64,000 bases of DNA from Eledone cirrhosa. Taxonomy: Eukaryota. The position numbers and the translations under genes are program-made. Location of the stretch: NCBI GenBank assembly GCA_964016885.1, contig OZ024742.1, positions 245,334,001 through 245,398,000 on the forward strand, written 5' to 3'. Under the pieces are notes generated by a model. It had not been told where the DNA came from. It saw only the letters and a program-made list of their open reading frames with translations, and searched no databases. Positions 1 to 64,000 of the stretch are shown piece by piece (positions within the stretch are counted from its first letter, which is position 1; every line of letters begins with the position of its first letter).

Positions 1-70
1 CACAGACACATGTGTGCGTGTGTATGGAGGGGGAATATCAGGTGTAGTGCTGGCCAATTTCGGGAAGCAT
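1..70 (-). mobile_element. CR1-type LINE 3' fragment (cut by window edge)
   Basis: GTGTATGGAGGGGGAATATCAGGTGTAGTG...GGAAGCAT matches the ORF2 end/3' UTR of the CR1 copies at ~45630-45685 and ~51935-51990. Confidence 0.75.
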
Positions 71-593
71 ATACATACATGTGTATATGTGTGTGGATAT
101 GTGTGTGTGGATATGTGTGTGTGTGGATGTGTGTGTGTGGATATGTGTGTGTGTGTGTGGATATGTGTGGATATGTGTTTGATACAGCACTCCTTTAAAA
201 AACAAAAACAAAGCATTGGGTCAATTGACAGAATATAAATCAATAAACTATATATTGGACTGAAAGTACTGAAGTACTGGGGCTGCTTTGACAGAGTAAA
301 AACACACCTGAACACTGCTCCAGTATGGTCACAACTTATAGGGTGGAACAGGTAAAAGAATAAAAGAGCATATATATATTTAGAGGAAAAGCAAAGGCTT
401 TTAGGAATTTAACCCTTTAACATTTAAACCCTTATCTATAATTACAAGCACACATACATGCACAAAAAAACACATACATATGTACAAATATGCACACAAG
501 CACACACATGCACAGATTTATATGTAGAGTGAAAATCATAGATATTTATAAATCATAGATATAAATAATTTAAAATAAACAAAATCAATCATT

Positions 594-825
594 TTAACCC
601 TTTAGCATTTAAACCGGCCATATCTGGCCAGAATTCTCTCACCACTTTCTGTTCAAACCATCCATAACCAGCCACCCATACTTATGTTAAGGTATTGTTC
701 TCAAAATAAGTAATATCAAAATCTTATAGATTCAATATTATATGAGATAATTATGTGAGGTAAAGACTTTACCATGATGAAAATACAATAGTAAATATAG
801 AGTAATGTAAATGCTAAAGGGTTAA
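594..825 (+). mobile_element. piggyBac-type MITE, family 1
   Basis: TTAA|CCCTTTAGCATTTA ... TAAATGCTAAAGGG|TTAA terminal inverted repeats with TTAA at both ends; homologous copies at 18332, 32271, 33215. Confidence 0.8.
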
Positions 826-1577
826 AACATCTTTTTTTTATTCTATGTATGTTTCAGTAACATGAGGCAGTAATCTATAATCGATAATTTTGAGTAATCA
901 ATTAATTTCCCTCATCCCTCCATGATGCTGGTTATTTTTCCATGTTTTGGATCTTACCTCCTGGTCCTTACTTTGGATTTATTTGATCTGCATGATTATA
1001 AATCATAACACCAAAAGCTTCCCAGCATTTTATTTAGTCAAAACTAAGTAATGTTCATTTATAAATCTTTATAGAAATGTGTGTGCTTGTGTGTGTGTGT
1101 GTGTGTTGTGATATGTGTATGTGTATATATTTACCTGTATATGTGTGTTTGTGAGTATGTGTATTGTGTTATATGCATGTGTGTGTGTGTGTGTGTGTCA
1201 ACAAAAGGTGAGGTGAAAATACCTGGTGAGAGTGCTTTTGCTTGCTTCTCATCACCTGAATACCTCTAAAGGGAGTTTTGATCATGAAATTTCAAGGGTA
1301 GCCTTAGTTGATTGAAGTTTCTTTCCCTCTCGCCTAATTGAGTCAGCAACACACACATACACACTCTCTCTTTCATCATCATCATCACAATCATCACCGT
1401 TTAATGTCCATTTTTCCACACTAGCATGGGTTAGACGAATTGTCCCATTTGAGACAAGTCAGATCAGGTAACCATATCTTGCTCATACAGAACTGTTTCT
1501 GGTTGATTTCTATGGCTAGATGCTCTTCCTAATGCCGAACACATTAACAGTGTGGACTGGGTGCTTTTTATTGTGTT

Positions 1578-1584
<7 letters not shown>

Positions 1585-1609
<25 letters not shown>

Positions 1610-1667
1610 CGTGTATAAATGCATTTCATATGTTGTATACAAAAATATATACTCACATATACACGCG

Positions 1668-1762
<95 letters not shown>
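1585..1762. repeat. compound (TA)n/(CA)n microsatellite
   Basis: Directly visible dinucleotide runs; source of the spurious HTHT/CVCV ORFs. Confidence 0.95.
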
Positions 1763-1764
<2 letters not shown>

Positions 1765-1799
1765 TCACATTCACAATTGGAATCTCAAAATATTATTGT

Positions 1800-2082
1800 C
1801 ATGGGCAATTGGAAGGCAGCTACAGTAGAGGAAGACCAAGGCAGATCGATGAAGACCTGGTCAGAAAAAGAAAGCAGCAAGTGGAAGAAGGCTGTGATAG
1901 AGGAAGACTGTGGCAGACCTGGGCAGAACTAGTGAGAGATGATCTCAAAGTACTAGACCTCATAGAGAAAAAAATGAAAGAACCTGATGAGTAAAAGAGT
2001 GAAAGAAAGCTTTATTGGAAAACACCCATCCAACCCATGCAAGAATGGTAAATCTGAAGTATGATGATGATGACAGTGATGG

Positions 2083-2121
<39 letters not shown>
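1800..2121 (+). mobile_element. RTE LINE 3' fragment with (GAT)n tail
   Basis: Translates to ...EGSYSRGRPRQ...RGRLWQTWAELVRDDLKVLDL, like the C-terminus GRPKKTWDEVIKADL of the RTE at 14143; followed by CCAACCCATGC and (GAT)n. Confidence 0.7.
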
Positions 2122-2122
<1 letters not shown>

Positions 2123-2646
2123 AGAGGGATATAGCTGAGAGCATGGGGAAAGAAAATAAGAAAAATAGAGTAAGTTTTTTTTTTAAATATTACAATAGAA
2201 TAAATTTCTTACCAAGCGCTGTTGTTGTCCAGGGTTCAACCATTTGTAGACAGAAAGAAATGCAACCAGAAATAAGAACAGGTACCAAATAAAGACCAGC
2301 ATGTAGGGTTTTAAAATAGAGTCCCTTCTGTATACAGCATGGGGGAGGGCATACAAAAAACAACTGGTTGGGTCTTGATAGAAGCAACAGTAGGTTAGGT
2401 GATAGCAGATTTTGTGAATTGCTAATGAAAAGAAATACTGCTACTGCTGGAAGTAGCAGTAGTAGACTTGTTATGAAGTGAGTGTGTAGCCTAGGAGCTA
2501 CAGAAGAGGGGTGGAGGGAAGAAGATTCTTCAGGCAGTGGTGCTACCCCACACACCCAACAGACAAAAATATGACAACATGAAAAACGGAGTGTGTGTAG
2601 GTGAGAGAGATGGGGCATTTGATGTGCCTACATGTGTGATATATAA

Positions 2647-2693
<47 letters not shown>

Positions 2694-2893
2694 GTGTGTG
2701 TGTGTGTGTTTATATATATATATATACATAAGTTAAAAGTATGTCTCAACCCTGCAGGCTCATCAGGCTGGTACTTATCCCAGTCTCCATGGTGTGAGGC
2801 GACTGAGAGTACAAGACTCCCTACTGGACAGGATGCCAACACACACACATACATATATACACACATTCATACATATATACACACACACATTTC

Positions 2894-2953
<60 letters not shown>

Positions 2954-3000
2954 CACATATACATATGTATACAACCCAATATATATATATATACATTTAT

Positions 3001-3033
<33 letters not shown>

Positions 3034-3110
3034 ACGAAGGAGTTGTGGTAAGGAACCAGATGGACCATAACGTACCAGAGTACTCAATACTTAGGGTAGT
3101 AGAGTGGGTA

Positions 3111-3276
3111 ATAGGAGAAAGTATGACCCCGACGGTAGAGCTCAAGCTGTTTCGACCGCTATTTCTGGACTAAAGTAAAAGTTTTTTTAGTCTGGACTAA
3201 AAAAACTCTTACTTTAGTCCAGAAATAGCCGTCGAAACGGCTTGAGCTCTGCCATCTGGGCCATACTTTCTCCTAT
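3111..3276. repeat. long imperfect palindrome (~82-bp arms, 2-nt spacer) between (TA)n tracts
   Basis: ATAGGAGAAAGTATG...TTTTTTTAGTC / GACTAAAAAAAA...CATACTTTCTCCTAT; about 8 differences between arms by eye. Confidence 0.9.
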
Positions 3277-4319
3277 ATATATATATATATATATATATAC
3301 ATACATATATATATATCATCATCATCATTTAATGTCCATTTTCCATGCTAGCATGGGTAGGACGTGCTGTACTGTTGTGAAAGATCCAGGTCAGCGGGCC
3401 ATGTTTTGCTCACACAGAACTGATTATAATCTAGTGTGTATCCTATTTTTTATAATTAGTATGTGGAAAGAGGTGACTAAAGGAGTTGTCATCAAGGAAG
3501 GCATCCAGTTGTAAAACATTGCCTCAAAATATCCCATTCAACCCATGCCTGTATGGAAAAGTGGATGTATCATGATGATCATCATCATTCTATATCATCT
3601 GCTCTCCATGCTGGCATGAATTGGGCAGGTCATCACAGTTGGAGATAAGACATGGTTGAATAGCTACATCTTGCTCATACAATGCGTTTTATTGACAGGG
3701 TTTTTATAGCTGGATACCCTTCCCAATGCCAATCACTTCACTGAAAGTATTTGGTGCTTTTCATTGTGGCACCAGCACCACTACTTTGCAGGGTCTACTA
3801 GATGCATTTCATAGTGGCACCTGCATGATCATTTTACAGTATACTGGATGCATTTTACCATGCTACTAGCATTACCACTTTACATGGTTTCGATATTGGG
3901 CTGACTAATTTCAATAAATAGGTGGCATGAGATATGCACCCAGTACACTCTGTAAAATGGTTGGTGACAGAAAAGGCTTCCAATTGTAGAAACTATTCCA
4001 AAATTGGGTTGAAAGAATTCTCCGGTTGTCACTGGCATAACAACCTCTCTAGTGTTAGTGACATGATAGAACATACCGAGTACACACTAAAAGGTGGTGG
4101 GTGACAGGAAGGGCATCTAGCCATAGAAAACTTGCTGAACAAAGGGCTGAGAGGACTCTTCAGTTGTTTCGAAGACATGGTAGGTTCTCTATGGCTGGAG
4201 CTATGATAAAATGCACCCAGTACAATATGTAGAAAGATATATAAGCAAGATCTCTGTACATGTGTATTTATAAATATATATTTGTGTGTGTGTGCATACA
4301 TAAGTATACACACACACAC

Positions 4320-4351
<32 letters not shown>

Positions 4352-4679
4352 TGATGATAATGATGATGATGATACATATACATGTATGTGTGTGTGGATG
4401 GATGTATTTGTATTTATGCTTCTGAGTGGCAGATTAGCAGTAGACAAATGGATAGACAGAGAGCAATAAACAGCTGGGTAGATATAGAAATACAGATATA
4501 AAGAAATATAATAAAGAGTCAGTAGCCAGAGTTAAGTAAATAAGGAGTCAGTAGCCAGAGTTAAGTAAATGTAGGAGAAAGGCTGATTTTATATATCTAT
4601 ACACACACACGCACACATACATATATATATATATATACATGCACATCAACACACGCGTGAGTGCGTGTATTAGTTTAAT

Positions 4680-4805
4680 ACTGGAAGCCTATGGAAACTC
4701 ATAGATTCCGATGGTCTAGTTCTTGTAGCCAAATCTGTTGCAGAATTAGAGAAGAAATTTCCAGAACTGGAAGCCAAATTTGGAATAAAGAGGTCTTAAA
4801 GGTGA
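4680..4805 (+). mobile_element. decayed RTE internal (RT) fragment
   Basis: Nucleotide similarity to the LALIAESIVELEKKFQTWKQGLERKGLKV segment of the RTE at ~14990-15100. Confidence 0.55.
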
Positions 4806-6099
4806 GAAAGGAAAACAGGACTCTGTAAACTAAGGGTACACAAGAGATGTAGTGAGATTTCAGACAGGCTAACAAAGTAGGTTTCATGCGTGATCATTAA
4901 GCAGGAGTAGTAAGCAGCATGAGCTCACAGGAAACAAGCTCTATCAAATGCTCATAGAGCTCACCCATCCCTATCCTGCATACTTCCCCCACTCTACCTC
5001 ATTATCTAAGTATCCCACCTCAATTCCACCCCACCTTGCACATCCAACAACTCCTGCTAGTAGGACCCCCTCCCCCCCAATACAAAGACTTGTTGAACTC
5101 CTTCCAGCATAGAAAAGCAGTGCTCAACTTCATGTCTTCATCCCCCTCCTCATCCATGTCAACATACAAAAATGGATACACCCCCCCCCCCCTAATTCAA
5201 CACATGCTATGACGGAAAACTGGACATGCCCTACTTTGTACCTCAATAAGAAAGACATCACCAGGGAGGCCATACCAGAACAAATATGGGATGTATGAAC
5301 TAGACGTGGTCTCCTGTCCAGCCTAGTCTCAGAGTATGACAGCCCATCTGATCCCTGAGAGCATGGAAAATAGATGTTTAATGATGGTGAGGATGTACTC
5401 CATCCCTCCTGTGTTCCACACCCCTGATGCACATCTCTTATTAACTCATGCATGAATGGAAAACCAGACATACTCCACACCTGCTCTCCTGCAGTGTTGG
5501 TGCCACAACAAGAACACCCAGTCCACCCTGTAAAGTGGTCATGCTAGTATCATGACAAAAAAAAGCATCCAGTCTACTTTCTAAAATGGTAGTGGTGGTG
5601 CTACAAAAAATAGCTCCTAGTACATACTGTAATGTTGTTGGCATTAGAAAGGGTACCCAGCCATAAAAACCAAGCTAAAATCAGATCCGTATGAGTAAAA
5701 CATAGTTATCTGGCCTGGCTAGACTCATAACTTGACAATCTGTCTAACCCAAGCAAGTATAGAAAATAGATGTCAAACCCTAACCCTAACTATAATTTTA
5801 CATAAGAATATGTGTTAAGTTATGTTCCATACACCAATAATGAGAAATATAGTTATATTACTAAATCCTTTTAAATTGTTAACTATTTACAAAACTATTT
5901 GAAAATCATAGGCAGTCTCTCGTTAGTAATATGGTAATGAAAGGGTTAAGTAAAGGTGTTAAGCTAAATGGAAGATAGAAAAAGTGACGTGGAATGGAGG
6001 GGAGGAGATAAAAAGATTGGGAAAGAAACAGAGAGTAGCAGTAATTATTTTAACATGCAGTTGACCCCTGCTTATGTAGTTAATTCTAAAACTAATTTT

Positions 6100-6345
6100 G
6101 CGCATGGGTTAATGGTTAGAATGTTGAACTTATAATCACAATGCTGTCGGTTGATTCCTGGGCAAGGTGCGGTGTTGTGTTCTTGAGCAAAACATTTCAT
6201 TTCACGTTGCTCCAGTACTCTCAGCTGATAGTGACTATCAGCACTAACTGGGAGTTAGCCTTGCAATAGACTGGCATCCTGTCTAGAGGAAGTATTGTAC
6301 TCTCAGTCTCTTAACGCCAAGAAAACCAGGGATGGGCACTGGCCT
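6100..6345 (+). mobile_element. tRNA-head SINE family B (CORE-like centre)
   Basis: A-box-like TAATGGTTAGA, B-box-like GTTGATTCC, central TGTGTTCTTGAGCAAAACATTTCATTTCAC shared with copies at 26810, 30745, 37205, 60720, 61535. Confidence 0.7.
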
Positions 6346-7319
6346 TTTTTAATTTACATTTTGTGTTAGACACTACATGTCCTTACATGGTAAATGATAG
6401 TTAAAAGACTTAAAACTGTTGAAAATAGCCATTACAAATGCTTCTCAGATTCAGAGAATATCAAAAACTGGGTAATGACACCTGCCATAAAGATTTGTGT
6501 AATTCTAAAATTTCCTTTACCCTTTCAATACTAAACTGCATGAAACTGGTGCTGGTTTTACATTACAAAACTGTTTGTTTTGAAGTGTTTATATTTATCT
6601 AAAAAAATTTTAAAACTTCTATCATTATTTTATGTAAGAACCTTTAAGTTTCATTCCAAATACCAACTTAATAATGAAAAAGTTGGTTATAATACTAAAT
6701 CCCTCCAAATTCATATTTTCAAAATGATTAGAAAACCATAGGCAGTGTTTTTCATTAGAAACAGTAACAAAAGAATTAAAATAAACTCTGGGAGGTAAGT
6801 AAATTGATAGATAGGACCAGAGCCAGTTGTTAGAACTAACTAACTTATCTGGCAGTAGTAAGGAGGAGGAGGGAGGGGAGGAATGGCTACATTTACCTTT
6901 CTTTAGTTGGGGGAGGGCCACGATACAAAATGGTGTCAGGCAAATATAAACAACAATTCAGATCTATAGTTCACTCTTAACTTCCTATACCACATGAAAC
7001 AGCACTAGTAAGACATTCTAGAAAAATACAAAACAGCACTATGACTGCAACGCATCAAAAGTTAGTCTTTCATTTAGTTTACTGCAAATGTTTACAACAA
7101 TCTTTCTACTAGTAAATATACTACAAACATTTAAATTGATGGAGTAAATTTATTCAAAAGCAAAAAACAAATCTTATTTAGTAAAAAAAAGAGGAATCAA
7201 AAGGAAAGAAAGAATAGGAAAATATAGAAAGAAAGAAGGAAAAGAACGGGAAAGGGAGGGGATGGCAAGAGCTCTGGTGCTGCAGAAGAGATTGGAGGGG
7301 TGAAGGGGAGGAGGATTGG

Positions 7320-7660
7320 GCTTTGGGCCTAGGGCAAGAGGGCAGAAGTGCTGCGCCCCGCTGACAAGACAGCAAAAGCATTCCCCTGGACGATGGTCAG
7401 TGACACCCGCTGCAACAGCCAGCCAACCTTGTGGGGCTCTCCCTCCTCAGACAGGCCGCCGACGCTCCGATCTTGCGGAGAAGTTCGGCAGTACGGGGTT
7501 CAAGTATGCCTGAGATCTCAATGGTGACCGGTGTGAAGAGGAAGCGGCTGGACAAACCCTGGTACTTGTTTATTTTATGTTCTTCTGTGATGCCGGGGTT
7601 TGTGGACAAAGCGACTAAGTTGGAGGCAGAGAACATGTCGCAGCAGGTGGCGTCCCAGAA
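7320..7660 (-). mobile_element. CRE-like non-LTR element, C-terminal restriction-like endonuclease fragment
   Basis: FWDATCCDMFSASNL...KINKYQGLSSRFLFTPVTIEISG fits the WD-x-T...E-xx-K-xx-KY...F-x-P-xxx-ETxG pattern of RLE domains; clade assignment from memory. Confidence 0.7.
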
Positions 7661-8785
7661 ACAAATGATATGAAATCTTATTAACAAGATCTTCTTAAAA
7701 AATACAAAACAGTACTACGACTGCATCACATTAAAAATTAAAGTCTTTAATTTACTGCATATTTTCAGAATGATCTGTCCTCAGTAAAGATACTATAAAC
7801 ATTTGAATTAACAGACACTTTTTTAGATATTTTCAGCTAAATCATTACAGCATGTTATAATATACTGTAAATTTTCAAAACAATCTCGCCATTAGTAAAG
7901 ACACTATAACCATTTGAGTTAATAAACCTGAAATATTTTCCACTAATTCATTTAATGGTGTTAAGAGTTAATATTAAACAATTATAAACAATTCAGATCT
8001 ATAGTGAATAGGTGCGCAAATGGAGCTATAATTGGCCTAAACACCAGCAAACTGACTGACAAGCACAGATAAAACAAACAAACACATAATTGAACAAATA
8101 AATAAATAAATGAATGAAAATAAAGAGCATTTATTGGTTGGTTAAGGACCATGCCACTTCACAAAATGGCAAATTGAAAACAAGACACATTCTGCTTCTT
8201 AGAACCTGCACTAAACATGAATGAGATTAACAAGGATCATGTTGCTTAAAAACCAAACTTAACTATAGCCTGCTCTTAACATTGAACCAACTACAAGTTG
8301 CTTAACTATTTTCATTACTATGTTTCTTAAGAAACAATGTAATCAAGAATTTAGAGGGATTTAGTAAAATAACAAACTTTCTCACTATTTATCTGGTGTT
8401 TGGAACATAACTTAAAAAAGCTTCTTATATAGAATTATAATAGGTTTTTAGATAAATATAAACACTTTAAAACAAAGGTGCCATGATAAAATGCACCCAG
8501 TACACTCTGTAAAGTGGTAGAGTTGGTGCAAATGTTCCCTGCATACTCTGTAAGGTGGTTGGTGTTTGGGAGGGTACCCAACTGAAAAAATAACATGTTA
8601 AAATATGGAGTGTGTGAGCAAGCGGTAGCTCCCACAGCTTGTCTAGCCTCCAAAATGTGACAGCCAATTCAACCTTTGCCCGCATGGAAAGCAGACATGA
8701 AATGAGGATGATGATGATAACAAGAGCCATTTTGAGGCAATTTTCTATCAAAAGGGTCAGAAACAGTGCAATAGCAAGACGTTGC

Positions 8786-9028
8786 TTAACCCTATACCAT
8801 ATTTCTATTGCAATATACTGCTTATATTTTCCAAATAAATTTGAAGATAGTTAAAATTTGCAGAGATTTAGTAAAATAACTTTGTTGTTAGTAAACTGAT
8901 GTTTGAAAGATATTCTGAGATAAAATGATGTTAGACAGTTTTTAATCTAAGTATGAACATTTAAAATGGGTGGTTTCATATGATAAAACTTGAGACAATC
9001 GCAGACGAGTCTGTATCATAAGGGTTAA
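8786..9028 (-). mobile_element. piggyBac-type MITE, family 2
   Basis: TTAACCCT...AGGGTTAA ends; internal similarity to copies at 28447, 33440, 62276. Confidence 0.6.
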
Positions 9029-10325
9029 CTACAAGTTGCCTAAAAACACAGCATCAACTATAGTTTGCCCCAATCAGAGCATTAAAGACAACCAAACACT
9101 AATTATAAGACAACACTATCCCGAACATGTTCAAATCACTGTATTGACTTCATTTTGCACAAAACATTGCAAGCCCTGGAGTCTACTGAAAACACACTTG
9201 GAAACCGGCTTCGCATTGAACTGCACTTGGCAACCAGTTTCATGCTCGGTAGTACCTGGGAGACTGCTCTATACACAACCACTTAGGAACCTGTTCTATA
9301 GGTTGACTGGGAAATTTTCCCCAGAAAATTCCACCCCAGAAGTTCCACCATTGAAAATTTAACCTCAAAAAAATTCCTCCCTACAAAATTTTCACAAAAC
9401 AACCAATTAAACATCTGCAGAGACAGCTTGAATTGGAAATAATTAAGTATAGCTACTCACAAGGATCAAGAATCCCAACAAACTAGAGAAGGACCCTATG
9501 TGGTTACTTAACTTGCTAGAAATAGCAGCCAAATTTTACTCAAATTATACCAAATGGTTTTAAAAATAGAAAAAAGTAGATGTTGAATAATGTGGTCCTA
9601 AATATATCATGTCAAAATAAAAGATGGAATGGTAATGGCTTGACATGTTGATATATTAGCCTGCCAGATTAGGGTGGAACCAAAAACTAAGCAGCAACAA
9701 CATCTAGCTGCAAATGACCAACTCTCTCTCTCTCTCTCTCTCTCTTCAGAACATATTTCTTAGATCCAGTGGACCAAGTGATTGTTTTATAAAGATTGTT
9801 ATCTTCTGTTAAGAAAAAAGGAATTTATTCAGTTGTAAATTTACAGCAGCAAATGAAAACAAAACAAAAAGGAACAAAAATATGAACAAACCTAAAACAA
9901 ATAAAAATAAGTGGTTTGTTGTTATTATATGATAGGTTGTACAATAACAAGAACATATGGCATGATAGTTTATATCATGCTGTAAGTATGATAATACTTA
10001 AGAAGTATTTAGTAGAAGGTTACCAAAACCCCTATGGCAAAATAAAAGAATATGGTGAGATGTGATCCCACCACCACCACTACCCATGTGAGATGTTAGT
10101 ACTAACTTGGTATGTGCTGAAACTAGCCAACCCTTTCCGAGCAGGGAGAACAGACAGACATTAAAGGATAATCTTTACAGTAGGATAAATAACAGAACCA
10201 TCAGGAATATTATTCTGTTTTCATAAGATATGTTATCAAAGTAGTATGCTGTCAACCAGCTTAACTATGGAACAAAATCGAAGACATAATTGTAATCTTT
10301 AACTCTTAACGTCCACATGTAATCT

Positions 10326-10539
10326 TTAACTCTTAACATACCATATGAAACCGTATTAGCAAAAGAATCTTGAAAATACAAAACAGCACTAAGATCTCAT
10401 TAAAAAATTATTGTTTTAATCTAATACTGCAATTTTTCATACTGATCTGTCAACTAGTAAAGATACTATAATCATTTGAATTTACAAACCTGTTTTTAGA
10501 TATCCTATACTAAATCATTACTGGTGGTTAAGAGTTTAA
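10326..10539 (+). mobile_element. piggyBac-type MITE, family 3
   Basis: TTAACTCTTAAC...GTTAAGAGTTTAA ends; homologous to 62570-62998 and partial copies near 6970, 7680, 28199, 32850, 63785. Confidence 0.65.
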
Positions 10540-10838
10540 CATAATGAAATACTTTCTGAAATTGAAAATAATTGACTAAAGTACAAAGTATATCAATAAT
10601 AGATTTTCTATTGGGAATAATAGATTTTCTATAAGTCCATTGATATACAAATATATATTTTATATAGAAATGACTTCTACACGACAAGTATTGTTTCTAG
10701 TATTGTAGAAGTCATTACTATATATAAAATAAAGATGCCTATACTCTACCATCGTATTAAGTACCTTCTTTAACTGTAGTCACCTCTCGATACACATCCA
10801 GAATCCACCAATAATTATATATGTATATATATATATAT

Positions 10839-11240
10839 ATTATAAAATAACAAGAGGCTGGACTGGTGTAAATCCACTTGAGGGCGGCCGACTGAGGTAG
10901 AAGCTGCTAAATAGTCGGTCGTCCTCTTGTCTCTGATTTTCAGCCCCATGGATTTTATCTGTTATATTCCTTTGTTATATTTTGAATGCCTGATGATGTC
11001 ACCGGATTCATACTGGACCCGGTCATTGAAATGATCATAGTATAATAAACCTTTCAAGGATTTACATCAGTCCAGCCTCCTGTTATTTTATAATAATTAA
11101 CTCCGTACTCACACCACCAACTACACAAACGAAGACGGGTGAGTTGAATTACGTTGAGTGCTTTCCATAATATTACATTGAGATTGACCATATGGAATGA
11201 CCAGTTCTATCCAGTGGTGAACCAACAAACCTAAATAAAT
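10839..11240 (+). mobile_element. non-autonomous fold-back insert with hammerhead motif (probable Penelope-type pseudo-LTR relic)
   Basis: ~45-bp inverted arms (10839-10884 / 11050-11094), internal hairpin 10880-10926, hammerhead core at 10986-11043, (TA)n on both flanks. Confidence 0.65.
10986..11043 (+). ncRNA. type I hammerhead ribozyme motif
   Basis: Stem I ATGC/GTAT; CTGATGA 10990-10996; stem II containing ACCGG/CCGGT; GAAA 11028-11031; palindromic stem III ATGATCAT; predicted cleavage after AUA at 11039. Confidence 0.7.
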
Positions 11241-11312
11241 ATATATATATATATATATTAGTAGTACAGATTAAAGTTTAATCTGTACTAATAATAAATA
11301 TTTGCTCTAGGG

Positions 11313-11355
<43 letters not shown>

Positions 11356-11759
11356 TTATCATCATCATCATCATCGTTTAACGTCCATCTTCCACGCTTG
11401 CATGGGTTTGGACGGGAGTTTTCCCACTTGAGGCAAGAGTGGTTGTCTTGCTCGTATAGGACTGTCTGGCAGGTTTTCTACAGCTGGATGCCCTTCCTAA
11501 CACCAACCACGTTTACAGTGTGGACTGGGAGGTTTTTACTGTGTTACCTACACGGCCACATTACAGCGTGGACTGCGTGTTTTTTTGTCGTGACACCTAC
11601 ACAACCTCATTTGTTTCGGACTGGATGTTGTGGTACCAACATAACATAACTTTAGATTCAAAGGGGTGGTGTGGATGGGTGGGGGTATATATAATACTTA
11701 TATATATATATATAATCCTTTTCGAGCCCTCTTCAGATTTTGGTCTTCATAATTATTAT

Positions 11760-11812
<53 letters not shown>

Positions 11813-11940
11813 GTTGTTATATAGTAAGGTATATTATTGGTTGTGCAAAATGGTCCAATAAATTTTTGTTAGCAATATTAAGTTCTCCACGCTTTATTCC
11901 ATTCAAAGGAACAGCTAGATGATGTAAAACGGAGTATTAG

Positions 11941-12021
11941 TATCAAAATGAAAATCCGAAGGCAAGGTAAAATTTCCAAGCATTTGATTGGAAATTTTAC
12001 CTTGCCTTCGGATTTTCATTT

Positions 12022-12026
<5 letters not shown>
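11941..12026. repeat. perfect inverted repeat, 39-bp arms, 8-nt spacer
   Basis: TATCAAAATGAAAATCCGAAGGCAAGGTAAAATTTCCAA gcatttga TTGGAAATTTTACCTTGCCTTCGGATTTTCATTTTGATA, abutting (TA)n. Confidence 0.95.
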
Positions 12027-12056
<30 letters not shown>

Positions 12057-12059
<3 letters not shown>

Positions 12060-12360
12060 CCCATGGGTACAAGCTGAAGCATATAGACAATATGCCCCCA
12101 CACCCCCCACTGCAAGGTGGTCGTGGAGGTGCCACGGCAAAAAAGCACCCAGCCCACACTATAAAGTGGACGTGTAGGCGCCACGAAAAAGCATCCAGCA
12201 CTCACTGTAAATGAGGTTGGTGTTAGGAAGGGCATCCAGCTGTAGAAATCAAGCCAAATCAGTTCCTGTATGAGCAAGGCATGGTCAGCCGACCAGACAC
12301 TGCCTACAACAGGACAACCCGTCTAACCCATGCTAGCGTGGAAGAACGGACGTAAAACGG

Positions 12361-12393
<33 letters not shown>
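12057..12393 (+). mobile_element. RTE 3' UTR copy (5'-truncated) with (GAT)n tail
   Basis: Near-identical reverse complement of 13805-14140. Confidence 0.9.
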
Positions 12394-12394
<1 letters not shown>

Positions 12395-12744
12395 ATACAC
12401 ATACATAAATAGTGAAACAGCATGTTGTGGGAGGTGACAGGTTGGTAGGCAGCATGTGGGAGTTGACAGGCACCATGAGCAACATGTGGGAAGTTAAGAC
12501 CAAAAGTGTGTACATGAGATCTCCAATGACATTCGTGTTACTAACAGATCCAGAAAATCCACCACAGGGAAATAACAAATAAGAGAGTCACTCTCTAGTT
12601 AGGTAGCAATTGACTGCAGGGGTATGATGTTCAGGGAGCAGCCTGCAAACAGTATGACTAAAAAATGTGGAGAATAACAAATAAATGATAAATGTAAAGT
12701 GAATTTAACAGTTTTTGTGCATGGTTTTTTTTGTAATTTTTGTA

Positions 12745-12937
12745 CGTCTTCTTCGCCACCCACTTATTCCTGAGAGTTGTGGGGGTAGAGTCTTCAAACA
12801 CTCCTTCCAGCTGGTCCTGTCAGAAGCAGTCTCCAACTGATCCAGCTGATCCTCAAGCATGATCAGCCAAGCTCATGGATGTTATCCAACCATCTTGCTC
12901 AGAGTTTACCTCCTGGGTCTCTTGCCAGTTGGTTTTG
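12745..12937 (-). mobile_element. second RTE-type family, 3' fragment
   Basis: Minus strand reads KPTGKRPR...LETASDRTSWKECLKTLPPQ then GAAGAAG; shares TGACAGG..C.CTGGA...TTGA.GACTCT.CCC with 18650 and 52810. Confidence 0.65.
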
Positions 12938-13058
12938 TATGTGTTTTTAAATGACAAAATGACTTGCTCAATGATCCAATTTCTACAATCTGGTGGTGTT
13001 TTACTACTTCTGATAACTTGCTGTCGTTATTTTCTCAAATATTATTTGCTAAATGCTA

Positions 13059-13251
13059 GGGCGGTGAATTGGCAGTATCGGTAGAGGGCCGGACGCCATG
13101 CTTTGACGTATAGAGTTACGGCCCTTGCCATTCTGAGTTCAAATCCCGCCGAGGTTAACTTTGCCTTTCATCCTTACGGGGTCGATAAAATAAAGTACCA
13201 GTCATCTACTGGGTAATTGCTGGCTTTGTGCCAAAAGTAGAAACAATTATT
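13059..13251 (+). mobile_element. tRNA-head SINE family A (Nin/Deu-like domain), full length with TSD
   Basis: Head GGCGGTGAATTGGCAG, B box GAGTTCAAATCCC, core GCCTTTCATCCTTACGGGGTCGATAAAATAAAGTACCAG; TSD ATTATTTGCTAAATG. Confidence 0.85.
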
Positions 13252-13804
13252 TGCTAAATGGACAATATAGGAACGATTTTGTAATTAATATTTTATGTAA
13301 ACAAATTACATGCAATATTTAAAAAGTGTTTTTTATGAAATTGTCTATTAAATACGATTCAGTGTAATAAGCTAAAACAGTAATTAGTAATATCTGAAGG
13401 ACGTTCCACTCACAGTAATTGATTTTGAATATAAATTTACAGCCAGTAAGGTTATTAAAAATATATATTTTTATTTTTCTAAACAAAAAAACTAGTATCT
13501 GTCCAGGACATGTTTACATTTTCAGACAGATATTTTTATCAAGTCATGATTGTGTAATCTACTTGATATAAATAGTTGCAATGCATAATTATTAGTCTTT
13601 TTGACTGCTCCAGACTTGTTTGAACAATATGAACTTTATTCAAAATCTAACCCATAACAAACAAGTTATTTATTTATTTAGAATGAGAAGTTTACTGAAA
13701 ATGTCATCTGTTATGGTGCTGTATCATAATGCAGAGAAGTATATACAGGAGGGGGTATCAAAACTGAAGGGGAAAATAAATTAATATTCTATGCAACACA
13801 CACA

Positions 13805-16800
13805 TCATCATCATCATCATCATCATCATCACCGTTTTACGTCCGTTCTTCCATGCTAGCATGGGTTAGACGGGTTGTCCTGTTGTGGGCAGTGTCTGGT
13901 CGGCTGACCATGCCTTGCTCATACAGGAACTGATTTTGGCTTGATTTCTACAGCTGGATGCCCTTCCTAACACCAACCTCATTTACAGTGAGTGCTGGGT
14001 GCTTTTTTTCCGTGGCACGTACACGTCCACTTTACAGTGTGTGGGCTGGGTGCTTTTTTGCTGTGGCACCTCCACGACCACTTTGCAGTGGGAGGGTGTG
14101 GGAGCATATTGTCTATATGCTTCAGCTTGTACCCATGGGGGGTCAGGTCTTCTGTATTACTGCGCGCCGCCAGAGGTCATGGTCGTGTGTCATCGTCTTT
14201 GAGAGGTGTAATTGGGTAAGGTCGGCTTTTATCACCTCATCCCAGGTCTTCTTGGGTCTCCCCACTCCGCGGTTTCCATTGACTTCTAGTGCTCTGCACC
14301 TTTTTATGCAGCTGTCATCCTTCATACGCATCACATGTCCTTACCAACGTAACTGCCTCTCCTGCACACAGCATTTGATTCCTCTTATGCTCAGTCTCTC
14401 TGTCAATTCATTTATGCTTTGCCGTTCGCGTATATTACTATTACACATCCATCGGAGCATGCAGGCTTCGTTTCTTTCTAATCTATGTAAGTCTTCCACC
14501 TTCAGTGCCCAGGTCTCACTACCATGTAACATTGCTATTCGTATACACGCATCATACAGTCTGCCTTTCATTTTGAGGGAAAAGCCTTTTGCAGCTAGCA
14601 GTGGCAGTAGTTCCCTGAACTTCTTCTATCCCATTCTTACCCTAGTTATTGTACTTTCTGAACACCCACCTCCGCTGCTAATTCGGTCACCTAGGTAGCA
14701 GAAACTGTCTACTGTTTCTACAGAGCCCTCCCAGAGATTGGTGGTACTTGTTTCCTGTGGCTGTTTGCTGCTTGCTGTCCCAGCACAGCTGCTACATGTG
14801 AAGCTTACATTCTTAATTAAGCTTCCTGAGATCCCACTACATCTCTTGTGTACCCATTGTTTGCATTTGGGGCAGAGAATGGAGTTCCTACCTACACCTT
14901 TCCTACATACTGAGCAAGGCCATTTCCTTGAGGGGATATGGGTTCGGTTTTCAAGTCTACTTACAAGGACCGTAGTCTTTGTCAGGTTGACTTTGAGACC
15001 CTTTCTTTCTAGTCCCTGCTTCCAAGTTTGGAATTTCTTCTCTAGTTCTACTATAGATTCAGCTATAAGTGCGAGGTCATCTGCATACAGGAGTTCCCAT
15101 GGGCATCCGGTCTTAAACTCCTCCGTTATTGCCTGCAGGACTATGATGAACAGGAGAGGGCTAAGAACAGAGCCCTGGTGGACACCAACCTGTACGCTAA
15201 ATTCCTCGATATACTCATTGCTAATCCTAACTTTGCTGACTGCTCCCCTATACATGGCTTGTACAGCTTTCACAAGCCATTCATCTACTCCTAGTTTTCT
15301 AAGAGCCCATCAGATAATAGCACATGGAACTCTGTCAAAGGCTTTCTTGAGATCAACGAATGCCAGGTAGAGTGGCTTACTTTTAGCTAGGTACTTTTCC
15401 TGTAACTGCCTCACAAGGAAGAGGACATCAGTGGTGCCTCTTCCTGGTACAAACCCAAATTGCATCTCATCTAGTTTCACCCGGTCCCTAATCAACTGTG
15501 CTATAACTCTTTCTGTTACTTTCATGACCTGGTCCATCAGCTTTATACCTCTATAGTTTCCTCTATCTAGTGCATCACCTTTACCTTTGTAACAGTTGAC
15601 AATGATGCTACTGCACCAACCTTTTGGTATGACACCTTCTAGTATTACCTGGTTAACAATACGTGTGGTTATAGTGTGACCTACAGACCCAGATGCCTTC
15701 AGCATCTCGGCAGCTATACCCGATGGACCAGTTGCCTTCCCCATCTTCATATCTTTGATTGCCTTACTTACTACACTGCTGCTGACTTGTACTGCTGGCC
15801 CCTCTATAGGGTCTACTTGGGGTAGGGTCTCTTCTTCCCATGCATTCTCCTCATTTAGTAATCTATCATAATGGCTCTTCCATGCATCTTTCTTCTCAGC
15901 ACTTGTGAGAGCAAGTTCACCTTTATCATTCCGGATACACTTCTCTCCAATGACATCACAATTCTCTCTGACACACTGCCTCACAATCTTGAACACCTTC
16001 TGTTTCTGGTCCTCACGTTGCAAAACATGCTTGAATTTTCTATCCTCTGCTTCCCTCCTAGCTAAGTATACTTGTCGCCTAGCTTCCCTCTTGGTCTCTA
16101 TGTAATGTACCCAGCTTCCCCCGTTCTTCCATTCTTTCCATGCCTGTCTCTTGGCCTTAACTGCCTCCTCTACCTTATTGTTCCACCACCAAGTCACTCT
16201 CCTCCAGCCACAGATCTCATCCGTCGCCTCTAGTAAGTTATTTTTTAGGAACTCCCAGTGCTCTTCTACATTCTACATTGAATGTCTCTATCTGTTCTTC
16301 TTTACTGTCGTAGGCGTTGAGTAAAATATCTTTAAATCTGTTACTGGCTGAGGGGTCTTTCAGCTTCCAGATCTTTCTTCTCCAGATGTTGGCCTCTGTT
16401 TCCAGGTTCATTTAGTTCTGACCGTGAGGTCACTGACAACTAAGCTATGTTGGGAGGTACATTCCTCACTAGGGAAGGCTTTTGTGTTTACGACCGTCCA
16501 TCTGTCACGTCCTCTGATGAGGATAAAATCTATCTGACTAGAATGCTCCCCTGATCTATAGGTGATCAGGTGGTTGTCGGGTTTTTTGAAGTTTGTGTTA
16601 CATATCGACATGTCATTGGCGTTGCAGAATTCTAGAAGTCTGAATCCTTCTTCATTTCTTGTGCCAACTCCATGGCCTCCATGGACTCTATTGAAGCCGT
16701 CACAGTGTTTACCTACGTGTCTGTTAAAATCACCTGCAATGATTAGGAAGTCATTGTCGTTTGTTAGAGCAGTAGTGTGCATTAGGGACTCATAAAACCT

Positions 16801-18265
16801 ATCCTTAAGTTCGTCTGACAACCCCGATTGGGGTGCTTAAGCTGATATTATTGTGGTAATTGTTTTATTCAGGACTAGTCTGAGTTTAATGATTCTTGCA
16901 TTTACCCTGTTCACTGAGATTACTTTATCTACCCACTTGTCAGCTAGTAGAATACCTACACCACCCATCCCATCGTCATTTCCCACCCAGAAAAATTTGT
17001 AGCACTGACTTTTTCCTACAAGGACTCTAGCAGACTCTCCTCTCCATCTAGTCTCTTGCATACAGCATACATTAATTTACTTTCGCTCTAGCATCTCTAC
17101 GATTTCTCCTGTTCTTCCTTTCATTGTGCTTACATTGATGGTACCAACTCGGAGTTTTGGGCATTTGTCAACATTCGTGAGGAAGGGTCGATTTTTGCAG
17201 GGGTGTGTGTGTGCTTCCTGTCTCTGAATTGAAACTTCACATGGGTGCTTGGTAGCTCGCGGATTCATATTCATTTTCATTTATTAATTCAGGGTTGCTC
17301 CATTTATTTTCAGCTCATCCATACATAATGGTAGGAAAATTCAAGGCTAGAAGAACAGTGGTGGTGGTGGTAATAATGGCAGAGTATGTTGGGCTGGGAC
17401 GGGTGAGGAGAGAGGTAGGTAGTAGTAGAAATGGCAGGGTTTGTTGGGGTTGGTAGTGGGTGAGGGGGGCATGCTGAGGTTTGATTGGTCGAATAGGCTA
17501 TGGTGGTGGAAGGGAAATTGTGAGGTAGGTAGCCAAATCATGGCCTGTAGCATCTCATGGCAAAATAAACCGATAGGAGTAGATGACTTTGAAGAGAAAG
17601 CGAACTGATAAATAAAACAACACTAATAATAGTGTAAGAGAGAGGAGGCGAGTATATGACTTCGTAGAGAGGCAGCATGGTAGAGAAAATGAGGGTAAAA
17701 ATAAATGTGTTGTGGAAGCTAGTGAAGTGATAAATACAGCAATAATTGTGTGAGCAGAACATTTGCAATTGGGGAATAGAAGGATACCTGAAAGATTGTA
17801 TGGATGGATGGCTGGAACGTGGTTAAGCAGCTCTAGTGATTCATTTTAGCCTTTCAGAGTCAAGTGTGTCTTATCTCTTCAAGAACTTCAAGATGAGTGA
17901 GGAAGGAATGGGTGAGAGGGAAAGGGAGGTAATAGGTGGCTTAGAGATAGATAGAGAGAGGGTAGCCCTCATAGAGAGATAGAGAGATAGATAGGGGGTA
18001 GCCATCATTGAGAGAGAGAGGGGGGAGAGTCGCCATCATGGCAAAATAAACCGATAGGAGTAAATACAACAACACTAATAATAGTGTAAGAGAGAGGAAG
18101 AGAGTAGATGACTTCGTAGGTAGCCAAATCATGGCCTGTAACATCTCATGGCAAAATAAACCGATAAGAGTAGATGACTTTGAAGAGAAAGCGAAGTAAT
18201 AAATAAAACAACACTAATAATAGTGTAAGAGAGAGGAGGCGAGTATATGACTTCGTAGAGAGGCA
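13805..18265 (-). mobile_element. RTE-clade LINE, near full length, disrupted
   Basis: Single long ORF in pieces (17280-14143), ~330-bp 3' UTR and (GAT)n tail at 13805-13830; 5' boundary uncertain beyond ~17300. Confidence 0.9.
14143..17280 (-). pseudogene. RTE ORF: APE endonuclease + reverse transcriptase + PHD-like finger (stops and frameshifts)
   Basis: EN motifs VGTINV, MQETRW, AGDFN, SQIDFIL, SQH; RT motifs NYRGIKL, QFGF, FVDLKKAFD, GVHQGSVLSPLLF, LLYADD; C-terminal RQLRW and GRPKKTW. Confidence 0.93.
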
Positions 18266-18331
18266 TATATATAGCTCTGATACTATGGATATGTGGTCAG
18301 AATGTCTAAGGGAAGGATCACTGGACAGATT

Positions 18332-18556
18332 TTAACCTTTTAGCATTTAAACTGGCCATACCCATGCCAGAATTCTCTCACTTCTTACTGTTCAAACTGG
18401 ACATATTGGCCCCCATACTTATGTTAAGGTATTGTTCTCAAAATAAATAATATCAAAATCTCATAGATTCGATATTATGTGAGAATTATGTGAGGTAAAG
18501 CCATTACCATGAAATATAATAGTATATATAGAGTAGTGTAAATGCTAAAGGGTTAA
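18332..18556 (+). mobile_element. piggyBac-type MITE, family 1
   Basis: Same TTAA-flanked TIRs and body as 594-825. Confidence 0.8.
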
Positions 18557-18559
18557 GGA

Positions 18560-18725
18560 CAAAACTAACCAGCAGGAGACCCAGGGATACACCCCCAAGT
18601 TTGGCTCGTTTTGGGTTGAGATCCAGCCAGATCGATTGGAGACAGTTATGACAGGTCCCACTGGAAGGCATGCTTGAGGACTCTGCCCTAACCCTACTAG
18701 GCATAAGTAGGCATTAAAAAGGAAG
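18560..18725 (+). mobile_element. second RTE-type family, 3' fragment
   Basis: Homologous to 12745-12937 (reverse) and 52730-52860. Confidence 0.55.
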
Positions 18726-18882
18726 AATATACATATATATAGATTGAAAATAGAATTAGAAGTTTTCACTATATTTTGACAACAGAAAATAGTCTAATAA
18801 CAGGATATATGAACTCCTATAACAGAAAAAAAAATAGGCATTAACACATATTATGCGTCCTTTCTTCGCAATTTAAGGGTTT

Positions 18883-19255
18883 GGCAATACTTGGTTTTAG
18901 TGTCCTAAATTATCATCATCGACATTCAATTATTAGCTCCACCCACTACACGATACGTCACGAAGGTAAATCTTTCGAAAAAATTTTAAACTGTATATCG
19001 CAACAATATATTGTTTAAAGAAATTTTTTTTCTGTTGTTAAAAACTGTAAATCTGTTAAAAAAAAATATGTATTTCGCAGCAATTTTTTTTGTTAAAAAC
19101 TGTAAATAAATATTCATGTAAAAATGAAGCATAGTGTTTCGGTTAAATACATTTTTTTTTTAACAGATTTACAGTTTTAAACAACAGAAAAAAAATTTCT
19201 TTAAATAATAGAATGTCGATGATGATAATTTAGGACACTAAAACTAAGTATCGCC
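18883..19255. mobile_element. Merlin-type MITE with 8-bp TSD
   Basis: ~45-bp TIRs GGC(A/G)ATACTT.GTTTTAGTGTCCTAAATTATCATCATCGACATTC; TSD AAGGGTTT at 18875-18882 and 19256-19263; second internal inverted repeat 19014-19074/19145-19205. Confidence 0.8.
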
Positions 19256-19719
19256 AAGGGTTTTATTTCTTTTGATGGAAAACAGTGACCATACTGCAGA
19301 ATCGATTTCATAAAATGGTACTGTATGATCGTTAAATGTAGAAGGATGATGAAATTGTAAATTAGACAAAAGTATTAGAACAGAGGGAAATAACTCACCG
19401 AAAGCGATAGTTTTGGGGCCCCATGGACCATATTTTTCAAGTTAGAGAGTTGAAACCTTGTCTATTTGCTTCCTTGGCACTTTTTACATAGGTGTGTAAA
19501 TGTTCATGTCAGTCCGACCACGTCTACTACCATTTAACTGTGCACAACTGAATTTCAACCACCGCCCATTTCACAAATATATATTAGATAGATATATATA
19601 TATCATCATCATCATCATCATCATTTTATGTCCGCTTTTCCCTGCTTAGAAATAACAACACAATCGGTACAGTATATGGAAGGTATATATTAGGTTAACG
19701 CTTGATATAGCAGGAAGAG

Positions 19720-19772
<53 letters not shown>

Positions 19773-19776
<4 letters not shown>

Positions 19777-20066
19777 TCATCATCATCACAGTTTTACGTC
19801 CGTTCTTCCACGCTAGCATGGGTAAGACGGGTTGTCCTGTTGTGGGCAGTGTCTGGTCGGCTGACCATGCCTTGCTCATACAGGAACTGATTTGGCTTGA
19901 TTTCTACAGCTGGATGCCCTTCCTAACACCAACCTCATTTACAGTGAGTGCTCGGTGCTTTTTCCGTGGCGCCTACACGTCCACTTTACAGTGTGGGCTG
20001 GGTGCTTTTTTGCCGTGGCACCTCCACGACCACCTTGCAATGGGGGGTGTGGGGGCATATTGTCTA
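19773..20066 (-). mobile_element. RTE 3' UTR copy (5'-truncated)
   Basis: Near-identical to 13815-14115 and to the reverse complement of 12080-12370. Confidence 0.9.
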
Positions 20067-20134
20067 AAGTGTTAAGTATTTCCGTAGAAAAGCTAAAGGA
20101 AAGAAGAGTGCTCCATGTATAGTACAGAGCTATT

Positions 20135-20252
20135 TAATTATGTAATAAACAACACAATATAATTATTCCATTACCCAAGGTTTCACAAAGTTAGACGATT
20201 CTAACAGAAACGGTAATGGAATAATTATATTGTGTTGTTTATTACATAATTA
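20135..20252. repeat. perfect inverted repeat, 41-bp arms, 36-nt spacer
   Basis: TAATTATGTAATAAACAACACAATATAATTATTCCATTACC ... GGTAATGGAATAATTATATTGTGTTGTTTATTACATAATTA. Confidence 0.92.
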
Positions 20253-20486
20253 TATATATATTACAAAAGACCAGACTTCCCACAGGCACAGGTCATTGAA
20301 CCAAAGCATATAAATTGTATGCACCACCACCCCCAACCCAGCCCCCATACACCTCCCATGAGGATAGGCTGAAGTATACATCCAGTGAAGTCTCCAGCCC
20401 GCACTGTAAAGTGGTCGTGTAGGCGTCACAACAAAAAGCACCCACTGTAAATGAGGTTGACACTAGAAAGGGCATCCAGCTGTATG

Positions 20487-20533
<47 letters not shown>

Positions 20534-20560
20534 TTGAATTTTCAAATATATATATATATA

Positions 20561-20778
20561 TATACTTGAATTTTCAAATCTCAAATTTTAACTCTTCGTA
20601 TTATTAATTTTTCTTAATATTAATCAACATTTGAAAAGATGGCTTTTGCAGACCCATCGAAACCGGTCATTTTTTATACCCTTTATTATTTCCTTACCTT
20701 ATAAAATTATGTTTTTTCACAAAAAAGTATTCTGTCTCTTATATATTCCATGTGCCATTACCAACCTCAATTTTCTCT
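20561..20778 (+). repeat. 5' pseudo-LTR
   Basis: ~218-bp direct repeat of 25394-25611 with only about 2 differences seen. Confidence 0.95.
20626..20673 (+). ncRNA. minimal type I hammerhead motif, U3-A8 core variant
   Basis: TTGAAAA (20631-37), stem II GATGG/CCATC, GAAA (20659-62), palindromic ACCGGT, GUC cleavage triplet ending 20668; stem I weak (AACAT/ATTTT). Confidence 0.65.
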
Positions 20779-20842
20779 ATAACCTTCGTTTTGTGTAGAA
20801 AATTACACTTTTCATATATACTAACCTACACAAATCCGGAAA

Positions 20843-22108
20843 ATGGCACTGGAACAAGACAACACAACTTCAAACTCCAATATAAATGAGGAAATCCTGA
20901 AAATCCTAAAAGAGATAAATGGAAAACTCACAATTCTGACAAAAAAACAGGATATACCCCAAACCACCACACCGACTGACAACCAAATTTATTTAAACGT
21001 TCAAAACGTATGCAACTCCATCGAAAAACTTATGAATACCAACACAGAACAAACGACATTGCTCCATATCAAAAACCAAATGGGACACCTCTGGAAAAAA
21101 CATCTAAAAACCAGAAAATTCACTTTCTGGAATATGATAAAAAACCTCAACAAAGCTGGAATTTACCAAAAATGGATTAACTCAACACCGATAGTTTTAC
21201 CACGTAAATTCCAAATAAAGCATATTACAAACGAACCTGAACCAGAAAGAAAACTCCGTGAACAAATGTCACTCAACAGGATAAACATGGAAATAGAACT
21301 CCTAAAATTAAGGGCCACCTCAAACGAGCAAGAGTATAAGGATACTGATAAAAATATGGAGGAAGAATGCACTAAAAAGGCCGAGGGAACAACCCTACAA
21401 AATTTAATCAAATCGTGGAAACAGGACTGCGAGAATGCAGAAACTATTTCCCTTAAACAGTGGGAAAAATCCGAAAACTGGTTCCTCAAATATGAAGAAG
21501 ACTTTAAAAGGACGCACCAAACAGGTAACCCCTTTATAAAGCATTTGAACATAACAAGAACTACAACAGACACATTTACACCACCAAACCCAACACACAC
21601 TAACCACAGGCACATCCCCCACCAACACAAACCAAATACGGCCAACTACACCAAAAGAAACACACCCAACCACCACAACACAGGTTTCCGTAGAAATGCC
21701 CCCTACATAAACCAACGACGAAATAACATAGATCCAACTCACAACACACACACCACATTCCTCAGAAGAAATCCACCCAGACCACTTGAAATCACAACAG
21801 AACTTACCCACAACCACACCAGACATCACCCTCAATCCAACAAAAGACAACCCCCCAACCTCAACACTCTGTACCACAGAAATAACGCACCCAGACCACA
21901 TGAACCAACAACAGAACCCTTGCTCATCAACAACCACAACACATACCACCCCCACCATCACATTCACCCTCATGAAACAACAAGCTACAGACCCACACGC
22001 AACAGACCAACAAAATATAATCACACACAAAACTACATTCCTTTTTTAGGGAAAAGCCTGAAATACCAGGATACTCGATGGCCCCACCTCAGGAGAAACC
22101 AAAAATAA
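20843..22108 (+). CDS. Penelope-like element ORF1 (coiled-coil/helical N-half, His/Pro/Asn/Thr/Arg-rich disordered C-half)
   Basis: 421-aa open frame between the pLTR and the RT ORF; heptad-like INEEILKILKEINGKLTILTKK; overlaps ORF2. Confidence 0.8.
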   Translation: MALEQDNTTSNSNINEEILKILKEINGKLTILTKKQDIPQTTTPTDNQIYLNVQNVCNSIEKLMNTNTEQTTLLHIKNQMGHLWKKHLKTRKFTFWNMIKNLNKAGIYQKWINSTPIVLPRKFQIKHITNEPEPERKLREQMSLNRINMEIELLKLRATSNEQEYKDTDKNMEEECTKKAEGTTLQNLIKSWKQDCENAETISLKQWEKSENWFLKYEEDFKRTHQTGNPFIKHLNITRTTTDTFTPPNPTHTNHRHIPHQHKPNTANYTKRNTPNHHNTGFRRNAPYINQRRNNIDPTHNTHTTFLRRNPPRPLEITTELTHNHTRHHPQSNKRQPPNLNTLYHRNNAPRPHEPTTEPLLINNHNTYHPHHHIHPHETTSYRPTRNRPTKYNHTQNYIPFLGKSLKYQDTRWPHLRRNQK

Positions 22109-24354
22109 TCAACCTCTCAAAGACACCTCTAACCAACACACAAATCAACATTTTAAGTAAGGGCCTGAAATTTACACCTACACCACGTAAACCAAACTTC
22201 CCCGAAATGAAGGATGACATCATGGAATACTGCCGAAAGCTGCGACTAACGGAATTCTTCCACAACGACACCAACACTGAAGACGAATCACTGGTTAGAA
22301 ATAAAAGCAATTTCTGCCCACAAAAGGGAAGAAATAAAGCACTGGACACGTACTGCAAACACATCACCAACTTTCCCTATGAAAAAATTACAAATAAACA
22401 CACGAAATCAAACCTATCTACACACGAATGGGAAGAATTATTCACACTTAGAAACAACCCTGAGATAACCATCAAAGAAGCCGATAAAGGCAGTACTGTT
22501 GTCATTATGAATACGGACTACTATAGGACCATCGCACTTAACATTTTAGAAAACAACACATACTATGAAAAAACAGAAAACTACAAACACACCAAAACAA
22601 TGGGGAACCTTTTGACCTTACTGAATAAATACCGCAACAGCTTAACCACAAAAGAGTTTAACTATATAAGCCACTTCAAATGCAATACAAGCTCTTTTTA
22701 CGGCTTACCGAAACTTCACAAATGTAAACCCATAAACGATGCATGTGACACCTCAACCAACAATTACATTGAACTAACACCACCAGAAGACCTAAAACTC
22801 AGGCCAATTATAGCAGGCCCTACATGTGAAACCCACAGACTTAGCAACTTTCTGGACATCCTACTGAAACCCTTTCTACAACATATACAGAGCTACATAC
22901 GAGATGACCTTGACATGCTGAAACACCTCCCTAAAACAGTAAGTGCAAATACAATTCTTGTCTCCTTTGACATAATAAACCTCTACACAAACATACCCCA
23001 CAACTATGGAATAACAGCAGTCCAATACCGGCTTAACACACACCCATCAGAAATACCGACACGCATCAACACAGATTTTATCACTGACGGACTCCGCTTT
23101 ATCCTACAAAATAACTACTTCACATTCAATGGTCCAACATACAGACAAGTATCAGGTACGGCAATGGGCACGAAAGTAGCACCCACATATGCCAACCTAG
23201 TCATGGGATTCCATGAACAACAAATATATAGTCAGTCCCTTCTCTTATTTGGAGACTCTTTCCACACACACCTCAAAGCCAATTGGAAAAGATATCTAGA
23301 CGACTGCTTTATCCTATGGCAAGAAGACATGAACTCACTTACTACGTTTAAAAACATGATAAACAACATAGATAATAACATACAATTCACAATGGAATCC
23401 AATCCTAAGGAATTAGCCTTCTTGGATATTCTCATCTCTGTAATAGACGGGAAATTAGATACAGATATATTCTATAAACCCACAGATTCCAAGCAATACC
23501 TCTTTTTCACATCAAGTCACCCAAAACATACAAAACTTAACATTCCTTACAATTTGGCCAAACGTATATGTACCATAGTATCAGATCCACCTAAACGGGA
23601 GCAAAGACTAAAGGAACTAAAAGACACCCTTATCTTAAGAGCCTTTCCACTTGAAATAATCAACAATGGAATAGACAGGGCAAAACACCTAAATCCCCAT
23701 CAACTTAACAATCCAAAACAGAAAACCACACTCAACACCCTGCCATATGTATCCACTTTCAACCCCAGAAATACCGAAATGTTTGATCACCTACACAAAA
23801 ACCTCCCCATCCTACTTAAAGATGTAAAAATGAAGTCTATTCTTGAAACACACAAGATCCTTAAAAGTAAAAGACAACCCAAATCACTTAAACGCATTCT
23901 CACTGGACCAAATATACCCAAACCAATCCTCAACCCTACAGTTACCAAATGTGGTAGAACAAACTGTGGAACGTGCCTCTACCTCACTGAAGGACAAACA
24001 TTTACATTCAAAGATGGCCAAACATTTACAGTAAAAAACAATTTCACCTGCAACTCGGAGAACTTGATTTACGCAATAACTTGCGGTGGGTGCAAACACA
24101 ACTACATAGGACAGACGGGCACCTCATTACGCAAAAGAATGACCATCCACCGCCAACAAATCCGGGACGCTAACACAAGAAAAATCCCCTTGAGCAGCCA
24201 TATTGCGAACTGCGCAGGAATGACACTACCCAACTTTAAAATCTTCCTCTTCTACAAGTGCTCAGATTCGTTCACACAGCAACAAAGAATAAACAAAGAA
24301 AATCTATTCCTTAACAAATTTAAACCAAAACTAAACGGGTTATCACCCCAATAG
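22078..24354 (+). CDS. Penelope-like reverse transcriptase + GIY-YIG endonuclease
   Basis: LSKGLKFTPTP, EADKG, FYGLPKLHK, LRPII, SFDIINLYTNIP, GTAMGT, RYLDD, FLDI, YKPT; linker CGRTNCGTC; LIYAITC...YIGQT...R...H; no stops in 758 aa. Confidence 0.96.
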   Translation: MAPPQEKPKIINLSKTPLTNTQINILSKGLKFTPTPRKPNFPEMKDDIMEYCRKLRLTEFFHNDTNTEDESLVRNKSNFCPQKGRNKALDTYCKHITNFPYEKITNKHTKSNLSTHEWEELFTLRNNPEITIKEADKGSTVVIMNTDYYRTIALNILENNTYYEKTENYKHTKTMGNLLTLLNKYRNSLTTKEFNYISHFKCNTSSFYGLPKLHKCKPINDACDTSTNNYIELTPPEDLKLRPIIAGPTCETHRLSNFLDILLKPFLQHIQSYIRDDLDMLKHLPKTVSANTILVSFDIINLYTNIPHNYGITAVQYRLNTHPSEIPTRINTDFITDGLRFILQNNYFTFNGPTYRQVSGTAMGTKVAPTYANLVMGFHEQQIYSQSLLLFGDSFHTHLKANWKRYLDDCFILWQEDMNSLTTFKNMINNIDNNIQFTMESNPKELAFLDILISVIDGKLDTDIFYKPTDSKQYLFFTSSHPKHTKLNIPYNLAKRICTIVSDPPKREQRLKELKDTLILRAFPLEIINNGIDRAKHLNPHQLNNPKQKTTLNTLPYVSTFNPRNTEMFDHLHKNLPILLKDVKMKSILETHKILKSKRQPKSLKRILTGPNIPKPILNPTVTKCGRTNCGTCLYLTEGQTFTFKDGQTFTVKNNFTCNSENLIYAITCGGCKHNYIGQTGTSLRKRMTIHRQQIRDANTRKIPLSSHIANCAGMTLPNFKIFLFYKCSDSFTQQQRINKENLFLNKFKPKLNGLSPQ

Positions 24355-24635
24355 AATTGTCATAATATATAAACACACATACGCACGGAATCACTACTAT
24401 TAAAGACCAGAGACCAATTCTGTAGAATCAGGTTTATTCATTGACAGACCATGCCTTTGTGTGACCAACACATCCATGTTAAACCCTGCACGTGCACACA
24501 CATATATCTATATATATATGCGCACACAGAATTCACCACTGTCAGTTGCGGGGCCCAATCTACATGAAGAACTCAATGTGATCAGAATGACTTGTATTTT
24601 AATTTCACTGTCCCAACTTCTTATATTATGGAAAA

Positions 24636-24861
24636 AATATGTGTCTGTATGTATATATATATATATATATTTGGAGGCCATTTCTCTGTGTGTGGGTGTA
24701 TGTATGTGTATATGTGTGTGTGTGTATGTGTGTGCATGTGGATGTATGTATTGTGTGTGCGTGTGTGTGTGTGTGTGTATGTATGTGTGTATCTGGATGT
24801 ATGCGTATGTGTATATATATATATATGTGTGTGTGTGTATATATATGTGTGTGTATGTGTG

Positions 24862-24900
<39 letters not shown>

Positions 24901-24931
24901 GTGTATCTGGATGTATGTGTATGTATATATA

Positions 24932-24999
<68 letters not shown>

Positions 25000-25147
25000 T
25001 GTGTGTATGTGTATATATGTGTGTGTGTGTGTATGTGTGTATGTATATGTATGTGTGTGTGTATGTATGTGTGTATATATATATATATATATATGTATAT
25101 GTATATGTATGTATGTGTGGATGAAGGTATGTGTGTGTATATATAGG
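24636..25147. repeat. compound (TG)n/(TA)n/(TATG)n microsatellite inside the PLE 3' region
   Basis: Directly visible; includes a duplicated ~120-bp block with GTATCTGGATGTATG. Confidence 0.9.
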
Positions 25148-25393
25148 TGTAAGTGCACTAAATCCCTTTCTATCACGCTCCACTCTCCTACCCACCACAG
25201 GAAGATATGTGTATGTATATTGCTTCCACCCCCTCACTGACCAGCAGCTGGCCAGTTGGTGATTGCTAAATCTGACCTTTATAAAATAACCCACACCCCA
25301 AATAACTTCTCATTCACTACCAGAAAGGGACACAGCAGTCAACCTGTTGTTGCTACCTAGATGAAAACTGCTATGAAATCCCACAATGAACTT

Positions 25394-25606
25394 TATACTT
25401 GAATTTTCAAGTCTCAAATTTTAACTCTTCGTATTATTAATTTTTCTTAATATTAATCAACATTTGAAAAGATGGCTTTTGCAGACCCATCGAAACCGGT
25501 CATTTTTTATACCCTTTATTATTTCCTTACCTTATAAAATTATGTTTTTTCACAAAAAAGTATTCTGTCTCTTATATATTCCATGTGCCATTACCAACCT
25601 CATTTT

Positions 25607-25611
<5 letters not shown>
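25394..25611 (+). repeat. 3' pseudo-LTR
   Basis: Direct repeat of 20561-20778. Confidence 0.95.
25459..25506 (+). ncRNA. second copy of the U3-A8 hammerhead motif
   Basis: Identical to 20626-20673; predicted cleavage after 25501. Confidence 0.65.
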
Positions 25612-25643
<32 letters not shown>

Positions 25644-25757
25644 CAAAAGCATGTATTGAGTTAGAAACTCAAAATAGTCTCATTACAGTAAAATTAGCTC
25701 TTACGATTTGAACGCATACATGTATATGTCTGTGTTTGTTTTTCTTTTTTTCAGTTA

Positions 25758-25809
<52 letters not shown>

Positions 25810-26611
25810 TCTACTTTACTTAAGTATGGAGTACTAAGTTGAATAATGGTCTTGTTGGTCTTTATTAGTAACATCTTATATATTATCATCATCATAACCA
25901 TAATCATCATCACTGCCACCACCACCACCAACATTGTTTTACATCTATTTTCCATGCTTACATTGGTGTGTATATATGTGTTCAAATATATAAATTCCAT
26001 TTTAGATATTGAAACTCAAGTCAGATGTTGTGAACAAGAGCTAAGTGATAAGCCAATGAATACTAAAGGAAAACATCACGATATTTGTGTAGAGGAGGTT
26101 GCTCCCAAACAGATAAAGTGACTATTTATGTCTATTTGGCCATTGACTTAACTTCTTTAAAATAATACGACCATTCATATGACCCTCCACAATCTGATAC
26201 TGTCTCTTTCTCTCTCTCTTTCTTCCCTAGAGCGATGTCTCTCTCAGCAAGCGGGATGTAGTTGTTGCTACTCCTATAGTGCCACTCCTGCATTGCTTGC
26301 ATCTCTCCATTCCCAGCACCGTTCCACCTCTATTCTGTCAAGGACACAACAATTACAAATGTGTTAATGCTACACTGGAATGCACCCAGTACACTCAGGA
26401 AGTGGTAGTGCCAGTGTCACAATAAAATTCACTTAATCTACTCTGTAAAGTGGTAGTGCTGATGCCATGATAAAATGTACCTAATCCATTCTGGGAAATG
26501 GTAGTGCTGATGATGAAAGCATTGCCTCAGATATCTGTTGTATGAGCCATTACACCTCATGGGGAGTCCTTCCTCAAGTGTGATGCCCTCCTTCCAATTT
26601 GGCAGAGGAAA

Positions 26612-26776
26612 ATGGCAGTCCAGGGTCTGAGAGCAATGGAAATTTTGATGGCACCAGGCAGTCAGAGGACCAAAAACACTGGAAGTTTTGACGGCAACTA
26701 GCAATCTGAGGACTGAAAACAATGGATGTTTTGATGGCAGCAAGCAGTCTGAGGACTGAGAACAATGGTATTTTGT
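26612..26776. repeat. degenerate ~39-bp minisatellite, about 4 copies
   Basis: Unit like GCAGTCTGAGGACTGAAAACAATGGATGTTTTGATGGCA. Confidence 0.7.
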
Positions 26777-26809
26777 TATCTTTCGCTCAACTGTGCTATC
26801 TAAAGTCTA

Positions 26810-27075
26810 TCCCAAGCCTGGAGGCTCATCAGGCCAGTGATCCTGGTTCCCATGGTGTTAAGCAATTGATACAAGACTTCCCCCTGGACCAAACACGAGT
26901 CCATTGCGGGGTTAAACACCAGCTACTGCTGGTACTCATTTTCAGCTGAGTATACTGGATGAATGTGAAATAAAGTGTTTTGCTCAAGAACACAACGTAG
27001 CAGCCTGTCCAGGAATCGAACCCATGACATTATGATCATAGGTACAACCCACATACCACTTGGTCATGTGCCTCC
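26810..27075 (-). mobile_element. SINE family B
   Basis: GTGAAATAAAGTGTTTTGCTCAAGAACACAAC...GGAATCGAACC (reverse B box); homologous to 61535-61768. Confidence 0.75.
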
Positions 27076-27255
27076 ATCTATTGTGCTATGGATAGCAGTA
27101 ATTTAAAGGAAAATGAAACCTGCTTTAGATGAGCAATGAAAACATGCCTCTGACACTCAACACTCTGGTAGTCAGTCTCAACCAATTCTAAGAACTAGTC
27201 TGCCTCTGCTCACATGAAATAAATTCCTTCAAATGTTTGAAGGCTCCTTAAGAGT

Positions 27256-27629
27256 AGCAGTTAGAGTTAAGAATGATGTGTACAAAGTTCAGAGGGCTGT
27301 TACTTCTGCTGGCAACAAAAGTATTCTCTATCTAAATAAAGGGTAGATTGTATGATATTTGTGTATATTCTAGGGAAAGTGACAATAAAAACGCCTGTTA
27401 CTGCATGTAGTAAATAAAATAGACAAGAAACTGTGGTTCAAAGCAGCTAGAGTTAAGAATGATGTGTACAAAGTTCAGAGGGCTGTTACCTCTGCTGGCA
27501 ACAAAAATATTCTCTATCTAAATAAAGGGTAGATTGTATGATATTTGTGTATATTCTGGGGAAAGTGACAATAAAAACGCCTGTTACTGCATGTAGTAAA
27601 TAAAATAGACAAGAAACTGTGGTTCAAAG
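27256..27629 (+). repeat. 186-bp tandem duplication containing a decayed RTE fragment
   Basis: Two nearly identical units; translates to FRGLL.LLATK.FSI*IKGRLYDIC, like RTE FRELLPLLAAKGFSLKMKGRLYDAC. Confidence 0.85.
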
Positions 27630-28446
27630 GCAATTGCAGAATGAAAATGTAGATCCTTAAAAAGATTATCATATAAAAAATAAAGAGGAATTTAGAATTC
27701 CTCTTTTAGTGTCCCTCTTCTCCCATCAAAATATTTTGGTTATGAAAAAAGATTAATGAGAGCCGGAAATAGAGCCCACCTGGAAACCAAATGTTTTTTT
27801 GTTTTATTTTGCTTTTTTATTTATTTATTTATTCATTCATTTATTTTGTTCTATTACCTGGAACCAACTTCAGTTAATCTATCTTCTTCAGACTGCCATT
27901 GAAGAGAAGTTGGCCATCTCTCAAGTGCCTTTTTACTATATTATTATTTCAGACCTGGGGGTATATTTCCTGCTGAACAGCCGCAAAAGAATAACTAAGC
28001 CTTTTCCATAAGCAAGAATAATATTCAATAGGGTCTTACAGAGACCATTAAATGAGAAAGAGAAAAGGGAGAGAGGGGAGAGAATGTGAGAGAGTGAAAA
28101 AGGAGGGAATAACTATTTAGTAATCTAAATATTAAATAATGAAGCCAGGTCAAAAAGAAAGCAATATATAATGTTCTACAGACAAGCACTCTAACTACTT
28201 AACTCTTCATATCCTGTACCACATGAGACCACATTAGCAAGACATTCTCAAAATACTACAAACATTTGAATTAACAAGCTTGTTTTTAGAGATTTTCTGC
28301 TGAATCATTACAGGATATTAAGAGGTAATTAAACAACAGTTTTCTTGTACTCATTAAGACTATTACATTATATTTTGAACAGTTTAGTAATATGATGCTA
28401 GAACCAGAGGCAGTTTCAAGCAGTTTGGTATCAAAAAGAGTTAATC

Positions 28447-28793
28447 TTAACCCTTTATATACCAAACTGCCTGAAACTGCTCCTGGTGTTTAAATACAAA
28501 AATGTTCCTTTAACATATTCAACATAATATCATGTAAGAACTTTTTGTTAAGTTTTGCTCCAAACATCAGCTTAATAATGAAAACGTTAGTTATTCTTCC
28601 AAATTCTTGATTAATTTCAAAATTAATTGAAACAGAGGCTGCATATTTCACTAAAAATATGGTAATGAAATGGTTAAGATAACCTTCAGTAGACAAGTCA
28701 AACATCAGCTTAATAATAAAAAAGTTAGTTATTTTATCAAATTCTTGATTAATTTTAAAATTAATTGAAACCTAGAGGCAATGAAAGGGTTAA
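28447..28793 (+). mobile_element. piggyBac-type MITE, family 2 (with internal partial duplication)
   Basis: TTAACCCTTT...GAAAGGGTTAA; AAACATCAGCTTAATAAT block present twice. Confidence 0.65.
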
Positions 28794-29653
28794 TTTACAT
28801 GAGTTAGACAAGTCTGTTCAAAGGCATATGTCAACATAGTAACTCTAGAGATGTGTGGCTGGTATAATAACTTCAGTATGTGCTCACTTGAACAACTGTT
28901 TCAGATAAGATTCCCTACTTAATCATCATAATATATGGAGTATGTGTGAAGATGTGCACACACACTCACACACATACATGCATGCATGCATACATACATA
29001 CATGCATGCATGCATACATGCATACATACATACATACATACACATACACACACATATGCCTACAAATTTATATGTACGTGTACTTCGCAAATAAATATTA
29101 AGACAAAATTCATTCATACATATATACTGTACACACACTCACATTTATATGTATATATGTATGCATTACACATACATATATTCATATACACACACATATA
29201 TATATGTATGCATGGCTCATAAATAGATTTTAAAAAGAGAACATACAAGCCAATAAGGGCATATATACATACACTGCTCAACCTGCTAGAAATAGTAACC
29301 AAATTGCCTTCAAAGCATACACTGTCATCCTAAAAAAAACAATGTGGTCATAGATACCACTATTTGACAGGATGGTCACGGCTGGAATTACTTTCATAAG
29401 TTTTCTCAATCAAGGTTGACCTGGGGCTAAACAACAACAATACAACTACATACTCATACAGATTACAACCAATGTAGAGAATATTCACACACATATACAT
29501 ACACTCACGTTTATATGTATGCACACACTTCTCATTAAATAGATTTTTAAGAGAACAAACACACGTACATGCACAGACACATACATACAACAATAAATAC
29601 ACATATACACCCACAGACATATTAATCACAAACTATAAGGCATAGGAAGCAAT

Positions 29654-29843
29654 ATAATTGTTTCTATTTTTGGCACAAGGCCAGCAATTACCCAGTACAT
29701 TACTGGTACTTTATTTTATCGACCCCGTAAGGATGAAAAACAAAGTTAACCCTGGCGGGATTTGAACTCAGATCATAAAGAGCCGTAACTCTATACTGCA
29801 AAGCATGGTGTCCGACTCACTACTGATACTGCCAATCTACCAT
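29654..29843 (-). mobile_element. SINE family A
   Basis: Reverse complement of 13059-13251. Confidence 0.85.
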
Positions 29844-29901
29844 GATAGGCATGGAAAATAAAAGGTTGTAGTTACAATGTCAAAGGAAAGAATGGCTGGA
29901 A

Positions 29902-30012
29902 AGAAGAAGAAGAAAAAGAAGAAAAAGAAGAAAAAGAAGAAAAAGAAGAAGAAGAAGAAGAAGAAGAAGAAGAAGAAGGGGGAGAAGGAGGAGGGGGTGG
30001 AGAAGAAGAAAG
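29902..30012. repeat. (GAA)n polypurine tract
   Basis: Directly visible. Confidence 0.9.
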
Positions 30013-30179
30013 TCATGTATGCCAGAATAGAAGTTGGAATAAGAAGGTAAGTTAAATTAATTAATCCTTATAATTTATTTTATTTACTATTGACCAGACC
30101 CCATGGAAATTTCATGGTTTAATTAGAAATAATACCATAAGTATTAAAGACCAATATGACATTGTTAATGTTTTATTTG

Positions 30180-30253
<74 letters not shown>

Positions 30254-30744
30254 AGAGAGAGAGAGAAATAATATAATCATCTGAGATTTTTAAAAACATT
30301 TTCAGCATCTCCACTTCTCTCTCTCCTTCTTTCACACATAGCCAGACACACACACCATCCACTTTCCATGAAGACTTGTTACAGCATGAGATTAAAAATA
30401 AAAACAATTTGACGTTGCTGCTACTACCATTGCAGTTCTCTCTTTCCCTCCCTCTTTCTTTTTTCTTTCCTTACTCACTCTCACCATTCCCTTTCTAGCA
30501 TGACTGACGTTTTACACAAACTATACAACAGCTTTTTTATAAGAGATGTTAGTGTGCGCTCTCAAATTCATTTCAAATACACTACCTTATTATTGTGAAT
30601 CCTAACAGACTACCCTCCAAGCTACACACCTTCACATTTATAGGAGAATAAACAGTTTACAGCCAATAATAACCACAGTCCAAGGAAACTACATGTAATT
30701 TTTGGCTAAAATATTTAGGAATTCTAGTTCTCCCCATCACATAT

Positions 30745-31003
30745 AAGAAGGAATCAATTGACAATATCTCAGACCACATTTGCTTATCGAGTGGAGTGGA
30801 ACTCATGCAATTGGAGTAAGGAAACAATACTTCCATTGGTCTTTCTATTGTTGATACTATCTACCAGTTGCAACGCCTGGCAGAAAGAGCAATGTGAAAT
30901 AAAGTGTCTTGCTCAAGGACATAATGCATTGCCCAGTCTGGGAATCGAACTCGCAACCTCATGACTACAAATCCAACTCTCTAACCACTAAGCCATGCAC
31001 CTT
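30745..31003 (-). mobile_element. SINE family B variant
   Basis: GGGAATCGAACTCGCAACCTCATGA...TCTAACCACTAAGCCATGCACC; homologous to 37205-37457. Confidence 0.75.
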
Positions 31004-32270
31004 GGAGTCCTGGAGTATCTAACAGTATTGTTTTTTTAACAAATTAAAACAGAATTATCTGCAACATAAAACCATTCTTTCATTTTCTTCAACTGTTTTG
31101 ATACTAAACTGCCTGAAACCAACCATGGTTCTATGGTACTAATCTGTGTGTTTTAGAGTGTTTCTTTAATATATTTATTTTAAATTCTCACCATTATTCT
31201 ATGTAAAAAAAGTGTTTCAAACACCAGATAAATAATGTGAAAGTTAATTATATTATTAAATCCCTCCATTTTCTTGATTATTTTCAAAATGATTTGAAAA
31301 TAATAAGCAGTTATAGGTGTCTTTCATTAGAAATATAGTAACGATGGAATTAAATCTTAACATTCTTTAATGATTTAGCAAAAAATACTAATTAATTCAA
31401 ATATTTATAGTATCTTTACTAGTGAACAGATCATTATAAAAATACACAGAATTAGAACAAATGCTTGCTGTGTTTTTATGCAGTAGAGGATGTTAAAAGT
31501 TTACATTGTCAACACATTCCATTTCATTATTCTTTACACCTGTTCATTGGAAATTTGTGAAATTAAATATGTCCTGTTTTTTCTTGTTATATTCTATTCA
31601 TTATTTTTTTTTTTTTTTTTTTTTGTAACCGGATACATCTTTTTCAATGCAGACATTTTTTCGAAGGCTTATCCAAATTCATCCTTCCTGTAATTAACAA
31701 TTGGTGTCATGTATCCAAAATATAATCACCCTTTTTACCAACAGCAATTTCCGTGCCTTTTAGTACACAACACAACAACGTACATAGACGAATGTGTGTG
31801 TCTCTGTTTGTGTGTATGTGTGTGTAATTATGGCTATCTGTGTATCCTTGTAAAGGCACATGTCTTAGTGGTTAGGGTCACTACAAGGGCATGAGTTCAA
31901 TTTCCTAGCATACATTGTATCAATGAGTGTGACAATTTATTTTATGTTGCTCCAGTCCACTCAATGGAACCAATAATTCAAAAAGCCAGCCTTGTCACTG
32001 TTTCACCTAAAATCTCAATAAGTCTGTGGAATGCTTAGTCACATTAATTTAGGGAGCAGACTGTTCTGTTGTTCAAACAACTGGCACATTTTTTGTCAGA
32101 ATTGATGGAGGTAACAACATACACAAGCACACAACCAAATCTGTTTGTGTGTTTACTTATGGCTACATGCCTATCTTTATTCCTTAACCTTTTTCATGAC
32201 TATGTTTCTTATGACATACACCATACTTTAATTAATTAACTCTTAATGACCTGTGCCATACAAAACTACA

Positions 32271-32485
32271 TTAACCCCCAAGCATTTAAACTAGCCATAT
32301 CCGGCCAGAATTCTCTTACCTCTTTCTGTTCAAACCGGCCATAGCTGGCCACTTATACTGATGTTAAAGTATTGTTCTCAAAATAAATAATATCAAAATC
32401 TCATAGATTCAATATTATGTGAGATAAAGCCTTTCTGCAAAAATACAATAGTATATATAGAGTAATGTAAATGCTAAAGGGTTAA
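32271..32485 (+). mobile_element. piggyBac-type MITE, family 1 (nested in a family-3 copy)
   Basis: Same body and right TIR as 594-825; family-3 sequence continues on both sides. Confidence 0.75.
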
Positions 32486-33214
32486 AGACATTCTTGAAAA
32501 ATACAAACATCACTATAACTGCATCACATTTAAATTTAGTTTTTGATACTGCAAATTTTCAATTCCACTGCTCTCCAGCTATTTCATTATGCTTTTTGGG
32601 TGAAAGTCCTATTTCCTTCTTTTCCAGTGTTACCTATTGCACATATACTCTTGTCTTTTCACAAGTCGCATGAAGATAGTCAAACAAGTAGGGAATATAA
32701 GCTCCCAGAGATGGAAAAAAGTGGGACTTGAACATAATGTTTTTACTGTAAAACTATACAATATATAGAATTGGTTTATTTCCTAGTAGGATTGTAAGAT
32801 ATGGTTCATTTGATTTTATACAAAAAGAATGTTAATTGCAATTAAATTTTAACATATTGTAATGATTTAGCAGAAAATGTCTAAAAACAGATTTGTTAAT
32901 TCAAATATTTGTAATAACTTTACCAGTGAACAGATTGTTGTGAAAAGTTGCAGTATCAGAGTAAAGACTTTTCATGTGATGCCATCTTAGTCATATTTTG
33001 TACCTTTTTAAGAACGTCATACTAATGTGGTCTCATTTGGTACAGGATGTTAAGAGTTAAACGGCAATTTCAAATACAACATTTTATGATAGAAAAAATA
33101 TTCTTAGAGGAAGAAAGAGGTCAAAAGAATCTGAAAGCAAAAGCATGGTAAATGAAAAATACATTACTCAGAGATGTTGTTTGCATAAATAGAACAATAG
33201 TAAAGTTTGCATAT

Positions 33215-33443
33215 TTAACCCGTTAACATTTACATTACTCTATATATACTATTATATTTTCATGGTAAAGGCTTTACCTCACATAATTATCTCACATAAT
33301 ATTGAATCTATGAGATTTTGATATTATTTAGGTTAAGAAAAATACCTTAACATCACTATGAATGGCCAATTACAGTCGGTTTGAACAGAAAGAGGTGAGA
33401 GAATTCTGGCCAGATATGGCCAGTTTAAATGCTAAAGGGTTAA
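33215..33443 (-). mobile_element. piggyBac-type MITE, family 1
   Basis: Reverse complement of 594-825; shares its TTAA (33440-33443) with the adjacent family-2 MITE. Confidence 0.8.
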
Positions 33444-33697
33444 CCCTTTTGTGACCATATTTCTGAAGAAAAACACTGCCTATTATTTTCAAATAATTTT
33501 GAAAATAATCAAGCATTTGGAGGGATTTAATATATTTAACTTTCTCATTATTTATCTGCTGTTTGGAATACAGCTTAACAGAGGTTCTTACATAAATTAA
33601 GATGGGTGGTTTTTACATAAATATAAACACTTTAAAATATACTGTTTTGTATCACAGAATTAGGGGCAGTTTCAGGCAGTTCGATAACAAAGTGATA
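33440..33697 (-). mobile_element. piggyBac-type MITE, family 2
   Basis: TTAACCCTTTTGTGACCATATTTCT...GGGGCAGTTTCAGGCAGTTCGATAACAAA. Confidence 0.6.
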
Positions 33698-33956
33698 AAT
33701 GCAAGGAGCATTAAAAATTTTAATCGAAATGATTATGTGGTGAGGAAAAAACAATAATAGTGAATGGTTATATGTATGAATTTCTAGGAAGTTAATAAAT
33801 ATTAAATATTATAATAATATTGCTGAAACAAAAATAAATATTGATATCATAAAACAAAATTTGTTTTCACTCTAACATAGCGAATACGTAATTTAATATA
33901 TTTAACTTTTGTGTATTTAGCATTTGTGTATAAAATATAATAATAACATTATGATG

Positions 33957-34282
33957 ATATTATTAATATTTGATTCGTTTGCAAGCAAACATGAATTGTG
34001 AGGCTGTTTTTTAATTTTCAACAAAGCCAGCCGTAAAATCGTTCAGTATTCAAATTAGGCTAATCAGCCGATGTATACTTTAGAGAATACTATATATTCT
34101 CAAAATTTCTAGTGTATAGCAGAAAAGGGAGAAATACACAATCTTGATAAGGGGCAATAACCCTGAAACAATTGTAGATTGTTTTTCTCAATGCTACCGC
34201 TGGAACAAAAGGATGAATTAGTCATCTAGAACACAGTGTAATTAGGCTGTTTGTTTGCAAATGAATCAAATATTAATAATAT
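33957..34282. mobile_element. unclassified inverted-repeat (MITE-like) element
   Basis: ~35-bp inverted ends ATATTATTAATATTTGATTC(G/A)TTTGCAA(G/A)CAAACA. Confidence 0.6.
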
Positions 34283-34309
34283 TATTATATTATTATTATT
34301 CACTCAAAA

Positions 34310-34493
34310 ATAATTGTTTCTACTCTAGGCACAAGGCCAGTAATTACCCCAGTGTATTACTGGTACTTTATTTTATTGACCCCGTAAGGATGAAAGGCAA
34401 AGTTAACCACGGCGGGATTTGAACTCAGAACGTAAAGGGATGTAACTCTATACTCCAAAGCATGTTGTCTGACACTCTACCGATACTGCCAAT
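34310..34493 (-). mobile_element. SINE family A
   Basis: Reverse complement of 13059-13251. Confidence 0.85.
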
Positions 34494-36206
34494 AATATCA
34501 AAGAAACTGTCTGGAAAATGTTGCCTACTTGAGATAGTGAATAGATAATTATTTTTAATTTAGGCACAAGGCCAGCATTTATAGGTGAGGGGATATCATT
34601 TATATCAACCTCAGTACTTTACTGGTACTTTACTTTATTGACACTAAAAGACAAAATAAAGAACTGGAAGAAATACCACAAAGTACTTCATCCAATGCCA
34701 ATCCAGCACCCTGTAGTGAGCAATTAATGAATATGGTTTTAGTCTGCATCTTAGAGATAGTATAAGGACTTGATCTATGGAATACTAGAAAAACAACCAC
34801 TTCAATTTCATAATAGATAACAGAAGTATTTATGTCTGGGTAGCCATGTTGATGAACAGTTGAAATAGCAATTTTAACATAGAAAAAGGTTATAACTATC
34901 ACACACGAACACGGGGAAGATGTTACTCTCTGAACTTTTTTGAGACATAATTACATTTTTTTAAAGCTTTTGATACCAAACTGCCAGAAACCACCCCTCT
35001 TTCAACAACATCAAACTCTGTTTTAAAGTGTTTGTTCATCTAAAAAATTTCTATCATAATTCTATGTAAGAAATTCTATTAAGTTAGGCTTCAAACACCA
35101 ACATAATAACACGAATGTAAGTTATATTGCTAAATCCCCCCAAATCCTTAACTATTTTCAAAATTATTTGAAAATCATAGGCAGTGTCTTTCATTAGGAA
35201 TACGGTAATAAAATGGTTAAGAAAACCTTCAGTAAATAAGTCACAGATGTGATTAGTAGCAACTTAAGTTATCACTGTTTTGCCCCAGATCAGGGATGTA
35301 ACCATACGTTACAAAGCATATTGTCCAATGCTCTACTGATACTGCCAATTCACCACCCATTTTTGATTAGTTTCAAAATTATTAGAGAGGACACATTATA
35401 TAACATAGTCTTACATAATACCTAATGCTCATGGTGGCAAATTGGCAGAGTCATCAGAATGCTGACTAGAGTGCTTTAAGGTATATGTTCTGGCTCTGTG
35501 CTCTCTCACTTCAAATCCCACAAAGGTCAACTTTGCCTTTCATTCTTTTGAGGGCAATAAAAAAAAGTCCCAATTCAGTACTGGAGTTTATTCTTCTTCT
35601 ATATCTCTTTCTCACTTCCTCTCTCTCACTTTTTATCCTTCTCTGGAAGGAATCTGCTGTGTTCAGACCTGAGGAGGTATGGGCTCCACCAAGCTTAAAA
35701 TGCCTAAGAAATGCCATATGCCACTACAGCACCGCTACGACACCATCAGGAGTTAAGGCGACCATACCACCAATCTTTCTTCATTCATCCATTTCATTAG
35801 ATGCACTCTTGCATAATATCCAGTTGTCTTCTTTCTCTACCTAAACTGTCACATAAGTTCATTCATCTCCAATTTCATAAAGTGCTCCCCTGCATCTATT
35901 GCCTCAATGTGTTACTGCCATATGTTATTTTTTCTTATACATGCATTATATAGTTCATTTCACTATTCCTAGAGAATCTCTTTGTCAGCTGAAACATAGT
36001 CTACTAAATTTCTTCTCCTAACTCCACAACATAGATCAGATACTAATGCTATAGCTTTGTCTACTTGAAGTAATACTCTGATCACTTAAAATAGAAAAGG
36101 AATATCCATCTATATACACATGATGATGATGATGATGATGATGCACACCAAATTCCTCAGAGCCATCTATAGTATTCAGGCCATGTTTATTTGTATTATT
36201 GTACCA

Positions 36207-36390
36207 GGATTGGCAGTATCGGTAGAGAGTCGGACGCCATGCTTTCCAGCATAGTTACGTCCCTTTACGGTCTAAGTTCAAATCCCGCCGAGGTTAACTT
36301 TGCCTTTCATCCTTACAGGGTCGATAAAATAAAGTACCAGTAATGAACTGGGTAATTGCTGGCCTTGTGCCAAAAGTAGAAACAATTATT
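36207..36390 (+). mobile_element. SINE family A with TSD
   Basis: Family consensus; TSD ATTATTGTACCAG. Confidence 0.85.
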
Positions 36391-37043
36391 GTACCAGTGC
36401 CTGTGGCATATTTCAACTGTTAATTTCCTATGTCAGCTTAAACCCTACAACATCTCCAATGTCCCCAGTAATTGCATTGTCTATACATCTTTAATCTACC
36501 TATTAATCACATTGTTTATACAATATTGACTTCCTCTCTATCTCTTCCCTGCATATCATAAGAAGCAATAAAAGAGTTTGACACCCAGAAAGACATATTA
36601 TAACACATTGTTGCAAAAAAAGACCTCATGATGAGTGTGAAGCATGGCATGGGTCCTGCTAATTTAGAAAGGAAAATAGCCTTAAAGCATTTGTTGTTAT
36701 CTACCTTTTCCAGAAATACCGATGGTAGTCATTTCACTGATGCAATTCCCAATCACTTAACCTAAGTGCACACATATTTTTATAGTTTGATTTGGAGGAA
36801 TGTATTGTGGCCATAGTCTTCATAGGCCCTCAGAGACTGGTGAAATTGGTGTTGTTAATGTCCCTGTTAAACAGCAAAGCAGTGGCAGGAAAACATAGGC
36901 AAAAAGGAATTTCAGAAGGAAGACATTGAGGGAAGAAAGGACTAGAAAAAAGATAGTACATTAACATATATTTTGAACCCCTTCATTTGGAATATTTCAA
37001 CCCTCTTATTGCAGTGTAAGGTGTGGGAATGTGTGTGTGGAGG

Positions 37044-37545
37044 GGTGACAGAATTGCTAGGGCATCAGACAAATACTTTATAGTATTTGTTTCAGTTCTT
37101 TACATTCTGAGTTCAAATCCTGCTGAGGGCATCTTTGCCTTTCATCTTTTCAGGGTTGATAAAATAAAGTAGTGGTGAAGTTTTTGTTTTGCTTTTTTTT
37201 ATCAACAAACAAGATCCCAGACCTCATTTGCTTACTGGGTGAGATGCACCTCATCAAATTGGACCAAGAAAACAATATTTCCATTGATCTTTCTATTGCT
37301 GATACTATCTACTGGTCACAACTCCTGGCAGAAGGAGAAACATGAAATAAAGTGCCTTGCTCAAGAATATAATGCATCACTCGGTCCAGGAATCAAACTC
37401 GCAACCTTATGATTGTAAATCGAATCAAATTCTCTAACTACTAAGCCACCCACCTTCAAAAATTGGTGAAGTACTGGGGCAGATTTAATCAATTTTCCCT
37501 TTGCTTAAATTTCCTGTCATTGTGCCTAAATTAGAAACCATTATT
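37044..37545 (+). mobile_element. older SINE family A copy split by a family-B SINE
   Basis: Family-A core stops at ~37180 and resumes at ~37465; duplicated TGGTGAAGT flanks the minus-strand insert 37205-37457. Confidence 0.7.
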
Positions 37546-38880
37546 GCAGTGTAGAGGGTTTTTATGGTTATGGGGTTAAGATCATAAGTTCAGATCTTAC
37601 AACGGCCAATTTATTGTGTTCCCAATCAAAGTACATGACTCTACTTTTTGCAGTTTCCTGACTTAACTTGCAGGCTCTGCTCTTCCTAACTGAGTGATTA
37701 GGAAGCAGTAAAATTAATAGTCCCAATAAACCATGTCAACCATGATGGAACAGAAAAAATGGATGGAAAAACAGTAAAAAAACAAACAAAAAACAAAAAC
37801 AATACCCAACTATCATCTACATAGGTGAGTGTTTTATTGACGTTTTCTGTTTATATCTGAGCTGATATTGTTTTGAATATGAAGCTTTTCAAGTGTATAC
37901 TCTTTACCTACTCACTAAAGCCTTGGATTTAAAGTTAACTGTGTTATTTGTCACTGCTTATCTGTATTACTTGTTGATGAAAATAAAATCATTGTCCTTG
38001 GAGAGCTTCTATATGATTGCTTGATCTGCTAAAAATAGCAACCAAACCTCTTTCAAATCATAACTTTCTGTCATCATCATTATCATTATATGCCTGCTTT
38101 TCCATGCTGGCATGAGTTGGATGAGTTGTTTGTTACAGACCAAACCAATACCTAATTGGAGGTATATTGTCCTCCTAGACAAATCAGTCGACTACAAACA
38201 GATATGTTTCATTTAGATATGGCTTCTACAGCTTGATACTCCTTCTAAGATGAATAGAGGATACTGGATGCATTTCATTGTGTCACCAACAATAGAGAAG
38301 CTGTTTTTGTTATGACAAAAAATAAAAAGGATAATGAAATGTAATTACTTAATAATAAGAAAAAATTGGCCAATTGCTACAAGTAGGTTAAATGGTAAAA
38401 CTATCAGAACTTTTTTCAGGTTTGTAGAGTGTTAACGAATATAGTTTGTTATTGCACCATCAATATTGATAAAAAAAAATGATAAAAAAAAGGAACAAAA
38501 AAACAAAGCAATTAGATAGAAACCTAATCCACTCTCCTCTAGACTACTTTTATCTTAACTATTTGATTACTATATTTCTAATGAAAGACACTGCCTATGA
38601 TTTTCAAAACATTTGAAAAATAATCCAGAATTTTCAGGGATTTAGAAATATAACTTTCTTATTATTAACGCTTTTGATATCAACCTGGCTCTCATTACGA
38701 AACAAAACCACCCATTTTAAAGGGTTCCTATATAAATTAAAATCTTCCAACATAATTTTAGCAAATGGTTTAAAATTCTATGTTGATTAATTAAAATAAG
38801 ACTGTGTTTCATTAGAAATATGGTCATGAAAGGATTAATTTGGTGTTTAGAACATAACTTAAAGATTCTTACATCAAATT

Positions 38881-39038
38881 ATAATTGTTTCTACTTTTGG
38901 CACAAGGCCAGCAATTATCCCACTGGTACTTTATTTTATCGACCCCATGAGGATGAACGGCAAAGTTAAATTCGGCAGGATTTGAACTCAGACTGCAAAG
39001 GGACGTAACTCTATGCTGCAAAGCATGGCGCCCGACCC
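38881..39038 (-). mobile_element. SINE family A
   Basis: Family consensus in reverse. Confidence 0.8.
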
Positions 39039-39084
39039 TAGGTTTTTAGATAAATATAAATACTTTAAAGTAAACAATTTTGTA

Positions 39085-41706
39085 ATAATGATAATGAAAA
39101 TTATTGTGTACAGTGCTCAGGTGCACTACAACTCATCAAAGGTGCATGCATAATACAAAGAATAATTGTTTCTACTTTAGGCACAAGGCCAGCAATTATC
39201 CAGTACATTACTGGTATTTTATTTTATCGACCCCGTAAGGATGAAAGGCAAAGTTAACCTTGGCGGATTTGAACTCAGAACGTAAAGGGACATAACTATG
39301 CTGGAAAGCATGGCGTCTGACCCTCCACCGCCCATAATACAAAGAATAATGTACAAAAGTCAGGAAAGTGAACAGTGTATGAATCATGATATACACAGAC
39401 ACACACATGAATTCATGTGTATGGAAGGGGAATATCAGGTGTAGTGTTGTTGAATTTCAGGAAACATGGAAATTTTGAAGGATGCAGTGTCTCAACATCT
39501 AACAACTGATGCAGGTACTTTGTTCCATGCTTCAGCAACTCTGAGCGTGAGAAAATGTTTCAGAAAGTCATGAGAGCTGTACTGTTTCCTGATTTTATAA
39601 GCATGTCCACAGGTGTTATCCATATGGAATTCAAAAAGGTACCCAGAGTTGTTGTTGGAAATATGGTTAATAATCTTGCCAGATGTCAGAGCTTTAATGT
39701 ATCTATGCCCAGGGAAGCAAGGCATTCAATGTGTGGTAGAAGCCTGGTGGAGGGTATTTGTTTGGTTGAACGTTTCTCAAACGTTTCCATGAGATCAATA
39801 TTCTGAGAAAGATAGAGGGTCCAGACTGGTGAGACAAATTGTAAGTGTGGACGTACCATAGCTATATACCACTATAAATAGATAGCTTGAGAGTGGCTGA
39901 CAAATGTTTTACTGAGTGATGCTATAAAACCCTCGGTCTTGTTGACAATTTTAGATATGTACTTTGTCCAACACAAATCACTGTTGACAATAATGCCTAG
40001 GTCACATTCACAAGAAGACTTCTTGAGATTGGTGTTGTGGAGGGAGTATGTGAAAGCTAGGTTTTTTCCTTTCAAAATGCATGGTAGACACTTGTCCACA
40101 ACCAGCTTGAATTGCCAGTCTGTAATCCATTGCTGAATTGTGTCCAGGTCTGATTGCAGGAAAGATCTATAGCATACAGAATCTGTCCTTTTTATCTCAA
40201 GGTACAGCTTAATGTTGTCTGATATTTCAGCACTGTGGCATCTTTCAAGTTGGCATCTATGTCATTAATATATGCAACAAACAAAAGGGGACAAAGAACA
40301 CATCCCTGTGGTACACCAAATGTCATCTCATAGGATGAAAAAGAACCGTGACTACCTCTTTTCGATTGAGAATATATAGTCTTGAGCTATAAGTCTTTTG
40401 TGTGGTACATAATTAAAAGTTTTAGCAAAGTCAAGATAAATAACATCCACACATAAGCCGCCATTAGTGATTCGGGTAATGTCTTCAGGAAACTCAATGA
40501 GCTGACCACAGCAGCTGGAGTTTGGGAAATCCAAATTGCGAGGGACAGATAAGGCTGTGAGAGTTCCAGAAGTTCCAGAGTGTTTCTCTGACACAGGACT
40601 CCATCAGTTCAGTGATGCAGCTAGTAAGACTGACTGGACAATAGTTGATAGGCGATGAGTGATCACCTTTTTTGAACAGAGGAATGACACTGGGAGTTTT
40701 CCACTACACTGGGGTATCACCATTTTTAAGGCAGAATTGGAAGAAGAGAGAAAGCTGGTGCAGAAGAAAGTACCCATCACGTTTGAGAAGCAGGTGTGTA
40801 ACACCATCAAGACCATAAGGGGCATAGTCGCGCTTATTCTTGAGGTGGTGTTGCAACATTGCAGGTGTAAATTCCATAGTTGGTATAGAACTTGATGTCA
40901 GAGGTGGTGGAGATAGTACATTTTGATTTTCAACAGTAAAAATACCTGCATAGTATTCAGCAATAAGTTCTGTGCATTCTCTGGGATTATCAGTACTCCA
41001 GCCTATGTAGGGATTGCGAAGAGGACCAACTCATCTGTGCTTTGAATGTACATATTTCCAGAATACTTTGCTGTCAGGGCTGGTTGTTATACGCTATTCA
41101 AATTCAAGCACTGCTATTTTTGCCACCTGCATCAGATGGTTAGACGATCTATTGCACTTTTTTCTATTAAACTCTGATCTATGTAGTCTGTATTCCCATT
41201 CAGCATCACAACGTTCTTTCCTGGCAAATCGGACTACTGCAGTCTCCCAAATTGCACTTTTGGGGTGTTTTTTGTGCTTACATGGTACTGATACTGCACA
41301 TGCTGTCTATATTGAGTTCAGGATGTCCTGAAGTATAGTGTTCACATCTCCAGAAACTTAAAAGCCAGTTTGGGTGTTGTAGCTCAGTGCTACAAGAATT
41401 CCAGTCTGCTTTATACTAGTCAAAGCAAGCAGTTTGGAGATGGTTGTAGTTTTTGTTACTGCCCATAAGAAACAGATTGGCAATAATCATAGCATGGTCA
41501 GAGTCACCTAAAGGTTCCTCAGTAGAGACACTGATAACCATTTCAGGAGTAGTAGTAAAGAGCAGATCCAAAGTGTTGTTACCTCTTGTAGAAGAGGTGA
41601 CTACTTGGGACCAATTTGAATCCAGCACTAGCTCAAGGAAATCATTTGCACTTTGCGGCCAACAAAAGGCTTCCCAACCAATCTCAGGTTAATTGAAGTT
41701 GCCTGC
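39085..41706 (-). mobile_element. CR1-type LINE, decayed 5'-truncated copy
   Basis: Fragments DVIYLDFAKTFNYVPHKRL, CECDLGIIVNSDL, NTLDLLFTT...LGDSDHAMI; colinear with 55845-58340. Confidence 0.9.
39164..39333 (-). mobile_element. SINE family A nested in the CR1 3' UTR
   Basis: TSD CATAATACAAAGAATAAT on both sides. Confidence 0.85.
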
Positions 41707-43057
41707 AATGGGCAGTTTCATATGGTTTGGTATCAAAAGGGTTAAATAGGATTACAAAATTGTAAAAAGATAAAACATGATATTTTATGCTGAGAAAATG
41801 ACAAAAGTAGTAGATGAATAATGAAATGCAAGAAGAATTTGTGAAAAATACCTTCCCATTACTGTAATAACTAGAATATAACACAAGAACTATCCTATAC
41901 TATTACCTTATGTTACCAATTGAGAACAATAGAGAGGTTTGTATAATATTACATAATTCCTTATTCAGTTATGTTACAATAGATATACAAGTACTGAGGT
42001 ATTTATTTTTAGTGTCACTGTCCTGTACTGGTGGATAGGTGTTGTGTAATATGACGAATTGTCCGTTAATTCAATCCTATATTATTTTCTTTGTGGGGTT
42101 CATTTTTTTAGATATAAGATATATTCTAAGAAATTTGATATGGATCACATAAAAAGAAAAATGTGTTTCGTTGTATAATGGAAGTGATATTCAATACTAT
42201 CCTATTTTCATTTCCCTATATTTACATCAATTGTTCAAAGCCTATGTTATCATTTAAGTCAGAGGTCCCTATATTGGTCAATATCGATCCCTAAGAATCA
42301 ATGGAACTTCCCAGGATTTTTATTTAACTTTTGGGCTAAAACCTGACATTTGTATAAAAAAATGAAAATACATAAAATAATACAATAAAATACAGCTTGC
42401 ATATACAGGTTTCTGATTTATATATGTCTATTTTATATTCCCTTTATCTATTTTTTTAGTACATGGCTGAAGTTAATGGAGGGAGGGTATGGATTCCATG
42501 AGAAGGGGCATCAATTGTCTAAAAAGTTTAGAGATCCTTGATTTGAATTAAATTTTGAAGATCAATTTCAATTACCAAACCACCTGAAACTGCCCCTGGT
42601 TTTACAATGTAATGCTGTTTATTTTAAAGTGTTTAGAGTTATCTAAAATCTTTCTATAATTTTATGTAATAACATTTGTTAAGTTATGTTCCAAATAATG
42701 AGAAATTTAGTTATATTACTAAATCTTTACAATTTCTTGAGTGTTTTGAAAATGATTTGAAAATCATAGACAGTGTCTTTCATTAGAAATGTGGTAAGGA
42801 AAGGGTTAAATATGAAATAGATGACAAATATAAAGACTGAAACAGTTTATAAAATTACTGAATGGCAACTACAAAGTTACTTCACTGTTTTCTAAAGTAA
42901 GATATTACAATTGGTGGCTTCACTAATTCAATAATTACATTTGAGAGATAATTAAATTACAAACAGTATGTTGGTCATTACTAGGCTCTAACAAGGATGT
43001 TATTCTGATGTGGTGAATTAGCAGAATTGTACAATCGACAGAAGAAATGCATTGAAG

Positions 43058-44165
43058 TATTGGGTTGGTCAAACAGTCTGTTCGGTTTTCTTAGTGAAAA
43101 TGAGAGACAGTTTTAAACCCAAAGTAATTTATTTAATCAATGATATATTTGCCATTTCGTTCCAGCACCTTCTGCCATCTTCTAGGTAGATCCATTATTT
43201 CATCTCTTTACTGGCGTTGAACCCTTCCAAATGCATTTTCATATCTTTTGAAGAATTGAAGTTCTGTCCATTCAAAGAATTTTGAAGAGACGGAAACAGG
43301 TGAAATCTGAAGGAGCAAGGTTGGGAAAATATGGAAAGTGAGGAAAAACTTCCCTGTCAAGCCCTAGAAACTTCTGCCACATCTCCAAAGAAGTGTGTGG
43401 TCTGGCATTGTCTTGATGAAAGACAATACTTTTTCAATTGGCAAATAATGGATGCTTCTGGTGGATTGCTGTGTTTAATTTATCCAGCTGTTCACAGTAC
43501 ATATCCGAATTGATGGTCTTGTTTGTGGGAAGAAACTTGTAAAAAACGACACCTTTTAAATCACACCAAATTGAAAGCATAATCTTCTTTGGGTGAAATC
43601 CTGCTTTGGAGGTTGTTTGAGGTGGTTCTTGGCACTTCTTCCATGATCATTTTTGCTTCATATTGTTAGAGACAATCCATTTTTTGTCATCAGTTACCAT
43701 TTTCTTCAAAATGGGATCATTTTCTTCAAGTTTAAACAAGAAATTGCAGATGGAAATCCATAGTGCAAAGTTGGGTTCATTCAATTCATGGGAAACATCA
43801 AGACTGCTGACATAACCAAGTATATACAGATGGTTTTCAACACTTGATTTGGATATCTGGAGAATATCTGTGATCTCCCTGGTTATAAGACAGGAGTTGG
43901 TGTTGACTAACTCCTTCACTTGGTCGCTGCTAACCACAGTTGGCCATTCAGAGCAATGTGCATCTTCAATTGAAAAATTTCCCGATTGAAATCTTGAATA
44001 CACATTCTGGCATACACATTCTATAACATCATCCTCTTTGTACATAACACATATGTTCCAGCAACTTTCTGATGCTTTCTTACCTTTTTTAAAATAAAAA
44101 AGCATGATGTGTTGATAATTTTCATTACCACATTTCTAATGAAATATAAGGCCTATGATTTTCAA
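43058..44165 (-). mobile_element. mariner (Tc1/mariner) transposon, decayed
   Basis: TA-TTGGGTTGGTCAAA terminal repeat at 43058; transposase remnants MLFYFKKGKKASES...RFQSGNFSIED..., MVTDDKKW (TGDEKW motif), PYFPNLAPSD (YSPDLAPSD motif) near 43305-43335. Confidence 0.88.
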
Positions 44166-44236
44166 TTAATTTTTTAAATAACCAAAAATTTGGAAGCGTT
44201 CAGTAATATAACTAACTTTTTTATTAAGTTGCTGTT

Positions 44237-44540
44237 TAGGTGAAAAACTTCATTTTTTCAGCTTTTTAGGGCTTTTTTGAGGTGTTACATCTAGCCGATT
44301 TTCCCGAAATTTCAAGGCATATTATGCACATAATAAAAATTCATTTTCTTGATCCCCTAGGTGAAAACCTGCATTTTTCCTGCTTCATCGAGGAAAATCT
44401 TAAAGATTATCCAGCCATCAGAGTATTCGATTTATTTTCTTTACATATTGTCCAGGCATGCAGTTTTTCCACGATTAGGTCTGTTGGCAGCCCGCGTTCC
44501 AAAATACCTTAACCCATGCAACGCCGGGTACCACTGCTAG
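44237..44540 (+). mobile_element. non-autonomous Helitron 3' portion
   Basis: Ends CCCATGCAACGCCGGGTACCACTGCTAG|T, same terminus as 54170-54199; 5' end not seen. Confidence 0.7.
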
Positions 44541-45201
44541 TAACTTATAAAAAAGCCCTTACATAAAATTATGAGCAACACAAAAACTTTAAAACAGAGG
44601 GTTTTTCATTGTAGCAGGTTTGTACCAGAAAGGGTTAATCAAAAGTCTAGATGGTAGATACATACTTGACCAAGTAATGTTACACATGCACAACCACACA
44701 CAGAATGGAACGGAATGGATATCTGTCAATTTAAAACAACAGAACAGCCTGCTTATGCAATTAACGAGCAAGTGGCTGAGCATTCCTCAAACATATAAAT
44801 CTCAAGGACATTCAGCACGACACAGTGTACAAGGCTGGCCCTTTAAATTACAAGTACAGTTCATCATCAAATGGACTTCTACTGTGTTTCATTCACAAGA
44901 TGTGGGTTGACGCAAGACCATGTTAAATGACATTTGCTAAAGATGCCATGTAATGGGATTAAACCTGGGATCTAATGATAACAAAGCTAATTCCTGAACC
45001 ACATACACCCATACATGTCTGTGCATAAATAGTTAAAACTTTCACTAGGCTGATTTGAGAGAAAGAAAGAGAGAGAGAGAGCATTATAATGAGAGATAGC
45101 AGAAGAATCAACTCCAGTACTTGATTGACACTTTATTTATCAAACTTGAAAGGATAAAGGGCAAAGTGTAGTGAGCCAGAACAAACACCAATGTAATAAT
45201 A

Positions 45202-45508
45202 ATAATTGTTTCTACTTTTGGCACAAGGCCAGCAATTATTCCAGTGTATTACTGGTACTTTATTTTATTGACCCCGTAAGGATGAAAGGCAAAGTTAACC
45301 TCAGCAGGATTAGAAATAATAATAATAATTGTTTCTACTTTTGGCACAAGGCCAGCAATTATCCAGTGCATTACTGGTACTTTATTTTATCGACCCCGTA
45401 AGGATGAAAGGCAAAGTTGACCTCGGCGGGGTTTGAACTCAGAATTGGAAAGGGCCGTAACTCTATGCATCTAAGCATGGTGTCCGACTCTCTACTGATA
45501 CTGCCAAT
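45202..45508 (-). mobile_element. two tandem SINE family A copies (one truncated)
   Basis: Family 3' end AATTGTTTCTACTTTTGGCACAAGGCC appears at 45204 and 45327, each next to (AAT)n. Confidence 0.8.
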
Positions 45509-46960
45509 GAAATTATTGTGTACAGTACTCAGGTGCACTACAACTCATCAAAGGTGTATGTATAATACAAAGAATAATGCACAAATGTCAGGGAAGTGAA
45601 CAGTGAATGAGTCATGGTATACATGTGTGCATGTGTATGGAGGGGGAGTATTAGGTGTAGTGTTGGCGAATCTCAGGAAGCATGGAGGTTTTAAAGGATG
45701 CAGATAACAATTGATGCAGGTAGTTTGTTCCATGCTTCAGCAACTTTGAGCGTGAAAAAATGTTTCCGAAAGTCATGGGAGCTGTGCTGTTTTCTGACTT
45801 TGTTGGCATGCCCACGTATGTTAGACACATGGAAATCAAAAAGGTACTCAGGGTTGTTGTTGGCAAGATGGTTAATAATTTTGTGGGTGTTTACCAAGTC
45901 AGTTGCCAAACGTCGGAGCTTCAATGTATCCATGCCCAGGGAAGCAAGGCATTCAGAGTACGGTAGATGCCTGATGGAGGGTATTCGCTTGGTTGCACGT
46001 CTCTGAACAGTTTCCAGGCGGTCAATGTTCTGAGCAAGATAGGGGTTCCAGACTGGTGATGTAAATTCTAAGTGTGACCGCACCATAGCTATATACAGCT
46101 TTAAATAGATAGCTGGAGAGCAGCTGACAAAGGTCTTGCTGAGTGATGCTAAGACACCCTCGGCCCTCTTGACAATTTTAGAGATGTGCTTCGTCCAATG
46201 CAAATCGCTGCTGACAGTAATGCCTAGGTCACATTCACAAGAAGACTTCTTGATTTTAGTGTTGTGGAGGGAGTATATGGACACTGGGTTTTTACTCCCA
46301 AAATGCATGGTGGTACACTTGTCCACAGCCAGCTTCAGTTGCCAGTCTGTAATCCATTGTTGAATTGTGTCCAGGTCTGATGGCAGGAAAGATTTATAAC
46401 ATACTGAATCTCTCCTTTTTATCTCAAGGCACAGCTTGATGTCATCTGCATATTTCAGTACTGTGGCATTCTTTAAGTTGGCATCTATGTCATTAATATA
46501 TGCCACAAACAAAAGGGGGCCAAGAACAGATCCCTGTGGTACACCAGATGACATCTTATATGGTGAGGAATGCTGTCCTAGAACCGTGACTACCTCTCTT
46601 CGACTGAGAATGAAGGACTTCAACAAGTTAAAAAGATCATCCTTCACACCCATTGCAGAGAGTTTTGCCATAAGTCTTTTGTGTGGCACAGAATTGAAAG
46701 CTTTAGCAAAGTCAAGGTAAACAACATCCACCCATGAGCCGCCATCAGTGATCCGGGTGATGTCTTCAAGAAACTCAATAAGTTGATCACAGCAGCCAGA
46801 GTTAGGGATAAATCCAAATTGCGAGGGCCGGATAATACTGTGAGAGTTCCAGAAGTTCCAAAGCGTTTCTCTGACACAGGATTCCATCAATTTGGCAATG
46901 CAGCTAGTAAGACTGACTGGACGATAGTTCACAGGTGATGTGCGGTCACCCTTTTTGAAC
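45506..46960 (-). mobile_element. CR1-type LINE, 5'-truncated, RT frame still open
   Basis: NYRPVSLTS, QFGF, VYLDFAKAFNSVPH, GVPQGSVLGPLLF, KYADD, DLGITV, LETVQRRATK; 3' UTR shared with other copies. Confidence 0.93.
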
Positions 46961-46964
46961 AATT

Positions 46965-47444
46965 CAGCTAACTGGAAGACATATAAAGTGAATAGAAGCA
47001 AAAATACGCACATATGCACACGAGGTCCAAAAAGAGGAGCCGAACTCCCACTGTCATCACCTGTCTTTCTCACCCTCCTCATCCCTCACTATTATGAGTA
47101 AATAGGGCACCTTGCCATGGCTGCCCCATGGCCCCGGTGGACAGAAGGGAGCAGGTGTTTCCCCAGAGGATGGTGCGGGAGATGCACTGGAAGAGCCATT
47201 CCATGTCGCGAGGCTCACACCTGCAGCTAGCCAGCTCAGCACCTATGGTGGTGAGTAAGGAGGTAGCCCAAGGGCCAAGGATACCAGAAGTCTCCACTGC
47301 TAGGGGCTCAACTGCAAACCTGTCGGAGAATGACTGATACTTTGAGAGTTTACTCTCCTCAGCCTGAAATGCAGCAGAGCCTGGGTTAGTCGCAAACTGC
47401 ACCAGGTTGCTGCTGGAGAATGTGGCGCTGCATATGGCATCCCA
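46965..47444 (-). mobile_element. CRE-like RLE fragment plus its 3' UTR
   Basis: WDAICSATFSSSNLVQFATNPGSAAFQAEESKLSKYQ...EPLAVETSG...WLFQCISRTILWGN; UTR homologous to 54590-54670. Confidence 0.8.
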
Positions 47445-47931
47445 AGCAAAGAAAAATTACAATTGGATATCCTGATGACTCAAAGTTATAGAGCAAAGAA
47501 GAATTACAATTGGATATCCTAATGACTCAAAGTTATAGAGCAAAGAAGAATTACAATTGGATATCCTAATGACTCAAAGTTATAGAGCAAAGAAGAATTA
47601 CAATTGGATATCCTAATGACTCAAAGTTATAGAGCAAAGAAGAATTACAATTGGATATCCTAATGACTCAAAGTTATAGAGCAAAGAAGAATTACAATTG
47701 GATATCCTAATGACTCAAAGTTATAGAGCAAAGAAGAATTACAATTGGATATCCTAATGACTCAAAGTTATAGAGCAAAGAAGAATTACAATTGGATATC
47801 CTAATGACTCAAAGTTATAGAGCAAAGAAGAATTACAATTGGATATCCTAATGACTCAAAGTTATAGAGCAAAGAAGAATTACAATTGGATATCCTAATG
47901 ACTCAAAGTTATAGAGCAAAGAAAAATTACA
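47445..47931. repeat. 47-bp tandem array, 10 full copies plus 17 bp
   Basis: Unit AGCAAAGAAGAATTACAATTGGATATCCTAATGACTCAAAGTTATAG, period 47 checked from 47445 to 47915. Confidence 0.97.
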
Positions 47932-48044
47932 GTTGAAAGTTAAACTTTCCTTACAAAATATTTTCTAGAAAACCAATCCAGAAATAATGACATGGAAAAC
48001 TTTATAAAATCTGTTAAAGATTTCTTCACTGTGGTGTTCAGTCA

Positions 48045-48800
48045 TTGTGTGTGTCTGTGTGAATGTATGTGTATGAATGTATGCAGGAATGTGTGTATGT
48101 GTGTGTATGCATGTATGTAAGTGAATGTAATCAGGTGTGTGTGTGTGAAAGAAAGAGAAAGAGAGAGAGTCTATGTACGAATGTATGCAAAAATATGTGA
48201 ATGTGTGTGTTGTGTGAATATGAATGTGTTGATTGTGTGTGTGTGCACGCTTGTGAATGAATTCATGTGTGTGTATGTGAATGTATTCATATGTATGTAA
48301 ACGGATGTGTGTATGAATATATTTGTGTGTGTATATATATATATTCATGAATGTGTGGGGTGAGTTTGTACATGAATATATAGGTATGAGTGTGTGTGAA
48401 TACATAAGTGTGTGTGTGTGTAAATGTATGAGAGTGTGTGCATGCATGTGTGTGAATATTTGGGAGTATGTGTGCATGAATGTGTGAGTGTATGTGTGAG
48501 GTATGTGTGTGTATGTGTGTGAATGAGACTTGGCTATTCCTGCTTAGGTGTGTGTGGGTGCATGCATGAATGTATGAGTGAATGTGTGAGTATGTGTGAG
48601 AATGTGTGAGTATGTGTGTGTGTAGATGTGTATGCGTGTATTTAGGTGTGTATGAATGTGTATGTGTGTAAATGTGTAAGTGTGAATGTGTATGAATGTG
48701 TGAGTATGTAGGATGTGTCTGTATGTATGTGTGTGTGAATATGTGAGCATGTGTGTAAATATGTATGTGTGTGTGTATGAGTGTGTGTGTGTGTGTGTGC
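48045..48800. repeat. degenerate (TG)/(TGAA)-rich low-complexity tract
   Basis: Directly visible. Confidence 0.9.
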
Positions 48801-50069
48801 GTACTACTATCTCTTCATTGTAGAATGGGTGTGGCTAATCTACAAAATGACAGTCAGTTATTTCATACTTAACATACCCCCTATGTCTGTGGATATCTCT
48901 ATGTATGTGTGTCTCTGTGTGTCTCTGTGTGTCTCTGTGTGTCTCTGTGACTGTAGAATTATTACTGGTCCAGGGTTCAATTCCATGGTGAGACACCTTG
49001 AGCAACTATTTTTAATTGTTTGTTTTTTTAAATTATAATTTTGGGTGCACACACTGTGTCATACTGACTGAAATTAAGACTACAACCTACCTGAAACTCA
49101 CCTAAGTCCCACAATGAAAAGGTGTTTATTTTAAAGTATCTATCTTTAAATTTAAATATTTTGTTAGAATTTTTTTGTGAGAACCTTTTTTAAGTTAGGT
49201 TCAAAATAACCAAGTTAATAATTGTTTCTACTTTTGGCACTAGGCCACCAATTTGAAGGAAAGGAGGAAGTCAATTAAATTGACCCCAGTGCATTATAAG
49301 CTCAAGGGTTAAAATCCTGAACTAAGTGGCATGTTGCATTCTTGAGCAAGATGCCTCATTTTGTGTTGCTTTTCATGATAGGACTAGAGCCCCTACCATT
49401 AAACCACCCAATAAATCTGCAATGAAATGCAACCTCATAGGAGGCCAGCTCTAGCTGCATAGGTGTGTGCTGTAAATTTAATTTAATTTTTTTTATTTTA
49501 GATTTTTAGCATCCTAAAAGATAGAGAATAGATTTAGGAAACTAAAGCCTAGAATCATTTCATCAAATATAAATTGATTTTTAAAATTATTTTTTATTGC
49601 TAGTCCTTTCTTTCTTTATTCAAACAAAAAGATATTGTTTTGAATATATTAGAAACTCACAGCAACCATAGTGATATATCATGTTTGTTTGTATATTTAT
49701 TTATACATCTATCTGTCTGTAACTCTTAAAAAATTAACACATACAAACATACAATGCATTTTCTCTATCAGACAGGTTGCTGCCATAAGTTCACTTTCCA
49801 ATCACAAGGTCCTGGGTTCTAACTCTACATTTGTCCCTGTAAATAGTTATTTCTCAAAAGGTTATTTATACATTTAATCTTGTATATCATTTGTACATAT
49901 ATGCTGAACATTTATGTAATTATATCCCAAAATAAATCAAAATATCATTTTTATCTTAAACCATAACATGTCAGTAATCAACATAAACAATAGGGTTTCT
50001 CCCATACAAACCTTTTATTTATTATAACAAAAATTTCCCAGTTTATATGATTGTCTATATATCCAGTAA

Positions 50070-50345
50070 TCCTCGGGGATTGTCTGGCTGCTTCCTCTTC
50101 GCATCAGTTGCCGTTGAGACCTCAGGCGTACTTCGACTCCATATCGGAATATCAGTGGCCCATCTGAGGAAGGAGACCCGTGAGGTGGGGTGGCTGTTGC
50201 AGCGGGTGTCGCTGGCCATTGTCCACAGCAGGGCTTTCACGGTCTTGCCCGTGGGGCACAGCCCCTTTACTGCCGCACCCTAGGCCCAGAGCCAATCACC
50301 CCCTTCCATTCTTCTGTGACACTAGAGTCCTTGCCATCTCTCCCT
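50070..50345 (+). mobile_element. CRE-like RLE fragment
   Basis: GLSGCFLFASVAVETSG...REVGWLLQRVSLAIVHSRAF. Confidence 0.7.
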
Positions 50346-51480
50346 TTTCCATATTTTTTTTCTTTTTCTTTTTTTCTTTATATTTTCCTATTTTACATTC
50401 CAGTCTTCTCAATCTAAATTTTCTTTTTTGAAAACAAAAAAAAAGGTTTCATTTCTACCGTGGCATACTAATCCAGAACTACAGAAATTAAATATGTTCG
50501 ACAATATTGCCATTATTATTGATTTTAATTTAAACAAAAAGGCTAGTAAATTTGGGAGAAAGTCAAAGGTGATAAAATCAACCCCCAGTACTTGATTGGT
50601 TTTTCATTTTATCAACCCCAGATGTATGAAAGTCCAAGCTGAACTCAGAATGTAGAGAGCCAGAACAAATACTGCAATGAGATTTTATCTGACACTATAC
50701 CAATTCTACCTGATAGCACAGTCCTATAAGTAATAAACCAATACACAATGGTCTCAAATATGTGGCCTTCAAATTACTTTTCTATGGCCCACATTAGAAC
50801 AATTTTCATGACTAATATTTTCCTAAAACTTGGTTATTTCTCCCTCACCCCTTCTATTCTCTTCCAATTTACTAATGAAATACAATATAATAGAAAAAAA
50901 CAGAATTTATCAAAAAAAATAAAAAAGGAAAATTTGAAACAAAAAATATGTCCCCCTACATTTTGTACTAATTCACATATCCCACTTTCTATCATATGTG
51001 TATTTATTTTGATAAAAAATAATATATAGAACAGCCTTTGAATTGGTTTGCGAAATAGCATTATAACTGGTGGAAATCACACCTCCTCCTCACATCCCCT
51101 TTGACCCACACTCCCAAGATAATATGGCTCTCTTGAATCCTGCAGTCTGAGACCCCTGTATTAACACATTAACAGAGGAAGGGAGATAACAAGTAAAATC
51201 TGAACAATAAGAAGAATTGTTCTCATCTGCTGTTAACATATGTAATCCTACTAGGTGACTTTATATTGATTACAAAAGGTATTACTGCAACAACAACTTA
51301 CTACTGCTGCAGGAAGACTACCCCACTATCTACCTACTTACCTAACTATGTACCTCCCTGGCTATCTATCTATCTACTGATGTACCTATCTATGTACACC
51401 CCTATCTATCTACCTGGGGTATTATTAACACAATGGGGAAGAATTTTACACTGTAAACATCTGTCTAAATGAAATAACTT

Positions 51481-51580
51481 GGAAGAAGAAGAAGAAGAAG
51501 AAGAAGAAGAAGAAGAAGAAGAAGGAGGAGGAGGACGTAGGGGAGGGATGGGATGATGATGATGATGAGGATGAGGAGGA
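51481..51580. repeat. (GAA)n/(GAG)n/(GAT)n tract
   Basis: Directly visible. Confidence 0.9.
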
Positions 51581-51802
51581 AAACTGCAAAGTTGAACAAG
51601 GCAAGCTAGCAGGTGTAGGATAATGAAAATAATATCCTGTTAGGTATTTATTACACACAGCTTTGAATGTTCAAATGTAACAGAGATTATGGCACTAACA
51701 CTTTCTCTCAATTCACTCTAAACTACACCACATTAAATTGAAAATAAATAGAAATCTATATTCAGCCATTATATCTCAATGAAACTGCAAGAGGGATTTT
51801 AT

Positions 51803-52240
51803 AAATAATAATAATGAAATTATTGTGTACAGTGCTCAGGTGCACTACAACTCATCAAAGGTGCATGTATAGTACATAGAATAATGTACAAATGTCAGGA
51901 AAGTGAACAGTATATGAGTCATGATATACATGTGTGCATGTGTATGGAGGGCGGATATCAGGTGTAGTGTTGGTGAATTTCAGGAAGCATGGAGGTTTTA
52001 AAGGATGCAGTGTCTCAGCAGCTAACAACTGATGCAGGTAGTTTGTTCCATGATTCAGCAACTCTGAGCATGAAAAAATGTTTCCGAAAGTCATGGGAGC
52101 TGTGCTGTTTTCTAACTTTGTAGGCATGCCCATGTGTGTTAGACACATGGAATTCAAAAAGGTGCCCGGGATTGTTGTTGGCAAGATGGTTAACAATTTT
52201 GTGGGGGTTTACCAAGTCAGTTGCCAGACGTCGGAGCTTC
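51803..52240 (-). mobile_element. CR1-type LINE 3' fragment
   Basis: HKIVNHLANNNPGHLFEFH...RKHFFMLRVAESWNKLPASVV, 3' UTR and (ATT)n tail. Confidence 0.9.
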
Positions 52241-52399
52241 TCTAAGCCAGTGGTTTCTAAACTGTTTTTCTTTTTTCTTTACTCATAATCACACTTTAGA
52301 ACCAGTATAAGTATTGATATTGTTAAGTTTCTATCTTACAAAGCTGTTTATACAAAAACAAAACACTATTAAAGGGAACAAAAAAGAAAGGGAGATGTC

Positions 52400-52615
52400 G
52401 AGGGACAGACGCTACACACCAGTCTAGGCGGCGTCTCAGCTGTGCCCCCCACGGACAAATGGCAAAGGCGCTACTACCAAGAATGGTCAAAGACACCTGC
52501 TGCAATAGATACCCCACTTCACAGGGGTGCCTCCTCAAGCGAGCTGGTGTCTTTCCGATTTTATGGTGGAAATCAACAGAGTGGGGACCAAGGACACCAG
52601 AGATCTAGACAGGCA
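52400..52615 (-). mobile_element. CRE-like RLE fragment (decayed)
   Basis: PCEVGYLLQQVSLTILGSSAFAICPWG, homologous to 50180-50260. Confidence 0.6.
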
Positions 52616-52729
52616 CAAAGAGAAAGTTTCTATCTCAGTAATGAAATAATTAATAATTTGAGTAAATCCTCAAAATTCTTCATTAATTAATTGAAATAGA
52701 GCATATTTCAAAGGGTTAAGTGTAGAATG

Positions 52730-52913
52730 TGCACGGAGGCAAGCTGCAGATAGAGAGGATGTTGAACTGGGTCTGGGGAGTAGTGTAAATTGGAGGTAGT
52801 TGCTTCTGACAGGTCCCTCTGGATGTCGTGCTTGAGGACTCTGCCCCCACAACCTTCACAAGAAGAAGAAGAAGAAGAAGAAGAAGAAGAAGGAGGAGGA
52901 GGAGGAGGAGGAG
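52730..52913 (+). mobile_element. second RTE-type family 3' end with (GAA)n tail
   Basis: TGCTTCTGACAGGTCCCTCTGGA...GACTCTGCCCCCACAAC followed by (GAA)n(GGA)n. Confidence 0.6.
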
Positions 52914-53268
52914 GCTACAATTATTACTGATACTATCAAATATTAATCAATCCATAAAATAGATCAGTGGCTCATCAGCATGGCAGCAATATTTATACAG
53001 TAGTTCTTAACCCAATAATGGCCACATAACCAATATGTACGAAAAATAAGATTGATTTATTTTTTACAGCTTGTTTAAAGGTTAAATTTTTCATGTAAAA
53101 TATTCAATTTTCACACACACACACATTCATACACACATACACATACACAATGTTGGGTTGCAGATTTATTGGTATATAAAAACAAACATTCACTGGTGTA
53201 GTGATTCTATACATGTATTTATTATATGCATTTTGGTTGACTATTATTACAGTTTCATTCAAGGGTTG

Positions 53269-53456
53269 TGGATTGGGTGTGTCAGTAGAGGGTTGGACAC
53301 CATACTTTCCAGTATAGAGTTACGTTCCTTTACGATCTGAGTTCAAATCCCGCCGAGGTTAACTTTGCCTTTCATCCTTACGGGGTTGATAAAATAAAGT
53401 ACCAGTAATGTACTGGGGTGATTACTGGCCTTGTGCCAAAAGTAGAAACAACTATT
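53269..53456 (+). mobile_element. SINE family A
   Basis: Family consensus. Confidence 0.85.
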
Positions 53457-53487
53457 ACAGTTTTATTGAATGAAACACCTAACCATT

Positions 53488-53543
<56 letters not shown>

Positions 53544-53684
53544 CGCGCGCGTGTGTGTCTGTGTGTGTGCATCCCACACCTTAGTAATTCAATAAAGTAA
53601 ATACAAGACAGGAAAAACATAAGTACTGGGGTAGATGTAGTCTACTAAATCAAGGGAAGGGGGTGTCCCAGCATGGCAGCAGTA

Positions 53685-54199
53685 TCTATATATATAAAAC
53701 TGAGGATGTCTGTCTGTGTGTGTGTGAGTTTGAATCCCTAAAACTAGAGAAGCACACAACCGACTGTTTTCAAACTTTTCACATGTAATACTTATGTTTC
53801 AGGGAGTATTCTGAACAAAAAAGATTTCAAATTTTCAATGCCCTAGGGACCGCATTAGGAGATTTAGCGATCTCTCTCTATAATTCTTAGTCTTTCTCTT
53901 TTTAGATAGATACATACATATAACGTTGCGCCCTTATAATATCTGTCTGTATGTCTGGCTGTCTGCTGCCTCCGGTTATTCTGCAACCCTTGCTCATGAC
54001 AAATCTCACACTCATTCCCCAAACAGTTGGTAAGTGCACACAACTTCTTCCTCATGTTTTAAGCCACTGTGTTGCTTACTTACGCACCACCAGACCCTTA
54101 CTCCTTTGCCAGCCGTGGTTGTGGCAATACTAAGCTTAGCTAAGGCGGTTATATATTTCACAATACCTTATCCCGTGCAACGCCGAGTACCACTGCTAG
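53685..54199 (+). mobile_element. complete non-autonomous Helitron
   Basis: A|TCTATATATATAAAA 5' end, 3' hairpin-like CCCGTGCAACGCCGAG then CTAG|T, no TSD, inserted between A and T. Confidence 0.85.
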
Positions 54200-54574
54200 T
54201 ATTGAATAAAACCAATAAAAGAATATAATAATAAAAGTGTTTGTCATTAGGAATATGGTGACAAAAGGATTAAATATATTTGTAAAGTGCAATTAGACTG
54301 TGTACACCATTTTCATTTTGATTGGTTGATTTTTCAATTAACTATTTAAGGCAATTAAAGCCATTGTATTTTGGGGGTATTAATTAGCTCAATCTCTCTG
54401 TTGCTACTAACGAAACTTTCAGAGTCCATCAAGGTCATTTGCTATTTCTTTTTATCCATTGTTTTATAGCTGAGTTGGCAATTTCTATAATTTGTTCCTG
54501 TTACAAACTAGACTATATACAGCATCCATATATGATATATTCTGGCGTATAACACTTTCATGATCATATTTCTA

Positions 54575-54775
54575 ATGAAACATATATATTATACACCAGG
54601 TCCAAACACAAAATAACCAAACTCCCACTGTCACTGCCTCCATCTCTCCCCATCTCTCACTATAATGAGCAAATGGAGGCCCATGCGCTGGCTGCACCGT
54701 GGCCTCGGCAGACAGAATGGAGAAGGTGTTTCCCTGGAGAATGGTGAAGGAGACGTGCTGGAAGAGCCATTCCAC
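54575..54775 (-). mobile_element. CRE-like RLE 3' fragment
   Basis: MEWLFQHVSFTILQGNTFSILS, homologous to 47085-47205. Confidence 0.75.
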
Positions 54776-54815
<40 letters not shown>

Positions 54816-54832
54816 TAATAATAATAAAAATA

Positions 54833-55734
54833 ATGAAGGAGGGGACAATAGACCAGGGGATGTCCAAGGAGGAAATAACATCAAGGAGAAAGAGCAGCCT
54901 TCAGGAAAAATCCCTTCATAGTACCTTCTTTGAGAAAACTGAATTCAGAGATCCACAGACATGGAACTGGTTGAAAAGAGGAGACCTTAAAAAGGCTACA
55001 GAAGGAATGTTAATGGCTGCGCAGGAGCAGGCCCTCAAAATGAAGTGGTTGAAACACCATATTTTCAAGGAGGAGGCTAGCCCACTGTGCAGGATCTGTG
55101 GAGAGAGAGAGGAGACTGTGGCTCACATTGTATCCGAGTGTAAACACCTAGCCCAGACTCACTATAAGGGCTGGAGACATGATGTGATGGGCAGGGTGAT
55201 CCACTGGCACCTATGCAAAGTAAACAATTTACCACATTCTGAGAAGTGGTATGAGCATAAGCCAGAGTCGGTGATAGAAAACGATCAGGTGAAGGTGCTG
55301 TGGGATTTTAGGATACAGACGGACAAGAAACTGGAACACAATAGACCTGACCTGGTGGTTGTGGACAAAGAAAAAAGATTGTGCCTGATTGTGGATGTGG
55401 CCTGCTCATTCGACACGAGAGTGCAAGAGAAGGAGAGGGAGAAAATTAACCAATACCAGGACTTAAAGTGGGAGGTAAAAAGGATTTGGAACTGCCATGA
55501 AGTCAAAGTGATCCCGATTGTCATAGGCGCACTAGGGACTATCTCAAAATGTTTCCAGGGATGGTTAAAGAAAATTGGCCCCTTCACGCTTTTTGGAACG
55601 CTTCAAAAGGCATGCTTGCTGGGAACAGCAAGAACCCCCCAATACATCCTGAATATCTGAGGCTGCAGGTAGTGGCTTGATATTCATTTCAACAAACTTT
55701 CCAGTTAACTAACATCAATGACTGAGACTCAAAG
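54833..55734 (+). mobile_element. R4/Dong-clade non-LTR element, 5'-truncated, flanked by (TAA)n
   Basis: AAQEQAL, CCHC knuckle CRICGEREETVAHIVSEC, RHD, KWYEH, LWDF, HNRPDLVVVD...IVDVAC...EKEREKINQYQDL, PIVIGALG; stop at 55660. Confidence 0.9.
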
Positions 55735-55752
55735 AATAATAATAATAATAAT

Positions 55753-55845
55753 AATAATTGTTTCTACTTTTGGCACAAGGCCAGCAATTACCCAATGCAT
55801 TACTGGTACTTTATTCTATCGACCCCGGAAGGATGAAAGGCAAAG
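55753..55845 (-). mobile_element. SINE family A 3' fragment between (TAA)n runs
   Basis: Family 3' half only. Confidence 0.75.
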
Positions 55846-58820
55846 AATAATAATAATAATAATGAAATTATTGTGTACAATGCTCAGGTGCACTACAATC
55901 AAAGGTGCATGTATAGTACATAGAATAATGTACAAATGTCAGGAAAATGAACAGTGTACGAGTCCTGAAATACATGTGTGCGTGTGTATGGGGGGGGGGG
56001 GGATATTAGGTATAGTGTTGGCGAATCTCAGGAAGCATGGAGGTTTTAAAGGATGCAGATAACAATTGATGCATGTAGTTTGTTCCATGCTTCAGCAACT
56101 TTGAGCGTGAAAAAATGTTTCCGAAAGTCATGGGAGCTGTGCTGTTTTCTGACTTTGTGGGGATACCCACGTGTGTTAGACACATGGAATTCAAAAAGCT
56201 GCCCAGGGTTGTTGTTGGCAAAATGGTTAATAATTTTGTGGGTGTTTACCAAGTCAGTTGCCAGACGTCGGAGCTTCAATGTATCCATGCCCAGGGAAGT
56301 AAGGCGTTCAGAGTATGGTAGATGCCTGATGGAGGGTATTCGCTTGGTTGCACGTCTCTGAACAGTTTCCAGGCGGTCAATGTTCTGAGCAAGATAGGGG
56401 TTCCAGACTGGTGATGTAAATTCTAAGTGTGACCGCACCATAGCTATATACAGCTTTAAATAGATAGCTGGAGAGCAGCTGACAAAGTTCTTGCTGAGTG
56501 ATGCTAAGACACCCTTGGCCTTCTTGACAGTTTTAGAGACGTGCTTCATCCAACGCAGATCGCTGCTGACAGTAATGCCCAGGTTAGGTTCACAAGAAGA
56601 CTTCTTGATTTTAGTGTTGTGGAGGGAGTATGTGGACACTGGGTTTTTACTCCCAAAATGCATGGTGGTACACTTGTCCACAGCCAGCTTCAGTTGCCAG
56701 TCTGTAATCCATTGTTGAATTGTGTCCAGGTCTGATGGCAGGAAAGATTTATAACATACTGAATCTGTCCTTTTTATCTCAAGGCACAGCTTGATGTCAT
56801 CTGCATATTTCAGTACTGTGGCATTCTTTAAGTTGGCATCTATGTCATTAATATATGCCACAAACAAAAGGGGGCCAAGAACAGATCCCTGTGGTACACC
56901 AGATGACATCTTATATGGTGAGGAATGCTGTCCTAGAACCGTGACTACCTCTCTTCGACTGAGAATGAAGGACTTCAACCAGTTAAAAAGATCATCCTTC
57001 ACACCCATTGCAGAGAGTTTTGCCATAAGTCTTTTATGTGGCACAGAATTGAAAGCTTTAGCAAAGTCTAGGTAAACAACATCCACCCATGAGCCGCCAT
57101 CAGTGATCCGGGTGATGTCTTCAAGAAACTCAATAAGTTGATCACAGCAGCTGGAGTTAGGGATAAATTCAAATTGCGACAGCTGGATAAGACTGTGAGC
57201 GTTCCAGAAGTTCCATAGTGTTTCTCTGACACAGGATTCCATCAGTTTGGCAATGCAGCTAGTAAGACTGACTGGACAATAGTTGACAGTGATGTGCGAT
57301 CACCCTTTTTGAACAGAGGAATGACACTGGCAGTTTTCCACTGTTCTGGAGTAGCCTCGTTGTTCAGACAGAATTGGAAGAAGCATGATAGCTGGTGCAG
57401 AAGGAAGTACCCACCACGTCTGAGAAGCAGGTACGTAACACCATCAAGACCAGGAGAGGCATGGTTGCGTTTATTTTTAAGGTGGTGTTGCAGCATTGCA
57501 GGTGTAAATTCCATAGTTGTAATAGAATCCGATATCAGAGGTGGTGGAGACGGTACACTCTGGTTTTCAACAGTGAAAATGCCTGCATAGCATTCAGCAA
57601 TGAGTCCTGCGCATTCCTCGGGGTCGTCAGTAACCTGGCTTGTGTGGGGATTGCGAAAAGGACCAACTGGAGAGTGAGGCCTCTTTGAGTGAACATACTT
57701 CCAAAACACCTTACTGTCAGGGTTGGTTGCTATGCGCTGCTCAAATTCAAGCACTGCCTTTTTTGTCACCTGCTTGAGATGGTTTATTTCGCTTTTTCCT
57801 ATTGATATCTGATTTATGCAGTTTGTACTCATGTTCCACATTACAACGTTCTTTCCTGGCAAGATGAACTGCTGCAGTTTCCCAAGTTCCGCTTTTGGGA
57901 TGTTTTTTCTGCTTACGTGGCACCGATGTTGCCCATATTGAGTTTAGGATGCTCTGGAGTACAGTGTTGACATCTCCAGAGTCATAAAACTCAAGCCAGT
58001 TTGGACGTTGCAGCTCGGTGCAGTAACAGTTCTAGTCTGCTTTATTCCAGTCAAAGTGAGCAGTTTGGAGATGGTTGTGGTTTTTGTTATTGCCATGAGG
58101 GATAGATTGGCAATGATCATAGCATGATCAGAGTCACCTAAAGGTTCCTCAGTAGTAACACTAATAACTGTTTCAGGAGTAGTGGTGAAGAGTAGATCCA
58201 AAGTGTTGTCACCTCTTGTTGGGGAGGTGACTACTTGGGACCAATTCAAGTCCATCACTAGCTCAAGGAAATCATTTGCACTTTGCAGCCAACGAAAGGT
58301 TTCTAAGTCAATCTCAGGGTGATTGAAATACCCTGCAATAAAAACATAAGTGGCTGTTTTCCTGGCAGCAGCTCTGAGGATATCACAAAGTTGAGTGTCC
58401 TGATGGTAATTTGGGGGACAGTAAATGACTCCAAGTAGCAGTGTTGACATGGTCATACGTATATCGCAGAAAAATACTCCTTGCTGCGATTGGTTCAAAT
58501 CAACACAAGAAATTGCTGAAAAATTTGACCGAACGTAGACCATTACACCACCACCACCACCACGATTAATACGGACGGTCTTTATGAAACAAGTTGTAGC
58601 CAGTTATGCTGAAAACCTCATCACAGAGTATGGAGTGTGCCCATGTTTCCGTGACTGTAATGAAGTCAGGATCAATAATCTTGACGTAAGAGTCAAATAG
58701 ATGTATCTTATTGCATAGACTACATGCATTTAAGGACAACAATTTGTACATTTATTTCAGTCTATGATTATGTGCAGGGGATGGCAGGTTGTTCTGATTT
58801 AGTTTCCCAGAGTTTTTTCA
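55846..58820 (-). mobile_element. CR1-type LINE, whole ORF2 region plus ORF1 tip, frameshifted
   Basis: EN: SLNACSL, VTETW, GGGG.MVYV, GVIYCPP, AGYFN, TLDLL, SDH; RT as at 45691; (ATT)n tail. Confidence 0.93.
56046..58751 (-). pseudogene. CR1 ORF2 (APE endonuclease + RT) in four pieces
   Basis: ORFs 58566-58751, 57944-58543, 57242-57862 and 56046-57242 are consecutive parts of one LINE ORF2. Confidence 0.9.
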
Positions 58821-59387
58821 TCTGGCTTAATCTCTAAAGAATTTGAAAGGATTTATTAAAATTATTAATTATTTCATTATTAAGATGATATTTGTAATAT
58901 AGATTAACAAAAGGTTCTTATATCAAATTATGTTGGATGGTTTCAATTTAAATATGAACCCATAAAAATAGATGGTTTTGTTTCATAGAATCAAAAGTAT
59001 TTGGTGAGAGGGCTTTTTTAGGTGGGGGGTATCAAAAGATGCAACTTTTTTTTACACCAAAGGTATGAAAATAATTACTCTTTCTAACATAGGCACAAGG
59101 CCATAAATTTGCAATGAGGGCCAAGCTGATTTACCCCAGTACTTAACTGGTATTTAATTTTATTGACCCTCGAAGGAAGAAAGACAAAGTTGATTTTAAA
59201 TCAGAATATAAAGGACCATGACTAAATGTCACACAGTAGTTTATCCATGATTCTGATAAAATGCCCCGACATTCAATAATGGTCCTTTAAATTTGGGGTT
59301 CAAATCTTGTGGAGCTCAACTTTGCTTTCCTTCCTTCCAGCTTCAATTAACTTATGTACTAGTTAAGTACAAATATAAATAATATAT

Positions 59388-59610
59388 ATTTTTCACGCTC
59401 AGAGTTGCTGAAGCATGGAACAAACTAACTGCATCAGTTGTTAGCTGCCACGACACTGCATCCTTTAAAACCTCCATGCTTACTGTAATTCGCCAACGCT
59501 ACACCTGATATCCCCCTCCATAAACACGCACACATTTATATTATGACTCATACACTGTTCACTTTCCTGACATTTGTACATTATTCTATGTGCTATACAT
59601 GCACCTTTAA
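59388..59610 (+). mobile_element. CR1-type LINE 3' fragment
   Basis: Reverse complement of 51855-52080. Confidence 0.85.
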
Positions 59611-60719
59611 TTTGATATAAGAACTTTTTAAGTTATGTTTAATATCTTAATAATAAAATAATAATTTTAATAAATCCCTCCAAATTCTTCAATGATTAAT
59701 CCATTAGAAATATCGTAAAGAACAGGTTAATTATTTTTCTCAAACTGTTTTCTTCAAAATAGGACTGCATCTTATATTCCGGAAAACAAAAACAAAAATA
59801 GACACTGCGTTAGATAATTTTCCTATTACCAACCTCTAATTGCGAAATGAGACTGGTCATTATTTTTAGCTTTTATATGTGTGTATATATATATATATAT
59901 ATACATATGTGTGTGTGTGTGTGCAAGCTAAAAATATATACAGACACAAGTCAACAGGGGATTGGATGACGTAGTTGAGAGGTTGGTGAAGTTAGTGGTT
60001 TATATCCTGTCAATGGGACTACATTGTGACAACAACCATCACATACATTTTATAGCCAAGTTAGTATTAACATATTTAATTCAGTGAACTTTAAAAAAGC
60101 TAACTAGAAACAATTATGCAATGAGGAAAATCCAGTATTAGTCATTGACTAATATTGTTTTAATTATGCCAGGAAAGATGAAAGAATGACTAAATAAATG
60201 TACAAAAATATACAATTGTTGGTGTAAAAAATTAGAATTGTTTAGAGTATAAATTAGAGACACCGTCTGGATGAAAAAACAATAGTTAAGTTAGTTTTTA
60301 TATATTTAATTCATTCATGATCATATTAGGAATAAAATACACTGTATTTCAATTAAGATGATATTTATAATATAACATAAGGCTCTTATGATAAATGATA
60401 TTGCAAGGATTTAATTTAAATAAGAACCTTTTAAAATAGGTGGTTTTGTTTGGGTTGGTATCTATACTATTTCTCTTTCTCTGGAAGAATTTGGCAGCGT
60501 TTTCAGATCTAGAGATGGATGAACTACCCCAGGCTTAAAAAAACCAAGATACAATGTATATCGCACCTAGTACCCCATAATTAAACCAGGTGTTTAAAAG
60601 AATGATTTAAGCGAGATCCACTGCTATTTCTATCAGATTGGGCAACTACATAAAGGTTTCTTCTTTGATTTAATAGTTTTAAGAATAGGCACCAAGATAA
60701 TTACACCAGTGCTTAGAAA

Positions 60720-60945
60720 ATGTTTTGAGCGTTAGGCTTACAATCACTAGGTTGTGAGTTCGATTGTCGGAGAGGGATTTGTGTTGTGTTCTTGAGCAAG
60801 ACACTTTATTTCACATTACTCCAGTTCACTCAGCTGAAGAAATGAGTTGTGATGTCACTGGTGCCAAGCTGTATCAGCATATGTCTTTCCCTTGGACAAC
60901 ATCGGTGGTGTGGAGAGGGAAGATTGTTATGCATGGGTGACTATA
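60720..60945 (+). mobile_element. SINE family B variant
   Basis: GAGTTCGATT B box; GTGTTCTTGAGCAAGACACTTTATTTCAC centre. Confidence 0.7.
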
Positions 60946-61108
60946 AATGTTTGAATTAACAAACATGTTTTTAGATATTTTCTGCTAAATCATACAAGAT
61001 GTTAAGAGTTAAGATGGTGCTTAAAGAATAGCTTAACAAAGGTGCTTATATAAAATTATGATGGAAGATTTTTAGATAAACATGAACTCTTTAAAATATA
61101 CAGCTTAG

Positions 61109-61316
61109 TTAGAAAATAGAATAGCTTTCACCGTATTTTTGACTAAAGGAATTTTAGCCTGATAATGGGGTTTAGAACCCTCAGATAAATGGAAAAAGAT
61201 AAGTATTGACTTACGTCAATACTTATCTTTTTCCATTTATCTGAGGGTTCTAAACCCCATTATCAGGCTAAAATTCCTTTAGTCAAAAATACGGTGAAAG
61301 CTATTCTATTTTCTAA
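61109..61316. repeat. perfect palindrome, 102-bp arms, 4-nt loop, inside a TSD-flanked insert
   Basis: Arms 61109-61210 / 61215-61316, loop TTAC; ATACAGCTTAGT duplicated at 61098-61109 and 61348-61359. Confidence 0.95.
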
Positions 61317-61534
61317 TTTCAAATCTGCTCACTGTTTCAAAACATACATACAGCTTAGTATTGTAGGACCTGAGGTGGTTTCAGGCAGTTTGGTATCAAA
61401 ATGTTTAAGAAAATATTTTTACTCTTGCAGTAAAACAAAGATAGAAATACATATAAAAATGAGAAAATTCATCACTAGAACAGTCGTTAAAACAACCAAA
61501 TGCTGTCAATGACTGCGATGGGCAAAAATGCCTC

Positions 61535-61768
61535 AGAGGACTGAGATCAGTGGCTGAGAGTACAAGACTCCTCCTTGGACAGGAAACCAGTCCATCGCAG
61601 GGTTAAACCACTAGCTATTGCTGGTTCTCATTTTCAGTTGAGTATAGTGGAACAACGTGGGATGATGTGTTTTTCTCAAGAACACAACACACAACCTAGT
61701 TCGGGAATTGAATCCACAGCATTATGATCATAAGTCCAACACTGTTACCACAAGGCCACGTGCCTCCA
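61535..61768 (-). mobile_element. SINE family B
   Basis: Homologous to 26810-27075. Confidence 0.75.
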
Positions 61769-62275
61769 CAGAAATATATATATTACAGAATTCTTCAGTA
61801 ATAACCTGCTTCCAAAATATGCTTACACTGAAAAACTGTGCCAAGATAAATCAAGCTGTCTGTCATTAAAGAAGAGTGTATTTGAAATGATATAGGCATA
61901 CTTGCCCCTTAGTGGTAGTAGACAGAAAAGCAGCATGTAAGTATTATTATGACAGACTTCTATAGAAAAATAATGGAATAAATGGGACAAGTAGTATGCA
62001 CTCAATGAGACCATTAATAGGGGATTAGGCAGGAGATTGTGAGTAGTGTAACCAAATCTACGATGTCTGGAAAAGCTGTAAGACTCTCAGGAACAGTTGC
62101 TAAGATGTTGAAAGTAACAGTGTGAGTTAGAATAATCTTTATCACATCCCCTGACTATAAAAATTGTACAGGAAATTTTTATTCCTAATAAATGGCAATG
62201 CAGCAAACTCTGTTATTAGTTACTGCAAAGGCAAGGAAAGAAAAGTATAGTAGGGAGAAGAAATCACAAAGGGTT

Positions 62276-62530
62276 TAGCACCTTTCTTACCAAACTGCCC
62301 CTGGTTCTATGATATTAAGCTGTTTATTTTAAAATGTTTATATTTATATTTTTAAAAAACCTTCCATCATATCTTTATGTAGCCATTGTTAAGTTATGCT
62401 CCAAACATGAGCTTAGTAATGAGAAAGTCAGTTATATTACTAAATCTCACCAAATTCTTGATTATTTTCAGAATTATTTGAAAATCATACACTGTGTCTT
62501 TCATTAGAAATATGGATACGAAAGGGTTAA
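62276..62530 (+). mobile_element. piggyBac-type MITE, family 2
   Basis: TACCAAACTGCCCCTGG...CATTAGAAATATGG..ACGAAAGGGTTAA. Confidence 0.65.
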
Positions 62531-62569
62531 GTTAAAGGACCAAATAACAAAAATGGAGCTATGGACAAA

Positions 62570-62998
62570 TTAACTCTTAACATCCTGTAATGATTTAGCA
62601 GAAAATATCTAAATATGGGTTTGTTAATTCAAACTAATTCAATTATCTTCACTACTGGACAGATCATTGTGAACATTTGTAATATTACAGTAAGTGCTTT
62701 AAAGTTTAATTGTTTCTACTTTTGGCACAAGGCCAGCAATTACCCAGTGCATTACTGGTACTTTATTTTATCGACCCCATAAGGATGACAGGCAAAGTTA
62801 ACCTCGGCGGGATTTGAACTAAGATTGACAAGGGCTGTAACTCAATGTTACAAAGATGCATCCAACCCTCTACCGATACTGCCAATCCACTGCCCAAGTG
62901 CTTTAAAGTTTAATGTGATGTAGTCATAGTATTGATTTATATTTTTCAAGAGTGTCTTGCTAATGTGGTTACATGTGGTACAGAATATTAAGAGTTAA
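62570..62998 (-). mobile_element. piggyBac-type MITE family 3 split by a SINE
   Basis: TTAACTCTTAA...TTAAGAGTTAA ends. Confidence 0.75.
62708..62895 (-). mobile_element. SINE family A with 19-bp TSD
   Basis: TSD AAGTGCTTTAAAGTTTAAT on both sides. Confidence 0.88.
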
Positions 62999-63155
62999 TA
63001 TGCATGATCCTGTAACTCCTGAGGGATTTGTAGGGGTGCCACATTGACATACGCCATTTGTAGGACATTTTAAAACCTGACAGAGTCCATCTCTTCTCCA
63101 GCAGATTTCTTCCAGAGAAAGATTGAGCATGAGAAAGAGACATAGAAAAAGAATC

Positions 63156-63316
63156 TACCCCAGTACTAACTAGACTGGTACTTTTTTTTTATCACCTCAA
63201 ATGTATGGAAGGCAAAGTAAACTTCAGCAGGATTTGAACTCAGAGAGTAGAGAGCTGAAACAAATACTGCAAAGCATTCTATCCGACATTTTAAAGACTC
63301 TGCCAATTCACTGCCT
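63156..63316 (-). mobile_element. older SINE family A copy
   Basis: GAAGGCAAAGTAAACTTCAGCAGGATTTGAACTCAG...CTGCCAATTCACTGCC. Confidence 0.7.
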
Positions 63317-64000
63317 AAGATTTAATATAGGATAGAGTTAAAAAGAATGGAATACAATTCATGTTTGTGGCTGAATGTTGAGTTGAAGATATTGCATCAT
63401 TTTTTCTGATCAGGCAGTTACACAAGAAACATATATATAAGCAGATAACTTTTTTTTTTTTATTGTAAAATCAATTCACAAGCTACAAGTTTAAAATATA
63501 GGAGAGTATTTAGGTCAAATAGCCAATAAAGAACTTTGCCAAGATCAATATTGATTTCTAACACTACTACTGAGCAAAAGGAGGGTATAGCTGATTAAAT
63601 TGACCCCCCAGAAAGATGGAAATCAAGGTTGACCTTGGCAAGATTTGAATTCAGAACATAAAGGGCCATAACTAAGTCTGCCATGCTAATGATTCTGCCA
63701 ATCCAGCATCCTATATGCTGATTTCTAACACTGGAATAAAGGGGTCAGCTTATAATTGGATCAGCTTATATTTGAGTATATATGTAACTCTTAACATCTA
63801 ATGATTTAGCAGAAAATACCTAAAAATGGGTATGTTAATTCAAATGTTTATAGTGTCCTTATAAATGAACAAATGTGGAAATTTGCAGTATTGGAGTAAA
63901 GACTTTAATTTTCAATATGATGTTGTCATAATGCTGTTCGAGAATATGTTGTTAATGTAGTTTCAAGTAGCTTGTGAATTCAAATGTTAATACAATTTGT

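What the first reader, a model, noticed from the sequence alone, without database searches (positions are those of the whole stretch)
20626..20673. Cryptic hammerhead ribozyme with a compensated U3-A8 core in both pseudo-LTRs
Seen: TTGAAAA-[GATGG...CCATC]-GAAA-CCGG-TC occurs identically at 20631-20668 and 25464-25501. The usual CUGANGA box is changed at exactly positions 3 and 8 (C to U, G to A). Known: C3-G8 is a tertiary Watson-Crick pair in hammerheads, so U3-A8 is a compensatory swap. Penelope pseudo-LTRs often carry minimal type I hammerheads whose palindromic stem III (here ACCGGT) supports dimeric cleavage. Inference: the two copies could pair and excise a unit-length ~4.83-kb RNA. A CTGANGA motif search would miss it. 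Stem I is weak, so activity is uncertain.
Basis: partly seen in the sequence, partly recalled or inferred. Interest (0 to 1): 0.75.

Follow-up and report, generated by a model that had tools for sequence, protein, structure and literature searches.

The report
Penelope hammerhead with fossil cut marks
Both ends of this Penelope-type jumping gene carry a small hammerhead RNA motif with an already published U-A swap in its core, and genomic copies of the element start unusually often right at its predicted cut site (once fused to U6 RNA), which likely records occasional self-cutting in the animal.

Summary
Observation confirmed. The 38-nt motif is identical at 20631-20668 and 25464-25501, in both pseudo-LTRs of a young Penelope-like element (RT, CX4CXXC linker, GIY-YIG); 2,143 family matches genome-wide, 0 control. 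About 20,500 U3-A8 motifs in several families keep the core while stems covary; mismatched 3-8 pairs number about 370.

It is not new. U3-A8 hammerheads in pseudo-LTRs were published for Schistosoma elements (PMC4209133), and this scan noted U3-A8 motifs and similar cut footprints on other DNA.

Added here: copy 5' ends pile up at the predicted cut (18 of 66 junctions within 10 nt, 5.6 expected). One full-length copy starts there, and one copy has the U6 snRNA 3' end fused exactly to it. So cleavage in vivo is likely but rare (roughly 4% of copies).

The proposed excision of a linear 4.83-kb RNA as template is not supported. Of 30 arms, 29 end 103-152 nt beyond the cut site with the motif intact, and none ends at it. 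The template is uncut or re-ligated RNA. Cleavage itself was not assayed.

The parts
20631..20668 (+). Minimal type I hammerhead motif, 5' copy: U3-U4-G5-A6-A7-A8-A9 (20631-37), stem II 20638-42/20654-58, G12-A13-A14-A15.1 (20659-62), palindromic stem III 20662-67, C17 = 20668; predicted cut 20668/20669
   Evidence: sequence; descriptor scan; cross-family alignment
25464..25501 (+). Identical hammerhead motif, 3' copy; predicted cut 25501/25502
20626..20673 (+). Weak stem I flanks (2 bp, C-U mismatch, 2 bp)
20561..20778 (+). 5' pseudo-LTR (5'-truncated repeat joined to a (TA)n run)
25394..25611 (+). 3' pseudo-LTR, followed by (CT)n(TA)n; 99.1% identical to the 5' copy
20669..20678 (+). Hot spot of 5' junctions of genomic family copies, with its edge at the predicted cut
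   Evidence: U6 fusion
20778..20820 (+). Two fixed 3' end points of family copies (about 20778 and 20820) with a 42-nt tail between them; inferred internal RT start sites
   Evidence: analogy to PMC11167929
20846..22108 (+). Upstream ORF (420 aa from ATG), no Pfam or NCBIfam hit
22021..24354 (+). RT-endonuclease ORF (777 aa stop to stop): DKG motif, RT with YLDD, CX4CXXC linker, C-terminal GIY-YIG
   Evidence: RVT_1 E 5e-7; GIY-YIG E 6e-7

Best explanation
This is the pseudo-LTR hammerhead motif of a young Penelope-like retrotransposon, with a U3-A8 core pair, and it likely works as a weak, dimer- or protein-assisted ribozyme that cuts only a small share of element RNAs after C20668. Shown: the motif, its place in both pseudo-LTRs, cross-family conservation of the core with covarying stems, two fixed copy 3' ends about 110 and 152 nt past the motif, and an excess of copy 5' ends at the predicted cut. 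Inferred: the element's RT starts internally downstream of the motif and copies leftwards. On most templates the motif is uncut or re-joined, so the RT reads through (intact motif, pseudo-LTRs). On a minority (about 4%) the RNA has a free 5' end at A20669, so the cDNA stops there. That gives 110-150-bp mini-copies, fold-back palindromes, an occasional full-length copy starting at the cut, and once a U6 fusion. The palindrome ACCGGU would supply stem III only between two motifs.
For: Core invariant and stems covarying across five motif groups in this genome (10 representatives). U3-A8 18,558 + 1,958 and C3-G8 10,094 matches, against 179 C3-A8 and 193 U3-G8. 5' junctions: 18 of 66 independent events in 20669-20678, 5.6 expected, binomial P 7e-6, best-window permutation P 4e-4, only 4 in the 10 nt upstream. 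Rate ratio 3.6 after modelling microhomology and AT content (P 1.4e-4), and 8 of 38 among non-fold-back events (P 0.014). 35 of 52 matches (31 loci) join foreign DNA exactly at A20669, against 1 of 8 and 10 of 16 at two control positions. U6 3' end (Rfam 65.1 bits, gathering 44) fused directly to A20669; RtcB joins U6 only to 5'-OH ends (PMC6789731 passages), the end a hammerhead leaves (established knowledge). Full-length copy L232 aligned from 20669 to 25611. A 9-nt insertion exactly at the cut in one two-armed copy. U3-A8 hammerheads are active in vitro (PMC3088659 passage). The anole element's hammerhead cuts only with protein, and its RT starts internally on unprocessed RNA (PMC11167929).
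Against: No cleavage assay and no RNA data were obtained. The active fold is disfavoured in calculation: monomer +6.2 versus MFE -9.0 kcal/mol; dimer with stems I-III -7.9 versus cofold MFE -24.1; stem II probability 0.2 in context. This family has the weakest stem I of those compared. A rival helix (GACC/GGUC, probability 0.34) also ends at 20668 and could stall RT there. A second junction cluster (12 of 66 at 20642-20651) is unexplained. The +13 control still has 10 junctions. The U6 fusion, the full-length copy and the 9-nt insertion are single events. The family counts are a handful of lineages, not thousands of independent tests, and a small repeated C3-A8 group exists. PMC11167929 found no RNA-seq reads ending at the cut site in the anole.
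Confidence: 0.68

Rival explanations
1. Circular-template model: both motifs cut efficiently, the 4,833-nt unit is ligated into a circle, and RT starts internally and crosses the re-formed motif. The junctions at the cut come from the unligated minority.
For: Fits read-through of an intact motif and 3' ends beyond it, and the 42-nt tail in 18 of 30 arms although the window's 3' pseudo-LTR lacks it. The U6 fusion suggests that a ligase can act on this end. Model proposed in PMC4209133.
Against: No circle seen; no RNA-level data. An uncut tandem or read-through transcript predicts the same copies. Low predicted activity. In vitro the anole element uses unprocessed RNA and does not need cleavage.
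Confidence: 0.17
2. Inactive or vestigial motif: hammerhead-derived but no longer cutting in this family. The 5' junction peak comes from RT stalling at the GC-rich helix that ends at 20668, plus AT-rich microhomology.
For: Weak stem I and a competing fold; fold-back microhomology of 5-7 nt at 20669-74; a second, unexplained cluster upstream.
Against: The enrichment survives adjustment for microhomology. A better 10-nt palindrome at 20614 draws fewer junctions. A stall explains the base-exact U6 fusion and the exact 9-nt insertion less well. The core is intact in about 2,100 young copies.
Confidence: 0.1
3. One reading: the two copies pair in cis across 4.83 kb and release a linear unit-length RNA that is the transposition template.
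For: Two identical motifs 4,833 nt apart; the stem III palindrome self-pairs at -8.3 kcal/mol; one full-length copy starts at the cut.
Against: 0 of 30 arms end at the cut; 29 end 103-152 nt beyond it. The full-length copy that starts at the cut still carries an intact 3' motif and its downstream 110 nt. Most family matches in the first 100 listed are solitary or inverted, not tandem.
Confidence: 0.05

Closest known systems
U3-A8 minimal hammerheads of Schistosoma mansoni Cercyon Penelope-like elements (Cervera and de la Pena 2014, PMC4209133; parts 1-2 of 4 of the text and parts 1-2 of 3 of the supplement read)
   Same: Type I minimal motif in both pseudo-LTRs, U3-A8 instead of C3-G8, G10.1-C11.1 pair, palindromic stem III; their S. 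mansoni (4) box reads UUGAAAA(A).
   Different: Here no extra nucleotide after A9, a 6-nt rather than 4-nt stem III palindrome, a shorter and broken stem I, another host group. That paper tested a different family (Sm1) in vitro and, in the parts read, gives no genomic evidence of cutting.
Hammerhead of the anole Poseidon element PAc (Frangieh et al. 2024, PMC11167929; parts 1-2 of 4 read)
   Same: Motif in the pseudo-LTR upstream of two internal RT start sites that define a tail; inserted copies carry an intact motif.
   Different: PAc has C3-G8, overlaps the start codon and belongs to the Penelope/Poseidon clade; no RNA ends at the cut site were found there, whereas here genomic 5' ends cluster at it.
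Neptune/Nematis Penelope-like elements (Craig et al. 2021, PMC8557442; passages and supplement hits read)
   Same: C-terminal GIY-YIG, CX2-5CxxC linker, DKG motif, (TA)n targets, inverted 5'-truncated arms, optional tail.
   Different: No tree was built, so Neptune versus Nematis is not resolved; the U3-A8 core is not mentioned in the passages seen.
U6/LINE-1 chimeric pseudogenes (Moldovan et al. 2019, PMC6789731; passages read)
   Same: 3' part of U6 ending in five T joined directly to a 5'-truncated retroelement.
   Different: There the LINE-1 junctions are scattered; here the single case falls exactly on a predicted ribozyme cut of a Penelope-like element.

Membership tests
Hammerhead ribozyme, minimal type I | Core U4 G5 A6, A9, G12 A13 A14, A15.1-U16.1, H17 | tested here: met
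   invariant in 10 of 10 aligned representatives
Hammerhead ribozyme, minimal type I | Watson-Crick pair between positions 3 and 8 | tested here: met
   U3-A8 here; genome-wide about 30,600 paired versus 372 mismatched matches with similar but not identical patterns
Hammerhead ribozyme, minimal type I | Stem II closed by G10.1-C11.1, with covariation | tested here: met
   GAUG/CAUC, GCAG/CUGC, GCAU/AUGC, GCUU/AAGC, GUUG/CAAC across groups
Hammerhead ribozyme, minimal type I | Palindromic stem III for dimer pairing | tested here: met
   ACCGGU here; ACAUGU and ACUAGU in other groups
Hammerhead ribozyme, minimal type I | Stem I of at least 2-3 bp | tested here: inconclusive
   2 bp, mismatch, 2 bp; a 2-bp stem I is reported for Drosophila virilis
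Hammerhead ribozyme, minimal type I | Match to an Rfam hammerhead model | tested here: not met
   no hit at E<=10; weak evidence, since such minimal variants were found with descriptors rather than these models
Hammerhead ribozyme, minimal type I | Site-specific self-cleavage after H17 | not testable with these tools
   only indirect genomic footprints
Penelope-like element, EN+ (Neptune/Nematis type) | RT with C-terminal GIY-YIG endonuclease | tested here: met
Penelope-like element, EN+ (Neptune/Nematis type) | CX2-5CxxC linker between RT and EN | tested here: met
   CGRTNCGTC in the translation; definition
Penelope-like element, EN+ (Neptune/Nematis type) | Pseudo-LTRs, inverted 5'-truncated arms, optional tail, (TA)n targets | tested here: met
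Penelope-like element, EN+ (Neptune/Nematis type) | RT phylogeny within Neptune or Nematis | not tested
   no tree built

The most novel reading that the evidence does not exclude
The genome holds a fossil record that an autonomous Penelope-like element's U3-A8 hammerhead cuts in the germ line and that its 5'-OH product is taken up by the host RtcB ligase (the U6 fusion). The same ligase would close the 4.83-kb unit into a circle, which is the true template for the read-through majority of copies.
Probability: 0.2. Interest if true: 0.72.

Novelty: new member of a known kind. Interest (0 to 1): 0.42.

Why it matters
The U3-A8 core in Penelope pseudo-LTR hammerheads is published, so the swap itself is ordinary. 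What these ribozymes do in vivo is still called unclear (PMC8557442), and the one mechanistic study read found no RNA ends at the cut site (PMC11167929). Mapping copy 5' ends is a cheap genomic read-out that suggests cutting happens and gives a rough rate. The base-exact U6 fusion points to 5'-OH chemistry and host ligase access. Both make the linear-versus-circular template question directly testable on a young family with near-intact copies.

Tried and rejected
Rfam scan of 19500-27000: only microsatellite-driven chance hits, no hammerhead. Single-strand folding: no excess stability and non-catalytic MFE folds. Search for a C3-G8 sister family with the same stem III: 1 match versus 2 control. 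Sequencing runs: no RNA holder listed; the contig runs laid cannot show starts or expression and are not used as evidence, though loose ends at 20668-20669, 20778 and 20820 were listed. A DNA search of the pseudo-LTR scored only 3 candidates, so patterns were used instead. The descriptor scan had a regular-expression fault (0 real hits) and was redone. Type III topology rejected by eye: no closed stem I upstream of U3. A spliced form using the acceptor-like end of loop II was considered, but the related family C lacks it; not pursued. Lunse et al. (PMC5785218) was not available; its dimer result is cited only through the review PMC6765202 (passages), and it may describe further U3-A8 cases. 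Literature searches listed no paper on U3-A8 hammerheads in cephalopods, on 5'-end clustering at Penelope hammerhead cut sites or on U6-Penelope fusions; most hits were seen only as listings, and subscription papers and bioRxiv supplements are not covered.

Full report
Observation. The motif is present as described at 20631-20668 and 25464-25501, 4,833 nt apart, inside a 218-bp direct repeat that is 99.1% identical. Read as a hammerhead it gives U3 U4 G5 A6 A7 A8 A9, a 5-bp stem II closed by G10.1-C11.1 with an 11-nt loop, G12 A13 A14, the palindrome ACCGGU as stem III, and C17, with the cut predicted between 20668 and 20669. Stem I is 2 bp, a mismatch, and 2 bp. A descriptor finds only these two sites in the window, against 0.005 per shuffled window in 200 shuffles. 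Rfam has no hammerhead hit and the strand folds no better than shuffles.

Element. [quoted passage not shown] With the (TA)n flanks, inverted arms and tail this is an EN+ Penelope-like element of Neptune/Nematis type as defined in PMC8557442 (passages); no tree was built. The family pattern has 2,143 matches in the 3.0-Gb genome and 0 in the reversed control. Thirty arms differ from the window by 0.8% over 105 nt, so the family is young. The host looks octopus-like; that is my impression and the wording of earlier scan notes, not a tested result.

Covariation. U3-A8 motifs ending in GAAACCGGT number 18,558 (control 17); with other stem III centres 1,958 (control 55). Canonical C3-G8 motifs number 10,094 (control 435), in the first 100 listed all of a 467-bp repeat type. 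Mismatched cores are rare: C3-A8 179 (control 35) and U3-G8 193 (control 62). The patterns differ slightly, and the copies belong to few lineages, so these are not independent trials; a small repeated C3-A8 group appears. In 10 representatives of five groups the invariant columns are exactly the hammerhead core, positions 3 and 8 switch together, position 7 varies, and stems II and III change in compensating ways. One U3-A8 group, a 316-bp tandem repeat, has a long predicted stem I. One copy of the largest U3-A8 group lies about 1 kb downstream of a GIY-YIG remnant 53% identical to the window's.

Where copies end. In 30 arms chosen on the motif up to GAAAC, 11 end at 20771-20781, 18 at 20815-20820, one runs on into the ORF, and none ends at the cut. 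This matches the two internal RT start sites and tail described for the anole element, where unprocessed RNA was the main template and the ribozyme cut only with protein (PMC11167929, parts 1-2 of 4). A linear RNA cut at both motifs cannot template these ends; the template is uncut at the 3' motif or re-ligated.

Where copies begin. First test: 52 matches have a base other than C before A20669. All 52 were read: 35 are junctions to foreign or inverted DNA (31 loci, four perfect palindromes counted on both strands), 14 point changes, 2 are the arms of one copy with a 9-nt insertion exactly at the cut, and 1 is an internal deletion that the script called a junction and I removed. Control positions gave 1 junction in 8 matches (40 nt upstream) and 10 in 16 (13 nt downstream). 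Second test: a pattern that catches junctions anywhere in 20610-20726 gave 422 matches. The first 100 listed were fetched and merged into 78 events, 12 intact and 66 junctions. Eighteen of 66 fall in 20669-20678 (5.6 expected; binomial P 7e-6; best-window permutation P 4e-4), against 4 in the 10 nt upstream. A Poisson model with microhomology, TA match, AT content and position leaves a rate ratio of 3.6 (P 1.4e-4); fold-back events give 10 of 28 and all others 8 of 38 (P 0.014). A second cluster, 12 of 66 at 20642-20651, is unexplained. Scaling the excess gives about 84 events against about 2,100 read-through arms, roughly 4%; this is a rough figure.

Single telling copies. In L141/L233 the 3' part of U6 snRNA (Rfam 65.1 bits, gathering 44; 1 hit in 15 loci scanned), ending in five T, is joined directly to A20669 of a 110-bp mini-copy inside one microsatellite. 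U6/LINE-1 fusions arise by RtcB ligation, which needs a 5'-OH acceptor (PMC6789731, passages); that hammerheads leave a 5'-OH is established knowledge. An RT template switch would also need an RNA end or stop at this base. L232 is a full-length copy aligned from 20669 to 25611 at 96.6%, with its 3' motif region included. It was the only one of the 52 matches seen to continue into the ORF.

Mechanism and limits. Most likely a weak ribozyme that needs a partner motif or the element's protein and cuts a minority of RNAs after C20668. Calculated energies disfavour the active fold (monomer +6.2 versus -9.0 kcal/mol; dimer -7.9 versus -24.1), and a rival helix ending at 20668 (probability 0.34) could stall RT. 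A circular template explains the copies equally well and cannot be told apart here. Cleavage, dimer formation and circles were not observed.

Known work. PMC4209133 (parts 1-2 of 4 and supplement parts 1-2 of 3) reports the U3-A8 variant from Cercyon elements with about 1,300 hits in S. mansoni, low dimeric activity for a different family, and the circle model. PMC3088659 (passages) reports natural U3-A8 covariation and earlier in vitro activity. PMC6765202 and PMC7229834 were read as passages; bioRxiv 10.64898/2026.07.22.740005 as part 1 of 5 and passages; PMC6962438 as passages. This scan had already noted U3-A8 Penelope hammerheads in this and other genomes, and cut-site footprints in another family; these are unchecked notes, and I saw the footprint note after my own tests.

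Verdict. Real motif, known kind, with useful indirect evidence of in vivo cutting. Novelty: new member of a known kind; interest 0.42.

Noticed in passing
window 22042-22090: The ORF1/ORF2 overlap has a T TTT TTA heptamer in the ORF1 frame, with ORF2 in the -1 frame and a short hairpin 8 nt downstream: a candidate programmed frameshift (a frameshift after ORF1 is noted for some PLEs in PMC8557442 Fig. 1 legend). A poly-C run at about 22081 and a (CA)n run at 22022 vary among 8 distinct copies, so the frame relation is not settled.
   Followed up: partly
L141 / L233 (G000:C26, about 18152449-18152580, minus strand): U6 snRNA 3' end fused to a Penelope mini-copy exactly at the predicted hammerhead cut.
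   Followed up: yes
L075 / L076 / L234 (G000:C1, about 98726077-98726489): Both arms of one inverted insertion carry the same G-rich 9-nt insertion exactly at the predicted cut; possibly a repaired or template-jumped junction.
   Followed up: partly
window 20642-20651: Second cluster of copy 5' junctions (12 of 66) in loop II, which ends in an acceptor-like pyrimidine-CAG; unexplained.
   Followed up: partly
L065-L070 (G000:C1:6518447-6523056): 316-bp tandem repeat with a U3-A8 hammerhead that has a long predicted stem I and 4-bp stem III; a better test subject for U3-A8 activity.
   Followed up: partly
L055-L064: 466-469-bp tandem repeats with a canonical C3-G8 hammerhead and 7-bp stem I, in inverted arrays.
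   Followed up: partly
L035-L042, L050, L051; L043-L049: Two further dispersed U3-A8 groups: a very abundant one with a 4-bp stem II, often as short inverted pairs, and an older one with a UUGAUAA box.
   Followed up: partly
L224 (G000:C2:369961634-369962348): Short direct and inverted units joining the start of ORF1 to pseudo-LTR position 20701; a possible non-autonomous derivative.
   Followed up: no
window 14626-16836 (-), 45691-47085 (-), 54617-55660 (+), 56046-58603 (-): Broken LINE-type elements: endonuclease and RT pieces, one with a C-terminal PHD finger; a zf-RVT piece.
   Followed up: no
window 43647-44135 (-): Mariner (Mos1-type HTH) transposase remnant.
   Followed up: no
window 47351-48055: 47-nt tandem array with a 99% identical core.
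   Followed up: no
window 12185-12376 and 19773-19964: 192-nt inverted repeat, 97% complementary, 7.4 kb apart.
   Followed up: no
window 29655-29803, 34312-34460, 38875-39311, 45204-45474, 62707-62855 and inverse copies: Dispersed short repeat family of about 150-190 nt on both strands, SINE-like.
   Followed up: no
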